DNA from: Schmidtea polychroa
Taxonomy: Eukaryota
DNA length: 64,000 nt
Assembly (NCBI GenBank): GCA_044892525.1
Contig: CM097885.1
Span: 222,146,001-222,210,000 of the forward strand
Reading direction: 5' to 3'
Part shown: one piece after another, positions 1 through 64,000 of the stretch
Layout: each line of letters starts with the position of its first letter
How positions within the stretch are numbered: the stretch's first letter is position 1
Notes under the pieces: generated by a model
The model's input: the letters and a program-made list of their open reading frames with translations, nothing else
What the model was told of the DNA's origin: nothing
Database searches by the model: none
Program-made: the position numbers and the translations under genes

Positions 1-554
1 ACTTTAAAAGTATGACTACTAACTTAAAGTAGGTGAAATACACACACGCTATATATTTTCAATAAATAGTCTTACTCAAAGTCAAAATTTATATAACGAC
101 ACACGCTGATATATTCTTAATCAACATGTATTTGTTTAACAAGGACATGTGCAAAACGAATGCTTTATTTTGATTAGTCTATGGTTATTTAAATAAACAA
201 ATCTTTCAAAAAATCATTATGAAAATGTTGCAAACTAAATTTTACATAAATATCTTGAATGCATTGATTACTAATAATGGAAACAATGAGGTCATCAATA
301 ACCTATTACATCTCGTCAATCGCCGTCAATCAATAGAGAATTTAATCGAAAAATTTCCTCTGGAATATTCTTACATTTTTTAATTTGAAAACAATCGATC
401 AAAAGAAAAATTCGTTCAAAGGAATATTTGAAGAATAATTTATAATAATATTAAATGGACTCGTAGGTTTATCAATCATGAACCAAATTATGAAGAAATC
501 TTACTCGGATTTTGAAAACTATTTTTAAGGGTCTGTAGAGGTAAACTATTTTTA

Positions 555-555
<1 letters not shown>

Positions 556-630
<75 letters not shown>
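556..630. repeat. (ATT)n microsatellite
   Basis: Uninterrupted ATT run of roughly 25 units. Confidence 0.95.
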
Positions 631-631
<1 letters not shown>

Positions 632-633
<2 letters not shown>

Positions 634-1506
634 AAGCAAGGTAAAATATGGATACCATCATACAGAAGATGATAAAAGAAGTACATGTATTACTGTGCCA
701 TGCAGGTACACAGAAAGTAACGAAATATATCCAGAATAATTTCGACATAGAAATCTAGCAACGGAAGTAAAAAGGATAATTGAGAACTGCGAAAAATGTC
801 TGAAAATGAAAACGATAATAACTAAGACAAAGGAGCAAACTCAAACAATAAAGAGTACTGAACTATTCGAGAAGATATATATGGACATATGTGGGCCATT
901 GAAAGAAACGTTCAATATAAAGAAATATATTTGCAGAATCATTGACCACTATAGTCAATACTTCTCATTAACGGCCATAAACAAGCAAGACGGAAAACAA
1001 TTAGTGAGACTTTATTAAAGAGATGGATATTAAAGTTTGGAGCTCTAGAAGAATTTCATGTAGATTGTGGGAAGAACTTTGAAGCAAGAAGTATTAAAGA
1101 ACTAGCAAAGACAGCTGGTATTGAATTAATCTTCTAAAGCTCATATCACCACAACACGAACGGTATTATTGAAAGACAGTTCAGAACAATAAGAGAGTAT
1201 ATTATCGCGTCATTGAATGAAGGAGGAAGAAAAAACTGGGCTGATTTAGTACCAGAAATAGAATATACTTTAAATGTAACAGTTCAAAAAACAACGGGAG
1301 TAAGTCCAGCAGAAATTATATTTGGAAGGAAAATCGACAGAATGAAATGGTACACGAATAAAGGAATATGTAGAGAGGATGTGGAAAAGAGAATAGAGGA
1401 TAAAACACTAATGCCAAACGGAAGCAAAACAGTGAGAAACTTAGAAATTGGAGATATGGTTTTGATCGAACAAGAAATTAGAAATAAAGAAGAAGCAAGG
1501 TGGTGA
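632..1506 (+). pseudogene. Ty3/gypsy LTR-retrotransposon integrase remnant (frameshifted, with stops)
   Basis: Translated pieces give an HHCC-like zinc-binding region (HVLLCHAG...CEKCLK), the catalytic core start (FEKIYMDICGPL...IIDHYSQY), HVDCGKNF, NTNGIIERQFRTI and the post-core TGVSPAEIIFGR motif; several frame breaks. Confidence 0.85.
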
Positions 1507-1522
1507 TGGGCTAGAAACCATA

Positions 1523-2420
1523 CACCAAACACCACTGAGATGCATTTCCTATAATATAACAAAAAAATCAATAATCTTACATTATAGAAACATACATACT
1601 TACTTTGATTTCACGTTGATGTTCTCATTTATAGCTCAATGAGATACATCTTATATTATAGAAATCTGAAAAGTGGAAGGAAAATTAAAATATGCACACA
1701 AGCACAAACCATAATAAAAAACACATACAAACTTTTGATTCGTAAAATTGTAACGATGAGATACGTTTCTATAATAATTCTATTTTAGACAATTTTTAGA
1801 AAAAAAAGATCGTTGAAAATTTTTTAAATTATATTTTTAATGAAAATATCAAGAGCAGATGAATTTGGTTCAAAATCTTTTTACTCCAGATTTGATTTCC
1901 TTTAAGAATCCCCTCATATTGAGCTCAGAAAAAAAATTACAAAAATTAAAAAAATTATTCTAATCAGCGATTTTTCCCAAAATGTTTTAAAAAAATACAT
2001 TGATTGATTTATTTATTTAATTAATTATAATTAAAAATATATCGGACTCACATTTTTTCGAAATAATTCCAAAATACTTTAATAAAAGATATAAAATTCC
2101 TAAAAAATGCCTGAAAATTAATTAAAAATAATTTATAATTATATTGTTGATTAAAATAATATTTAAGAACTTGAATAATGATCTCATATCCATATGGATC
2201 AAAATTCAAGTCTTAAAATTTACTTTAAATTTAATATCTTACCTGAAAACCATTTCTAAAATGGCTAAAATAAATTTCATGATGTAAAACATACGTAAAA
2301 CAAATTACTGACAACTTTGCTAAACAACAATTTATCATCAACATCAGTAAATTGGTGAGTGAGCAATCGCTCTACACGCAAACCACCACTATAGAGAATG
2401 TATCTCAGTGGGGTTTGGTG
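1523..2420. mobile_element. Non-autonomous TIR element (MITE), copy 1, flanked by TA
   Basis: Begins CACCAAACACCACTGAGATGCATT and ends AATGTATCTCAGTGGGGTTTGGTG; TA on both sides; a closely similar second copy lies at 39565-40455. Confidence 0.85.
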
Positions 2421-3809
2421 TAATTGGTGAATTATCAGTTTATGTCTCGCGTCTGTGTGCGTTTTCTGCTTTTGACATTGGATTGAGTTGTATGCACACA
2501 CAGACGCGATCAGTGTAATATTTTGGAATTTTGTAACTTGTGAGTTTTTTATTAAATGGAATTTAATTGATTTGTTTTTTAGAATTTTTAATTGCTCCAA
2601 TTTGTTTTAAAAAGTGGATTGACCTTCATCCCCTAACGACAAATGAATGTGTGTTGACCTAGTCGATGGCTCAACAGTACTTTAAATAATTTATAATAAT
2701 TAATAATGATTTGTCTTAATTTTATTATATTTCGCTTTATTTATTTAATCCCCTTTTTATTATAACGTTAAGTGTATGATAAAATTTATTTAATAAAACA
2801 TTCAAAAAATCATGTCTGTACATAAAAATTAATCAACAGTTAAAGACTGAAGACTAAAAATTGATAAAAAATACATTCATAAACAGTTAAAGAATGAAGA
2901 ATAAAAATAATCAATTGTCGATAAAAATAAATACTTAAATGATATTCAATTAATTGTCATAAAGGATTATAGTTAATACGTGATTGTTTCTGAATGAATA
3001 TTGTCTGGATTGTTGCTGAATGATCCTTTCTTAGGTATATATATTAACCCTATATTTTCTAGGCCCCGTCTTGTAGTGAATTGTATTGATGGTGAATGTG
3101 TTGATGTACCTTTCCTCATCATCCAACAAAATGAAAGATTTTATTAATTTTATTCTACCTAACAATCATCGTACTTACTGAAATTCATAAAGGAGTTTAA
3201 GTTACAAATTCATTTTATTCTAAACTTATTTTTTTGGTATATTTAGTTGGTAGATAGTGGCCCCTGCCGCAATTACTTTAAAAGATTTAAATTTCTAAAT
3301 GTAATTTGATAAACATAAAAACACATGTAAATTTTTCTACATTTATTAATTGAGTTCGTATCACAACAAACCAAAATAAAATTTATACCTATAACATAAA
3401 ATAACTAAGAAAGAAGAATTGCTAGGATAAAAATGAAAAGAGAATTATTCTTTAAACTTAGATAAAATTAAAAAAAATAATTAAAATTTATTTATTTCAA
3501 TTGATTTATTCAATCTAAATCAATTATCTACTAGATCTTTTTTCAAAATTCTTATTAATTTATTATCTTAGTTGATTCAACTTGAATGATCAGTATTTTT
3601 TTATTTACTGGATGATTAATGATTAAAATTTAAAGCTCTTTCTTGTCCATTAATTAAATTTTTATGATATTTATTTTGAATAATTTAAATTTTTACAATT
3701 ATTTAAACAATTTTTATCAAGTTATTGATGCCTTGAGTTAAATTAATTTTTCATCCAATTTTTCAAGTGAAGAGTATTTTCTTTTAAAGATCTATTTGTT
3801 AATACATAG

Positions 3810-4270
3810 TTGCTGGTTGTTAGTACTTGGTACTTGGTATCTGATTAATAGAGTTTAGTTGTAGATAATGACCGGAAGATATTGTATGTAATGAAGATTA
3901 TTTTGTATTTAATTGCTTTTATTTTTATGTGTTGTTAGTTGATTGTTGTTACTTGGTATCTAGTTGATAGTATTTTGCTGATAGTGCTTGGTAACTTGTT
4001 ATAAGTACTTGACTGCTAGCGTTTAGTATTTTGTTGTAAGTACTTGGTATCTAGTTGAAAAATATGTGTTCGTAAGTTACTGGTAGATGATACTAAGTTG
4101 TTGGTATCTTGTTATAAGTACTTGGTATTTAGTTGTAGGTTGAAAAATATGTGCTCGTAAGTTCCTGGTAGATGATACTAAGTTGTTGGTATCTTGTTGT
4201 AAGTACTTGGTTGTAGGTTGATATTTGTTAATTTCTCGATGGAGTTTGATGGTGGTTGGTAGTATCTAGT
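3810..4270. repeat. Degenerate short-unit satellite (GGTACTTG / GTATCTAGTT motifs), module A
   Basis: Repeated AGTACTTGGTATCTAGTTG-type words; recurs at ~4740-4845 and ~5455-5630, and on the opposite strand at 39394-39560 and ~40460-40585. Confidence 0.8.
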
Positions 4271-4844
4271 TAATGGGTAAGTGGAGGGGGGTTGAATGTT
4301 ACCAATCCCCTTACGACCAGTACCTTTACGATTAATATCATTACGACCAGTACCCTTATGACTAATACCCTTAGGGGGTCAAAACATCCTGTCGGATAAA
4401 CTCAGACTATATATAATAAAGCTAATCGATAATAACTATTTATTGAATGCCATTTTTACATTGCAATAATAAGTCAGTAGTAATCAATTAAAAAGAGAAT
4501 GTTTTGTAAATTAGAATTTTAGTCTTTCATTGTAATTTTATTTAAATTATTTTGATTACCGCGGGGTTTTTTAAAGTAATTGAGTTGTCAATTATTTATT
4601 TTTGCTGAAAATCAAACATTTTTGTTAAATTTAGACATTTAGAAAATGATTTTTCTACTGATTGTAATTAAAATATATTTTTGAAGATAGATAAAAAATT
4701 AATTTAAAAAAGCATTTCATAAAAAAAATGAAGAAGATTTAGTTAGTTGTTAGTACTTGGTTGTTTTTACTTGGTTGATAGTACATGGTACTTGGTAGCT
4801 GGTTGTAAGTACTTGGTATCTCGTTGTAAATACCTGATGGTTGA

Positions 4845-4879
<35 letters not shown>

Positions 4880-4892
<13 letters not shown>

Positions 4893-6050
4893 ATTCCATT
4901 AAAATTTTCATTTGACTTTGAAAATTATTTCATTGAAATTAACTTAAAAAATTAATCCATTAAAATTTCTATTAAAAATTGATTTTAATAAATATTCCAT
5001 TTAAATTTTCATTAAAAATTACATTTCTCAAAAAAGTTGGTGGTTATTCAATCTTTTGATAATAAATTTAAAAATCTTATTTTAATTTACTTATTACATT
5101 ACTTATTTAAAAATCATTACTGTAATTTACTTATTTAGCTTTAATTTAAAATTTGAACCACTGGTTACTTAATTTTATCCTTTATTTACCTAATTATTCT
5201 TTATTACTTAATTTTACACCTTAATTTACTTAACAATATAACCCTTATATAAATATAACCCTTATTTTCATATTTAAACAATAATTTCATGTGGTAATTG
5301 AATAATTGATGAAGATTTGCATCTAAAATTAACATTGAAAATCCCAGAAAAACCTTCATCTTAAATTGACTTTAACTTTAATATTTTAGATCATTGATTA
5401 CTTAATTTAAAAATTAAACATTAGTTTGCTTATTTAACCAATAATTTCATGTGGTCATCTGGTTGTAAGTACTTGGTATCTAGTTGTAAGTACTTGGTAT
5501 CAGGTAACTGATTGTTAGTAACTAGTTGTAGGTATCTGGTTGTAAATACATGTTCGTAAGTTACTGGTTGTTGGTACTAAGTTGTTGGTATCTTGTACTT
5601 GGTAGTTGGTATCTGATTGTTTGTTTGTTGTTGAATTATTATTATTAAAATTTGTCTTTAAAAATTATTTCATAAAAATTTTCATTAAAAAATTTCAATT
5701 CTCAAACACCTACTATTATTCCAACTATTTGTTAATAGATTTAAAAATCTTACTTTAATTTACTTATTACATTACTTTAATTTACTTATTTAAAAATTAT
5801 TACTTTAATTTACTTATTTAAAAATTAATACTTTAATTTACTTATTTAACTTTAATTAAAAATTTTTGACCATTGATTAATTAATTTTAAAATTTGGACC
5901 TTAATTAACTTTAATTTAATTTTTTAGAAGCTTAATTTAGTTATTTGAGCCCATTCATTACTTTAATTTAAAATTTTGGACCTTGATTTACTTTCATTAA
6001 AAATTTGAACCATTATTTACTTTAATTTAAAAATTTGAACCTTAATCGCG
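4880..6050. repeat. AT-rich ~30 bp degenerate tandem repeat (TTACTTTAATTTAAAATTTGGACC-like), module B
   Basis: Internally repetitive; the CTCAAACACCTACTATTATTCCAACT segment near 5700 appears reverse-complemented near 16950-16985. Confidence 0.7.
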
Positions 6051-6396
6051 GAACACGGGTTGAGAACCATTTATGTAAGCACTTTACCATGGGTCAAAAC
6101 ACATCTGATGGAGTGGTCTTTGCCTAGCGGTCTTTTTTGCACAAACTTAAATGTTATTCAAATTATTTTTTTATCAAAACAATTTTTTGTAATTCATTGT
6201 GTTAGTTTTTTTAAATTGTTGGTAAATTAAATTAACCATTTAAAGTTTGTTTTTATAATGGTTTTATATTTGTATGGTGTAATATAATTTGTTTTTTATA
6301 ATAATAATTATTTAAAAATTATTAATGAAATATTGTTTTAATAATAATTAATTTAGTTTTACTTTTTTTAATTAAAATATTTTGAATATCGTGATT

Positions 6397-8402
6397 ATGG
6401 TTATTAAATTGCTAGTCAAAAATTTTCCAAAACATTCGAAAGCAGTTAGTTATTATTTTGCTAATTATTTTTTATTTTAAATTAAAAAGAAAGAAATCAA
6501 AGAATTTTTTGTTGGATGTCATATTTCGTTTCTGAAAATTAAAAATAATGGTTCTGGCCATATTGAAGTTAGAAATGAAGAAAGCGCCAAAGAAGCTTTA
6601 AAAAAAAATTTTTCAGAATTTAAAAAACACAAAATAACTGTTAAACTATTTAAAGAAAGTCAACCAATTTTAACAAATAAAAAGAATATTAAAGAAAGGC
6701 CCAAACAATTTCCAAATGTTAAGGAGGACGATATTATTGAAAAAATCAACGATGTAATAAAAATTTTATATATTTTTATTAACCATTGTTTTAGACTGGG
6801 AGATTGTATGTGAGAAATTTGAATTATGACGTTACCGAAGCTGATATTGTTGAGATGTTTAAGGAATTTGGTAAGTTTTATTACACAAATTCGACTAATT
6901 ATCTTTAAGTTATAATAAAATTTTATATAATTTTAATTACTAAACTTTTCCTCAGGTGATTTAGCTGAGGTTCATTTACCATACGATTTTAATTTAAAAC
7001 GGCCAATGGGATACGCATTTGTTAGTTATTTATTACCTAAAGATGCCGTAAAAGCATTCAAAGCATTGAATAAAGTACCATTGAAGGTGAAACTAGATTA
7101 CTATAATTTTAAAATTCAAAATATTGGAATCAGGATAGGAAAATCCACATTTTACCCGGAGATGAAAAACCCGATGGACAGAAATGTAAAGGGGTATTAG
7201 AACATGAAACAGAAGAGAATAAAAATTTCAAAGAAGACAAACAGGACAAATTGAAAGCATCTGCCAGCAGTGGTCACAATTGGAATGCTTTATTTGTCAA
7301 CTCAGACGTTGTCGCACAATATCTAGCCGACCAGTTGAATATATCGAAAAACGATTTATTTGGCGATGCCTTTAAGGTGACTATAAGAGGATTATCAATT
7401 GGGTTTTATGTCGGATTAAGGGCTCGGTGGCAGTAAAATTGGCACAGGCGGAAATCCAGCTTGTTTCGTTGGTACAGAAATTCCTCACGGATAACCACAT
7501 CCGATTGGATGTGCTACAAAATATCACCGATCGTGGTCCGAAGGATAAAGGAAATGTCAATGTCACATTTGCACTGTCATCAACAGCTTTTATTGTGAAA
7601 AATCTCTCGCCTGGTGTCACAAAAGAAGATCTGGAAGCTGTTTTCAATGAGTATCCGGGATTGGAAAAAATTCTTTTACCTCCATATGGTGTGACTGCGA
7701 TCGTGTGCTATCAGTTATCGCAACACGCTAAGACAGCCTATTTGAACTGCGCATACATGCCGGTAAGTAAATTGATTATTCACATACCGGATATCCCTTT
7801 CCATCAGCTGATTTATCACTAAATTAAAATTTAAGTCTTTAAAATTAAAAAAAAGAATTAAAAAAACATGCTACTATTTATAAAAATATCAGTAGTATAT
7901 TTTTAAATCTCTCATTTCATAAAGATAATTTGTTTCTATTATAACTTTTAATAACGGCTAACTTGTGATAGTAGGAACACGATAGGAAGTCTATTTGGCG
8001 AATCAACATTTGGATAAAATTATATATTACTTACAATAATCAGCAATATATACACAATTTTATCATTATTAACATCCAAGTCTATATTAACTGGTCAAAA
8101 TTATTGGGAGAATAACAAGTTTAGCGACTTATTTTATTAATTATTTAAATAATGTTATTTAATATTTTCTAAATATTGTGCTAATATAATTAAATATTAT
8201 AGAATTACAAGACATAATTATAATGTAATCATTAGCATGTATCATTAATTATTTTGCAAGACCAAGAAATGGAGAGAATTATATATTACTTATAAAAGTC
8301 AGTAATACCTACATAATTTAATTATTTTGTTAATATGTTTAATATATAAATATAAATTTCGTAAAAATTAAAATTTATATTTATAGTCAATAAGAAATAT
8401 AA

Positions 8403-8463
<61 letters not shown>

Positions 8464-9364
8464 ATGCGTATTATATATTAAATGCATTAGTTTGAAATTA
8501 AACTATTTTATAAAAATAGTATTACTGATAAATGTAAGTAGTATATTTCTGATTAATTCGAAAAAAAACTTTTTATGTGTTTTGATAAGTCCAGATGTTA
8601 CAAACAATTAATACAATAGTCAGATATATACATTTTTATTATTTTTACTTTAAACACAAATACATAACACGAGTAAAAATAAAAAATTGTTCTACTTACT
8701 ATAATCAGTAATATATTATCATCAAAATTTATTATATTATTTTTCTTGACATTTGATTGGTTAGTCAATTATTTTCAACCCTGTACTGCTGTTGTAATTG
8801 ATAAATATTTAGTTCCAAGATAGTGTGATGATGCTCCAATGGGCACCGTTGGAAATGTTCCGATCGGAACAAACAGAAGTAAAAGTAGAAATTTCTGTTC
8901 CTGTACTGAAAGAAGTTCAAATTGAACCGTTGACGAAAGCAGAAAGAAAGAAACAGCGACGAGAACAAGAGCGAATAGAACGAGAGTAAAAGTGTTATTG
9001 GTGCAAATTTATTGATTGCTGGTTAATTGTTAGAAATGAGGAAAAGCGATTGAAATTAGAAGAAACCGAACAGAAATTGACATCAGCCCCAGAGCCAGCA
9101 AACGAATTGGTGAAACGAAGCACGAAAATTATCGTTAAGAATATTCCGTTCCAGTCGACACAGAAAGAGCTGGAAACTTTGTTTAGTGCATTCAATGGGA
9201 TTATCGCTGTCAGGATGCCTAAGAAAACATCAGGAGGACACAAGGGATTCGCTTTCATCGAGTTCGAGACTGAAGATCAAGCACAGAGTGTCATGGACAT
9301 GATGAGTGCTAGCACGCATTTATTAGGCAGGAGGCTGATTCTTTTATATTCGGAAACTGCTTAA
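6397..9364 (+). CDS. RBM19: RNA-binding protein 19 / Mrd1-like ribosome biogenesis factor, multi-exon
   Basis: Manual splicing from ATG 6397 gives MVIKLLVKNFP..., TGRLYVRNLNYDVTE, GYAFVSY, the family linker SGHNWNALF...GSVAVKLAQAE, TAFIVKNLS, MLQWAP and the terminal RRM TKIIVKNIPFQ...HKGFAFIEF...STHLLGRRLIL. Short GT-AG introns plus one ~1 kb intron (7766-8810). Confidence 0.9.
8405..8462. repeat. (AT)n microsatellite in the long RBM19 intron
   Basis: Pure AT dinucleotide run. Confidence 0.9.
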
Positions 9365-9427
9365 ATTATATTCTAAATGCTTTCGTGTTCTTTTATTTAT
9401 TTTCCACTTTGTCATAGACGGTTTAGA

Positions 9428-9840
9428 TTGACTCATTATACATCCACCAATCACAACTGACTCATTATACATCCACCAATCACAACTGACTCATTATACA
9501 TCCACCAATTACAACTGACTCATACATCCACCAATCACAACTGACTCATTATACATCCACCAATTACAACTGACTCATTATACATCCGCCAATCACAACT
9601 GACTCATTATACATCCACCAATCACAACTGACTCATTATACATCCACCAATCACAACTGACTCATTATACATCCACCAATCACAACTGACTCATTATACA
9701 TCCACCAATCACAACTGACTCATTATACATCCACCAATCACAACTGACTCATTATACATCCACCAATTACAACTGACTCATACATCCACCAATCACAACT
9801 GACTCATACATCCACCAATCACAATTGACTCATTATTATA
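9428..9840. repeat. 29 bp minisatellite, ~14 copies (ACTGACTCATTATACATCCACCAATCACA)
   Basis: Period of 29 read directly; a few 26 bp variants lack TTA and some have CAATTACA; no spacers. Confidence 0.95.
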
Positions 9841-10257
9841 CACCCGCTTTAACTATTTGTATCTAGCCATTTTAGAAATGGCTTTCAAGTAATTTTTCTT
9901 TTATTTAAAGTAAACTTTAAGACTTGAATATTGATCCATATAGATATGAGATCATTATTTCTACCTCATTATTCTATTTTTATCGACATTTATACACAAT
10001 TAATTTGCATGGATTTTTTACTTTTTGTTGTGTTTGTGTGTGTCAGTTTATTTTTTCTACCAGTTTCTCACTTTCTATATTAAATGCGTTCATTCATTTG
10101 AACGATAAAAATCAACACACAGGTAAGCTTGTATGTTTATATAATATACACATAAGGATTTTTTGTTTTCTAGGTGCGTTTATTGAGTGCAAATGAGTGT
10201 ACATCAACTCGTACTGAAAACTATATTGCAGAAAACGAGGCCCACATGATTATTTAA

Positions 10258-11250
10258 CACATTTTTTGGCGGAGTTGTGCTGTCAGTAATTCATCTCAAA
10301 TATTTTAACATTATGAAAAAATAATAAAACAATAAAAATAATAATAAAAAACAAAACAATAAACCAAAAAAAATTATTCGATTTTTAATCATGTCAGTAA
10401 TTCATCTCAAATATTTTAACATTATGAAAAAATAAAAGTAGCAATCATAAAACTAATAATGTTTTAAAGTGTGGTAACGTTCAAAACAATTTCTTCGATG
10501 AAGAGGCACACAGCAACACTTGCATATGTAAGATCTTTCACTTCGCACTTTTTTTGCAGCACACACACGACATTTTCTTTGCGGCTTTTTCTTCATCCCA
10601 ATAACAACAATTTTCTCTAAAATATGTTTCCGCATATCCATTTCAGGAGGGTCTTGTTTAGGTGCTATAAAACAATAAAACATTGATCGTCAAAAACGGT
10701 TCGAAATAAAACGAAACAAAATTTCTGTTTTTTATTCTTGTTTTGTTGCGTACAGACAAGTACAAACCCTTTTTCTTTTTGTTTTTTGTTGATGAGAATT
10801 TTTAAGTAGACATTGAAAATTAAAAATATCGAAAGGTCTAAGCAACAGTATAGTAAGTCAAGATACAATGTTGTTGATGTAATTACAGAACTCGATATGT
10901 TAAAGACGTGTTCCATATTGTGTCCAAATTACAAATCGATATCTATAAAATTGTGGATTTTATAAGCATTTGAAAATATTTAATGAGTGTGAATTATATG
11001 GGCTGTATCCTGACTATAAAACTAAGTCGACTCTGATACAAATTTTGAATGTAAAAATTTATGAGAAAAATTGCTCTCTTGAAAATTAATGTTTTCGACT
11101 TACAATAGTGTTGCTTGGGACCGCCGATAAACTGATTTTTCCTACTTGATTATAGTACTATAGTATTATACTACCCGTACTATAGTACGGGACCCGCGCT
11201 CATGTAAACACGTCAAAAAACTTACTAGTACGTGTCCCGTATACAATGTG
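10258..11250 (-). mobile_element. Internally deleted piggyBac element retaining the C-terminal cysteine-rich domain
   Basis: TTAA-CACATT...AATGTG-TTAA ends; the minus-strand ORF 10453-10683 has RKCRVC...YICKCCCVPLHRRNCFERYHT, typical of piggyBac C-terminal domains. Confidence 0.7.
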
Positions 11251-11379
11251 TTAAAATATAACTCCCCGTATATCCATGGTGAATAACCAATATCAAATAA
11301 TAATGATATTAATAATAATTTGAGTGTAATGATAACAGTCCGATATTAACAACACTATTAATAATTATCTATTATTAGA

Positions 11380-11735
11380 TGCAGCATGGGCACCATTTAA
11401 ATTAAGGTTGCGAGCCGTACAAGGTACAAATATCGCCAAATTATTGATTTGAAAAATACGTGCTCTTACACCTTTGTATTTTCTAGACACATTAGCATCC
11501 TTGTAGTCTAGCATCATGAATATCTAATTTATCATTCTGCTAGTTTATTTAAAATTTCCGTAGCTAAACCTTCACCGGTCTTGTCTTGTGATTCAATAAA
11601 ATCAATGAAGCTCTCTTCAATCGTCACTTTAGAATTAACATTTCTTTGATGAATCAGGAGTGCAGTCGAATAAAATAGTGTATTATTTTGCTTTCTTAAT
11701 TCTTGATATAATTTGATTTCTAGTTTTATCACCAA
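11380..11735 (-). pseudogene. hAT (ZMYM1-like / DUF4371) transposase fragment
   Basis: IEESFIDFIESQDKTGEGLATEILNKL followed by ANVSRKYKGVRARIF...FVPCTARNLNL, a decayed CxxH motif. Confidence 0.75.
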
Positions 11736-12188
11736 TCAATTTTATTATTTCTTTTGGAATAGCTGGAGTCTTTTTGGTTTTTCAATACAATCTTTAAAAG
11801 CAGCGGGGTCGCTACCCCAATTGAAGTCGATAAAGTTTTTTATGGGGTCGCGAAAAATTCCCAGTTTAAAATAACTACGCTAAAATTTCTATCTATGACT
11901 TAAATTAAAATGTTTTCACTAGTCTTATTGTGACATTCCACAATCCACAAAATAATTTTGTAGTCAGATCGTTTTCTTTTATATTTATATACATTTTCGT
12001 GGTTTTTCATTTAACAATCTTGTGTCGATATACGTTTTCTAATGACATTTATTTTATTTATTGAATCCAAAATCAATCATTTTGACATTAATAGTTGTCA
12101 AAAATTTATTATAGATGTTTGCTATTTTTTATGTGCTGGTGATACGTTTGCTGGTAATCAAAAAAAAGAAATTCAATTAACTTATTAA

Positions 12189-14372
12189 CCTTCAAATGGT
12201 ATTCATTTGTACCAACACTAACCGCGTTTAGGACAAAAATGTCTACCATATATTTTTGTATCAAAATGTAACAAAAAAAATTTTTTTAAGTTCATTAGTT
12301 TTTTATTTACATTCAAATATATAAAACAAAAATAAAAATTCAAAAAATTATTCAAAATTTTAACCAAAATAATATAAAATGAACTTAACATAATAAAATT
12401 CTTTAATTTTTCAATTATTATGACAAGCAGGACAAATATATTTTACATCGTTTTTGCATACATAATTTTTACATTTATTACATTTTATTGTGGTTTTCCC
12501 CGTTCTGATAGGACAAGTAGAACACATGTCTCTTTTCGAAGCTGTAGGCTTCGAAGATCCGCCAGCATCATCTTGTTTGCTTTGAGCTTCCTGAATAATA
12601 TTTCTCGCGGCAAGTCCTCTAGGTAAATGTTGTCGGCTTAGCATTTGAGGTTTTATCAAACTATCACCTAATTTTTCCAAAAATAAACTTCTCTTACTCA
12701 AACTATTACAATTCCAAGATAAATCAACTTCCTTGTAAAGTACGAAAGCATTGTAAGCAGATATATCTAACATATTGCAAAAAACAACGAATGGCCATCT
12801 TCTAGATTTTCTTTTTGTAGAATAACAGGATACCATTTTATCTAAAGTATCCACTCCGCCTTTTGTGGCATTATAATATTTGATAATTTCAGGTTTACGT
12901 TGAGGTTCATTAGTTATAACTTCATCAGACAAATGTAGAGTACTTTGCATCACTACGCATCGATATTTTTTAGGTACATAAGATACTAGTGTTGTATCTT
13001 TTGTAAAAACAAATTTTGATGTATATTGTGGAAAAGATCTTGTATTCAAAATTTCTGGTGGGATTGTTAGTTTATTTTTTCTTAGTGTACCCACCATTGT
13101 TATAGATTTTTCCAGGAGTTTTTGGCCAAGCTGATATGATGTGAAAAAATTGTCGAGTGTTATGTTGTGACCTTTGAGACCCCTCACTAAATCTAGTACA
13201 ACTCTCATACCTTGATTTGTTTCGGGAGCAGCATCCGGTTGTTTTCCTAAATATGGCTGTATTTTCCAAGCGTAGTAAGACTTGCTGCAAGCTGCAATCC
13301 AAAATTTAATCCAATATTTCGCAGGTTTACTTTTCATATATTGGCGAAAAGGACATCGACCACGAAAACCAAGTAGTTGTTCGTCAACTGTCACATTCTC
13401 TGATGGATTATAAAACATGGGTAACTTTTCACTCCAAGCATCCCACAATTCTCGGATTGGTGTAAATTTGTCATTCATACGTCTTTCTGACCGGGTTTCT
13501 TTTTTATCAAATCTAAGAATTTTTGAAATCTTTTGAAATCTTTTCAATGGCATGGTTGCACGTAACAAAGGTCTACCCGTAGTTTCATGCCATAAGCTTT
13601 CAGTTGCTTCATTTTTTGACTTATAAACACCCGCTAAAATCAAGCATCCAAAATAGGAATAAAGTTCAGTTGCATCCAAATCCTTCCAACTATCTCCAAA
13701 AACGGTTTTTCCTTCACTGTTTGAGTTTTTCAAAATCATATTTTCAATAGCTTTCGGAAAAAAAATTTCATGAATGCACTGTTTATATCAGTGATTCGGC
13801 TAGCTGCATAACTAGTAATTCCCGGAGTCATATTCAATATATTTTCTGCTCGATTGCGACCCAAATTGGTGCTAACAGGTTTTTGATGCCACAATACTGT
13901 CTTATCTTTCGATAAAAAACTATTTGGCTCTACATCGCCTAAACTTTCCTGATCAGAACTCGAATACTCGCTATCAATAAAAACATGGTCATCATCAGAT
14001 GGATCAGCTTCGCTACCACTAAAAACTAAATCTTGAATTTCTTCATCGGTTAAATTTTGATCGGTCATAATTTTGAAAACCCACAAAATAATAATTTAGA
14101 ACAAATAACATATGTTTGTTGTAAACAGGTAAAAACAAATCATGTTTGAACAGGAATTTCATTATAGACATTTTTGTCCACATTACGGTCAACGTGCATT
14201 TTTTATACCTAGAAATCTGTATGACACCATAAAATAAATTAAGCGGCAAATTATTAATTTAAAAAAAAGGAGAATTTACATTGAAAAATTTTTCAAACTT
14301 AAGTTTGTATTCAGGCGTTATTTACAGTTAAAAAATAATTTTGACAAAAATGTCCACAATACCACATAAAGG
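12189..14372 (-). mobile_element. Full-length piggyBac transposon, 2184 bp
   Basis: TTAA TSD at 12185-12188 and 14373-14376; imperfect TIR CCTT(C/T)A(A/T)(A/G)TGGTATT; subterminal GACAAAAATGTC repeats near 12230, 14165 (inverted) and 14343. Confidence 0.92.
12411..14068 (-). CDS. piggyBac transposase (PGBD4-like), split by a one-base frameshift near 13760
   Basis: Acidic N-terminus MTDQNLTDEEIQDL (ORF 13736-14086) continues in ORF 12411-13739 with catalytic motifs TVDEQL, TLDNFFTS and GGVDTLD and a Cys-rich C-terminus. Confidence 0.85.
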
Positions 14373-14519
14373 TTAATAAGATGATAATTATTAAGATGAT
14401 AATTATAATTAAAGATGATAATTATAAAGTTTTAGAAATTACTTATTCAATCCAGAGACAGTAATAAGGAAACACAAGACAAAGGTTAAAACAAGGATGC
14501 TAAAAATAAAACAAAAGCA

Positions 14520-14690
14520 TCATCAATAACAAAAAAAGGAAAAACCTTTTTTAAATTTTGGATTTACTTTAAGCAATACCAATGGAGAAGAAAGACCACT
14601 GTGTTTGATTTGCAATGAAACTTTAGCAAGTGAGAGTTTTAAACGGACTAAATTAAAAAGGTATTTGGAAAAGATTCACCAAAACCTTTG
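14520..14690 (+). pseudogene. hAT (ZBED5/FAM200-like) transposase N-terminal fragment
   Basis: NGEERPLCLICNETLASESFKRTKLKRYLEKIH BED-like motif. Confidence 0.65.
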
Positions 14691-14719
14691 AAACAAATCG
14701 TCGGCTTTGAAATAAGATA

Positions 14720-15800
14720 GATGATAATGTCGATTAATTCTAAAAAGTTTCCTTTGTTTTCCGACTCCTCACTCTCATCGTGACCACGTAAAGCGATTTG
14801 TTGTTTAGCATAAAATAATATTACCTCTGCTAACGTTTTTAAGTAGTACCTGTTTTTCTCGCGCAGTGTAACGGCAGCCTTATCTTTTCCTTCTTTCTAG
14901 CGGATTTTAAATTGACCCCATTCCATCATGCATCGCAAATGTTCAGCAGATGAATTGTGAAGAGTTAATCCAAACTTTTGACCTGTTGCGCGCTGCCAGT
15001 CAGAAAATCCAGTAGGTTCGGCTCCAGTAAAGACAGCAAAAGCAATATGAAGCATCCTGCTTAACAGAATATTCCATACACGGAAATTCCGCAAAAAACA
15101 ACTTTGAAAACGATGTCTTACTGATTTGGTTATTCCAAAATATCTCCACGGGTATATAAGTGAGGTTGGTTGAACGGGACATGCTCTTTCCCTTTGGAAA
15201 TGTCCTCTGGAAATTTTTGATATCCTGCTGGTTAATATTATCAATTATTTTTTCTTTGGATATACGCACATCAAGTTCTTTTCACGTCTGAAAGTTGTCT
15301 AAATCGAAAGTATTCCTTTCATGTGAAGACAGAATTGCTCTAATATTTTTCAAGTCTTTTGATCCTGATTTTTCTAGGATTAACGAGCTGTTTTTGTTAA
15401 ATAACTTGCAGTAAAAACAAAAAACCGCATTTTTTATAGTTGAATATATCAACCATGAACAGTATACTTCTTCCTCATTGGCTAGTTTTCTCTTATAATG
15501 AATTGTAGAGAATCTTCTATTTTTCGAATCTTTGGGAAAATTATATGTAATAATTTGATGTAGTAGATTTTGTAATAAAATCTGACGAAAATTATCAATA
15601 CAATAGTCAAGTCAGTTTCGTAATTTCATGTGAGCATTCGCTTTGCATCATAATATCAGATTCTGAAACACCTCTTTTATTTTCTTCTTTTTTGAAATAT
15701 CTTTATCCGCGTGATCTGACATATACATCTGATTGTCCTACACATCTATCCAAGTCACTGCTGGCGGAAACATCAAGGCTTGATATGAAAAACTTTAATA
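14720..15800 (-). pseudogene. hAT (ZMYM1-like) transposase remnants with TTF-type zinc finger
   Basis: FPCMEYSVKQDASYCFCC, a second WLIYSTIKNAVFCFYCKLF segment and IALRGHDESEESENKGNFLELI. Confidence 0.75.
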
Positions 15801-15989
15801 GTCGACCACTTTTCCTTTCCTACCACTTTGTGACAAAGCTATTGTGACCGAAATGCGACGGTATATATAGCCTGATTTTATGGTGTGCGAGTATATGTGA
15901 ATGCAAGTAGCTAGTTAGGAGCGTACCGCAGCAACTTTTTATTACGCAATTGCTGCAACTCACATTTTTTTTGCTTTCAGGGATCTTTA

Positions 15990-16500
15990 GTACAAAAATT
16001 TTTTTATCAGACTATAGTGAGGGGGTCTCCATGGTTCTGGGATTTTCAATACCAAAAAAATTTTTTCAATACAAATTTGAATTACCACTAAAAAAAGCAT
16101 GGATTATTCAGACTATAGTGAGGGGTCTCGATGGTCCTGGGATTTTCAATACAAAATCCGACTCACTAAAAAAAGCATGATAAATTAAGGTCTTAGGATA
16201 TTTTTCAATACAAAAAGACAGTCTTCAATAAAAAAAGCGTGGTAATTTAAGGTCTTACGATATTTTCAATACAAAAAAGGTGGTCTACATTAAAAAGCAT
16301 GGTAATTTAAGGTCTCAGGATATTTTCAATACAAATATCTGTCTTCAATAAAAAAGCTTGGTAATTTAAGGTCTCAGGATATTTTCAATACAAAAAGCCG
16401 AGGATAAGTCAGTATTATTTGGGTGGGTCTCCATGGTCCTGGAATTTTCATTACAGAAAGGTAGTTTTCAATAGAAAAAGGTGGTCTACACTAAAAAAGC
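15990..16500. repeat. ~60 bp degenerate tandem repeat (AAAAAAGCATGGTAATTTAAGGTCTCAGGATATTTTCAATAC), module C
   Basis: Several adjacent copies; reverse-complement relatives at ~17460-17760 and direct relatives at ~38760-39050. Confidence 0.8.
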
Positions 16501-17110
16501 GTGGTAAATTAAGGATAAATACGTAATTGTCCGAATTTTTGAATTACAGTAAATTATGGGCTCAATTTTTTGAATTACATTAAATAATGGGTCTAAAAAT
16601 TGAATTACAGTAAATTAAGGTCCAAATTTTTGAACTACAGCAAATTATGGGTCCAATAATTGAATTAAAGTAATCAATGGATTCAAATAAATTAATTATG
16701 GTCCAAATTTTAAAATTACAGTAAATTATGGTCTAAATAAGTAAATTAAGGTTCAAATTTTGAATTAAAGATAATTAAGGTCTAAATATTTAATTTAAAG
16801 TAATCAATGGGCTCAATTAAGTAAATTATGATCTAAAATTTTAAATTAAAGTAAAATATGGTCCAAATTTTAAAATTAAGTAATCAATGGTCAAAAACTT
16901 TAAATTAAAGTTAAATAAGTAAATTAAAGTAATAATTTTTAAATTTATTAACAAAAAGTTGGAATAATAGTAGGTGTTTGAGAATTGAAATTTTTTAATA
17001 AAAAGTTTTATGAAATAATTTTTTAAGTAATTTTTAATAGAAATTTTAATAAAATATTTTTCAATGGTAATTTTATATGGAAATTTTTATGGAATAATTT
17101 TAAATAAAAA
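16500..17110. repeat. ~30 bp degenerate tandem repeat, module B in reverse orientation
   Basis: AAATTATGGGTCCAAATTTTGAATTACAG-like units running into the gap. Confidence 0.7.
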
Positions 17111-17255
17111 NNNNNNNNNNNNNNNNNNNNNNNNNNNNNNNNNNNNNNNNNNNNNNNNNNNNNNNNNNNNNNNNNNNNNNNNNNNNNNNNNNNNNNNNNN
17201 NNNNNNNNNNNNNNNNNNNNNNNNNNNNNNNNNNNNNNNNNNNNNNNNNNNNNNN
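17111..17255. other. Assembly gap (N run)
   Basis: 145 N; further gaps at 18962-19114 and 39257-39393. Confidence 1.
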
Positions 17256-18570
17256 ATTTGTCTCTGAAAATTATTTCATAAAAATTTCAATCTAAAACTT
17301 TCATTTCTCAAAAATCGACTATTATTCAAACTTTTGATAATAAATTTAAAATTCTTACTTTAATTTACTTATTTAAAATTTTTACTTTCATCAAAAATAT
17401 TACTTATTTAAAATCTTAATTTTAAAATTTAGCCTTATTTTACTAAATTTAACTATCGGATTTCGTATTGAAAATATCCTGAGACCTTAAATTACCACGT
17501 CTTTTTATTGATGACCCCATTTTTGCATTTAAAATATCCTGAAATTATCAATTATTATGTCTTTTTAACGAGGATTAGATTTTGTATAGAAATTCTCAGG
17601 TTCAAGGAGACCTCCTCACTGTAGTCAGAAAAATCCATGCTTTTCATCGAGAATTGAAAATTGTATTGAAAATCCGAGGATCAATCGAGGCCCCTCACTA
17701 TAATTAGAAAAAAATGGCTTTTTTTTGTATAGCCGGATTTTGTATTGAAAATTCCAGAAAAAATAAGCATAGCACTCTGCAGGAATTACGTAACCATTGA
17801 GCAAATAAAAACTACTTCAGAAAAAAAAATTTTCTAGGGGTACCCCCACCGGATAGTCGTGCTACAATTAGCTACTAACTATCTACTGTAATATGCAAAT
17901 AAAGTGTAACTAGTGTCCACATTGCTTTAACGGTTTTAGATATAAGAAAGCATTTGACCAAGATGTTGATTTTTGTTAAAAATCAGATTGGTACTACGCT
18001 TTATACATTACTGAAAAATAAAAACTTAAAATTCATCAACTTTTCCAAAACATTTAATACACCGTTTGAGAGAACTGGGCCACTAACTACCTAATGAATT
18101 AAAATACATATTAAACCAAAATAAAAAGTTAAAAATTTATCCTATCTGCATATTTTTTGCTGAGCATTTGAAAATATTCTATAAGATATAGACTTATTTC
18201 TAATTGTTTCCGCTTGGGAACGCTGGTTATAACTTGGTCAACCCGAACAATCTACTGGCTAATAAATATGAATTTTCTGTATTTTAAAACATTCAAAAAA
18301 TATTATGCATAATATTATTGTTGGAGCTTTAAATTTGAAATTAAAATAAATATTTTAAAATAAAGTTGAAATCAAATGAAATCAAATGAAATCAAATAGA
18401 AATGTGAAAATTTGAAGGAGAAATTTAATTTTTAAATCTTTAACTTTTCTACAATTTCAAAAGTTTATCTGTATTATTAGATAATAATAAATATTTATTA
18501 AGAATAATTAAATTAATATTTATTAACAATTAGTACGTTAAATATTAAAAATATTAATTCATATGAAAAT

Positions 18571-21500
18571 AGTAGTATGTAGTAAGGACTCCAGCGCACT
18601 TTCAAGGTCATGGAATATCAAGATCAAATATAGACCAATCGAATCATTTACTTTTTAAATTAACATTTTATAAAATTACTTCTTTTTAATTTTTTTTTTA
18701 ATTTTTTCATTTTAATTTTATTAATTACGTTTAAAAATTACGTTAACCGCGCGAAAAATACAAATTTATCGTAAAAACATGTGTGTATTACACACAAAGC
18801 GACAAACTAAAATTGTAATTGAGTCATTTTGTAGAGAAATAAATACTGCCTATACATGGTTACACTTAAATCCCAATCGGACAAAGAGAAAAGAGACAAA
18901 TGGGTGAAAAAGAGAGAGAAAAAACAGTAGAGTAGGGAACAAAGACATATGACGTCATCGANNNNNNNNNNNNNNNNNNNNNNNNNNNNNNNNNNNNNNN
19001 NNNNNNNNNNNNNNNNNNNNNNNNNNNNNNNNNNNNNNNNNNNNNNNNNNNNNNNNNNNNNNNNNNNNNNNNNNNNNNNNNNNNNNNNNNNNNNNNNNNN
19101 NNNNNNNNNNNNNNAAACTATGAAAATGTTAAAAATAATCATGAAATTGAGGCAAAAATTATAAAAATGTTCCTGAAATTATTATGAAAATGTTAAATAA
19201 ATAAACTTTAGCGTCAAAATGTGTTTTAAAATATATTGAAGTTTTAAAATACTGCAACGTAATGCATTTATTTTTCCTAGCCCTTCCTTGATTTTGATTG
19301 GTCAGAATTTAATCATGTGTAATATACAAGCAGTAACTTTTCAAATGTTTGTCATTTAAACTTTTAATTTAACTTATATAAGTGAATAATTTTTTATTCT
19401 CTATCTAATATTAATGATTATTTTCTTTTAGTGAACGGATGCAGTTTATATAAATTTTGTATTGCCGAAAGTCATGAAGATGTGGAGAACTGTAAATCAG
19501 TTACATCATCATATTTCAAGATAAATAACTCTACCTTATCGGGTTACATATGTCCGGAATGTCTCATTATATCACCAGGTAGGTGGTTAATGTTTGTACG
19601 ACAGCACGGACACCATCTTAGAAGATTCGAAGAAACGAAGAGCAGGATGATCACTAAAAGTAATACTCTTTCTACTATTAACAATTATTAATTTTTTATA
19701 GTACAATCGAAAATGAATACATCATACGATCCTAAGCCGATTAAAGAATATGTTACAAGTTATGTTATTTAAGTTGTTTAATATTAATTATAAATATAGT
19801 TAGACAAAACTCTGGCACCACAAAACGAAAGTCAATATTTTACGGAAATGGAGACTCTAAAATACAATTGTGTCCACGTCGGGAGTCTGACTTAAATGGT
19901 TCTCGTGTTGAATTGACAAGCGATGTATCTGCAATTAATTCTCCTGACATTGTTGTTCCAGATTGTCTCATCAAAGAAATAGAAGATCATATTCAACGAA
20001 TGGGGACAGTAAAAATCCAATTTGGACTTTGTGCAGAGTTTATCAAAGAGGATGGTGAAATTAAAAAATGGTGTTTGTCGAATAAAGCAATTACAATGTC
20101 ATCTTCATTTATTAATGATGGAATTGAAAAATTGAAAGAAAAGTCGGAGAACTACACTCAACAAAGTAGTGGGTGGAGAATTCATAAAATATTAGAAGTA
20201 ACTATGATTTTAACTAAATTATCAGGCATAATACATGTATCTGGTAAGTTTATTTACATTATTATATATATAAATCAAGATATTTACTTAGGTTCAAGTT
20301 ACATTAAAACGCGAAATTACCTGAAAAACTGTCAGGCTTTAGTTAATGTTCAAAACAATGATCAATTCTGTTTTTTATATAGCATACTAGCCGTGTTACG
20401 TTATGATGATATACGTCGGGATAGAGAAAGAACAACAAAATATAACTTAAGTGGTAATATATATATATATATATATTTATGAATGTCATAAATCATTGAA
20501 TTTTGTTTTTAAGACTTAAAATGGAAATTTGAATGGTTTCCGATGAAGTTGGTTAACATTTGCCAATTTGAAGCAATGAATCCAAATCTAGCGATCAATG
20601 TTCTCAAATATAATAAGGATCCAATTAAACAAAAAACTAATGATATTTTCAAGAATCCGTTCGTTGACTTGGTATATAGAAGTACTTTGACGGGATCTCA
20701 GATATATCTCCAATTGATTGAAGAAGGTAATATTTCTTTTAATCATTAAAAATATTAACTAAATTTTAGAATTAAATTATCATTTTTTGGCTGTAACTAA
20801 TTTCGATCGACTGCTGAATTAAAGAGATAGAGTAGAAGGAGTCAGAATCCAATCACAATGGTGTCATACATGTCTTCATGGATTTCAAAAAGGTCCTGCT
20901 TTTGAAAGACATATAGGTCTTTGTAGGAAGAATGTGGAGCGGACGACTCTATACTCAATGCCAGAGAATAAATATATCGAATTTAAAGACTGGAGTAAAA
21001 CTATAAAACAGCAGTTTGTTGTCTACGCGGACTTTGAATCAATATTACCTCTAGATGACAAGCACTTCCAAAAACATGAGCCGATTGCATCTGAATTTGT
21101 GCTTCTTCATCAAGGTTGTCCGATTCGAAATGAAACATTTGTTGGGAAAAACTGTATCATTCAGTTTATACAAGCATTGGATGATATAGCTACAGACATA
21201 GTTTATCCGTGGTATTAAATTAATGGATCGAAGGAAATGATGGAACTCACTTGGGAACAGCAGGAAGAATTTACGAATCAAACTCATTGCTACCTTTGTA
21301 AAAAGATTATCAATATACCTGTTCGGGATCACGATCATTTTACCGGTCAATATCTCGGAGCAGCGTGTCAAGATTGTAATTTGGGTAGAAGAATCAATCC
21401 GTCTTTACCCGTTGTATTTCACAATCTTCGTGGATATGACATTCATCATATATTAAAATATGCAATTCGAAAATTCCCAGATTGGAATTTAAATGTTATT

Positions 21501-23695
21501 CCACAATCAACAGAAAAGTTTCTCACACTTACAGCGACATCGAAAGGCAGAAGAATTAGATTCATTGATTCTTTACAATTTTTAAATAGCAGCTTGGCAA
21601 ATTTATCAAAATATTTACCATGTCTTCCACTGACCTCAGATGTTTTTGAATCACAGATGATGACTTGTAAAACCATTTTTCCTTATGATATGGCTACATC
21701 AATGGATGTTTTACAGTCAATAACAGAATTACCACTGATTTGGGAGGGAGTTAGTGAAGAAGATTATATACATGCAAATCGAATCTGGCAACAATACAAC
21801 TGTGAGACACTGCTAGATTACATGCTAGTATATCTCAAGCTGGATGTTTTTCTGTTGGCCGATGTTTTTGAAGCTTTCAGAGAAAAAACATTTGACGAAG
21901 ATGGACTTGAGGCTCTATCGTTTGTTTCCATACCCGGATTAAGTTGGGCATCAGCTATTAAACAGTTACCTGAACCGGTAGAACTTATTCAAGATCCAGA
22001 GCTTTACCGTTTATTTGAAGCTGGTATTCGTGGTGGAATGACATTTATCAACAAACATCATGTTGAAGCTGATGAATCAACACAAATGTCATACCTAGAT
22101 GTTAATAATTTATATGGATGGGCGCTGTCGCAAAAACTTCCTGTTGGTGAATTTAGATGGATAAATGATCAGACTGAAATGAATGGTATTCTTGAAAGAT
22201 GTACAAATGGGGATGAGTTTGATGGAGATCGTGGATATGTTCTAGAGGTTGACATCGTCATTCCTTATAGTATACAAGATAAGCTAGTTGATTTACCTAT
22301 AGCTCCTGAGCTTTGTTATCCACCTGGTAGTAAAGTTGAAAAGCTGTTGTTAACTCATGAGCCTAAGAAAAACTATGTAGTTAATGGTAGAGTTTTGACA
22401 GAGTGGTTGAGTTACGGCGCAAAAGTCACAAAAGTTAATCGTGCTGTAGAATTCAAGCAATTAGCTATTTTCAAAGGCTATATTGATTACAATACTCAAA
22501 TGAGAGCGGCTAGTACAGATTCATTTCAGCGAGATTATTATAAGTTAAAGAACAATAGTTTATACGGTAAAACCGTGGAAAACCTTAAGAAACGTATAAA
22601 TTTGAGATTATGCAGCAAAAGCAAAAGATTGATAACTTATTGTAGTAATCCTATGTTTCGTCGTAGCATCAAGATTGCGGATGATCTCATTGCTGTTATA
22701 CTTGATAAGGAAATGGTGTGTTTAGATAGACCAATGTATATTGGACAAACCGTACTTGATTTATCTAAACTTCGCATGTACCAGTTTCAATATAAAGAAC
22801 TACAGAGTTATAGAGAAGAATTCAATTGTAAAATTAATATCGTAGCCGGTGACACAGATTCCTTCTTTTTAGAGTGTAAAAATGTTGATTTACGCTTACA
22901 ACTGTATCCAAAAATGATTGCCGATGGGCTCCTAGATACTTCAAATTATCCAGTGACTGATCCATTGTTCTCAGATAAAATTTGTTCGGTAATCGGGAAA
23001 TTCAAGGATGAGAATAAAGGAAATCAATATAAAGAATGGGTGTTTCTTCGACCCAAGTGCTACTCACTCCAAGGGGATAAAAACACTCTAAATGCCAAAG
23101 GAATAAGTCTTACAAATTCTAATATCACCCATGAAGCCTATAAAAAAGTGTATACTGATGGTGGAACAGTGAGCATCCAACAAAAGAGAATAGGAAGTGT
23201 TAATCATCAGTTGTATACTTTCATTACAGAAAAACGAGCTCTCCAATGTTTGGATGATAAAAGGTATTGGTTAAATTCTAATGAAAGCTATGCCTACGGT
23301 CACAATAAGATTCGTCAAATGCATATTGCAACTGCTATGTCTAGAAATGAATGCAAATCGAAACAAGCACTTTAACAATTAAATTTATGTGAATAATAAA
23401 ATATATATTGTGAATTATTTGACTTAGTTAATTAAAATGTGTTTTATCATTTAATTATTCATTTGTCCAATTAATTTAGATAATTAGTTTCAAGTAAGAA
23501 ATATTATTTTCGTGTTTATGTTATTTATTTTTTTTTATTTTTTCCGAAATATTAATATGCAGTTTATCTAAAATTAAATCATCGTTTTATTTTATAAATT
23601 AAATAATTTCTAATTAAAATTTTATTCAAATTGAAATATTATTGTTATAATTTACCTCTTGTTAGAATATAATGTAAATGTAAAATTAAAAAAAA

Positions 23696-23728
<33 letters not shown>

Positions 23729-24113
23729 AAATAATACTAAAATAAATACATAATAAAATAATTAATTAAGAAAATTAAAAAGAAAAAAAAATAAATAGAA
23801 GTAATTAAATAAAATTTAAATTAAAAAATAAATAAATTAATTAAAAAATAATAATAATAATAATAATTAAATAGCGTAAGTAATTAAAATAAAATATTAA
23901 TAAACTAATAAATTGATTAAATGTAATAAATTAAAATAAAACATAATAAAATAATTAATTAATAAAATTAAAATGAAAAAATAAAAAAAAAAAATTAAAA
24001 AGAAGTAATTTTATAAAATGTTAATTTAAAAAATAAATGATTCGATTGGTCTATATTTGATCTTGATATTCCATGACCTTGAAAGTGCGCTGGAGTCCTT
24101 ACTACATACTACT
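18571..24113 (+). mobile_element. Polinton/Maverick-like element, ~5.5 kb, pPolB the only visible gene
   Basis: Termini AGTAGTATGTAGTAAGGACTCC...GGAGTCCTTACTACATACTACT; TIR ~155 bp; 6 bp TSD GAAAAT at 18565-18570 and 24114-24119; empty site with a single GAAAAT in the partner arm near 37945. Confidence 0.92.
19381..23375 (+). pseudogene. Protein-primed family B DNA polymerase (pPolB), intron-containing, two in-frame TAA stops
   Basis: Exo I VYADFES, Exo II FHNLRGYD, Exo III YLKLDV, pol motifs YLDVNNLYG, KLKNNSLYGK, AGDTDS and RPKCY. Inserted endonuclease VII-like CYLC...DHDHFTG...CQDCN. Introns 19660-19701, 19759-19799, 20244-20291, 20454-20513, 20727-20769 (possibly 19382-19431). Stops at 20820-20822 and 21216-21218. 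Confidence 0.88.
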
Positions 24114-24776
24114 GAAAATATTATTCAGTAATATTTATATTAAATACATAAATGGAAATATAAATAATATTATTAATTAATAAATAAAATAACTTAATTA
24201 ATTAAATTTATTAAATCATAATAAAATAGTTAATTAATAAAATAGAATAAAATAAAGTAAGTAATAAAATTAAAAATAATAAAAAATTAAGTAAAATAAA
24301 ATAATATTTTCAAATTAAATAAATTAAAAATTAATAATAATAATAAAATTTATAATAGATTATTTAAAAAAATAAATAATAAAAGTAATAAATAATTAAT
24401 TTTAATAAAATTTAAAATAGTGTTTAAAAAGTAAATAAAATAAAATTTATAAATCAAATAAATTAGATTATTTAAAAATGTAAATCTTTAATTTTTCTAT
24501 AATTTTAAAAGTTTATCTGCATTATAAGATAATAATAAATATTTATTAAAAATAATAAAATTAATATTTATTAAAAATTATTAATGTTACAAGTTTAAAA
24601 TAGTTTCCATGTGAAAAGATTATTCAGTTATATTTTCTATTATTTCCTTATTTTATATTTATATTCTCTTCTGTTAATTGCAATTTCAAATATCTTTAAA
24701 ATATTTAAATTTCCGTAATAAAAATATTTTTAAATTGTTTGAATTATCATATTAATGTATTATATTTATTAACTAA

Positions 24777-27268
24777 ATGAATTCAAACAAACGATTAATG
24801 AACTCTGAAATTTCTGAAGCTTTCAAAAGAAATTTGAAATACGATCTAGTAAAAGATCATTCAACAGCAACTTCAAGGCATCATTATAACGCCCTCGCTC
24901 AAACGGTTTGGGAACAAATTTGTAGTCGGTGGATCAAAACTGAGGAACTTTATAACAAAAACGATCCAAAAGTAAATTCAATTTTCATTAAAATATAAAA
25001 TTAATATTATTATTTTAGCGAGTTTATTATTTATCTCTGGAATTTTACATGGGCAGAACATTGAGTAACACAATGATGAATATTGATTTACTTGAAGAAG
25101 TTAAACAAAATCTTTATGAAATGGGTCTCGAAATCGAAGAATTAGAAGAGATTGAAGATGATGCTGGACTTGGAAATGGAGGTCTTGGACGTCTAGCAGC
25201 ATGCTTTCTAGATTCCATGGCGACTTTAGGAATTGCTGCTTGCGGATATGGAATCCGTTATGACTATGGAATATTTCAACAGGTTTTCCATGATGGATGG
25301 CAAATTGAAAAGCCTGATGATTGGTTGAAGCATGGTAATGTTTGGGAAAAAATCCGATCCCAATATAGTCACGAAATCAAATTTTATGGACACTGCCAAA
25401 ATACCGAAGATGGAAATAATCGTTGGGTTGACACAGAATCTGTACTGGCAATGCCATATGATACACCGATACCTGGATATAAAAATGACATCTGTAATAC
25501 TTTACGCTTGTGGTCAAGCAAACCAGTTAATAATTTCGATTTTCAATCATTTAATTCTGGACATTACTTAAATGCAGTCCATGAAAGAAATAACGCAGAA
25601 AACATTTCACGTGTTTTGTATCCAAATGATAACTGTGAAGGTGGAAAAATACTGAGATTGAAACAAGAATATTTTGTTGTCGCAGCAAGTTTGCAAGACA
25701 TTATTCGACAATATAGAGAATCAGGACCTCGTTCAGGTTTTGATGAATTTCCTAATAAAGTTGCAATACAACTCAATGATACTCATCCTAGTATTGCTAT
25801 TCCCGAATTGATGCGTATACTAGTTGATTTGGAAGGTTTGGATTGGGATAAAGCCTGGGATATTTGTACTCGAACATTTGCCTATACAAATCACACAATT
25901 TTACCAGAAGCTCTTGAAAGATGGTCAGTTTCATTACTAGAGTTTCTTTTACCTAGACATTTACAAATTATCTATCTCATCAACCATTTCTTTATGTTAT
26001 CGGTTAAAGAAAGATATCCCCATGATAATGACCGCTTACGACGAATGTCAATAATTGAAGAGGGAGATGAAAAGAAAGTGAATATGGCCCATCTCTGTAT
26101 TGTTGGATCACACGCAGTCAATGGCGTTGCTGCGATACATTCCAAGATTATTAAAGACGATACATTCAGAGACTTTTCTGATTTTTGGCCTGAGCGGTTC
26201 CAAAACAAAACTAATGGAATAACTCCACGTCGGTGGTTATTGTTATGCAATCCAGATCTTTCCAATTACATCAGTCAGAATATTGGAAGATCATGGATAA
26301 ACAACTTGAATGATTTGTCAGATTTGAAACGGTTCTGCGATGATGCAAATGTGCTTGAGTCAATCATGCAAATCAAATATGAAAACAAAGTAAAATTTGC
26401 AAATTACATTGAGAAAAACATGAACATCAAAATTAATCCCAATACAATGTTCGACTTTCAAGTGAAACGGATCCATGAATATAAACGTCAATTGTTAAAT
26501 TGTTTATATGTGATTGTGCTATACAACCGATTGAAAAAGAATCCTCATTTGGAAATCACTCCAAGAACTGTCATGTTTGGAGGAAAAGCTGCTCCTGGGT
26601 ATCACATGGCCAAATTGATAATCAAACTTATCAATCAAGTCGCATCTACCATTAATCAAGATCCAATCATCAGTGAAAAGCTAAAACTTGTATTTCTTGA
26701 AAACTATCGAGTATCAATGGCAGAGAAGATCTTTCCTGCTGCAGATCTTAGTCAACAAATATCCACAGCAGGTACGGAGGCATCTGGAACTGGGAACATG
26801 AAATTTATGTTAAATGGAGCTTTGACAATTGGTACAATGGATGGAGCTAATGTCGAAATGTGTGAAGAGATGGGTAAAGAAAATATGTTTATATTTGGAA
26901 TGTTAGTAGACGAAGTCAACTCACTCAAACCAAGATATAATTCCATGGAATTTATTGGGAGAAACGAAGAACTCAATTTATGTTTAAACCAAATTCGTGA
27001 TGGCCATTTTTCACCTAATCAACCACATTTATTTCACGATATCTACAATTCTTTAGTTTACCATGATAGATTTATGTTGTGCGCTGACTTTGAAGATTAT
27101 GTCAAAGTACAGGATGAAGTTGGAAAGATGTATCAAAATAAAAGACAATGGGCTAAAATGGCTTTATTAAACATTGCATCCAGTGGAAAGTTTTCATCTG
27201 ATAGAACAATTTCTGAATATGCACGAGACATTTGGAATAGTAAACAGAACTCGCATGAAAGTTTATAG
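24777..27268 (+). CDS. PYG: Glycogen phosphorylase, copy 1 (two exons, intron 24972-25018, ~814 aa)
   Basis: Splicing joins DPK|[15 protein letters not shown]; [41 protein letters not shown] and the PLP-lysine motif [10 protein letters not shown] are all present. Confidence 0.97.
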
Positions 27269-28524
27269 TAAAATCAATTTATCTGCTTTATGTTAATTAA
27301 ATATATTTATTATTATTATTAATTTTATTGTTTCTTCAATTTTTATTTGTTTTAATAAACATTTTTATTTTAAACAATTTATAAATATTCGTGATTTTCA
27401 ATTGCTAATTATAGATTTGTTTAATTTTATAAGTAAATAATAATTTGGCTACTAACTAACTACCTATCTGATAAACTAAGTAAAATATCAATGAATAAAA
27501 TATTGATGCAATATTGATGAGATACTTATATAAAAATCTCAAAAAAAAACTAAAATAAGTTTTCCTCCAACTTATTGACATGGCGACATTGATATTTCAT
27601 ATATAGGTAGAGTAGGCAACATATAGCTCTGCCTAGGGCCGCCAAATGACTGGAACTATCATTCAACGTATTAATAAATATTCATAATAAATATTTTAAT
27701 ATATCAACTTTATTGATTATTTTGTCAATAAATTTTAAAATGAAGTGTAATATAAAAATAGTTTTGAAGTTTCTAAAATTGATAAATTCTGTGTTAACAG
27801 AGAAGAATATTTTTATATATTTTAATATTTAATTTTATATACAATTTTTAAAGTTTTAATTTTTCAAAATGTTTTTTATTTAAAATGAATTTTATAATTT
27901 TGTCTTTCAATATTATATAATTATCAGTCTTCTTTATTTACCCTAACCTTAATTTTTTTCATATTTTACTTTTCGAGTTACTTTGCCCGTGTTCTTTTTT
28001 ATATATTATATGATTAAATAAATTTCAAATATTTTTAGATATATTAGTAATAAAAGTTTATAAATTTTAAATACACCAAAAGAAATTAGTTTAGAATAAA
28101 GTGAATTTCCAACTTTAACTCTTCTATGAAAACCAGTGGGAATTTATTCGTTGATTTTTGATATAATTACATTAAAGTCATCTTTCATTTCAAAAATTAA
28201 ATTATTTTATCCAAATATAAATAAAATTAATAGTTTAAGAAATATTTTAAACCATGAAATTTTCCATTTGAATAATAATAATCATTGATAATAAATATTT
28301 AAAAATATTTTATTTAATTAATTTGAAATGATGAATTTTACTTAAATATTGTAAATTAGTAATTTTTAAAGGTTAATATTCAATTTTTTAATATATACTT
28401 ATAATAATGACAATTAAATTTCTTAGGCATATTGATAACAGAGTGGTAATATGATGTATACTGCTAATATTAACATTTATGATAATAATATTAATAATAA
28501 AGATGATAATAACTTGATATTAAT

Positions 28525-28579
<55 letters not shown>

Positions 28580-28727
28580 TTGATGACAATGATAATAACA
28601 ATAATTGCATATCAATAATTGTAATGTGCTAATATTTTAGAAATAATAATAATAATCATAAGGCAGACGGGTGCCCAATAATAGAGAATCAATATTAGAT
28701 TTGATCGTGATAATGTTATTTAAAATA

Positions 28728-29003
28728 TTTATTTCACAATTAAACTCTGTCATATATTTTTTCAATTCATGATATTGTAGCTGGTATATCCGCAGTTTAG
28801 ACAGATCTAGCACAGACCAATATAGCTAGGCCTGTCTAAATATATCGAATTCTTATTTGGATGAGCAGCAATCATATCATCATCAATTCTGATGGATTTT
28901 CTGAAAATGAGTTCTGAGGCATATACAATAATCTTTTCAGCTGAATTGCACAGCCTCAAATTCAACCGTTTTTTCAGATTCTCTACGGATTTATCATATA
29001 GGC
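28728..29003 (-). pseudogene. Inverted copy of a pPolB fragment (left half of the central hairpin)
   Basis: Reverse complement of ~29890-30168 with a few mismatches. Confidence 0.88.
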
Positions 29004-29788
29004 CAAAGGTGGGGAATCTGCTGCCTTTTGGCTATTCTAGTGCGGCCTTTTGAGTAATACCGATTTTTTTATTTTTTGGTAATTTTTTACGTGGTTTCAC
29101 TTTACGCGATCGAGAAAAAATGTTTATGATGCATATGCCGCTTCACGTGCTTTTTATTTATTCGTAGTTACACTCCTCAGTTTTCAGCAAAATTACGAAA
29201 TTTTATGATTTTAAGAAAAATTGAGCCATTTTTTGATATTTAAAGAAAATTATGCTATTTCTTTGTTTTTAAGAAAAGCTGAGCTATTTTTTTTAAATAT
29301 AATAAAATCCGTTCTATTTTCTTTATTATTTCAAAATCTGTGCTATTTTCTTTATTATTTCAAAATCTGTGCTGTTTTCTTTCTCATTTCAAAAACGTGT
29401 TATTTCTTTATTATTTCAAAAAACGTGTTATTGTTTTTATTATTTCGAAGAACGTGCTATTTCAAAATTTGTGCTATTTTTTTTATTTTCCATTTATATA
29501 ATTCTGTTTGTGTTACAACCCATCATGTCAAAGAAGATCAAGAGATCGCTAAAGGACGAAAACAGATTATTTAACAAGGACTGGGAATTGGAATATTATG
29601 TTGTTTCTGTTAAAAATAAAATGGTTTGTTTACTTTGTGATACTACTATATCAACATTGAAAAAATTCAATGCTCATCAGCATTATAGTACTCATAAGGA
29701 CCACAAGTTTTTCAAATTAGAAGGAGAGCCGCGAAAAGCTATTTTAATGAAATTAAAACACCAAAAATGAAAAGGTTCCCCAGCCCTG
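29004..29788 (+). mobile_element. Internally deleted hAT element (SPIN/GTF2IRD2-like), 785 bp
   Basis: TIRs CAAAGGTGGGGAATC / GGTTCCCCAGCCCTG; perfect 8 bp TSD ATATAGGC; truncated transposase N-terminus KRSLKDENRLFNKDWELEYYV...VCLLC...HYSTH. Confidence 0.9.
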
Positions 29789-29848
29789 ATATAGGCTGTT
29801 ATTAAATAATTTATATAAACCTCTGTACAACTCACATTTAATTTCTAC

Positions 29849-30420
29849 ATGTGAGCTGTACAGAGGTTTGTATAAATTATTTAATAACAACCTATATGAT
29901 AAATCCGTAGAGAATCTGAAAAAACGGTTGAATTTGAGGCTGTGCAATTCAGCTGTAAAGATGATTGTATATGCCTCAGAACTCATTTTCAGAAAATCCA
30001 TCAGAATTGATGATGATATGATTGCTGCTCATCCAAATAAGAATTTGATATGTTTAGACAGGCCTAGCTATATTGGTCTGTGCTAGATCTGTCTAAACTG
30101 TGGATATATCAGGTACAATATCATGAATTGATGAAATATATGACAGAGTTTAATTGTGAAATAAATATTGTTGCCGGCAACACTGATTCATTTTTTCTTG
30201 AGATTAGGCACTGTAAGCTTGATACTTTTTTGTCTGCAATGATTAGAGACAGCCTTCTATATATCCATTGTACTCGAGAAACCTTGACTTTGTGATAGGA
30301 AAATTTAAGGACGAGAGTTAAGGTCTCGGATACACTGAATGAGTTTTCTTAAGACCCAAGTTTTATAGTTTAATGGGTACTAAGGACACAATGAGAACCA
30401 AGGGTGTTAAATTAGTGGAA
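29849..30420 (+). pseudogene. pPolB C-terminal fragment from a related, diverged Polinton
   Basis: YKLFNNNLYDKSVENLKKRLNLRLC, LDRPSYIG, LDLSKL and INIVAGNTDSFFLE align with the 21237-23375 ORF. Confidence 0.85.
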
Positions 30421-31169
30421 CAGAAATTCCTCACCAGTCATATTTCTACTGTTATAATAACAATAACATATTTTCAGTACCACAGACTAGGATAGTTCAG
30501 ATTAAAAATTATTTTAATTCAAGTCAAAAATTATTTTAGTTCAGATCAATAATTATTTAAGTGCTAGATGACTTTTAAAGTAAATTTTTGAATAAAAAGT
30601 TTTGATTTGAATTATTTTAGTAAAAAAGAGAATAATATAGTGCTCATTAAATAATAAAGTAATGCTTGGAAATGATATAGTGCAGTTTGCTATTAAAAAT
30701 AGTGACACTTGTGATCATTTTCTAGTGCAACATTAAATACATTCCCCTCTTTATTTGTCAGTTTTACTTGCTTTTATTCAAGTAAAATGTATCTCAAAAA
30801 TCATCGTTAAGGTTTTAATTAATATTTACAAACTACCGCGCCAGCACCTTCGGGCAGTTGCGGATGCTGGGCGTGCTGATGATTTTAATCTTTATATTTT
30901 AAAAAAAGGTATATTTACATGTTTTATGGTGAAATGTTGATTTAAAAAATTTTGTAATAAAGCTGAGAAATTTAGTTTAGACTTTAAAATTTTGAAAAAA
31001 TTTGAGTTGACAAATATGTTTTTGAGACTTTTAGAATTTTGGGAATTTTATGATTTGGCAAGATTTTTCTTGTAAATATATTGTACATTTCTTATACTGT
31101 TGATTTCTATTACTAAAATTATATTTAAAAAAAATCTTCCCTTTACGAATCAACAGATATATTAAACAG

Positions 31170-31620
31170 CCCACTAATGATTGCATTTATTAAATATATT
31201 GATGGTAATGATATACAAGGAATAAAAGAACAAATATACTGTTGTAAAGAACTTTATCTGAGAACTGTATGTCAATCTGCATAAATGGAGCAGCATCAAT
31301 GCTAGGGCGCAAAGTGAGTTTAAATCACGATTACAATAAACGAATCCTTCAATAAAGTGGAATCGCTGCATTATACATAGATAAGTATTAGCTGCAAAGC
31401 AATTAAATAAAGGTTTGAACTAAGTTTTACAAAAAGGTCAGTTAACTTAGTTAACTTACTAAAAAGTAAGATCGCTGAATTCGCACTTTTTTAAAGTGCT
31501 ATGACTTGATATGGGATCTGAATTCATTAAAGTAAAAATTAAATAAATAACGAAAAGGTACTTATTGCAAAATGTTTAAGAAACACTGCTCTACAATATA
31601 TAAATTGAAGATGTGGTAGA
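31170..31620 (+). pseudogene. hAT (ZBED5/FAM200-like) transposase mid-region fragment
   Basis: LMIAFIKYID...INGAASMLG...RCIIHR matches the DGAxxM and HCxIHR hAT motifs in decayed form. Confidence 0.65.
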
Positions 31621-32679
31621 AAAATTAAATACCGCTCACAAACACGACAAATTCTAAAAAATATACGCAAGCTATCAATGTGCATTTATGTGTATGCACT
31701 CCTTTAATAAATTTATTAAACAATATTTTGAAACAAAATGACAAATAAATTGATTTTCGTGAAATTGAAGAAATATCATCGCAAGATTTATTTAAAAGCT
31801 AAAATTTATTTAATATTTCAGTAGCATTTCAAAAATTTCTGTCTAAAACCTTTCATTAAGCGAAGGTGAAAAGAAGATATTGTAAGATTTATTTATAAAT
31901 TTAACACAATTTATTATTTCCACATTCTACAATACTTAATATCGGGAATAGAAAGTATAAATTGTAAATTTTATTTAGAAGTTTTAAAAATATGTTATTA
32001 TTATAGAATTTCTGAAATATTATTATTTATTTCCCTTTTGACTAGATTCGTAGATTATTTACGGAATGCTTAAAAATATACATATTTATGGAGATTAATT
32101 TTTTTTCTAAATAAATAATAAATCTAACTTTAAATTGAAATATTTTCAGAAATAAAATAAATAATTTTCTGAAAATGTAGAAAAGTTAATAATAAAATGA
32201 ATGAAATCAAGTGATTTGTGAAAATAAATTATTCGTCAAGTTGAGTTACGCTTCAACTTGTAATTTAGAATGAGTATCTCAGTGGAATTTGTTGTAATTT
32301 TATATGTGGTGTATACAATGTTATATATATAGAGAGTTCCTGTACTCTATGCACTGACCTTAGGAACATAGTCAAATAAATGGTTTGAGCTAAATTATTG
32401 AACACTGAATAAATTCCAAAATAAATATCAAATTTTGATTTCTAAATCTTTTGTAGGAATTTTGATAATTATTTGAATATTATGCGATGTATAGCTGAAG
32501 AGATCCAAATCCCCTTCGAAATTAATAAGTTATAAAGTCAAAAATTTATTTCAGTGCTCAAATTTATATCCTCAGTGTTCAGTATTTAAATTGATTTAAG
32601 AAATTATAATTTCTATATCATCAAATATAGCTGTGATTTAAACTAAATACATTAAATACAGTAAAATATTCATAAAATA

Positions 32680-33300
32680 TCTTTTCATTCTTGTAGAAAA
32701 TTTATTATATTTCAATTTAATTTTGATTTGTAAAAAAAGCTTCAATCTCCTTTCATTTCACTTTTTTAATATTACATCTATTTTTAAATTTGTAACATTT
32801 TCAAGTTTTTATGTTTTCAACATTTTATATCCTCTCGCCCATCACTAAATATTCAACCCGCAACTAATTTATTAAAAGTATTTACTTTAATTTTCATGTC
32901 ATATCAATGCTACCTCACTGCTTATTGTTACCTTTGTCCTTTGCTAATAAAAGCATTAATTGTTATGTTTGACATTTCTTGTTTGGCATCAATCTTAACT
33001 GTTACAATAAAATTTCATTAATTTGACAGATTATTTTATCAATTTATCTCGATGGCAATATAGTTTTGGGTACTTATCCTTCGTTTTCCATATTTTTTTT
33101 GTTTTCGCTTTTCGATTTGTAATTATTAGTTAAATACGACCTGGTCGTGTTTCATAATTGATTGCTTTAATAATTTTGTTATTTTCATTTCATTTTCTCA
33201 TTTCTTCACATCTATCCTGCTTTTCAGAGATATTTGTTTATTAATCTTAGCCTATGATCATTTCAAAATTTAATTACAACTTATAACGTTATTAATAGCA
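32680..33300. repeat. Dispersed ~550-600 bp repeat, direct copy at ~58255-59070
   Basis: AATATCTTTTCATTCTTGTA...CATCTATCCTGC is shared at high identity with 58255-58800; a further segment is shared with ~59000-59070. Confidence 0.85.
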
Positions 33301-33306
33301 TTATTA

Positions 33307-33455
33307 TTATTTTAAATAACATTATCACGATCAAATTTAATATTGATTCTCTATTATTGGGCACCCGCCTGCCTTATGATTATTATTATTATTTCTAAAA
33401 TATTAGCACATTACAATTATTGATATGCAATTATTGTTATTATCATTGTCATCAA

Positions 33456-33537
<82 letters not shown>

Positions 33538-36500
33538 ATTAATATCAAGTTATTATCATCTTTATTATTAATATTATTATCATAAATGTTAATATTAGCA
33601 GTATACATCATATTACCACTCTGTTATCAATATGCCTAAGAAATTTAATTGTCATTATTATAAGTATATATTAAAAAATTGAATATTAACCTTTAAAAAT
33701 TACTAATTTACAATATTTAAGTAAAATTCATCATTTCAAATTAATTAAATAAAATATTTTTAAATATTTATTATCAATGATTATTATTATTCAAATGGAA
33801 AATTTCATGGTTTAAAATATTTCTTAAACTATTAATTTTATTTATATTTGGATAAAATAATTTAATTTTTGAAATGAAAGATGATTTTAATGTAATTATA
33901 TCAAAAATCAACGAATAAATTCCCACTGGTTTTCATAGAAGAGTTAAAGTTGGAAATTCACTTTATTCTAAACTAATTTCTTTTGGTGTATTTAAAATTT
34001 ATAAACTTTTATTACTAATATATCTAAAAATATTTGAAATTTATTTAATCATATAATATATAAAAAAGAACACGGGCAAAGTAACTCGAAAAGTAAAATA
34101 TGAAAAAAATTAAGGTTAGGGTAAATAAAGAAGACTGATAATTATATAATATTGAAAGACAAAATTATAAAATTCATTTTAAATAAAAAACATTTTGAAA
34201 AATTAAAACTTTAAAAATTGTATATAAAATTAAATATTAAAATATATAAAAATATTCTTCTCTGTTAACACAGAATTTATCAATTTTAGAAACTTCAAAA
34301 CTATTTTTATATTACACTTCATTTTAAAATTTATTGACAAAATAATCAATAAAGTTGATATATTAAAATATTTATTATGAATATTTATTAATACGTTGAA
34401 TGATAGTTCCAGTCATTTGGCGGCCCTAGGCAGAGCTATATGTTGCCTACTCTACCTATATATGAAATATCAATGTCGCCATGTCAATAAGTTGGAGGAA
34501 AACTTATTTTAGTTTTTTTTTGAGATTTTTATATAAGTATCTCATCAATATTGCATCAATATTTTATTCATTGATATTTTACTTAGTTTATCAGATAGGT
34601 AGTTAGTTAGTAGCCAAATTATTATTTACTTATAAAATTAAACAAATCTATAATTAGCAATTGAAAATCACGAATATTTATAAATTGTTTAAAATAAAAA
34701 TGTTTATTAAAACAAATAAAACTTGAAGAAACAATAAAATTAATAATAATAATAAATATATTTAATTAACATAAAACAGATTAATTGATTTTACTATAAA
34801 CTTTCATGCGAGTTCTGTTTACTATTCCAAATGTCTCGTGCATATTCAGAAATTGTTCTATCAGATGAAAACTTTCCACTGGATGCAATGTTTAATAAAG
34901 CCATTTTAGCCCATTGTCTTTTATTTTGATACATCTTTCCAACTTCATCCTGTACTTTGACATAATCTTCAAAGTCAGCGCACAACATAAATCTATCATG
35001 GTAAACTAAAGAATTGTAGATATCGTGAAATAAATGTGGTTGATTAGGTGAAAAATGGCCATCACGAATTTGGTTTAAACATAAATTGAGTTCTTCGTTT
35101 CTCCCAATAAATTCCATGGAATTATATCTTGGTTTGAGTGAGTTGACTTCGTCTACTAACATTCCAAATATAAACATATTTTCTTTACCCATCTCTTCAC
35201 ACATTTCGACATTAGCTCCATCCATTGTACCAATTGTCAAAGCTCCATTTAACATAAATTTCATGTTCCCAGTTCCAGATGCCTCCGTACCTGCTGTGGA
35301 TATTTGTTGACTAAGATCTGCAGCAGGAAAGATCTTCTCTGCCATTGATACTCGATAGTTTTCAAGAAATACAAGTTTTAGCTTTTCACTGATGATTGGA
35401 TCTTGATTAATGGTAGATGCGACTTGATTGATAAGTTTGATTATCAATTTGGCCATGTGATACCCAGGAGCAGCTTTTCCTCCAAACATGACAGTTCTTG
35501 GAGTGATTTCCAAATGAGGATTCTTTTTCAATCGGTTGTATAGCACAATCACATATAAACAATTTAACAATTGACGTTTATATTCATGGATCCGTTTCAC
35601 TTGAAAGTCGAACATTGTATTGGGATTAATTTTGATGTTCATGTTTTTCTCAATGTAATTTGCAAATTTTACTTTGTTTTCATATTTGATTTGCATGATT
35701 GACTCAAGCACATTTGCATCATCGCAGAACCGTTTCAAATCTGACAAATCATTCAAGTTGTTTATCCATGATCTTCCAATATTCTGACTGATGTAATTGG
35801 AAAGATCTGGATTGCATAACAATAACCACCGACGTGGAGTTATTCCATTAGTTTTGTTTTGGAACCGCTCAGGCCAAAAATCAGAAAAGTCTCTGAATGT
35901 ATCGTCTTTAATAATCTTGGAATGTATCGCAGCAACGCCATTGACTGCGTGTGATCCAACAATACAGAGATGGGCCATATTCACTTTCTTTTCATCTCCC
36001 TCTTCAATTATTGACATTCGTCGTAAGCGGTCATTATCATGGGGATATCTTTCTTTAACCGATAACATAAAGAAATGGTTGATAAGGTAGATAATTTGTA
36101 AATGTCTAGGTAAAAGAAACTCTAGTAATGAAACTGACCATCTTTCAAGAGCTTCTGGTAAAATTGTGTGATTTGTATAGGCAAATGTTCGAGTACAAAT
36201 ATCCCAGGCTTTATCCCAATCCAAACCTTCCAAATCAACTAGTATACGCATCAATTCGGGAATAGCAATACTAGGATGAGTATCATTGAGTTGTATTGCA
36301 ACTTTATTAGGAAATTCATCAAAACCTGAACGAGGTCCTGATTCTCTATATTGTCGAATAATGTCTTGCAAACTTGCTGCGACAACAAAATATTCTTGTT
36401 TCAATCTCAGTATTTTTCCACCTTCACAGTTATCATTTGGATACAAAACACGTGAAATGTTTTCTGCGTTATTTCTTTCATGGACTGCATTTAAGTAATG

Positions 36501-39256
36501 TCCAGAATTAAATGATTGAAAATCGAAATTATTAACTGGTTTGCTTGACCACAAGCGTAAAGTATTACAGATGTCATTTTTATATCCAGGTATCGGTGTA
36601 TCATATGGCATTGCCAGTACAGATTCTGTGTCAACCCAACGATTATTTCCATCTTCGGTATTTTGGCAGTGTCCATAAAATTTGATTTCGTGACTATATT
36701 GGGATCGGATTTTTTCCCAAACATTACCATGCTTCAACCAATCATCAGGCTTTTCAATTTGCCATCCATCATGGAAAACCTGTTGAAATATTCCATAGTC
36801 ATAACGGATTCCATATCCGCAAGCAGCAATTCCTAAAGTCGCCATGGAATCTAGAAAGCATGCTGCTAGACGTCCAAGACCTCCATTTCCAAGTCCAGCA
36901 TCATCTTCAATCTCTTCTAATTCTTCGATTTCGAGACCCATTTCATAAAGATTTTGTTTAACTTCTTCAAGTAAATCAATATTCATCATTGTGTTACTCA
37001 ATGTTCTGCCCATGTAAAATTCCAGAGATAAATAATAAACTCGCTAAAATAATAATATTAATTTTATATTTTAATGAAAATTGAATTTACTTTTGGATCG
37101 TTTTTGTTATAAAGTTCCTCAGTTTTGATCCACCGACTACAAATTTGTTCCCAAACCGTTTGAGCGAGGGCGTTATAATGATGTCTTGAAGTTTCTGTTG
37201 AATGATCTTTTACTAGATCGTATTTCAAATTTCTTTTGAAAGCTTCGGAAATTTCAGAGTTCATTAATCGTTTGTTTGAATTCATTTAGTTAATAAATAT
37301 AATACATTAATATGATAATTCAAACAATTTAAAAATATTTTTATTACGGAAATTTAAATATTTTAAAGATATTTGAAATTGCAATTAACAGAAGAGAATA
37401 TAAATATAAAATAAGGAAATAATAGAAAATATAACTGAATAATCTTTTCACATGGAAACTATTTTAAACTTGTAACATTAATAATTTTTAATAAATATTA
37501 ATTTTATTATTTTTAATAAATATTTATTATTATCTTATAATGCAGATAAACTTTTAAAATTGTAGAAAAATTAAAGATTTACATTTTTAAATAATCTAAT
37601 TTATTTGATTTATAAATTTTATTTTATTTACTTTTTAAACACTATTTTAAATTTTATTAAAATTAATTATTTATTACTTTTATTATTTATTTTTTTAAAT
37701 AATCTATTATAAATTTTATTATTATTATTAATTTTTAATTTATTTAATTTGAAAATTTTATTTTATTTTACTTAATTTTTTATTATTTTTAATTTTATTA
37801 CTTACTTTATTTTATTCTATTTTATTAATTAACTATTTTATTATGATTTGATAAATTTAATTAATTAAGTTATTTTATTTATTAATTAATAATATTATTT
37901 ATATTTCCATTTATGTATTTAATATAAATATTACTGAATAATATTTTCATATGAATTAATATTTTTAATATTTAACGTACTAATTGTTAATAAATATTAA
38001 TTTAATTATTCTTAATAAATATTTATTATTATCTAATAATACAGATAAACTTTTGAAATTGTAGAAAAGTTAAAGATTTAAAAATTAAATTTCTCCTTCA
38101 AATTTTCACATTTCTATTTGATTTCATTTGATTTCATTTGATTTCAACTTTATTTTAAAATATTTATTTTAATTTCAAATTTAAAGCTCCAACAATAATA
38201 TTATGCATAATATTTTTTGAATGTTTTAAAATACAGAAAATTCATATTTATTAGCCAGTAGATTGTTCGGGTTGACCAAGTTATAACCAGCGTTCCCAAG
38301 CGGAAACAATTAGAAATAAGTCTATATCTTATAGAATATTTTCAAATGCTCGGCAAAAAATATGCAGATAGGATAAATTTTTAACTTTTTATTTTGGTTT
38401 AATATGTATTTTAATTCATTAGGTAGTTAGTGGCCCAGTTCTCTCAAACGGTGTATTAAATGTTTTGGAAAAGTTGATGAATTTTAAGTTTTTATTTTTC
38501 AGTAATGTATAAAGCGTAGTACCAATCTGATTTTTAACAAAAATCAACATCTTGGTCAAATGCTTTCTTATATCTAAAACCGTTAAAGCAATGTGGACAC
38601 TAGTTACACTTTATTTGCATATTACAGTAGATAGTTAGTAGCTAATTGTAGCACGACTATCCGGTGGGGGTACCCCTAGAAAATTTTTTTTTCTGAAGTA
38701 GTTTTTATTTGCTCAATGGTTACGTAATTGCTGCAGAGTGCTATGCTTATTTTTTCTGGAATTTTCAATACAAAATCCGGCTATACAAAAAAAAGCCATT
38801 TTTTTCTAATTATAGTGAGGGCCTCGATCGATCCTCGGATTTTCAATACAATTTTCAATTCTCGATAAAAAGCATGGATTTTTCTGACTACAGTGAGGAG
38901 GTCTCCTTGAACCTGAGAATTTCTATACAAAATCTAATCCTCGTTAAAAAGACATAATAATTGATAATTTCAGGATATTTTAAATGCAAAAATGGGGTCA
39001 TCAATAAAAAGACGTGGTAATTTAAGGTCTCAGGATATTTTCAATACGAAATCCGATAGTTAAATTTAGTAAAATAAGGCTAAATTTTAAAATTAAGATT
39101 TTAAATAAGTAATATTTTTGATGAAAGTAAAAATTTTAAATAAGTAAATTAAAGTAAGAATTTTAAATTTATTATCAAAAGTTTGAATAATAGTCGATTT
39201 TTGAGAAATGAAAGTTTTAGATTGAAATTTTTATGAAATAATTTTCAGAGACAAAT
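33307..39256 (-). repeat. Right arm of large inverted duplication
   Basis: Reverse complement of 17256-18570 plus 24114-28728, with scattered substitutions and a longer (AAT)n tract. Confidence 0.92.
34794..37285 (-). CDS. PYG: Glycogen phosphorylase, copy 2 (two exons)
   Basis: The 739 aa ORF has the same translation as copy 1; exon 1 differs at one residue (HSTATS versus HSTETS). Confidence 0.97.
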
Positions 39257-39564
39257 NNNNNNNNNNNNNNNNNNNNNNNNNNNNNNNNNNNNNNNNNNNN
39301 NNNNNNNNNNNNNNNNNNNNNNNNNNNNNNNNNNNNNNNNNNNNNNNNNNNNNNNNNNNNNNNNNNNNNNNNNNNNNNNNNNNNNNNNNNNNNCAACAAC
39401 AACCAAGTACTTACAACTAGATACCCACAACCAGGTACCAAGTACTAACCACTAATAACAACCAAATACTTAGCACTATCAATCAAGTACCCAACTACCA
39501 GCAACTAAGTATTTTTAACTAGCTACGAACAAATAAGCATCAAATACTTACAACTAAGTATTTA

Positions 39565-40455
39565 CACCAAACACCACTGAGATGCATTTCCTATAATATA
39601 ACAAAATAATCAATAATCTTACATTATAGAAACATACATACTTACTTTGATTTCACGTTGATGTTCTCATTTATAGCTCAATGAGATACATCTTATATTA
39701 TAGAAATCTGAAAAGTGGAAGGAAAATTAAAAAATGCACACAAGCACAAAACATAATAAAAAAACACATACAAACTTTTGATTCGTAAAATTGTAACGAT
39801 GAGATACGTTTCTATAATAATTCTATTTTAGACAATTATTAGAAAAAAAGATCGTTGAAAATTTTTTAAATTATATTTTTAATGAAAATATCAAGAGCAG
39901 ATGAATTTGGTTCAAAATCTTTTTACTCCAGATTTGATTTCCTTTAAGAATCCCCTCATATTGAGCTCAGAAAAAAAATTACAAAAATTAAAAAAATTAT
40001 TCTAATCAGCGATTTTTCCCAAAATGTTCTAAAAAAATACATTGATTGCTTTATTTATTTAATTAATTATAATTAAAAATATATCGGACTCACATTTTTT
40101 CGAAATAATTCCAAAATACTTTAATAAAAGACATAAAATTCCTAGAAAAGCCTGAAAATTAATTAAAAATAATTTATAATTATAATGTTGAGTAAAAGTA
40201 AAATTTAAGAAATTGAATAATGATCTCATATCTATATGGATCAAAATTCAAGACTTAAACTTTACTTAAAATTAAATATCTTACCTGAAAGCCATTTCTA
40301 AAATGGCTAAAATAAATTTCCAAAAAAAATTATTATTGTAAGCAATTCAGTAAATGAATGTAAATTGATGAAGATGATTCACAGTAAATTGGTGAGAGAA
40401 ATTGTTCTACACGCCAACCACCACTATAGAGAATGTATCTCAGTGGTGTTTGGTG
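39565..40455. mobile_element. TA-flanked MITE, copy 2, inserted in satellite module A
   Basis: Same TIRs as 1523-2420; TA at 39563-39564 and 40456-40457; satellite A on both sides. Confidence 0.87.
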
Positions 40456-40842
40456 TACAACCAACAAACAACTAGCTAGTAACAGATTAGTACCAACAAC
40501 TAGATCCCAACAACAATCAACCAACTAGGTACTACCTACCAAGTACTAACTACCTCTTAAACAACTAGATACTTACAACTAGTGCATGTCGGGATTTGGC
40601 CATTTTCTCTATACCTGTATTTCTGTATTGAAAATTTAAAACCGGGATACCGGTATTAATACCGAAATAATACCGAAATATTTATAAATAAAAAAATCAA
40701 ATTAGTCCCATTTAAAAATTAAATTTTATGAAGTTTATAAAAATTTATTAACTGGTTTTGTTATAAATATTTATTCATCATGTGTCTACTATGAATAGAC
40801 TTTAATATAAGAAATTAAATCAATTAACGATTTTCTCATTAA

Positions 40843-41360
40843 TCATGATCGTAAAATACACAGGGCATCAACTGTACCATCTCCAAGAGAAGTACGAAGT
40901 TTTGTAATAAAATTGTCGGATGCTAAAAATGCTCTCTCTGGTTCGACACTGGTAGGTTTAACGTTTAATAACCAATCGTGTATTTGTTTAAGGTTGATGC
41001 TGACACTTCCATTGACTTCAAATAGATCTATTTCTCTTTTCAAAATTGAAGATAACTTATTTGATTGTGTAGAGTTTTGGTTAACTTTTAACTCATTTTG
41101 ACTGTTAATAGCTAAATTTAATTTGTCTTTTAGTGAGACATTTTGTGGATTAAAGGTGTATGGTTGTGCTTCCAAATCATCTTCATCATTTTTAGTTTCC
41201 TGTGCTAACGAAGACTGCAAAATTCCTAGGGAAATTGGTCAATAACTTTTTTACTTGGGCGAATTCCCGGTAAACTTTCAACTTCCAACATATCACCACG
41301 ATGTAAATACTGCGACGCATCTTAGTATACGGTTCTTTTCTCAGCAATTCTTTCGATCAA
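40843..41360 (-). pseudogene. hAT transposase C-terminal dimerisation domain fragment
   Basis: LLNVKPTSVEPERAFLASDNFITKLRTSLGDGTVDALCIL. Confidence 0.8.
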
Positions 41361-43222
41361 CGCTTCCTTCAATTTGTTTCCAAAACATTCGTCGTATGCT
41401 CCCTCAGAACATGGGACAAACGGAAAAATGATGTATTCAAAAAATTGGGACTCATATATGAAGAGTAGATGCCCATAAAGAACAAAATGATAGATAGAGT
41501 GATTAAAGGCTCCAGAAAAACATATGAAAATCATCGGGGCTTCTATCAATAACACAAGAAAAACGAGAATGGATGATTGTGCTCGCATCCTTAAAATAGC
41601 ACACATGAATATTAAACACCCCATGCAGTAGCTCGCCTACTGTATTTGGATTAGCATATTTATTATGCTGATTTCCATTTTCATTAATAAATTTAAAATA
41701 AAATTTAAATAAATTTAAATCGTTGTAATTGTTTCATTTTCGACCTAATTGGTTTTGACTTCTTTGGTTATTATTCCCTAATTAGCTATTTCTGTTGACC
41801 CTCTTCGTAATTCCCTTTCATTTGTTTACCCTAGTTTATCCGGTTGTTTGGATAATTGCCCTCTGAATTCCTCGTTTGTTTACCCTTCCAAATTGCTGTG
41901 CTCGGGTTTTCTTCATCGCTCGGGTTCTCCATTGGCTCGGGTTTCCCATTAGCCAATTAATTAATTAATTAATATTTTACGTTTTTTCACATTTCTCTGT
42001 TTTACGACCCAGTCTAAACATTTTCTAACAATTCCTTGCTCACTGTCTTCTTCTCCATCCTCTAATCTACCCCTCTCCCGTTTTCCAGCTTCAATTTCAA
42101 TAACTTTTCACTTTATTCCACTTCCTCAGCTTTGCGCATTTTTCCATTTCATGTCTGATTGTACCCTTTTATAGTTCTGTTTTATCATATCTTTCTTTGC
42201 CATTACTTCTCTGCTTGACCGCCATTCTATTTCGGTTTCCTTTTTAATCTGAACTATATAATTTAATAATTTACTTTTTTAAAACCTCAACAAATGTATA
42301 TTTACATGTTTTGTGGTGAAATGTTAATTTAAAAAATTTTGTAATAAAGTTGAGAAATCATATAATTTTGAAAAAAATTTTGAGTTGGGAAATTTAGGGA
42401 AAATTATTTTTGGAACTTCTTTAAATTTGGGAAATATTGGGAAAATTATTTTCGGGGCTTTTTATTTTCTGGTGAAATTTTAAGTTTGGAAAATTTGGGA
42501 AAATTATTTTTGAAACTTTTTAAATTTGGGGAGATTTTTTGAGTTATGGAAATTTATTTTGAGGAATTTATGATTTAGGAAGATTTTTCTTGTAAATATC
42601 CTGTATATTTCTTATACGGTTGATTTCTATTACTAAAATTATATTTAAAAAAATATTATAAGTAACATACTTTCCCAAAATTTTCTAAGTATATTTTCTA
42701 TTACATAAATATTCTTCAAATTTTCTAAGTAATTTTTGTTAATTTACATATTTATTTTTTATGCTTTTGTTCATTGTCTCCACATGTGTTAAAGAATACG
42801 AATTTATTTCTATAATATAAGTTTATATATGTTTGATAATATATGAAAGCTTTTATATTATGGCATTTGATGATGATGTTATTCATAGTCATGTGTTAAA
42901 GCATACGATTTGAATTCTATAATACAAGTTGGTCTTAGTTTCATAATATATAGAAAATGTTATATTATGCCGTGACCTATATTTTAATTTAGAGACTTTG
43001 GAGCTCATTTCCATGGACTAAACTTTAGAGTATGTCTTTTTAATCGAATATTGTACATCGCAATGCAAACAAGAATGAAAGATTTACGCAATTATCTTAA
43101 TATAGCGAGTTATATGGGTTTCTTTACAATATCGGCATTAATTAATTTTATGCTTGTTATAGATAATCAATTATAATAAATTGAATAGTATGATATAGTA
43201 ATGATATATTAATCATCTAACC

Positions 43223-44038
43223 ATGCTTCACAAATCTTCAAAATTTTGTCCTAGGTGTAAAACTTGGGTGTCTGTAAAAACATCCGAATGGTGTGGGTTG
43301 CATAAATGTTTTTGCGAAAGGAAATTCCATAGCTTAGACATTTTGACCAATCATCTCGCCTTGATACATTACTATGATTATCAACAAATATCCCATTTCC
43401 TTCACAGAAATCCAAAATCCAAGACTGGAAATTTTGGAGATTTGAAAAATTCGAAACCAAAGTCCAGTTGGATCAGTGATGTCCATTGCATGAGTTGTGT
43501 CAACTATTTGACAAATCACTGTGACCAAATTAGATATTGTAAAAAAATCAAATGCAATGATTCTATTAATTGCACTTTTATTGCCCATAGCCAAGAAATT
43601 ATGAAGCAGCATCTCTCTGAAATCCATTCTAAAATTCCCATTAAGCATGCGACAAAACATTTTTCAGATCAATGGTGTGATAACATCTGGTCGAAAAAGC
43701 AATATTTTTTATGTCAGTTATGTAACAGTTTTGTCACCTACCCCAATGGTGATAGGGAATCAAAGCTAAAGTGCTCCGGTTTCACTTGTCCGATCAAGAC
43801 ATGTGACAATGATCCTAGTAGGAAATCATATCACAATATAGATCACTTATTAGCCCATATGAAGCAACAGCATCAGTATTGGAAATGTGTAAATTGTTCG
43901 AAATTCCTTCCACCAAATGTTGATACAAAATGTAGGCAAATTTATTGTCAGAATTGCCATCTGATTCATCATAGCAATAATGACGTGGATGAGTGCAAAG
44001 TAACGTTGAATGTCAGTGCCATGTCATCCGCTTATTGA
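43223..44038 (+). CDS. Intronless Cys/His-rich protein with about three C2H2-like fingers, function unknown
   Basis: 271 aa open frame in a very AT-rich context; CFCERKFHSLDILTNHLALIH, CTFIAHSQEIMKQHLSEIH and CPIKTC...YHNIDHLLAHMKQQH plus extra CxxC clusters. Confidence 0.7.
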   Translation: MLHKSSKFCPRCKTWVSVKTSEWCGLHKCFCERKFHSLDILTNHLALIHYYDYQQISHFLHRNPKSKTGNFGDLKNSKPKSSWISDVHCMSCVNYLTNHCDQIRYCKKIKCNDSINCTFIAHSQEIMKQHLSEIHSKIPIKHATKHFSDQWCDNIWSKKQYFLCQLCNSFVTYPNGDRESKLKCSGFTCPIKTCDNDPSRKSYHNIDHLLAHMKQQHQYWKCVNCSKFLPPNVDTKCRQIYCQNCHLIHHSNNDVDECKVTLNVSAMSSAY

Positions 44039-44456
44039 GTGAAAATGTGGAAAATTTGAAACAAATTGTCATTTTGCAATGTCATTTATTTGGATTCAGC
44101 ATAAATGAAAATTCAAAAATAAAAATAATTGTAAAGTCGTATCAATTATTAATTAGTAATTCTTAATAAAATGTTTCATATTTCAAGTAAGTGATTTTTT
44201 TTTAGTTATTTTATAGATCAAATGATGGTCACTGTCATCAAGGGGACTGCAGGACATACATTTCTGACTAATAAAATAAAGTATTCATAAAAAATAAAAA
44301 TTTCAAAAATTTTAAGAAATATTAAAAATTTTTAAATTAAAATTCTTTTTAATATTTCTCTTAATAACAATATCCATAATAAATGTCGAATCCATATTTT
44401 ACACTGTACACTTTTACATGAAAAAATAAATATTTTTTTTTATGATTACTCTAAAC

Positions 44457-44780
44457 CAGCGTTTCCCAAAGTGGGTTCCGTGGACTGATATCAGGGGTTC
44501 CGCGAGCTTTTTGTAAATAAATAATTTATAAAAAAAAAGATTTATAAATAAAGATTAATAAATAATTCTCGATTTTATTCGATCCAATTTAAAATTCTTT
44601 TTCAAAGGGAAACCACAGTTTTCTTAATTATATTGTTTTAAAATACGCCTTAAAAATACGAATTTAAAATTAGTTTTAATAATATTTGATATTAAATATC
44701 TAAGATTTTTGTAAATAGGGTTCCGTCAAAAATTTGAAATCAAAAATTGTGCCGCGGTGAAAAAACTTTGGGAAACGCTA
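44457..44780. mobile_element. hAT MITE, 324 bp
   Basis: TIR CAGCGTTTCCCAAAGT / ACTTTGGGAAACGCTA; perfect 8 bp TSD CTCTAAAC. Confidence 0.9.
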
Positions 44781-46949
44781 CTCTAAACACTTTTTCAAAT
44801 CAAATTTCCAGATTAATAAATAGATTATTTTAATATTTAATTTTTTGGTGTAAAATATGGATTCGACAATAAATAATTAAAAGCTTTTAAAAAAGTTGTA
44901 AAATAAGTTTTAATTATTCCAGCGAATTTAAGGAAATTATATACAGTAATACCTAGTTAAACGTAAAACGATATCAAAATTTTAAATAATTTTTGTTAGT
45001 AATTCATTATTCGTAATTACTAAATTACTATTAGTAATTAGTTAATGATGAAAATATTTATTGAAATTCTGGAAAATTTAATTAAAATAACAATTAATAA
45101 AAATAAAGATGACGCGGAAAAAGAGTATGAGCTCAAATTTGCAATTAAAGAATTATATAATTTTATTAGCGGTAAAAATATCAGAAATGGACCCGGTTTT
45201 TGAAAGAACTACGAAAATGAAACGTGGTTAAGGAAAATAAAATAAAAGCAAAACAAATCACACTCAAGAGATTTTTTAAAATAAACCTAAAATATTTTAT
45301 TTTAAATAATTGAAATTTATTTATTTTTATATTGCTTTATTTTCAAACATTATAATGTACTAAATTATATAGAAAAATACGCACGTTTTGAATAAAGAGA
45401 AACAAGAATATATGTTAATTTAATTAAATTATAATAATTTCAGTGGGACAGCATATTAAAATGTTACGAAATAAGCTACAAGACGTTCGATCATCAGTTA
45501 AAGAAGCAGTCATCAAATTATCAAATTGGGAAGAGATATGAAAGAGGACGGCCAAAGCATGGAATCGTAGTGTTGGGTTATTGGGTTGGTGATAAAATTA
45601 AAATTCTTACTCTGACTCCAAGCGTGTCTTTGACTGACCCACAAACAGCAATTAACACCGGAAATTTTATTGAATATCACAAATATTTTCACAATGATAC
45701 AATTGGTTCAACAAGCTAACTATCGATTATACAGTGAGGAATAGCACACGTCTATAACCTTGATTTGACAAATCTCTCACAACCGAGGAGTGTAATAATT
45801 GGTAATTTTCTGATTTTGATTTGAATTTCGCCAAACTTTACTCTATTATCAACTGAATAAACTCTTGCTGCTTCTCTTTATTTCTGTTTTCTCTTTAATT
45901 TCTCCGCTTCAATTTTTTCAAATTCTCTAATTAAATTCTTCTCTCTGCTTCTGCTGTGCTTCCTCCTTTTATGCCTCATCACTTTGCGGCACTTCAGTTT
46001 ATCTTCAATTTCCCATTTTTTTCTTCAACATGATTTCCCAATTTTCCCTGCGACTGCATTATCTTTGACAGCTGTCGAGAAATTTTCTAATTTTCCCTTT
46101 TGCGGCTCCGGCCTGTTTTTGTTTTATTCCCGTTATCTCTGACAAGCTGCCGAGATAAGAAAATTATTGTTTTTTCTATTTTCTTGATTTCGAAATTCTT
46201 TTTCCTTTTTGGTACTAATTAATTAGTGCTGACCTTTGTTTTTGTTTTCATGTCTCATTTCTTTTGTTTCATACCTTTTTCTCATTTCTCATTTCTTTTT
46301 GCTTCCGTTTCAATTTCTGAGTTCCCACAGATCGTCCCGTTTGTCATGACGATCTTCCCCCAGGTAATTTTATTTTTTATTTATAAATTTGTTATTTAGG
46401 CATCCTCAACAGTAGTAACTAAAATGTTGTCAAAATTTGTTACAGCTTAGCATGAACCGATGAGTCCAATTCTGGGATTCTTAATAACTACAGAATCCCG
46501 GTTATACAACGCAACACAATGCTGCAAATTCAATGATATTTTCAATAACAATAACAATTTAAATTTTCACATACAATTTGAAATTAATTTTAAATGTTTA
46601 TCAAAACTGATAATAAAATGACAATACAACAGAATAAACAAATGCGAATATTATTATTTGTTTGGCTTCCTAATACCGAAAAATTATATTATACATGTGT
46701 CCAAGTGTTGATAACATTCAATTTTCACGTTGACATGTGATCACTTATATGCCATCGAAACATGCATTCATTTAAACAATTATTTATTTTAAAAGTTTAC
46801 AAAAATGAAATTTTATGATTGTTCAGTTATTGTCCAATCAGAATCATTCATTAAATAATTTTTTTTAGAAAGTTTTCTGAGAGTAAAATTTTAGACTTAT
46901 AAAAATGAGTTCTTGATAAAATTAAGTGGAATTTCTAAAAATCCCAATT

Positions 46950-48023
46950 ATGAGCTCTAATATTAGCGGAAATCACAACAAAACTGACTATGATTTCTAT
47001 AAAATTTATTATTTAAATTTGGAAAAGTATTATCTGAACTGGTATTTACCTATAACGATTTTCGTTGGAATAATTGGTGGAATAGTTTGTGCAACATTTT
47101 TGATTATCTCGAAAATCTTCCCGAAAAACGTTTTGATTTGGATGCTGAGTATTTGTATTGGGGATTTGATGATTCTATTATTTGACGCTTTGAGGATGCT
47201 ACTGAAAATCTGGGTTGGATTCGATATCCGGGATTTCAATAACACGATTTGCAAAATGCACAACTTTTTCTCAAATTATTTCATTTACTGGTCGGGATAC
47301 ATGCAAACTTGCATGTCAATTCAGAGATTAATTTCGATTCTAAATCCACTGAAAGCCAGAGGTGTGTTTACAAATAAATTAGTATTATCCGTTTGGGTCA
47401 GTGTGTCGGTTTTGTTGACCGGTCCTATGATACCATATTTACTTTACTGGCAACTTTCTGAAGAGAAGCAAGGAAAAGATTGTTCGCCTGTAAATAAAAA
47501 TTTATACGCTCTAATAACAGTTCTTGACATAACAATATGGGGTATTATTCCTCTGTTGACCATGATAACATCGACAATCGGCATCAGCTTTGTAGTGTTT
47601 AAGTCTACAAGCGAAGTCGGCACCTTTTCTAGCCAATCACAGTCAATTAAATTGGTCAATAACACATCTCGACGACATGCGCAAGTCAACAATGAGAGAG
47701 CTTGGCAAGTAACTCGGCTGTTGATTTGTATGAACATCTTATATTTTATCAGTAATTTCCCGTTGCTTATTTATCAAATTTACCTCAATGCCGGAGGCAA
47801 TAAAGTTGACAAGTCCATGCCTCAACAGCTCCACAAAACGATTTATTACACTTTAAGAAGCATTTGTTATTTGAGCAGCTCCTGGAATTGGGTGTTTTAT
47901 TGCGTCGGCGGCCATCAATTCCGAGTTCGGGCTTTACAGATAATCCAACGTTTTAACTGTTTTCGTAAACCGGTTCTACCAAATGAAACGCAAACGAAAA
48001 CAATCAACCTAACTTCATATTGA
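46950..48023 (+). CDS. Intronless class A (rhodopsin-like) GPCR, probably peptide receptor (FMRFamide-receptor-like group)
   Basis: Seven hydrophobic segments, N-terminal NxS/T sites, TM2 Asp (IGDL), TM3 Cys and an ECL2 Cys, SIQRLISI at the DRY position, NWVFY at the NPxxY position; ATG at 46950. Confidence 0.88.
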   Translation: MSSNISGNHNKTDYDFYKIYYLNLEKYYLNWYLPITIFVGIIGGIVCATFLIISKIFPKNVLIWMLSICIGDLMILLFDALRMLLKIWVGFDIRDFNNTICKMHNFFSNYFIYWSGYMQTCMSIQRLISILNPLKARGVFTNKLVLSVWVSVSVLLTGPMIPYLLYWQLSEEKQGKDCSPVNKNLYALITVLDITIWGIIPLLTMITSTIGISFVVFKSTSEVGTFSSQSQSIKLVNNTSRRHAQVNNERAWQVTRLLICMNILYFISNFPLLIYQIYLNAGGNKVDKSMPQQLHKTIYYTLRSICYLSSSWNWVFYCVGGHQFRVRALQIIQRFNCFRKPVLPNETQTKTINLTSY

Positions 48024-48989
48024 AATCTCGACAAACATTTTTGAAATTTGTGATGATTATTTAATATTTTATTTTTGTTTTTTCAAAATTTCTTGAAATA
48101 AAATTCCATTTTTCTATTTATCGATTTTATTTTTGTTTATATGATTCAACAAATTAAAATAATTATTGATTGATTTGAATTTTGACTTAATTTTTTAAAT
48201 GTCATTATCGATTATGGTGCTTGACTTTCTAATTAGTTAAATAAATCATTGCATCTTTTAAAATTTTTCAAAATCTGATGAAGCATTTATTTCTGGAATT
48301 GAAAGTCAGAACTTGCACTTTGCACTTTGCACTTGCACATAAGAATCAATATTGCAAATTAAAAATTTTTTGGGTCGAAGGAAAATTTTATCCCTCGCTA
48401 AAAGCTATCGAGAGGACGGGTACAATAACTGGAACTGAGACAGAAACCTCATTACTACTTTTATTACGGTTAAAGAAAAAAATTGAAGACAAAATTAAAT
48501 AGAGGAATATTGGTTTTTGAATTATTCTACAAAATCAGATTTGAATAAGTTTCTGCGAGACAGTTTCCTATTGGGTAATCTCAGTGCCAGCTTTAGGTAT
48601 AGGCGGCTACCTAGAGCGGCATTATTTTAAGGGGCGGCAAAATTATAAAAATTTAAAAATATTTTTTATGTTATGAAAAATATTTGTTGTTCTTTGTGCT
48701 ACTAATATCACTTTTTATGTAGCACAAAATTGTCTAAGACCGGCAATGCGATAACCACCGTGGTAACAGATTACCCAAGTTGATTACTCACCTAGAGCGG
48801 CATTATCTGCATTCAAAAAGAAATAAAGAATTGTAGTATCCACATACCGTTAACACTTTAATATCTGTTTGCAAATCACTAAATAATTCCATAAATTTTA
48901 TTTAAAAAATTATACACTCAAAAACTCATCTCTTCTTTTGTTTTTTATTTAAACAAATTTTAATCTTCTTTTTAAAATATTCTTCGATA

Positions 48990-50400
48990 AAAATATTTTT
49001 AAAATTTAACAAAATTTATAATTAAAACTCTTAGAATCTTTCATCTTCCTCATACCGGGAATTCTTAATATAACCACATCTAGTTTCAAAAACACCATCA
49101 TATAATTCAATGTGGTACATTACGTTTCTTTCTATATATTGTTTGCTTTTTGGTATTCATTTTCTCTAACTCCATCTGAAATTGGTGATAATTCATAGGT
49201 GGTCTGCAAAACTTCCAAAGATGTCACGAAATTATATGAAGAATATGTCTTTTGAATCAGTCTAGAGTTTCATTGAATATCGATCTTGTCAAGGATAAAT
49301 TGTTCAATGTCTTGACAGCTTTAGCCAATGAGTCATTTACAAACTGGTATGAATCAATAGACCGTATTCTAAGTCCATCAACATATCTCATAAATTACAA
49401 GAACTTTTCACAACTAATTTGGATACAAGGTAAATTCTAATTAAGAAATTTATTTAATCCATGTTTGAGGATATGATGCAGTCATAACCACGCGAATTAT
49501 GAAAAACTATAGGAAATAATTTTATGATTTGTTTTATGATATTACATCTTTTACATACATGAGCAATATACTATCCCATAAAATGATCGTGATCTAACCT
49601 TATCTATTATCTTTTCTTGCATAAATATCAAATGAGTATTCTTCATCCAATGTATGTGGCAATATTGGTTTTTCCCCACTTCTTTATAGTACGGACACAC
49701 AATTTTTGTGGCTATATATGCCACTTTTGTCAAAAATTCATAAAGTTAGTTTTGACCAAAGAATTGATGATGACTTAATACTCCAGTAAAATTAGTGATT
49801 AAGAGTAATCCAGCCGATATTGGTACATGTATTTGATGATATTTTTCATCCAGAGGTAAAGTGGATTCGAAATATGCATAAATTACAAATGGGTGTGTTA
49901 TTATTTTTAACCAATCTCTAAATTCCAAATTTTTATTCTTGGGCAAAATATATAATGTTGTATCCAATTAATTTAACTCTTGATGTTTTTCAAATGCTTT
50001 TTGTTTGCAAAATCCGTTTAAGCAATTTTTACACGACAGGCAACAAATTCGAACATTACACTCTTTAATAGAATGGCAATTCATCAATTTTGGCAAGTAA
50101 TTTAATACAGTTTGATGATATTTTTCACCCACTTCTATCAGTAATAAATAAATTTAATTCAATTACTATTGTCCTATGAATTATATCTAAATGTGAGCGT
50201 TTCATTACAATATCATTTATATTCAATATGTCGTTATTATTATAAATCAACATCGGATTTCTATAATCAAATTTCAGGATGTCACAAAGTTTCGTTGGCA
50301 TATCATCAGAATCATATACTAATTCTATCATGTATGGCAAACACTTTGTGGGTCTTTTTCTATTATAACAAAATTGTAACAAAGTATTAAAAGTTTTGCA
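48990..50400 (-). pseudogene. Decayed pPolB gene from another Polinton lineage
   Basis: MPTKLCDILKFDYRNP, CKNCLNGF...FEKH, EFRDWLKIITHPFVIYAYFES, RIRSIDSYQFVNDSLA and YMMVFLKLDV are collinear with the 19.4-23.4 kb gene; many stops and frameshifts. Confidence 0.82.
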
Positions 50401-52329
50401 ATAAAAAAATAAATAATTTCAGTGAATGTAAACAAATTAATAAAAATATTGCAATAAATTACAAATCGTGAAATCTTTCATTAAATCACAATATTAAGTT
50501 GCAATAAAGTAATATATTATTACATTGAATTGCAACAAATAACAAAATATTACAGTAATTTGTAACAAAGTTGTGAAATATTTCATCAAATTACAAAAAA
50601 ATAATAACATTTTAGAAAGTTTCGACAAAGTTATGGATTATTCATCAAATTGTAAAAAGATAACAAAAATATTGCACCAAAGTAATGAAATATTTAAGCA
50701 AATTACATCAAAATAATAAATGATTTCACCAAATTGCAACAAAGTTATAAATTATTACAACCATTTTTAATTGCAGATTAAACCAATTTATATAGAATTA
50801 AATTTCATCTTTACATTGTTACAGTGAAAACTCAATAAACTTATTTCAACTAGTTGTAAAATGAAAAATATACAAAGCATGTGTTTAGCATACACATCAT
50901 TTTAAATGTATGATCAAGTCATATTATAAAGAATTAATATCTTATCCGTACTTTATTACAGTGAAAAATCAATAAAAATATTAATTATATTTTTAAAATT
51001 TTATATATTAATTATTTTAAATTAAATTTGCCACCGTGATGGATATGGGCGTTTTCCAGAATATTCTATTTTGTTTTAGATATTTTAATATATAATTCTC
51101 ATTTTCTTGTAATTCTTATGTTATTTCTTTTTGCTTTTTATTAAATGTTTATTTTTTAATTAACTTTGCTAAATTACTTAGCGACCAGGATAGATTTTGT
51201 CATTTTCCGGGATATTCTAGTTTTTTGTTTATTCTTATTCTTATCTCTAATTCATTTTTGATGTCATTTTGTGGAAATCGTTCTAATTTCCATTCCTACC
51301 TTTCCTTATCGCCATTAATTCAAATTTGCTTACTTATGTATCTATGTTGTGTTTGAGTTCATTTTATGTGATACTTCTTGCTTTTGTTATATATTAGTTT
51401 TACTTTTGGGTTTATTTTTTTTGTGTCGAGTGAATTCTATTTGCTTGTTTAGTTGATGTTTGGACGTGTTTGAATTTGACTCGACTTTATGTTATGTTTG
51501 CGTGTTAGGTTCCGACCCATTTCGTCACGTTGCTTACATCCCGGTAAGTCACACCCACCGCCTATGGAGCAAAGTCACTCAACTTCGTCCAAGCACCTCT
51601 TATCTCCATTATTTCCTATGTTATCTCGATCATTTTAGATCATACTTTAATCATCAGGAAGGTAGGTGATCTACACGGCTCACATCTCCCTAAGGCTTGA
51701 AAATTCGCGAAAAAGGCTATGCCGAAAATTCATAAATATCAAAAAAAACATCGATATCTTTACTGATTCATAGTCAAACACCATATTGAATTCTCCCCTG
51801 AAATTCATTACGATTTTCGGGTACAGGTAATAAATTAGATATATGTATAAATATATGTAAAGGAAAACATATTTTAAAATTTTTTGTTTCACGTTATATT
51901 CATGTACCTTGAGAATGTATGCATGTTTTCCAGTGTAGAAAAAGAAATCTGATATGTACATATTTTTATAAAAATTTTAAAATATTTTTTACTTTCAATT
52001 TAAAACGATGAAGGCGAAGAAACTGACAGTGATAATCCACTTTTAATCTTATAATTAAAAAAATTGTTATATTTTGTAATATATTATATCAATATATAAT
52101 ATATAATATTGTTCTATGCAATTTTAATAAATTAAATATATATTTTATTTTCATTGTACTCATGCTTGTCCATTTTTGTTTCAAAAAGGATAAAACAACC
52201 CCAGCGTCAATGAGATCAGCACCGGCTCTATGGTTCTATGCGCCCTATGCAATTTTTTTGCGCCCTTTTTGCTTGAATTAAAAAAAATTGTACATGTGGG
52301 AGATAAGTGAATAAATTTAAAGGACAAAA

Positions 52330-53300
52330 CGTTTTATTTTGTACTCGTAAAATAATTTATTCAAATAATAAATAGAATAATTACAAGTTCTATTATAAAA
52401 AATTTTAAAAAGTTATCAATTATTTTTATTTCTAAAATTTTACTTTTCTGACTTTTACCGCTTGCAAATTCTTCTATTATTTCTTTAGTGTCAATTTTTT
52501 CACAAATGTCTTTTTCGATGGCTATCAACGATAGCCCTACCAATCGCTCCTGAGAAATACTTGATCTCAAATAATTTTTAATAATTTTTAATTTCGAAAA
52601 TGATCTTTCATTACTTGCAACTGAAACTGGAAGACGTAAAAATATATTTTCGATATTTTCTAGTAAATTCTAAAATATACTGTAATTATTATATGATGGG
52701 TCAGTATTATCGTGATTTATTATTGTATCTTTTAAAATTTTTAATTCATTAAATAGCTCCGTCGCAGAAATATCTTTTTCATGACCGTCGGTTAACATGG
52801 TATCCAAAGAGCTACATCATCATTCATGTGACAAATTCCTTTAAAATCAGCTAAAAATTGAAATATATCTACATGAATTTAAATGACCTCAAAACGTTCA
52901 TCTAATGAATTAAGAACTGCATCCAAGATCGGAAAGAAGAAAGAAATTTTAAATTTATACTGTGAATCAATTGGAGTTTCAGCGTGGCTTTCGTAAACAA
53001 ATTATCTTTTTTACACCTTCGCAATGCATTATCTTTAAATTGGGGAACAATTTCCAAATCGGATACTAATTCCTTTGCTGTTTAATATATCCAAACGTGT
53101 CGTTGAGGCACTAAAGAAATTATATAATTCTTGAACAATACAGAAGAAAGAAATTGTTTCAACACTTATTTTAGCAGCATCCGCAACGGTTAAATTTAAT
53201 GTATGTGCTGCACATGAAAATTTAAAAAAATTATTTAACTGACCTCGTAATCTTTGTGTTTGTAGTTCTTTCGCTGCACTTCTTTTTCTATTTTCTGCTT
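52330..53300 (-). pseudogene. hAT (ZMYM1-like) transposase remnant
   Basis: CAAHTLNLTVADAA, LPVSVASNERSFSKLKIIKNYLRSSISQERLVGLSLIAIEK. Confidence 0.85.
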
Positions 53301-53677
53301 CTGGCTTTTTTTTGATTCCATGTTTTTATACCTAGACTATACTGTAAACAAATATTTAAATGAATTACCTTGAAATGTAAATTAGACCATAAAATAATCG
53401 GCACACCTCCTATGCGAGATGAAAAGTTTTTACTTAATAAGTTAAAAAAATTGCAAGTGCAACTGATTAATAATTAATATCACTTAATGATTTGCACTAT
53501 ACTGTGAAATAACAATTATAAATTACGCGTTTTATGCTATCAGAAGATTGCAATGCAACTGAGAAATACCGAAATTTTATATCAGATTTGTTTGTCAAAC
53601 TTCACGAAAAAAATAGGGAAATTCCCTTATATTTAATGAGATGACTTGTGCAGTAGTAATTAGAATTACGGTAAAGG

Positions 53678-53679
<2 letters not shown>

Positions 53680-53740
<61 letters not shown>
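53680..53740. repeat. (AT)n microsatellite
   Basis: Pure AT run. Confidence 0.9.
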
Positions 53741-53741
<1 letters not shown>

Positions 53742-54034
53742 CCATCAATTAAGGTCAAATAAGGTCACAAGTAATACAATTGAATTTATTAAATTGAATT
53801 TATCTAATGTAACTTCCTGGTATTATTAAAACCAAAACCTTTAAGTTTATTAAATTTAAGAATTTTGACTATTTACGAATCTTTGTTTAAAAAAAATTTC
53901 CTCATGTGTTGAAAATTTATTAGTATTTACATCTATAAATTTATTAAGTTTTAAGATTGGGTAGAAAAAATCGCGCAAACATAATTTCTTTAAGCGATAA
54001 AATTGACTTTCTGCAAAAAATATACGTATTTTAA

Positions 54035-54303
54035 CCACTTGCGCTATATTGACGTGCCAGGCACGTCTTGATGATTTTTTTCAGAACTGCAAGTGACGTG
54101 TATACCACATCGATAGTATTTGTCGCAAAAACTAAAACGACGTGTTTGCAACGTCGGCTGACAGGCGGAACGTCATTGTTGTTGTGAATAATTTTATATT
54201 CGTGTAAATCTTTTATGTAAAACCCTACCCTCGCGCTAAGCACTGGTCAAACCTCTGAGCTCGCTACTCTCAGCTACCGAAAATTAAATCATAGCGCAAG
54301 TGG
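54035..54303. mobile_element. piggyBac-type MITE, 269 bp
   Basis: TTAA-CCACTTGCGCTAT...ATAGCGCAAGTGG-TTAA; perfect 13 bp TIR. Confidence 0.9.
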
Positions 54304-55577
54304 TTAAATGTAATTTTTTTAAAAATTGAACTTGGAAAATGTTTTCAGGAAAAATGAAGAAATTCGTGAGTTTTAATTGTTTATTATTAATTAATCAAAA
54401 TTCATTTTCGCCATATAAAAAATTCTTTTCTAAATCTCTGCTAAGTGAGTAAAATATGTGTGAAGTGTCCAATAAAGTTTTAAATCTTAATATTAATTTA
54501 ATTATTTATTAATTATAATAACTTTTTCATTAAAATCTACCCAGATAATTTGAGAATAATTTAAAATAAATTTCCAGAATTTGAAAGAAAATCAGGACAA
54601 TAATTTCTATGAAGTAATTACTTATTTTCTTCTGTATAAATAATAAATAATAAATAATAAATTTTGCAACGCGGTGAATTGATTAATTTTATGTTCCCCA
54701 ATCCAATATTGTCACTGAAAGAGCCGTGAAGAAAATGGAATATATATTTGTAAACAGTGCTTTATTTCTGGGAAAAAAGGTGCGGTAACGTATCTGTACT
54801 ATCCTTTATATGCAAAAAAATGACGCTGAAATTATCTAACAAATAAAATAAATATGCAGGACACAAAATATACACTTATTAGTCATTAGTAACTTATTAC
54901 CAAAACATCTGTCAATTTTTTAAAATCATTCAAGGAAAAAAGGTGCCGGAACCGTTCCGGAGCGTTCCGTCAGAAAAAAGCACTGTTTGTGAAGAACAAA
55001 GTGATAAATGCCTCAACTTGAAGTTCATTAATATAAATGTACTTTGAATAATACATATTATTCCGAACTGATTTATGGATTTCCTTTCCTTTAAGGGAGG
55101 CGCGATGGTTTTATAAAATTTTCCAAAAAGGAAGTCATTTTCCTCCATTTTACAAATAAGTTCACCATTTTCAACCCCAGGCGTTTAGATTTTAAAAAAG
55201 TTTCAATCTTAATGTATGTATTGTTTCTATACTAAATATTAAGTTATAGGTGCTAGGTAAGCAACCTAATAAATACAAAATGTATTTCTTTATAACAAAA
55301 TTGCATTCTACATCAACAAAAAGATTCCAGGCATTGAATAAGTTTATTGAGGGAAACCTGTTTAAATTGATTTTGAAACAATTGATGCTTTTTTGAAGAG
55401 GTGACAAATAATTTCTTTTTTTCAAACTCTAAACAAACTGATTGCTGCAGTATTAACTATAATTATGTTCTGACAGGATTCGTTTCTATATGGTAGTTTT
55501 TGGGTTCTAATATAATCGAATGTCGTTTTTATACCGGCTAGGAAACATTAATCATTTCTCAAATTAGCAATTCCAAT

Positions 55578-56461
55578 TAGGGACTCTGAAAAACAGTGGT
55601 TTTCAAAAAACAGCTGTTTAACTGTTTCTGATTCTTAAAAAACAGCTGTTTTACTGTTTTTAAATGTTTTTACTGTAAATAATGTAAGGAAAAAAACTTT
55701 TTCATATGAAATTAAAGCCTTTTAATTATTTATTTGATTTATTATAATAATATTTCAAAAAGACCAATGCTTGCAGTGATTTATCTGATAGACGAGATCG
55801 AATTTTTGTGCAAAAACTTGAGGTGACCGAAAAAACGCGTTCTACGTCCGTGGAAGTGGGTTTGATGATCAAAATGGCATTAAAGAGTTTTTGTAGGTTT
55901 TCAGTTCGCTGTCCAGTGTTCTTGAAAAGTGTAAATTCCGACTTTAGCCACTTGACAGCATCAAATTAAAATAGTTGATTTATTACTGAAAATAATTAAA
56001 TCAGTAAAAATATTTATTTCAGTAAAAGTTGCAATGCTTATTTTATAATGTGAAAATAAACACAAACCAGTGCTGTTCATTTATATATAAGTGGTGCTAT
56101 GTCTAGACGTCTAGACAATGCATTGACTGTTGACCTTGAATGGAAAGCGGTCGCGTTGTGTGGCATGTTGAGCAAAGGCTGTCCATTGATTTGCCTAGCA
56201 TATGATGCGTAAATGACGGGTTAAGACGATTAAATGACGCGAGACAGGTCAATTCAGAAAAAATTGAGAAAAGAACGCTGAATGACGTGTTTTCTGGTTC
56301 TTAATGACGGGAAAACCCGTCATTTTTTTAACAGTGAACTTTAAGTTTTACTGAAAAACAGTTAAAAACAGTTATGAAAAAACAGCTGTTTGCTGTTTTT
56401 GATTTTTTGACGAAAAAACAACTGTTTTACTGTTACTGTTAAACAGTATCCAGAAACCCTA
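55578..56461. mobile_element. hAT (Ac-like TAGGG termini) non-autonomous element, 884 bp
   Basis: TAGGGACTCTG...CAGAAACCCTA; perfect 8 bp TSD ATTCCAAT; subterminal AAACAG/CTGTTT repeats. Confidence 0.85.
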
Positions 56462-57139
56462 ATTCCAATAGCTCTAAATTAATAATTCCTAATCTCTTCC
56501 TAGTCTTAATTACATGTTGGAATTCTACTTTCTAAACTCGAAGACTTTTGCTTTCCTTGAATGGTGATTTATGGTATTTATTAATTAGTTTGTATTTTAA
56601 CAATACCTTTGTTTAGGTATCACCCTCTCCTGAAACTTTAATTTTTATTGTCTTTAACTTTCTATTTGCTATCTGATCATTTATTTGACTATAAGATTAT
56701 AATAAATTACCTTTCTCCCGTAAAATGATGACTTTCGATTTTAAGAAATTTTGCGATATATTTTTCTGAATTTTAAATTAAATTCTTTGCATTTGAATCT
56801 TTGCACATTTTATTCCTAATTTAACATTTTATGCAGCACCGACATAGGTAATATTATTTATTGTTCACATTGATACCGAAAATTGTCAGCCGGTATATAG
56901 TAGTCTCTATTTTTAATCATTTTAATGTTATAATTGACAGCAAAAAAATTTCAAAATATTGACAATAATGTCTTTTAATTATTTTTTTTAAATTTTCACA
57001 AAATATCGGACACCGAAGTATATTATATTTCAGAAACATCAAGCACATAAATAAGGTGACCAACTATTTTTAGTTCAAAAAGAGTACACTTTGCAAGTAT
57101 TTCATAGGTGAAAAAAAAGAAGAAAAAACGATAAAAACT

Positions 57140-57530
57140 TTATTTTCTTTTAAAAACATAATTTTCTTCGGAATGGATTTTTTTTGCTAAATGAAGATGT
57201 TCGTCTAATAATGTAGCCACATCCGAGCTACTTTCATTTTGCATGTTAAATTTGACCGTTAAGACGGCAGATAATGTTTTTACAGAAAGTTGCGACTTCT
57301 CACTGCTCCAATAATCATTCCCTAGTGAAAATACCCTTTCAAACAGCAGCATTAGTGCCTGGACAACATAAGGAAATTACTATTAAAACTTTTAAATTTT
57401 CATGTGGGATATGTTCTACTCTAAAATGCCGACAGATTTCTACCCATCTTATGTCATAAACAAATTCAACAATGTTGAAGTACTTTCTATTCCAATTGCA
57501 CATTTTCGGTACTGATACGGTTAACATAAA
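57140..57530 (-). pseudogene. hAT transposase C-terminal fragment
   Basis: LCCPGTNAAV then (frameshift) ERVFSLGNDYWSSEKSQLSVKTLSAVLTVKFN. Confidence 0.75.
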
Positions 57531-58104
57531 AATAATATTATTGTACTTAAATATAAATAGCGTAATTCAGTCTTGACGGAATATATTATCCATTTTAATT
57601 CAATAAAACAAAAAAAATTCCCAATAGATGTTTGGAATGTAGAATAAATAAAGTAAAATTCGAATAATGAAATTAGAAGTTTCCATCAAATTGCAGATTA
57701 ATGTAATTTGACAATTAAAAATTAATTAGTTATTTCATTTCTTTAATGTCCGGTTGATAAGGCAAATATGGCGAAATTAAATTGCAGAATGAAGTTTACT
57801 TAACAGTTGCATTTGATATTTAGAAATGTATACATTTAAACAATAAAATACTAGTATACAACTTAAGGGATTTAAAGTCCTGAGTTTTATATAATATTTT
57901 TTTTATTTCTTTCTGTTAGATGCAATTAAATTTAAGTTTTCTTTCATAACAATTTATTAAAAATACTAAAATTCAAAATCCACTAAAATTCTTATAATAA
58001 TATTCAGACAACTGAGACATTTATAATTCTGAAATTAATACAGATATACCACGTTTACTTTTAATTGATTTTACTATAATAAATACAAAAATATAAATAT
58101 AAAA

Positions 58105-59560
58105 AGTGTTGTGTCTAATAAAAATGTTGCCTAATAAAAATACCAAAATAATTATTATTTTTTAAAATATGTATAAAAATAAATCAAAATATAAAATATG
58201 GATAAAAATAAATACTAAAATAAAAATAATCCAACACCTAAGTTATGTCCATAAAATATCTTTTCATTCTTGTATAAATTTTGTTATATTTCAATTTAAT
58301 TTTGATTTGTAAAAAAAGCTTCAATCTTCTTTCATTTCACTTTTTTAATATAACATTTATTTTTAAATTTGTAACATTTTCAAGTTTTTATGTTTTCAAC
58401 ATTTTATATCCTCTCGCCCATCACTAAATATTCAATCCGCAACTAATTTATTAAAAGTGTTTACTTTAATTTTCATGTCATATCAATGCTACCTCACTGC
58501 TTATTGTTACCTTTGTCCTTTGCTAATAAAAGCATTAATTGTTATGTTTGACATTTCTTGTTTGGCATCAATCTTTAACTGTTACAATAAAATTTCATTA
58601 ATTTGACAGATTATTTTATCAATTTATCTCGATGGCAATATAGTTTTGGGTACTTATCCTTCGTTTTCAATATTTTTTTGTTTTCGCTTTTCAATTTGTA
58701 ATTATTAGTTAAACACGACCTTGTCGTGTTTCATAATTGATTGCTTTAATAATTTTGTTATTTTCATTTCATTTTCTCATTTCTTCCCATCTATCCTGCC
58801 TTTAAGAAATCTGGAACAACACACCCTTTATTTTATACCTTTCCCCCACTCATTTTGTTCAATTTAATAATTGCTTAATTTTATTATTTAGGTTTCCACA
58901 ACAAAATCATGGAAAGGGGAAAAGTTCTAAAAGTGGAAGTCAGTCATCATTCAATTTTTTAGCCTTATTAATATCATTTTATCATTATGAGATAAAAATA
59001 TTTGTTTATTAATCTTAGGCTACGATCATTTCAAAATTTAATTACAACTTACACCATTATTAATAGCATTATTATTATTTTATTGTTGTGCCTAATAAAA
59101 ATACCAAAATAATCATTATTTTTTAAAATATGTATAAAAATAAATACCAAAATAAAAATAAAAAAAATATCCAACATGTAAGTTATTATAATTGATTTAT
59201 TATTATAATTGGTGTTATGGATGATGAGGTAGCTTCTACTATTCTTCTATAACGGGGGCTACAAATTTCAAGCACACGTTTTTCGTCTTATTGCTTAATA
59301 TTATAATATCTGAGTTGCAATTCTTTATAAATAGGCTTTAGACCCCTATGCGAAGCTAAATGGACCTCTTCAACGCATAGAATTTTCTTTGGATCATTTT
59401 AATCTTCAATATATTCTAACAAAATATTATTTTCCATTTTAATAAAAATTCTGTTAATTTTTTCTGTCTTTTTAAAAATAAATAAACCGATTTATAATTT
59501 ATATTAAAGAATTATAATTATTTTGGTATTTTTAGTCAACATTTTTATTAGGCACCATAA
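58105..59560. mobile_element. Decayed TIR element, possibly Ginger/TDD-like integrase-type DNA transposon
   Basis: Inverted ends GTG(T/C)CTAATAAAAATGTTG...AAAATACCAAAATAATTAT; the minus strand near 59240-59400 reads EEVHLASHRGLKPIYKELQLRYYNI, resembling an integrase HHCC region. Confidence 0.45.
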
Positions 59561-60123
59561 AGATAAAAAGTTATTTTAATTAATTTAAAATTTTTACGAA
59601 TTAAGTGATTATCAAACTTCTGATTTCAATTTTGATCAGGTTTTATCAATTATTTTTTAATAGAAATCTACAGGATGTTTTTGTCTTTTTTTGTCTGATT
59701 TTGATTTACAAACAAGGTATTGTATTTATCTGTATTAAGAAAAACGAGTCGGCTTGTTTTGTCACAGGAAAAATTGAGAAGTCTTTGGAATTTTTTATAT
59801 TTTTATGTTCATTGAAAAGATGTTGCTTTAAAATGTTTTTTTACTGCTTGAATAAAGTCTTGAGGATATTTTCTTGCTCGCTACCATATAAATAAACATT
59901 TTCTGGATAGCTGGGAAAAAGTAGTTTAAAATCACTTAATATTCTAAAGTTCCTAAATGCTACCGATATTTAGAGGGAAATAATTTTTTTAAATAAATTT
60001 ATAGAAAACTAATGCATTATTTTGCAGAATTTAACTTTTATAGTAATTCTGATAAGACTCACATTTTTACCCTTATAATCGAAACTACAGAGTTTCCTGG
60101 GTTTAATAATTATTCCACTAATA

Positions 60124-60629
60124 CAGTAGGGGGTCCGCGAACGGGTTCCAAGTGGTCCGCGGCACTATTTACAAAAAATCGTAAAAAAAATTTTTTATGT
60201 TATCTTGATATTGTAACTAAAATAATAAATAACATTTCTTTACTGTTTTGTAGCATCAAAATTCTAACATTTGAATTTTTATGTTAAAAAATTTAAGTCG
60301 CATTAGGCACTTTTTTTGTAAATATTTACTCTTTGCTATGATACTATTCTGTTTTTGCATTGATTCGAAGTTTTTATTATTGCTATAATAAAGTTTAATT
60401 TAGTTGAAGTTTTTTTCTTTTAACTTGCGGGTGTTATTTAATTCTGTCAATTGTTCCTACACAATTATATATGGTAAGTAAAAGTAGTGTACTGCATATT
60501 TGGTATAAAATTATAAAAAAAATGTGTGTGTTTTACTATCAATTTATTAATTTTTAACATTTCAGGGGTCCGTCGGTACCAATTATATATTTATGGGGTC
60601 CATAAGTTTGAAAAGGTTAAGAACCCCTG
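60124..60629. mobile_element. hAT MITE, 506 bp
   Basis: Right end GGTTAAGAACCCCTG, GGGGTCC subterminal motifs, 8 bp TSD CACTAATA on both sides; the left TIR is degenerate. Confidence 0.8.
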
Positions 60630-60749
60630 CACTAATATAATAAAGATGTTCAACCACTTAGTTGTATAAAAATCCTTTTTAACTACCAACCAACCTTAAC
60701 CCAACTTTGTGTCATTTAAAACAAATTAAATCAGTTTTGGAATGTATCC

Positions 60750-61223
60750 CAGCGCCGTCTCTTCCATTGTGCTAATTGTGCTAAGCACAGGGGGCGCCGT
60801 GAGTAAAGGGGCGCCGTAAATTTTATAAAAGCCATAAATTTGATAAAATTCAAAAAAAAAATTAAAAAATTATAAACAAAACAAAAATTAAATAAAATCG
60901 GAAAAAAAATTAGTTTAATATATAAATTAAAATTTTAAATATATGCAAAAATAATTATTATTTTTTGACATTTTTGTTTATAAGTTTTAAAACTTTAAAA
61001 AATTGAGAAGAAAATTTTGTAATAATTTAGTTATCCACATTTACGAATTAATTTTGAAATAAAAGGTGAAAAGAATATATTTTTTTATTACAATTTATAA
61101 CTTAATATATGTATACGCAATAATGTGTAATATTATTAATAAACATACTTTTGTAAAAATTGTTTTTTAGGGGCGCATTATAGTTTATAGCACAGGGGCG
61201 ACAGATTTCTAAAGACGCATTTG
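60750..61223. mobile_element. hAT (Tip100-like) MITE
   Basis: CAGCGCCGTCTT...AAGACGCATTTG ends, GCACAGGGGC subterminal motifs, imperfect 8 bp flanks ATGTATCC / GGGTATCC. Confidence 0.6.
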
Positions 61224-62419
61224 GGGTATCCTATATGTCTAGTCTCAGAGAATAAAGTCAGTAATAAAGTCTTATCTGACCTTACAGATTCATAACTCAA
61301 TTTATTTTAGTTAGAGTTTGTTGGGTCTTATAACCTCTTAAGATTACTGTGCATTTGTTTGCCATTTTTAACAAAATATTTTTTTAAATAATTATCTTAA
61401 CTTTTTGAAACAAACTGTCTAATAAAATTAAGATTTCGTTATATTTACATAAAATAATAATAATAAGATAGATGATATATAATTATTAAATGATACAAGA
61501 TTGAGACACGTGAGCAAGTCTTGAGACACTCTATCCTAACAGCACGGGGTAATAGTCCTAACCACTTATAACTAAATCAGTCCACTTGATAAACTAGTTA
61601 AAAGTTTGTATTTAAAATATGATCTATGGTATTTTCCGTTATGAATCCTACCGATAAAATTTTTTATAACATTTCTTTTAGATCGAGTAAGGACATCCAT
61701 TTATTTAAAATATTATAATAGCAAATTTCTGTAATTTTAAAATCTACTAATTTGAGGATATTTAAACAACTTTATTTTGGAAATTCTGCATTATTATTCA
61801 AGTGTTTAAAATAAATTATTTATTAATTAAATTTTTAATATTTACCCTTGCCTACTTCTTTCAAAATGTTTGAGCTATTCTATGTTTTTGACTAAAATAA
61901 AATCGGTATTCGATTTTATTATATAACTTCTTTCGTGATCCTTTTCAATATTCCTGTACAGGACCTCCATATCTGTTCTCTGATTTATTTATAATATTTT
62001 TCTTTATCCAAACTTTATCAACAATCTCAATTTTCTATTCTTAACTCACTAATCACATTATATTCATTTTGTAAAGATGTTACTCTTTTGATTAATAAGT
62101 TCTTTCCATATACAGAGGAAAGTGAAAGAAAAATGAGATAAAAGATACAGAGAAAAAGAATGACCACAAATATTTTAGAATCTTCTTGAAACAATATTAA
62201 TTTTTTGTTCAGTTCGTATGTTTAACGCTTTTGGAAATTTTCACATCTTTCAATTAAGTTTTTTACTTTGGTATCAGTATCCATAATAAAACTTTTATTG
62301 GTGCTATACAAAGTTCTACTATTCCTTTTTAAGTTTCTGAACACGATAGAGATATTTCAAAAATCTGAATTGAGTCTATTTTAAAAGTATCCCTTTTCAA
62401 AACGGTTTCATTGACAACA

Positions 62420-63190
62420 TGCTCTAAAAAGTTCACCTCTCGTGTATTTGAATTTGTGTCATTTGAAGAAGTATTTCCAATGAAGTCAATTACAGATAGT
62501 AGAAATGATGTTGAATTTTATATTAATGGTTTGCATATGAATATTTGAATTTGAACGATACTTTATTAACTGTTCAGATCAATGTTGTAGATAAAGATAA
62601 AAAAGCTTTTGGTGATGCAGATGCTACAATAACGAACAATTTCTCGTTTCACACACTTTTTAAAGATGCAGTTCTCGGATTTATTAATATCAAGATTGAA
62701 GGCACTAATGATAAATACATTTACAAAGCATTAATAGAAACTATTATTAATTATAATTCCGATACAAAAAATACATTTCTTACTTCTATGGGCTATGGGG
62801 CAACAGACGATGAAAGGATAAAGTGAATTAAAGACTCAAAGGTTTTCAACATGTGCTTATCCTTCAACTAGACTTTATGGATACATCGAAATATCTACTT
62901 CCTGGAGTTAATGTACACATGAGGTGTAAAGATCTTATTGAAAAGATCTGATTCTGCATTATCACTAACTAGTGCTGCTGGTTAACCAATCTACCAAGTA
63001 GTTGAATCAAAATTACTTGTAAGAAGAATTCGTGTAGATCCATCAGTATTAGCTGGTCATCAAATGAGTCTTAATTCTATAAATGCAATTAATCAACTGA
63101 AAACAAAAGAAATTGTACAATTTTCTAATGCCAAAGTTGCTTCTTCAATTTATAAGGAACAAATATTTGGAGATAGAAGATAATATTTCA
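62420..63190 (+). pseudogene. Decayed Polinton major capsid protein gene
   Basis: SITDSRNDVEFYING, NNFSFHTLFKDAVL, KYIYKALIETIINYNSDTKNTFL, ESKLLVRRIRVDPSVLAGH and KEQIFG follow the order of Polinton MCP motifs as I recall them; several stops. Confidence 0.7.
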
Positions 63191-64000
63191 AAGTAAAACT
63201 CAATATAATGGATCATACACGCCTCAAGCTCAATTTTCAAAAACATTTCAAAAAAACTATCGATTTTTTTAGATTATGAAACTTTTATATTTCGGAATTA
63301 GGTGTACTTAATAAATATATCTCACCAACTCGTGTGTATTGCTATAATTACGTGTGCAAAACATGTATGTTGCTCAATGGTGATTGGTTGATTATCAAAA
63401 ACTAATTTCCCTTTATAAACATTTGCAATCACATTTTTCATCTCAATTATTTTTCAACATTAAAAACTATACTCACGAATAAAAATGTCGTTTATTAAAA
63501 ATAATAGAAAATCCATCGTATTAAGAGAAAATGGTATATTTTTACTTTTATTTTTCTATTTATTAATATTTTATTTATTTTAGAAAGCAGGCAAGTTAAT
63601 GCCCAAATATTTCGGGTCAATAGAAATGGTATAATTATTATTAATATTACAATTTATCAATATTACTTTTTAGATTATTTTATCGGAGACTGGGTAGCCA
63701 TCACGGAAAATGAAAATTTGTTGGATTTATCCAATATAAATTCCAAAAATGGAAAATTATTTATATTTTGATTAATAAAAATTAAAAATTCATTTTAGGA
63801 AATACAAATAATGTCGATTTGGATATTTCACATCACATTTGTGTTTTTTACATTACACAGGCAACTGGAGCATACACATTTTTTGGGGATGATGATTATT
63901 GATGATGGTCCAGGAAATATTTATGCTCCAGCAGCTTTTTTTTTGTTCGAAAGGAAAGTTTGTTTGAAAAAAGAGTTTCGAGCGTATTTTGCATATAAAG

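Follow-up and report, generated by a model that had tools for sequence, protein, structure and literature searches.

Most known fold-back duplications come from patients, tumours or yeast mutants; these are recent events whose tight centre has usually been lost, and the mechanism class is already known from the yeast and human work. As outlined for human fold-back inverted duplications, inverted arms surround a single-copy spacer (median 3.4 kb) bordered by short inverted homology, the junctions showing 2-8 bp of microhomology or being alternatively primed by 300-bp repeats of 82-95% identity (PMC3907307). The foldback inversions reported in yeast are selected laboratory events, mostly from sae2/mre11 mutants, with a loop of less than 15 nt, a short and possibly imperfect stem and a secondary joining at repeats, a homology-mediated switch between repeats being their usual resolution (PMC7467729). 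Later changes of such structures have also been described. In the account of ODIRA and palindrome erosion, a tight palindromic junction is widened secondarily when a deletion in one arm, closed at a microhomology junction, enlarges the spacer (PMC10766186), and in the gene-bearing, high-identity arms that surround few-kb spacers on the human Y, arm-to-arm gene conversion is reported as established (PMC6790999).

The planarian locus analysed here, part of a window of 64,000 nt from Schmidtea polychroa, shares the inverted arms and the single-copy spacer of the human cases and possibly their short inverted homology, and its outer junction (4.58-kb spacer, 4-bp microhomology) falls within the range reported for them. 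Unlike the human cases, its arms are only about 6 kb long, interstitial and aged enough to have gathered mutations and transposons, and its spacer contains an older palindrome with an 11-nt loop, whereas the spacers given for human junctions measure 766 bp or more (PMC3907307). It has the short loop of the yeast foldbacks, may share their priming on a short stem and their joining at repeats and, unlike the events presented there, has no visible dicentric stage or telomere capture (PMC7467729). A tight junction later widened by a one-arm microhomology junction is a trait common with palindrome erosion; by comparison with ODIRA as it is outlined in that source, the locus shows no inverted triplication and its tight centre is kept, not deleted (PMC10766186). 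The gene-bearing arms around a few-kb spacer recall the Y palindromes, from which the locus differs, on the features summarised for them, by much smaller arms, no sign of a sex chromosome and a gene conversion that is here a proposal (PMC6790999). No publication on such a planarian or Schmidtea locus was found in a search conducted mostly outside subscription journals.

Geometry, insertions and apparently duplicated gene

Self-BLAST of the window places the duplicated sequence in inverted orientation within the assembly (Table 1). Positions 17256-18574 match the reverse complement of 37939-39256 with 99.5% identity and positions 24113-28727 that of 33308-37949 with 99.1% identity, while the inner arms (28724-29003 together with 29797-29837) mirror 29849-30169. 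A preliminary description of this DNA had recognised the mirror structure, with coordinates correct to within a few bases, as well as the 11-nt loop at its centre. The size of about 22 kb that it proposed is set by gaps and not by observed breakpoints. It was silent on both outer ends stopping, at gaps, at the same homologous base and on the inner arms being 12 times more diverged than the outer ones. No Rfam match was found inside 17256-39256 at the gathering threshold. Elsewhere in the window, two RRM matches, at 7376-7822 and 8990-9364, are those that bear on the putative gene previously labelled RBM19.

Table 1. Position of the features composing the inverted duplication and its surroundings (window coordinates)
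Feature	Position	Strand	Remarks
Left flank	15906..17110		second X-R repeat unit copy, 70-79% identical, head-to-head with arm end across gap
Left outer arm, outer piece	17256..18570		mirror 37939-39256; begins at N gap inside dispersed AT-rich repeat (R)
Maverick/Polinton-like insertion	18571..24113	+	no right-arm counterpart; AGTAGT ends; terminal inverted repeats of about 150 bp
Left outer arm, inner piece	24114..28727		mirror 33308-37949
Glycogen phosphorylase, left copy	24777..27268	+	exons 24777-24971, 25019-27268; 814 aa, open frame
Microhomology at derived junction	28724..28727		4 bp; mirrors TATT at 30166-30169 and 33308-33311
Inner left arm, outer piece	28728..29003	-	mirrored fragment of dead polymerase-B relic
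hAT-type non-autonomous insertion	29004..29788	+	left inner arm; empty mirror site
Innermost left stem	29789..29837		49 bp, hAT end to loop
Loop, axis of symmetry	29838..29848		11 nt; 3' half in polymerase frame
Inner right arm	29849..30169	+	part of polymerase-B relic; relic reaches about 30494
Single-copy stretch without mirror	30170..33307		rest of relic, then unique DNA and repeats
Right outer arm	33308..39256		insertion-free; terminates at N gap, base homologous to 17256
Glycogen phosphorylase, right copy	34794..37285	-	exons 37285-37091, 37043-34794
Right flank	39394..39562		satellite that follows R in intact units at 4.7-5.2 kb and 5.4-6.0 kb

The Polinton and the hAT element had been presented as later insertions into one arm, in agreement with the perfect target-site duplications and the empty mirror sites observed for both. 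These matching duplications show that the assembly joins across the two insertions are correct. hAT transposons typically have short terminal inverted repeats and duplicate 8 bp of their target site; the inner insertion displays such a duplication (28996-29003 and 29789-29796), and its terminal repeats match at 12/16 bases. It holds no intact transposase, only a Spin-doc zinc-finger piece scoring 27.2 bits against a cut-off of 27.3. The larger insertion, flanked by a 6-bp target-site duplication (18565-18570 and 24114-24119) with the empty site in the right arm, encodes at 20823-23375 a protein-primed DNA polymerase B (Pfam DNA_pol_B_2, E=1.6e-30) bearing an in-frame stop near 21216. Its AGTAGT ends, terminal inverted repeats, duplication length and polymerase B are those described for Maverick/Polinton elements, from which, as characterised in that source, it differs by its size of 5.5 kb, its single gap (18962-19114, 153 N, possibly hiding sequence) and the integrase, ATPase, protease and capsid frames not being seen (PMC8097293). 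None of these four was detected when its three longest gap-free frames were scanned (one polymerase and two matchless), the remaining N-free frames being of at most 117 aa. At best, the insertion would therefore be a shortened Maverick or one that the assembly recovered in part.

The right glycogen phosphorylase differs from the left one by four silent changes and Ala31Glu. The phosphorylase domain (PF00343) scores 1118 bits, and all 8/8 conserved core motifs tried were found. The regulatory serine motif, an N-terminal feature of animal glycogen phosphorylases that was retrieved in 97/120 phosphorylase homologues, was not found in the modelled CDS or in two upstream stretches, where a small exon could escape detection. 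No near-identical phosphorylase is present among the best 120 of 8000 matches, the best full-length named ones reaching 68%. The Maverick-like insertion lies about 660 bp upstream of the left start codon. The two copies might be beginning to diverge, given that one of them has undergone a radical replacement of a conserved small residue and the other has a 5.5-kb insertion upstream.

The tight centre and its polymerase relic

The fold computed for the 131-nt centre has an energy of -39.1 kcal/mol (z -14.8), a value that 0/200 shuffles reach, and the hAT insertion has cut the uninterrupted stem to 49 bp. The centre sits in the remains of a dead Maverick-type polymerase; the homology of this relic starts inside the loop, and its frame is continuous from there through 30169. 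The loop is therefore original sequence and the left junction derived, the relic homology continuing through 30169 into the unmirrored stretch; the fold-back origin and the derived left junction previously proposed are both sustained by this continuity. With a polymerase homology that starts in the loop and a stretch 30170-33307 that is unmirrored, the central spacer corresponds to the original single-copy sequence. The two inner arms share the same frame break, so that the relic was already dead before being mirrored. Its portion before residue ~424 is missing beside the centre, as a loss of DNA past the fold point might leave it, and a separate N-terminal relic is located at 49066-50057. A single relative was found at E<=1e-8 among 157 candidates, and its 65% identity makes it too distant for a DNA-level comparison. 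If an offset of two codons is allowed, five codons of the inner left stem and the loop start score as polymerase (a post hoc result, p 0.005-0.04 over four variants, with 126/152 homologues usable), as would be expected if a pre-existing short inverted repeat had primed the fold.

The centre (28724-30169) is more diverged than the outer arms and resembles a pair of terminal repeats, as if a MITE or foldback transposon resided in the spacer of an ordinary inverted duplication. This explanation, the least probable of those considered, was rejected: what is mirrored comes from the interior of a polymerase gene, its homology continues past 30169 on one side only, and the centre has no flanking target-site duplication and no second copy in the 64 kb. 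Amplification chimeras typically consist of an inverted join with a short loop and microhomology, a shape that the locus also presents, and a fold-back during library preparation or whole-genome amplification could produce it. Such an origin is nevertheless very improbable and largely refuted. A chimera copies one template, whereas here one arm carries two transposons, each with its target-site duplication, that the other lacks, and the arms are separated by 30 substitutions (21 transitions), with derived changes on both sides (among the 12 of the inner arms, polarised by eye with two outgroups, 6 nt are derived on the right, 2 on the left and 4 are not polarisable); a library chimera was rejected on these differences.

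Divergence of the inner and outer arms

The inner arms differ by 12 substitutions in 321 sites (3.7%), and the outer arms, inserts excluded, by 18 in 5918 aligned sites (0.30%), to which an indel of 1 bp and an (AAT)n tract differing in length by 27 bp are added. This difference of about twelve-fold (Fisher p=1e-8) is also observed when the inner arms are compared with the outer non-coding positions only (13/3482, p=2e-7) or with the outer synonymous sites (4 of about 487, p=0.008). One undisturbed hairpin cannot therefore account for both values, and the "one giant hairpin" of the preliminary description, a single event that predicts an even arm divergence, is not upheld as formulated. On the basis of these counts, the divergence step would need a second, younger event or gene conversion.

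The TATT-like microhomology noticed earlier near 28728 proved to be an exact 4-bp TATT (Table 1), and the chance of finding at least 4 bp at this junction is ~0.026. An asymmetric central deletion, in which the left arm would have lost the equivalent of 30169-33306, had been proposed. The unmirrored stretch does exist, with limits a few bases off (30170-33311 when the microhomology is included, 3142 bp), and starts ~320 bp off the axis, so the deletion is not central; its supposed stabilising effect is doubtful because it spares the tight centre. The same TATT could just as readily have primed a second fold-back around a single-copy spacer of 4.58 kb.

The explanation that we favour, while granting it somewhat less than an even chance, is a real inverted duplication that would have been made in two steps, an old tight fold-back followed by a younger one. 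In the first step, to which the divergence of about 3.7% belongs, the already dead relic would have suffered a break or a fork switch and folded back on a short pre-existing inverted repeat, giving the 11-nt original loop and mirrored arms of at least 320 bp, and the hAT element would later have landed 49 bp from the loop. In the second step (about 0.3%), this fragile palindrome would have broken on its left side and been repaired by another fold-back. The primer would have been the 4-bp TATT itself, leaving a single-copy spacer of 4.58 kb, or else the old arms, in which case 30170-33311 would have been skipped, or removed at TATT. About 5.9 kb of right-hand DNA, including the whole two-exon phosphorylase, would have been copied as the left arm. 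The junction of this new arm with the left flank, now hidden by a gap, would lie in or close to the AT microsatellite of a repeat, and the Maverick-like element would have inserted into the new arm afterwards. The geometry, the sequences of both junctions, the insertions with their empty sites, the two levels of divergence and the continuity of the relic are observed; we infer the order of these events and which arm is the copy, as well as a fold-back rather than a replication template switch and the location of both arms on one chromosome. The absence of insertions in the right arm, its ancestral continuity at 30169 and its natural satellite-R outer end support it as the probable original. 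Breakage-fusion-bridge cycles would be consistent with nested junctions of two ages, although such junctions do not demonstrate them.

The same junction sequence is expected from an unlikely yet serious alternative, which amounts to the earlier model with conversion added: one old fold-back, the left arm of which lost 30170-33311 by microhomology-mediated deletion, and whose outer arms are held at 0.3% by arm-to-arm conversion. The inner island, enclosed between the deletion on one side and the hAT insertion, would have escaped conversion and kept its true age of 3.7%. The one-arm deletion and the conversion both have the precedents cited above. Of the 18 outer substitutions, two fall no further than 60 bp from the TATT junction (P about 0.015, post hoc), a position that suits this alternative better than the two-step explanation. 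The outer substitutions also appear clustered in the raw data (7/17 gaps of at most 60 bp, p about 0.009), but this clustering weakens when weighted for coding constraint (p 0.02-0.04 at 3/4 thresholds and 0.29 at the fourth) and is not significant once changes within 10 bp are merged (p 0.13-1.0); patchy gene conversion was dropped as a positive finding on these grounds. Conversion moreover requires a twelve-fold homogenisation reaching up to the 5.5-kb insertion.

Outer ends, assembly and significance

Both outer arms stop at one homologous base, at N gaps (17111-17255 and 39257-39393) that fall within a repeat family. As the satellite of the right flank follows R in intact units, the sequence at the right end looks like that of a natural repeat unit. 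Apart from dispersed repeats, the flanks are unrelated over at least 17 kb on the left and 24 kb on the right, as would be expected of two loci. On the left, if the head-to-head X-R pair were a native old element, the left arm could be the parent and the one-event reading would be forced, the right end being then readable as a homology-mediated switch between R repeats, similar to the usual resolution in yeast mentioned above. No 6-bp target-site duplication flanks the pair (a 5-bp repeat lies 5 nt off), and the left arm may or may not be the native locus.

The gap-hidden breakpoints and the shared end base speak against the two-step explanation insofar as they also fit two alleles or a collapsed repeat, and a divergence of 0.3%, made mostly of transitions (13/18 in the outer arms) and accompanied by a one-sided transposon, resembles ordinary heterozygosity. 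It is conceivable, but rather unlikely, that a single-copy phosphorylase region was mis-joined from two alleles differing by 0.3% heterozygosity and a heterozygous Maverick. Only the small centre palindrome would then be real, and the gene would be linked to either end of the 4.6-kb centre by an inversion or deletion of that centre in the heterozygous state; the assembler would have walked allele 1, the centre and allele 2, leaving one outer scaffold link false. Such an artefact explains the divergence step without any extra event, and several properties of the assembly agree with it: the identical runs of 1302, 1097 and 837 bp between the outer arms are hard to phase by short reads, a 97%-identical repeat in the unmirrored stretch (32671-33314, with another copy at 58250-59082) adjoins the 33311 junction, and the short gaps seen in AT-rich repeats point to a draft that was gap-filled. 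However, the span 19115-39256 is free of gaps, and the joins across both insertions are confirmed by their target-site duplications. A structural polymorphism broken exactly at TATT is also required, together with at least one false scaffold link, given that the flanks have no common homology beyond dispersed repeats.

If the arms were mis-joined alleles, the locus would be a warning of false gene duplications arising in flatworm drafts from heterozygous rearrangements near small palindromes. As a natural case with an 11-nt loop, two internal clocks and a duplicated gene predicted to be working, it would offer a test of whether old palindromes trigger new ones or, alternatively, whether palindromes are kept young by gene conversion. 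We tentatively propose, on the sequence evidence above, serial fold-backs at one site in the heritable genome of a free-living flatworm, in which a short inverted repeat from a dead virus-like transposon would have seeded a tight palindrome that later broke, refolded and duplicated an intact metabolic gene; we regard this as less likely than not. If this is true, one palindrome would beget the next outside cancer cells and yeast mutants, with both junctions and both dates readable in 22 kb.

Geometry of the mirrored arms and their dead polymerase centre

Self-BLAST of the window confirmed the mirror reported in the preliminary description, with coordinates correct to within a few bases, and base-level checks recovered the 11-nt loop and the TATT microhomology it placed near 28728. 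The folding of the centre (z -14.8 against shuffles) was matched by 0 of 200 shuffles. The two insertions attributed to one arm are indeed restricted to the left arm, the right arm having the empty site in each case: a Maverick-like element (18571-24113, perfect 6 bp target-site duplication) and a hAT element (29004-29788, perfect 8 bp target-site duplication). The former displays the end structure and polymerase of Mavericks but not the gene complement given for them in the portion of PMC8097293 consulted. Its terminal repeats show two mismatches and one indel over about 150 bp, and the protein database contains a polymerase 97% identical to its own.

Positions of the mirrored segments and of other features in the window
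Feature	Position	Strand	Basis
Outer mirror pair, outer piece	17256-18574 vs 37939-39256		self-BLAST of window
Outer mirror pair, inner piece	24113-28727 vs 33308-37949		self-BLAST of window
Inner mirror pair	28724-29002 vs 29891-30169		self-BLAST of window
Centre inverted onto itself	29789-29897		self-BLAST of window
Loop, 11 nt	29838-29848		base-level check
TATT microhomology, 4 bp	30166-30169 and 33308-33311; mirror at 28724-28727		base-level check
piggyBac-type transposase domain, 458-aa open frame	12411-13787	-	Pfam DDE_Tnp_1_7, E=4e-74
Rhodopsin-family receptor, single exon	46926-48023	+	7tm_1 and Srw hits
Cysteine/histidine-rich open frame, 277 aa	43205-44038	+	no Pfam match

What is mirrored in the inner arms is a fragment of a dead protein-primed polymerase B gene; it shares 53-61% identity with the polymerase copy within the Maverick-like insert and 65% with the sole relative found. 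Polymerase homology begins within the loop and, on the right side only, continues past 30169 as far as about 30494. The loop is therefore original sequence, and it is the left junction that is derived, the right side keeping the ancestral state at 30169; this one-sidedness of the homology excludes a MITE as the centre. Since one frame break is common to both inner arms, the relic would almost certainly have been dead before it was mirrored. With similar confidence, the hAT would have inserted once the inner mirror existed. Twelve inner differences polarised by eye against two outgroups comprised 6 derived on the right, 2 derived on the left and 4 not polarisable. With derived changes on both sides, the inner arms aged separately, which together with the insertions rules out a fold-back chimera from the library. 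At a two-codon offset, the five codons spanning the inner left stem and the beginning of the loop resemble the homologues' sequence (p 0.005-0.04 in four variants; anchor motif found in 126 of 152 proteins); as a post hoc result, this no more than hints that a pre-existing quasi-palindrome primed the fold. Such priming is reported in the consulted parts of studies on yeast (PMC7467729) and human (PMC3907307) fold-backs. A further dead polymerase-B relic (49066-50057, minus strand; N-terminal part, 44-52% identical to the inserted copy) could either represent the front part lacking from the centre relic or be an independent copy.

Divergence step and origin of the palindrome

The single giant hairpin previously proposed is not supported in that form, the inner arms being far more diverged (12/321 sites substituted) than the outer ones (18/5918; Fisher p=1e-8). 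Selection on the phosphorylase is not the cause, as the step persists against outer non-coding sites alone (13/3482; p=2e-7) and outer synonymous sites (4 of about 487; p=0.008). We tentatively favour, at somewhat below even probability, two nested fold-backs with the second one younger. The TATT junction can also be read as inverted microhomology flanking a single-copy spacer of 4.58 kb; given the base composition, four or more bases would arise by chance with a probability of about 0.026. Human fold-back junctions, in the part of PMC3907307 consulted, have a median spacer of 3.4 kb and microhomologies of 2-8 bp, like the spacer and 4-bp microhomology here, or are primed by repeats of about 300 bp that are 82-95% identical, which the old inner arms closely resemble. 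A younger second fold-back, a possibility we hold with the same reserve, would leave a junction identical to that of a deletion and account for the divergence step without added assumptions. Under two fold-backs, the second would have ended with the new arm being joined to the left flank. That the Maverick-like element inserted only once the outer arms had separated is nearly certain, given the empty site in the right arm.

A single fold-back followed by deletion and then by conversion between the long arms appears rather unlikely. Deletion and arm conversion have precedents in the consulted parts of PMC10766186 and PMC6790999, respectively, and 2 outer differences fall within the 60 bp adjoining the junction (P about 0.015); the outer differences were moreover clustered in a raw test (p about 0.009), but this clustering was lost once coding constraint was weighted and changes lying close together were merged (p 0.13-1.0). 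It is unlikely that the assembler joined two alleles via the centre, for example at a heterozygous inversion. The 0.3% divergence and one-sided transposon are typical of alleles, and identical runs between the arms reach 1.3 kb; however, the left (17 kb) and right (24 kb) flanks have only dispersed repeats in common and 19115-39256 is gap-free, so both a structural polymorphism and a wrong scaffold link would be required. The other explanations considered are jointly very improbable.

Outer ends and stability

The extent of about 22 kb is set by N gaps rather than by breakpoints, and at these gaps both outer arms end on one homologous base within a dispersed AT-rich repeat. The right gap is followed by satellite, which adjoins this repeat, with an (ATT)n tract between, in both intact units (4.7-5.2 and 5.4-6.0 kb), so the right end looks native; a microsatellite would account for both contigs breaking at the same place. 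The left arm end faces head-to-head another copy of the same unit (70-79% identical), and no 6-bp target-site duplication linking these copies was found, a 5-bp repeat occurring 5 nt off. We lean slightly towards the right arm as parent. The composite repeat (15906-17110, 17256-17887, 38626-39256, 4740-5233 and 5452-6046) combines an AGTAG-starting end, 29-60 bp tandem units, the AT-rich part, (ATT)n and a GT-rich satellite, and perhaps represents a long terminal repeat from a large DNA element not yet characterised.

The deletion proposed to have stabilised the palindrome is off-centre and leaves the tight hairpin in place; the hAT reduces the uninterrupted stem to 49 bp. According to the consulted part of PMC7999016, palindromes are less stable the longer and more alike their arms and the shorter their spacer, so insertion and mismatches would be the likelier stabilisers. 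From its assembled structure, the locus would work like a fold-back inverted duplication, two of whose six defining features are present. No paper on such a locus was found in the literature searched, which covered few subscription journals and articles without supplements.

Neighbouring elements and the duplicated phosphorylase

Rfam matches to mir-753, a planarian family, at 2160-2220 (minus strand, 62 bits, exactly at the cut-off) and 40202-40262 (minus strand, 44 bits) lie within two copies (1521-2422 and 39563-40457, 92.5% alike) of an element 0.9 kb long that has terminal inverted repeats, which suggests a MITE-derived microRNA family; no paper on mir-753 was found in the literature searched.

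Each arm carries a two-exon, 814-codon copy of the duplicated gene, which encodes a glycogen phosphorylase (Pfam, 1118 bits). The copies differ at 5/2445 coding bases, four silent and one causing Ala31Glu, at a position where, among the 109 homologues with a locatable motif (out of 120 listed), 90 have Ala and 19 have Ser. The N-terminal regulatory serine motif, present in 97 of the 120 homologues listed, was not found in the modelled coding sequence or in two stretches upstream of it. In a tree of 26 named homologues (unnamed entries excluded), the protein is sister to trematodes and cestodes with Macrostomum outside (support 97/94, long branch), a position that points to a flatworm, probably a free-living planarian. 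The right arm holds a 155-bp direct repeat in the upstream region (37427-37581 vs 37926-38080, 86% by self-BLAST). Upstream of the left start, 24114-24776 is about 16% GC; the Maverick-like insert sits within this upstream region, and expression of the left phosphorylase copy may be altered.

Follow-up and report, generated by a model that had tools for sequence, protein, structure and literature searches.

Probable spliceosomal introns, three apparently old and shared, in the polymerase gene of a broken copy of a high-copy Polinton derivative

In a 64,000-nucleotide stretch of Schmidtea polychroa DNA (the window), we found the gene for the protein-primed DNA polymerase (pPolB) of a high-copy Polinton derivative for which no integrase of its own was found. 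This gene very likely contains genuine spliceosomal introns, three of which appear to be old and shared with relatives, and the copy in the window is broken. The features of the element and of the gene are collected in Table 1.

Structure of the gene and comparison of its copies

The six GT-AG segments pointed out by a sequence-only reading of the window are all present. Each of them starts with GT and ends with AG, they measure 41-60 nt, and all interrupt the frame in phase 1. Their GC content is 12-17%, as compared to 30-37% of the exons. The summed exon length was recomputed and is again 3711 nt. Exons 2-6 are free of stops in the proposed frame only, the other frames containing 1-15 stops each, and all internal exons are symmetrical, with lengths that are multiples of three. 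The C-terminal part of the gene gave a match to PF03175 (E 1.6e-30). The expectation of one continuous frame of 1237 codons was not borne out, because TAA stops interrupt the last exon of the window copy prematurely and in frame, at 20820 and 21216. Both stops, as well as the boundaries of the element, had been overlooked in the sequence-only reading. We also considered a variant genetic code in which TAA would specify a residue, and rejected it, given that the last exon is open over 870 codons in other copies.

Table 1. Coordinates of the element, of its polymerase gene and of related features in the window
Feature	Position	Strand	Basis or remark
Left 6-bp target-site duplication (TSD)	18565..18570	+	
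One-armed polymerase-only Polinton-derived element, 5543 bp, ends AGTAGT...ACTACT	18571..24113	+	ends, terminal inverted repeats (TIRs), TSD
Left TIR, about 158 bp, 98% to the right one	18571..18727	+	
Remnant of the repeat region that separates the two arms in palindromic members, where it has a 144-bp tandem unit	18734..18961	.	
Exon 1, sole coding base, first base of putative split start codon	19381..19381	+	P0002, P0011 and P0015 start at or next to here
Intron 1, 50 nt, phase 1	19382..19431	+	GT and AG in 34/34 copies
Exon 2, N-terminal Cys/His-rich, likely zinc-binding region	19432..19659	+	matches N-termini of P0002, P0011, P0020 and others
Intron 2, 42 nt, phase 1	19660..19701	+	if retained, internal stop in 34/35 copies
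Exon 3, linker	19702..19758	+	no length variants in 34 copies
Intron 3, 41 nt, phase 1	19759..19799	+	if retained, frame shift in 35/35 copies
Exon 4, whole predicted terminal-protein (TP) domain	19800..20243	+	homologue alignment and homologue model
Intron 4, 48 nt, phase 1, in predicted TP-vOTU linker	20244..20291	+	site apparently common to divergent relatives
Exon 5, first part of predicted vOTU domain, including catalytic Cys	20292..20453	+	homologue alignment
Intron 5, 60 nt (15-146 nt in other copies), phase 1	20454..20513	+	site apparently common to P0269, P0317
Exon 6, middle of predicted vOTU domain	20514..20726	+	homologue alignment
Intron 6, 43 nt, phase 1	20727..20769	+	site apparently common to P0004, P0125 and others
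Exon 7, vOTU His, exonuclease and polymerase domains	20770..23375	+	PF03175; stops at 20820 and 21216 in the window copy
Right TIR	23956..24113	-	
Right 6-bp TSD	24114..24119	+	
Empty insertion site, single 6-mer, in opposite arm of the window's inverted duplication	37943..37948	-	arms 99.1-99.6% identical, element absent
Degenerate pPolB relic from a different lineage	49066..50403	-	contiguous at sites of introns 5 and 6

The five host introns of the window are 41, 85, 47, about 44 and 47 nt long; four of them are in phase 0 and one is in phase 1. The resemblance to host introns that had been put forward is therefore good in size (41-85 nt in the window) and does not extend to phase, four of the five host introns being in phase 0. 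A loose branch-point-like motif was found in four of the six introns, and such a motif is uninformative in AT-rich DNA. Intron 1, together with the split start codon, is the one of the six with the least support from homology; the Met of three homologous proteins (P0002, P0011 and P0015; P numbers are our own) falls at or beside this place. As had been noticed before, the relic at 49-50 kb runs without interruption through the positions of the last two introns.

The gene was compared with that of 34 other elements of the genome, represented by one arm each and taken from the top-scoring hits spanning the gene, a choice that biases lesion counts. The six GT-AG segments are contained in every spanning copy (35/35), and the splice dinucleotides are intact in 406 of 408 cases across the 34 other copies. 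Length differences that are not a multiple of three were found in 3, 2, 0, 9, 20 and 15 of the 34 copies for introns 1 to 6, respectively. The introns have 11.8 indels per kb per copy, compared with 0.10 for exons 2-6 and 0.18 for exon 7. When only variants common to at least three copies were taken, dN/dS was 0.09 in exons 2-6 (19 synonymous and 7 non-synonymous) and 0.12 in exon 7; with singleton variants, the values were 0.66 and 0.56, respectively. Purifying selection acts on the exons in the spliced frame. Lesion-free copies are 16 of 35 in this sample, which is biased towards top-scoring hits. Introns 1, 2, 3 and 6 each shift the frame or hold a stop in at least 34 of the 35 copies, and intron 4 is a multiple of three and stop-free in 25 of 35. 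The alternative, raised by the sequence-only reading against itself, that this 48-bp segment is a coding insertion was tested and fails on the nine copies in which its length is not a multiple of three.

Homologous proteins were collected with the last exon of a natural copy as query, which gave 3741 relatives among 8000 scored. Among the best 120 of these 3741, the best full-length relatives are single ORFs, 55-62% identical. In an alignment of 30 single-ORF homologues, with the natural read-through as reference, the codons of introns 4 and 5 are occupied in none of the 30, and the flanking exon codons mostly in 28-30 of them. Three junction motifs align without inserts in the homologues; the motifs that were said to be restored across the junctions match those of intronless proteins. 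When 43 homologues were used as queries, the N-terminal match stopped at 20683-20746 and the catalytic match resumed in a different frame, so that the frame switch falls around intron 6. For introns 1-3, which lie in poorly conserved regions, the support comes from the comparison of copies. The six segments are very likely genuine spliceosomal introns, and we infer with high confidence that they are spliced out.

The element and its family

Apart from frames that overlap the gene and one that runs through an N stretch, the element contains no other ORF of at least 100 aa. Its AGTAGT ends are of the AGT type, a Polinton family motif. The insertion is recent, since the opposite arm of the local inverted duplication still has the empty site. 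The large inverted duplication of the window was itself considered as a dispersed element, and this was rejected because its phosphorylase copies are local. No integrase, capsid, packaging ATPase or maturation protease was found inside the window element.

Family candidates in the genome amount to 12,446, and the 105 that were scored are 96-100% identical. The exact 23-nt end occurs 128 times in forward and 124 times in reverse orientation. All of the ten opposite-strand pairs fetched turned out to be mirror elements of 9.5-15 kb, made of two head-to-head polymerase arms. The identity of the arms within a mirror element is 96-99.97%, and the median between elements is 97.4%. The 16 end-to-end elements fetched all have a 6-bp TSD, their TIRs range from 0.3 kb up to the whole element, and 12 of them contain polymerase sequence. 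Private variants carried by both arms (2-32 each) were present in all six elements with two spanning arms, and in four of these six the both-arm class exceeded the one-arm class. Such variants would be expected if one arm were copied from the other at or after replication.

An integrase of its own was found in none of the 16 end-to-end copies, the lone apparent case sitting in a nested element of another family. In fact, a 20-kb copy with integrase and capsid, examined as a possible autonomous parent, was rejected, because these genes belong to a nested 13-kb insertion, which is from another family and has ends and a TSD of its own. Likewise, neither integrase nor capsid of the family's own was found at 51 further loci, where 14 flanking ORFs were scanned in Pfam. 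The same genome also contains full Polintons, which have an rve integrase and an A32 ATPase, and capsid, packaging ATPase and protease were seen only in other families of this genome. The element works like a Polinton and has Polinton ends and a Polinton polymerase, yet it does not qualify as an autonomous one, since its family showed neither integrase nor capsid of its own and its gene has the six GT-AG segments.

Predicted domains, intron positions and alternative readings

The structural model of an intronless homologue, P0001 (pLDDT 88), starts with a disordered stretch, which is followed by a compact, confidently modelled alpha/beta domain (residues 77-190). A short linker of low confidence leads on to a domain with the Cys and His motifs, and the exonuclease and the polymerase come last. 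Its best fold match is phi29 polymerase (E 4e-18), and a TP-OTU profile gave no sequence match in the PDB. By comparison with the architecture described in the parts of PMC11071308 used here, the two N-terminal domains are predicted to be the TP and the vOTU. The Cys motif lies in exon 5 and the His motif at the beginning of exon 7, and both can be aligned with the homologues. On the model, sites 4, 5 and 6 (numbered as the introns) fall at about residues 199, 253 and 324; since the alpha/beta domain ends shortly before site 4, exon 4 would correspond to the whole predicted TP domain.

This arrangement might be taken as a working exon-cassette system, in which skipping of exon 4 would yield a primer-less polymerase in frame, and retention of intron 5 or 6 would yield a short primer-containing protein. 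We regard this as unlikely. It is true that the predicted TP domain is exactly one exon placed between two phase-1 introns, that every internal exon could be skipped without loss of frame, and that intron 4 is predicted to fall in the low-confidence stretch joining the two N-terminal domains and turns up again in divergent relatives. Moreover, in the sections of PMC11304566 considered, adenovirus pTP and polymerase derive from separate splice forms, and those of PMC11071308 describe, besides the TP-vOTU architecture, independent splits of the TP. However, on the same model the predicted vOTU is interrupted internally by introns 5 and 6, and a disordered linker holds introns 2 and 3. In addition, the vOTU Cys and His are kept, so that protease cleavage could already release the TP; no isoforms were seen in the contigs of runs presumed to be RNA; and relatives and sister families are without various of these introns. 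The wider proposal would be an animal Polinton clade with conserved phase-1 introns boxing the TP, from which the spliceosome makes primer-only and primer-less products, as an intermediate towards the adenovirus pTP/polymerase split carried by integrase-borrowing, self-copying, polymerase-only palindromes. It is improbable as well.

The intron sites were then looked for in relatives as traces of read-through. P0004 (59% identical) has a 15-residue, AT-codon-rich insert, in frame and exactly at site 6, and is the only such case among the best 120 of the 3741 relatives. P0125 has an in-frame insert of the same length and composition exactly at site 4, and a tail at site 6. The inserts of both proteins would be multiples of three and stop-free. 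Searches with a TP-OTU profile brought in P0125 and further relatives. In seven of the latter (P0296, P0312, P0332, P0342, P0289, P0301 and P0353) the sequence breaks off at site 4, with Gly followed by a donor-like residue and a hydrophobic tail. Intron-like tails were found at site 6 in P0125, P0267, P0297, P0302 and P0290, and at site 5 in P0269 alone; acceptor-like heads were found in P0290, P0292 and P0317. We left out P0352, P0288, P0292 (at site 6) and P0131 as ambiguous, and did not score as intron-bearing P0007, P0010 and P0017, which begin past site 6 and are ambiguous too. The fragment P0128, whose contig has the same length as that of P0010, is contiguous at site 4, which told against counting them. 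Of 73 alignment ends, 19 fall within about 6 residues of the three junctions as compared to an expected 13% (p 0.003), and some of these 19 are not intron-like.

The proteins with read-through at site 4, 5 or 6 are 40-62% identical to the window exons, and their pattern is a mosaic: P0267 has site 6 only, P0269 has site 5 and not 4, and P0125 has sites 4 and 6. No relative examined combines introns 4, 5 and 6. A short TP tree requires six changes of the intron-4 label, at least two of them being forced. Among spanning homologues, which are biased towards intronless proteins, 308 of 309 are contiguous at site 4, 316 of 317 at site 5 and 258 of 264 at site 6. Pattern scans of metagenome and viral contigs for the DNA of intron-sharing relatives gave 14 and 1 stretches, none of which was confirmed, and exon 4 alone, used as query for longer proteins, retrieved none among 187 candidates. 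Judging from these protein sequences, positions 4, 5 and 6 are quite probably common to divergent relatives. The patchy pattern would fit old introns that were lost repeatedly as well as introns gained more than once at favoured sites.

Within the genome, other polymerase families are numerous and have one long open frame across sites 2-6. In families A, B, D and F a phase-1 acceptor lies just upstream of a conserved LYP..C motif, and three leader introns, each in phase 1, were read by eye from the DNA of a palindromic sister of family B. Trees of the catalytic part place the six-intron family with P0001, P0002, P0007 and P0010 (88/93), away from the remaining families of the genome; a grouping with P0004 did not appear in the trees, and the AU test did not reject it (p-AU 0.128).

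The sequence-only reading had proposed that the introns arose within the lineage of this element, possibly adapting it to host surveillance based on splicing or to nuclear export. We consider this very unlikely, in spite of some observations that would suit it. The family nests among single-ORF relatives and away from the other families of the genome, and introns 4-6 were not found together elsewhere. The introns are clustered at the 5' side (p 7e-4 under uniform placement, calculated post hoc), and a second lineage of the genome also has 5' introns, which could represent convergence under host pressure. The clustering is not absolute, since P0129 and P0266 have a probable extra intron in the exonuclease domain. 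Against a gain specific to the lineage stands the recurrence of sites 4, 5 and 6 in the divergent proteins described above, together with the many families of this genome whose long frame stays open across sites 2-6. That reading had itself held that the same introns should not be widespread in the pPolB clade; what we found goes partly against it, sites 4-6 being seen at the protein level in divergent relatives, and phase-1 leader introns of their own in other polymerase families of the genome, with most homologues being contiguous. Adaptation to host surveillance as the cause of the introns is unsupported, and the proposal of a lineage-specific adaptive gain is probably wrong.

The introns that could be seen as DNA are all in phase 1 (9/9, six here and three in the sister palindromic family). 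From codon composition, G-ended sites would be in phase 1 with an expectation of 0.46-0.48, G being commonest at codon position 1; the probability of nine out of nine is then about 0.001 (post hoc), and for this reason composition alone is insufficient to account for the bias. In the genetic code, phase 1 is the sole phase in which neither GTAA nor TAG makes an in-frame stop in an intron whose length is a multiple of three. The bias would likely have two sources, the G at codon position 1 and the read-through of a young intron of such length. Tolerance of read-through does not fit introns 1, 2, 3 and 6 as they are at present. The six introns are not significantly alike (lowest p 0.03 in 15 pairs, uncorrected). 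An origin from introners or from intron duplication was rejected, as no pair is significantly similar once the 15 tests are allowed for.

Contigs from three runs presumed to be RNA, and from one DNA-like run, were aligned to the gene. Among the 15 joints listed of 70, a list taken up by the DNA-like run, none falls at the six junctions. In the runs only presumed to be RNA, X1 record 1 and X4 record 16 cross intron 3 unspliced, and the latter crosses intron 2 as well; X4 record 17 ends exactly at the end of exon 6 and was left out of the count. These contigs are weak counter-evidence, because DNA carry-over from the many genomic copies, or host pre-mRNA, can yield such contigs. They are what would be expected if the segments were unspliced, being either inserted coding sequence or AT-rich junk of dead copies that spread in trans, and the broken window copy and the open intron 4 of 25 of the 35 copies would agree with this. 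Such a reading is extremely improbable: the segments are in every copy examined, so that no copy would be alive; nevertheless, the shared exon variants to either side of them show purifying selection in the spliced frame, the GT and AG are nearly invariant, and out-of-frame length variants of the introns are inherited.

Proposed course of events and comparison with known systems

On the favoured reading of genuine, partly old introns, host RNA polymerase II would transcribe an integrated copy and the host spliceosome would take out the six introns. The product would be a protein of 1236 residues with, in the order predicted from homologues, a zinc-binding region, the TP, an OTU protease, the exonuclease and the polymerase. 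This protein-primed polymerase may then copy the element from its AGTAGT ends, and fold-back in the course of strand displacement may give rise to the mirror arms of variable length. Integration takes place with 6-bp duplications, and would require an integrase, likely borrowed from the full-length Polintons of the same genome. Most likely, the introns accumulated, and were lost or reshuffled, while the polymerase clade resided in the nucleus for a long time; they would be tolerated passengers rather than a recent adaptation. We favour the possibility that a young phase-1 intron, a multiple of three in length, could be read through and so became fixed as a passenger of this kind.

The genes of Polintons are usually described as free of introns. 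If the clade has a spliced polymerase, its members will be mis-scored as broken by screens that look for intact elements by their long ORFs. Prokaryote-style gene calls would then fragment the gene, and fragments are indeed seen among the database relatives. Shared intron positions would be a marker of long nuclear residence and offer a compact test case for intron gain, intron loss and phase bias. To our knowledge, Polinton replication has never been directly demonstrated; purifying selection on a polymerase without integrase or capsid, together with mirror arms that share private mutations, gives a handle on it.

Besides the introner study discussed below, we found no report of spliceosomal introns in a Polinton polymerase in the literature searched, mostly openly accessible papers. 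The parts considered of PMC12220804, PMC10748475, PMC8502044, PMC11296320, PMC6431247, PMC3151243 and bioRxiv 2024.03.25.586562 report none, and the words "intron" and "splic" do not occur in the sections of PMC11071308 that were consulted.

The vertebrate Polintons/Mavericks (Eupolintoviridae, adintovirus-like) share with the element described here the pPolB, the terminal inverted repeats, the 6-bp target duplication and the AGT-type ends. According to the relevant parts of Barreat and Katzourakis 2021 (PMC8097293), their ORFs are intronless and intact elements are without introns, whereas the polymerase gene of our element has six. Our element also differs in its size of 5.5 kb and in being without integrase, ATPase, protease and capsid genes, and many members of its family are palindromes of 10-15 kb with two polymerase arms. 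The TP-vOTU-EXO-PALM architecture of Polinton pPolB, as given in the parts of Krupovic et al. 2024 (PMC11071308) used here, agrees with the predicted alpha/beta N-terminal domain, the OTU-like Cys and His and the exonuclease and palm motifs; the difference is that here the predicted TP is one exon and the OTU is split over three.

In adenovirus, as described in the sections of PMC11304566 considered, the E2B mRNAs for pTP and Ad-pol have shared 5' exons, and a start codon split by an intron is reported for IVa2. The virus lineage is related and uses the host spliceosome for its replication genes, as the element described here would do. However, long leaders are there spliced to separate pTP and polymerase ORFs, whereas here short, host-sized introns cut one fused ORF within conserved domains. 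Finally, introners have been described, in the portions of PMC12166617 considered, in dinoflagellate polinton-like elements, partly in coding regions, and thus provide another instance of intron-forming sequence inside integrated polinton-like elements. In that account, introners are transposon-derived and repetitive, whereas the six introns found here are not alike and their positions are apparently conserved across divergent elements.

Probable further intron in the exonuclease domain

Two of the homologous polymerase proteins, P0129 and P0266, have a common end point in the exonuclease domain, at which Gly-Lys is followed by a hydrophobic tail. Judged from these sequences, the end point probably corresponds to a further phase-1 intron, which would lie outside the 5' third of the gene.

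Palindromic, polymerase-less and nested elements

In palindromic copies, the loop between the arms starts with an internal AGTAGT-type terminus, and in two cases such a terminus is also found at the loop end (the loops are located in the table). The centre of these copies looks as if it were a small second element. Loci L037-L042 hold a second polymerase lineage, a distant relative of the six-intron family that likewise occurs as polymerase-only palindromes (12.6-16 kb). This lineage has central repeats and promoter-side sequence in common with the six-intron family, and its leader contains three phase-1 mini-exons.

Among 16 elements with the ends of the six-intron family plus target-site duplications of 6 bp, four (L100, L103, L105 and L107; 4.8-5.7 kb) contain no polymerase sequence. 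The polymerase is also absent from the 13,057-bp mirror-image element nested in a six-intron copy, which has its own AGTAGT ends and target duplication and carries in both arms an integrase (with a PLA2-like domain), a double-jelly-roll capsid protein and an A32 ATPase. On each strand of the host genome, the end motif of this element is found about 1,450 times. In a full-length Polinton of the same genome, ORFs at L045:3578-5161 show matches to TBP (E 2e-14) and to Bcl-2 (E 1.3e-7).

Phosphorylase duplication and other features of the window

The arms of the large inverted duplication in the window are 99.1-99.6% identical, and a single-intron glycogen phosphorylase gene is present in it twice. 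Near-identical copies of this gene number seven in the host genome, all at 222.17-222.85 Mb of contig C1 and mostly as inverted pairs; a paralogue on contig C2 is 75% identical. Separately, window 16004-17110 is similar to repeats near a Polinton of family B, another polymerase family of this genome, in locus L036.

Features of the window and of other host-genome (G000) loci
Feature	Location	Strand	Details
Large inverted duplication	window 17256-39256		arms 17256-18574 + 24113-28727 vs 33308-39256
Mirror-image element, 13,057 bp	L093-L095, G000:C1:259.30-259.32 Mb		inside exon 4 of six-intron copy
Loops between palindrome arms, with internal terminus	L017-L018 centre; L037:8131 to L038; L043:8195 to L044		
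piggyBac-type transposase ORF	window 12411-13787	-	PF13843
Inverted-repeat pair flanking piggyBac-type ORF	window 5643-6029 and 16686-17039		
7TM receptor ORF	window 46926-48023	+	single exon, Srw-like; PF00001

Follow-up and report, generated by a model that had tools for sequence, protein, structure and literature searches.

The window analysed here is a 64,000-nucleotide stretch of Schmidtea polychroa DNA, in which positions 18571 to 24113 hold a compact element built around a pPolB gene (Table 1). The element begins with AGTAGT and closes with ACTACT, and its terminal inverted repeats (TIRs; 157-158 bp) were 98.1% identical across 158 alignment columns, the differences being one substitution (position 81) and two changes in or beside a T run. 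With up to 7 mismatches allowed, the 30-base terminal sequence occurred within the 64-kb window only at the two ends of the element. An exact 6 bp target site duplication (TSD), GAAAAT, was present on both sides; the chance of this hexamer at a given site is ~0.0009. In the other arm of the palindrome, the left flank (17256-18574) matched 39256-37939 at 99.5% and the right flank (24113-28727) matched 37949-33308 at 99.1%, the two meeting over one GAAAAT, the empty site. The TIRs, TSD and empty site together indicate a mobile insertion. The initial annotation had reported these termini, TIRs of ~155 bp, the TSD and the empty site, and all were borne out by the alignments. Its assignment of the ends and TSD to the Polinton type was likewise supported, as the available part of PMC8097293 describes TIRs with (AGT)2/(ACT)2 or (AG)3/(CT)3 ends and a 6 bp TSD for Polintons/Mavericks.

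Table 1. Features of the element and of its empty site, in window coordinates
Feature	Position	Strand	Basis or remark
Left TSD, GAAAAT	18565..18570	+	Direct comparison
Left TIR, begins (AGT)2	18571..18727	+	98.1% to right TIR
Left subterminal sequence, no gene	18728..18961		Unique within window
Assembly gap, 153 N	18962..19114		Gap letters
AT-rich presumed promoter and 5' UTR	19115..19381	+	TATA-like at 19160, 19375 (inferred)
Possible intron 0, 50 nt, GT-AG	19382..19431	+	Would split start codon
Exon, N-terminal Cys/His-rich domain	19432..19659	+	Aligns to N-termini of P0006, P0016, P0021, P0169, P0170
Intron 1, 42 nt, phase 1, in-frame stop inside	19660..19701	+	Variable linker, so placement looser
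Linker exon, 57 nt	19702..19758	+	
Intron 2, 41 nt, phase 1	19759..19799	+	Explains frame change
Exon, predicted terminal-protein (little-finger-like) domain	19800..20243	+	Fold of relative P0169
Intron 3, 48 nt, phase 1, TP/vOTU junction	20244..20291	+	Common to sisters and nine divergent relatives
Exon, vOTU first part, catalytic Cys position	20292..20453	+	
Intron 4, 60 nt, phase 1, TA run	20454..20513	+	Also in sister P0290; same site in P0305
Exon, vOTU middle part	20514..20726	+	
Intron 5, 43 nt, phase 1	20727..20769	+	Explains frame change; 4 codons upstream of catalytic His position
Last exon: vOTU His, exonuclease with endonuclease-VII-like insert, polymerase	20770..23375	+	
Internal stops in last exon	20820-20822 and 21216-21218	+	
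3' UTR, then AT-rich low-complexity sequence; no gene	23376..23955	+	AATAAA at 23395
Right TIR, finishes in (ACT)2	23956..24113	-	Alignment with left TIR
Right TSD, GAAAAT	24114..24119	+	
Empty site, single hexamer, other arm of inverted duplication	37943..37948	-	

The pPolB gene (19432-23375) was identified by a PF03175 match (E 1.6e-30), and its exonuclease and polymerase motifs were located. The coding sequence is not one ORF, being interrupted by five, probably six, predicted GT-AG introns (41-60 nt) and by two internal stops. Intron 0 is the weakest of the six, with an alternative donor at 19333; homolog N-termini align from 19434. The N-terminal Cys/His-rich domain is read here as zinc-finger-like. 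The terminal protein (TP) and vOTU domains were tested on P0169, a relative without introns (pLDDT 87) whose match to the window gene in this region is 41%. In its predicted model, residues 94-213 superpose on 4IR1 as a little-finger fold (91 aligned, Z 8.1, rmsd 2.4) and residues 228-355 form an OTU fold (Z 6.8, rmsd 3.8, 100 aligned), and the catalytic Cys and His positions of the vOTU map onto the window gene. The best viral fold match was a protein of Drosophila-associated adintovirus 2 (E 1.5e-17), and the phage and plasmid collections gave no pPolB match. From the modelled folds, pPolB is predicted to carry both TP and vOTU as N-terminal domains.

Removal of introns 3-5 gave a nearly gap-free alignment with intronless homologs; to P0008, for example, the gene then aligned at 57%, and 11 of the 1121 columns were gaps. 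In size, GC and donors, the pPolB introns resemble four host introns (41-85 nt, GC 0.09-0.21). Introns 3 and 4 are both present in the sister P0290, where intron 4 differs in length and frame. Among 39 independent relatives ending within 200 residues around the TP/vOTU junction, nine leave homology at exactly the intron-3 codon, and the relatives sharing this break codon are 40-62% identical. P0340 was labelled in the tree of relatives and left out of the count of nine, because the proteins around it show a normal next residue there. On that tree, the 12 labelled rows required 8 changes of intron-bearing state against a shuffled mean of 11.1 (2/500 as low), a value that is inflated by the window-sister pair and does not establish a single clade of intron bearers. 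Conservation is poor around introns 0-2, and 80 proteins continue uninterrupted across each of the three conserved intron sites. Self-splicing group I/II introns were excluded by the 41-60 nt size, and there was no Rfam match in 18400-24300. Introner-type repeated, mutually similar introns were not seen among the six, which have only short AT-rich matches (≤11 nt) in common; they may have an old introner origin. Judged by these comparisons of sequences, the pPolB introns belong to the lineage and are not damage of this copy. They had gone unnoticed in the earlier reading of the sequence.

Ten sister protein records (93-98% identity; fragments of 0.9-2.2 kb) point clearly to a multi-copy family. 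Five of the ten have out-of-frame tails, indicating that many are damaged or misassembled. Among the wider relatives, 12 of the 15 members listed for the P0013 cluster lie on 10.8-16.3 kb contigs, and several relatives are on 4-7 kb contigs; size coincidences among the latter were uninformative as a sign of other mini-elements. The closest relatives of the element's clade are proteins seen without genomic context. Where an integrase or ATPase neighbour was confirmed, the pPolB is only 28-38% identical and falls outside the clade, and the tie of the clade to full-size Polintons is indirect.

In 707 codons, the window copy of pPolB carries 11 derived changes in addition to two stops, compared with 2.2-2.7 expected from arm divergence, a clock that is invalid if gene conversion homogenised the arms. 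By the same clock, the three TIR differences were slightly above prediction (P 0.01-0.016), or in line with it when the count was limited to the one substitution lying away from the T run (P 0.35-0.41). The sister records are open at both stop positions (6/6 at 20820; 4/4 at 21216), which ruled out an alternative genetic code. The proposal that the element keeps its own replication enzyme thus does not hold for this copy, with its two stops and damage that the sister records are without. Its pPolB was probably defective before insertion here, and the element probably moved with helper enzymes for both replication and integration. For integration, a helper had already been suggested; no integrase was found in the assembled part, in agreement with that suggestion, and this together with the 6 bp TSD implies that an integrase was needed in trans. 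Several decayed pPolB relics also lie within the window. A further relic, at 62539-63168, gave no match supporting a capsid identity in Pfam, PHROGs or PDB sequences, and a single-sequence fold of its homolog (pLDDT 31) showed nothing recognisable. As to the host, the GPCR pointed no further than to an animal and a phosphorylase query was uninformative, an AT-rich invertebrate being the probable reading.

As assembled, the element measures 5543 bases, including the 153 N of its gap. The window has three gaps, of 137, 145 and 153 N; such uneven lengths resemble estimates made from read pairs. The left end of the element is on a separate 1.7 kb contig flanked by two gaps. The gap within the element lies 5' of pPolB, and in loci L009 and L010, where pPolB is at one end, the remaining Polinton genes occupy that side; the 'minimal' label of the initial annotation therefore rests on the gap estimate. 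For the assembled sequence, its statement that pPolB is the only visible gene holds. A search with 145 ORFs from 26 related loci gave no match in the element outside pPolB; the queries included four rve integrases as well as A32, adenain and DJR, with no minor-capsid query identified among them. The longest stop-free stretches in the non-pPolB parts were 60, 49 and 38 codons, leaving no coding room. By both measures, genes for an rve integrase and for packaging ATPase, protease and capsid (the A32, adenain and DJR queries) are absent from the assembled element, and for a minor capsid gene it has no coding room. No second ~5.5 kb copy was seen in the window, nor was a helper bearing these TIRs found. 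The scan of genome contigs returned 26 loci (26-46% identity, best segment), none of the element's clade; these fetched loci contained no TIR matches, and in 0/26 was a lone pPolB surrounded by terminal repeats.

The ends, TIRs and 6 bp TSD are features shared with Polintons, Mavericks and adintoviruses (Polintoviricetes). The TP and vOTU domains on pPolB are shared with Polintons as described in the accessible text of 10.1101/2024.03.18.585575, and the 'Alpha' class of PMC8502044, with a PF03175-type PolB and OTU, fits the element. In contrast to Polintons, which are 15-25 kb long and have integrase, ATPase, protease and capsid genes, the element is 5.5 kb as assembled and its assembled part lacks these genes; its pPolB has five to six predicted introns, a difference from the ORFs of intact vertebrate Mavericks, which are free of introns according to the part of PMC8097293 consulted. 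In partial or helper-dependent Polintons, including capsid-less ones, the portions of the literature consulted describe core genes as lost and TIRs as kept, mobility presumably being provided in trans. Extracts from individual reports describe insect polintons that lacked polB and stayed mobile (10.1101/2025.02.07.637071), the integrase-less Ca_PLV1, a PLV that integrated nonetheless (PMC11296320), and 10 C. elegans loci with pPolB beside a TIR and without INT (10.1101/2024.01.15.575659). Compared with partial Polintons, the present element has pPolB alone, both TIRs, a TSD, an empty site and a putatively spliced gene. Spliceosomal introns in integrated Polinton-like elements are also described, in the excerpted text of PMC11957031, for dinoflagellate introner-carrying maverick-polinton-like elements; those introners are repeated intron-generating transposons, in contrast to the introns predicted here. 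Transpovirons and linear plasmids are linear, TIR-bearing and without a capsid, and their replicase derives from pPolB, whereas the element has no helicase fusion or DDE gene, keeps its exonuclease motifs and sits in nuclear DNA with a TSD. No SF1 helicase fused to a palm domain in the exonuclease's place (transpoviron/Tlr1-like) was found; there was no match to a helicase, and pPolB aligned end to end with ordinary pPolBs. Adenoviruses have related pPolB, TP and vOTU folds, but their TP is a separate gene and their vOTU inactive, whereas the TP here is fused and the Cys/His positions are kept. In adenoviruses, spliced mRNAs give rise to both TP and polymerase.

The reading favoured here, with about an even chance of being right, is that the element is a non-autonomous internal-deletion derivative of a Polinton (Maverick) lineage with a spliced, protein-primed pPolB. 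A complete relative would provide TP and polymerase for replication of the linear DNA, starting at the TIRs, and also the rve integrase that would insert the copy through a staggered cut of 6 bp. Functional members would rely on the host spliceosome to take out the 5' introns, and a single polyprotein would result, ordered as Cys/His domain, TP, vOTU, exonuclease and polymerase.

It seems unlikely that a full-size Polinton is present, with its other genes hidden in or collapsed at the gap. The isolated left-end contig, the gene order of L009 and L010 and the element-sized contigs of the P0013 cluster would all suit such an arrangement, whereas the read-pair-like gap sizes would require the two sides to lie near each other in one copy or more. 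Equally doubtful is a one-off event in which a complete Polinton inserted, had its interior deleted and degenerated at the site, the young look of the arms being due to conversion or to head-to-head assembly of two alleles. The coding damage and 3/158 TIR differences would then fit one older age, and the pPolB relics in the window and the degradation of 96% of vertebrate Maverick loci (from the available part of PMC8097293) are consistent with such decay; against it, the arm flanks by the insertion are nearly identical (0 differences in 18162-18570; 2 in 24114-24400) and the interior holds no remnant of another gene. A stable ~5.5 kb satellite family, with a working pPolB under selection and only integrase and capsid borrowed, is also improbable. 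The open sister records and the relatives on 4-7 kb contigs point towards it, and replication modules may move alone, although the pPolBs in that report consistently go together with DDE integrases (10.64898/2026.10.13.758929). Against it, this copy is broken, half of the sister records have out-of-frame tails, short contigs can be fragments or transcripts, and no same-sized copy was seen.

Far less credible is the view that the AT-rich segments are insertions acquired during decay, or that a host-captured polymerase gene is flanked by repeats through chance. The weak conservation around introns 0-2 and the 80 uninterrupted proteins would agree with decay insertions, but every segment is GT-AG, frame-restoring and host-intron-like, two are common to a sister, and one site is common to nine divergent relatives. 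Host capture is opposed by the TIR, TSD and empty site.

The recurrent TP/vOTU intron and the predicted splicing of pPolB are a newer result than the satellite idea, and should the remaining part of the element be concealed in the gap, the intron result alone would stand. The pair of filled and empty sites suggests that a Polinton without an integrase and with a dead polymerase was still insertable, which would narrow the requirements in cis to the ends. Polinton genes are generally taken as intronless and are annotated by ORF finders. Should splicing in the 5' third of pPolB extend to a whole clade, annotation of this kind would count its elements as broken or inactive and overlook the terminal-protein portion. 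A broader proposal, offered as a long shot, is an undescribed Polinton clade with an old TP/vOTU spliceosomal intron whose retention yields free TP, and which also includes pPolB-only, helper-dependent satellites. If true, this intron coincides with the predicted cleavage point of the polyprotein, and its retention would end translation, giving a splicing route to an adenovirus-like separation of TP and polymerase; the all-phase-1 exons would also let domains be skipped in frame. A recurring TP/vOTU intron would bear on how each new strand is provided with its one terminal protein and on a possible origin of the separate TP gene of adenoviruses.

The element is a genuine insertion with a preserved empty site. 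Its TIRs were 98.1% identical across 158 alignment columns, and the 6 bp TSD GAAAAT was present next to each end. The element lies within one arm of a large inverted duplication; in the other arm, a single GAAAAT at 37943-37948 joins the same flanks. On the left side, 4 substitutions and 1 indel separated the arms in 1315 bases; on the right, 12 substitutions were counted across ~4460 bases, up to a microsatellite. The termini, TIRs, TSD and empty site described in the initial annotation were thereby confirmed. The duplication itself is either a true palindrome or two alleles, and the small inverted repeat at the edge of its spacer is possibly a fold-back scar.

Features of the element and of the surrounding window
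Feature	Position	Remarks
Element	18571-24113	5543 bases including the 153-N gap
Left TIR	18571-18727	AGTAGT start
Right TIR	23956-24113	same AGTAGT terminus, inverted
Assembly gap in element	18962-19114	153 N
Candidate intron 0	19382-19431	GT-AG; splits the start codon; less certain than the other five
Predicted intron 1	19660-19701	GT-AG
Predicted intron 2	19759-19799	GT-AG
Predicted intron 3	20244-20291	GT-AG
Predicted intron 4	20454-20513	GT-AG
Predicted intron 5	20727-20769	GT-AG
AT-rich repeat	18433-18569, 24481-24617	~138 bp, 85%; flanks insertion site, also in empty arm
Inverted duplication	17256-39256	arms 17256-28727 and 33308-39256; both end at gaps, at the same base
Glycogen phosphorylase genes	25019-27268, 34794-37043	near-identical, plus first exon; in inverted duplication
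Small inverted repeat	28724-29002, 29891-30169	97%; composed of pPolB relic sequence
Spin-doc zinc-finger ORF	29306-29770	enclosed by the small inverted repeat
Decayed pPolB relics, other lineages	17872-18067, 38446-38641, 28733-29001, 29826-30500
Decayed pPolB relic, other lineage	49066-50400	no insertion at intron 4 and 5 sites
piggyBac-type transposase	12411-14095 (-)	PF13843, E 4e-74; long open frame
Integrase-like fragment	1060-1506	adjoins dispersed repeat; together probably an LTR retrotransposon relic
Dispersed repeat	1521-2422, 39563-40457	92%
Cys/His-rich ORF	43205-44038 (+)	277 residues; Pfam search negative
Decayed relic matching L009 ORF	62539-63168 (+)	34% identity, E 6e-29

The pPolB of the element matched PF03175 (E 1.6e-30), with an additional weak endonuclease VII match (E 3e-4). 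When 145 ORFs from 26 related loci, including integrases, A32 ATPases, an adenain and a double-jelly-roll protein, were used as queries, no match was found within the element outside pPolB, and the longest stop-free stretches in its non-pPolB parts were 60, 49 and 38 codons. For the assembled sequence, pPolB is thus the only visible gene, as first proposed. Across the whole window, outside pPolB-matching stretches, the same queries gave just two matches, at 1060-1314 and at the relic 62539-63168. The latter matched a 419-residue ORF of the Polinton-type locus L009, which we take, from its size and neighbours, to be a putative major capsid gene, a label that further searches did not confirm; the relic suggests that the host has carried capsid-coding Polintons. 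A tandem duplication (10766-19754) was seen in L006, another Polinton-type locus, which had been assigned to a bacterial MAG; the duplicated block contains the 3' part of pPolB, the integrase and three more ORFs. Most of the 26 loci resemble eukaryotic or viral contigs that binning has wrongly placed in MAGs.

Homologs of 1100-1250 residues (50-63% identity) aligned to 19434-23320 with frame changes and AT-rich insertions, which were explained by five GT-AG segments. The predicted introns were 41-60 nt long with a GC content of 0.12-0.17, against 0.30-0.37 for the exons. All were in phase 1, so that internal exon lengths are divisible by three; with background phase frequencies, five introns would share one phase by chance at ~0.026. 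The intron-free product of 1235 residues was 57% identical to the homolog P0008 in an alignment of 1121 columns, 11 of which contained gaps. Four introns measured in host genes nearby were 47, 41, 85 and 47 nt long (GC 0.09-0.21), with similar donors. We infer from these sequence features that the pPolB gene is spliced.

Ten sister records (P0001, P0002, P0168, P0290, P0173, P0291-P0293, P0255 and P0294), 93-98% identical to the window pPolB, were found on 0.9-2.2 kb contigs. P0290 reads across the whole of intron 3 and enters intron 4; it leaves the latter in another frame, a difference compatible with a length-variable intron. Six sister records begin at one and the same codon, 20787, directly behind intron 5, consistent with a frame closed upstream. 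The introns are not damage of the window copy.

A search with the exon 19800-20243 returned 56 matches. Nine relatives (P0298, P0299, P0301, P0302, P0307, P0309, P0310, P0313 and P0322; 31-62% identity over the aligned part) lost homology directly after the glycine codon split by intron 3 and ended 1-25 residues on. Out-of-homology tails of at least 5 residues were present in seven of the nine, the other two possibly being contig ends; P0305 showed the same kind of break at the intron 4 site. Of 39 independent proteins whose ends fall within the 200 residues around the junction, nine break at this one site, which had been chosen beforehand (P ~4e-13 under a uniform model); the most conservative variant, with a 7-residue window, 31 proteins and 60 residues, gave P 0.007, rising to 0.06 when the site is treated as not chosen in advance. 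This count omitted the sisters P0168 and P0290, the cluster mates P0347, P0348 and P0350, and P0172. Such protein read-through points to introns in the divergent relatives. P0298 and P0007, each on a 13,555 bp contig, may be halves of one gene divided at the intron 3 site. Separately, the hydrophobic N-termini of P0171, P0304, P0303, P0310, P0300 and P0295 resemble phase-1 acceptor read-through ahead of the TP domain, a hint that further relatives may have an intron-2-like site.

The intron is apparently not universal, since 80 of the 336 compared proteins read through all three conserved intron sites, part of them on 15-27 kb contigs; those on ~4 kb contigs might be transcripts. In a tree of the TP-region domain, the intron-bearing rows were clustered yet did not form one clade, which fits one gain followed by losses, or repeated gains.

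The intron positions were mapped onto the predicted fold of an intronless relative, P0169 (pLDDT 87). Residues 94-213 matched the little-finger domain of Y-family polymerases (4IR1, Z 8.1, rmsd 2.4, 91 aligned) and residues 228-355 matched OTU proteases (Z 6.8, rmsd 3.8, 100 aligned); the Z values are moderate, though many family members ranked at the top. In the accessible text of 10.1101/2024.03.18.585575, the TP and vOTU domains of Polinton pPolBs are described as having these folds, and a probable cleavage is placed between the two. Intron 3 corresponds to P0169 residue 220, between TP and vOTU. Introns 1 and 2 fall in a low-confidence linker of the model, and introns 4 and 5 in the vOTU domain.

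The initial annotation held that the element keeps its own replication enzyme. The window copy is broken, with in-frame stops at 20820 and 21216, where the sister records are open (6/6 and 4/4, respectively). Nineteen of 707 window codons were unlike all covering sisters: 2 stops, 11 window-derived, 3 sister-derived and 3 unpolarised. As only 2.2-2.7 changes are expected from the arm divergence if the copy was intact at the arm split, either it was defective before insertion or the arms were homogenised afterwards; the TIR differences did not distinguish the two.

In L009 and L010, pPolB is the terminal gene, and the remaining genes are found on its 5' side. The gap in the element is on this same side and would therefore be either a deletion junction or the site of hidden genes; judged by uneven gap sizes alone (145 and 137 N for the other two window gaps), it is quite likely small. 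In a quick polymerase tree (no bootstrap), the window copy and two sisters grouped at 100% within a clade of ENA and JGI proteins, and outside it fell the pPolBs of the retrieved loci, several of which neighbour integrase, ATPase, protease or capsid genes. In one related cluster, 12 of the 15 listed members were on 10.8-16.3 kb contigs, suggesting full-size elements within the clade. The element is probably a non-autonomous deletion derivative, a real Polinton-derived insertion. A complete relative would supply primer protein, polymerase and integrase, and the short element would be copied from its TIRs and inserted through a 6 bp staggered cut. A satellite family with its own working enzyme is possible beyond the window copy; as a reading of this element, the minimal satellite is overstated.

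Elements that are incomplete or depend on a helper have precedents in the accessible text of 10.1101/2024.01.15.575659, 10.1101/2025.02.07.637071, PMC11296320 and PMC4028283, and mobile replication modules were proposed in 10.64898/2026.10.13.758929. Intact vertebrate Mavericks are described as intronless in the portion available of PMC8097293, in contrast to the five to six introns predicted here. Introners inside dinoflagellate Polinton-like elements (PMC11957031) are likewise reported in the text available, as are cryptophyte PLVs that contain group I introns (PMC12220804). In the accessible parts of a mostly open literature, including 10.1101/2023.08.22.554363, PMC3014272, PMC8502044, 10.1101/2024.03.25.586562, 10.64898/2026.06.19.733378 and PMC6431247, no report was found of a conserved spliceosomal intron in a Polinton pPolB or of an element that has pPolB alone together with two TIRs and a TSD; supplements, Repbase and the 2006-2007 founding papers lie outside this scope and could hold one. 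The predicted spliced pPolB, with its recurring domain-boundary intron, is a better-supported novelty than a minimal satellite.
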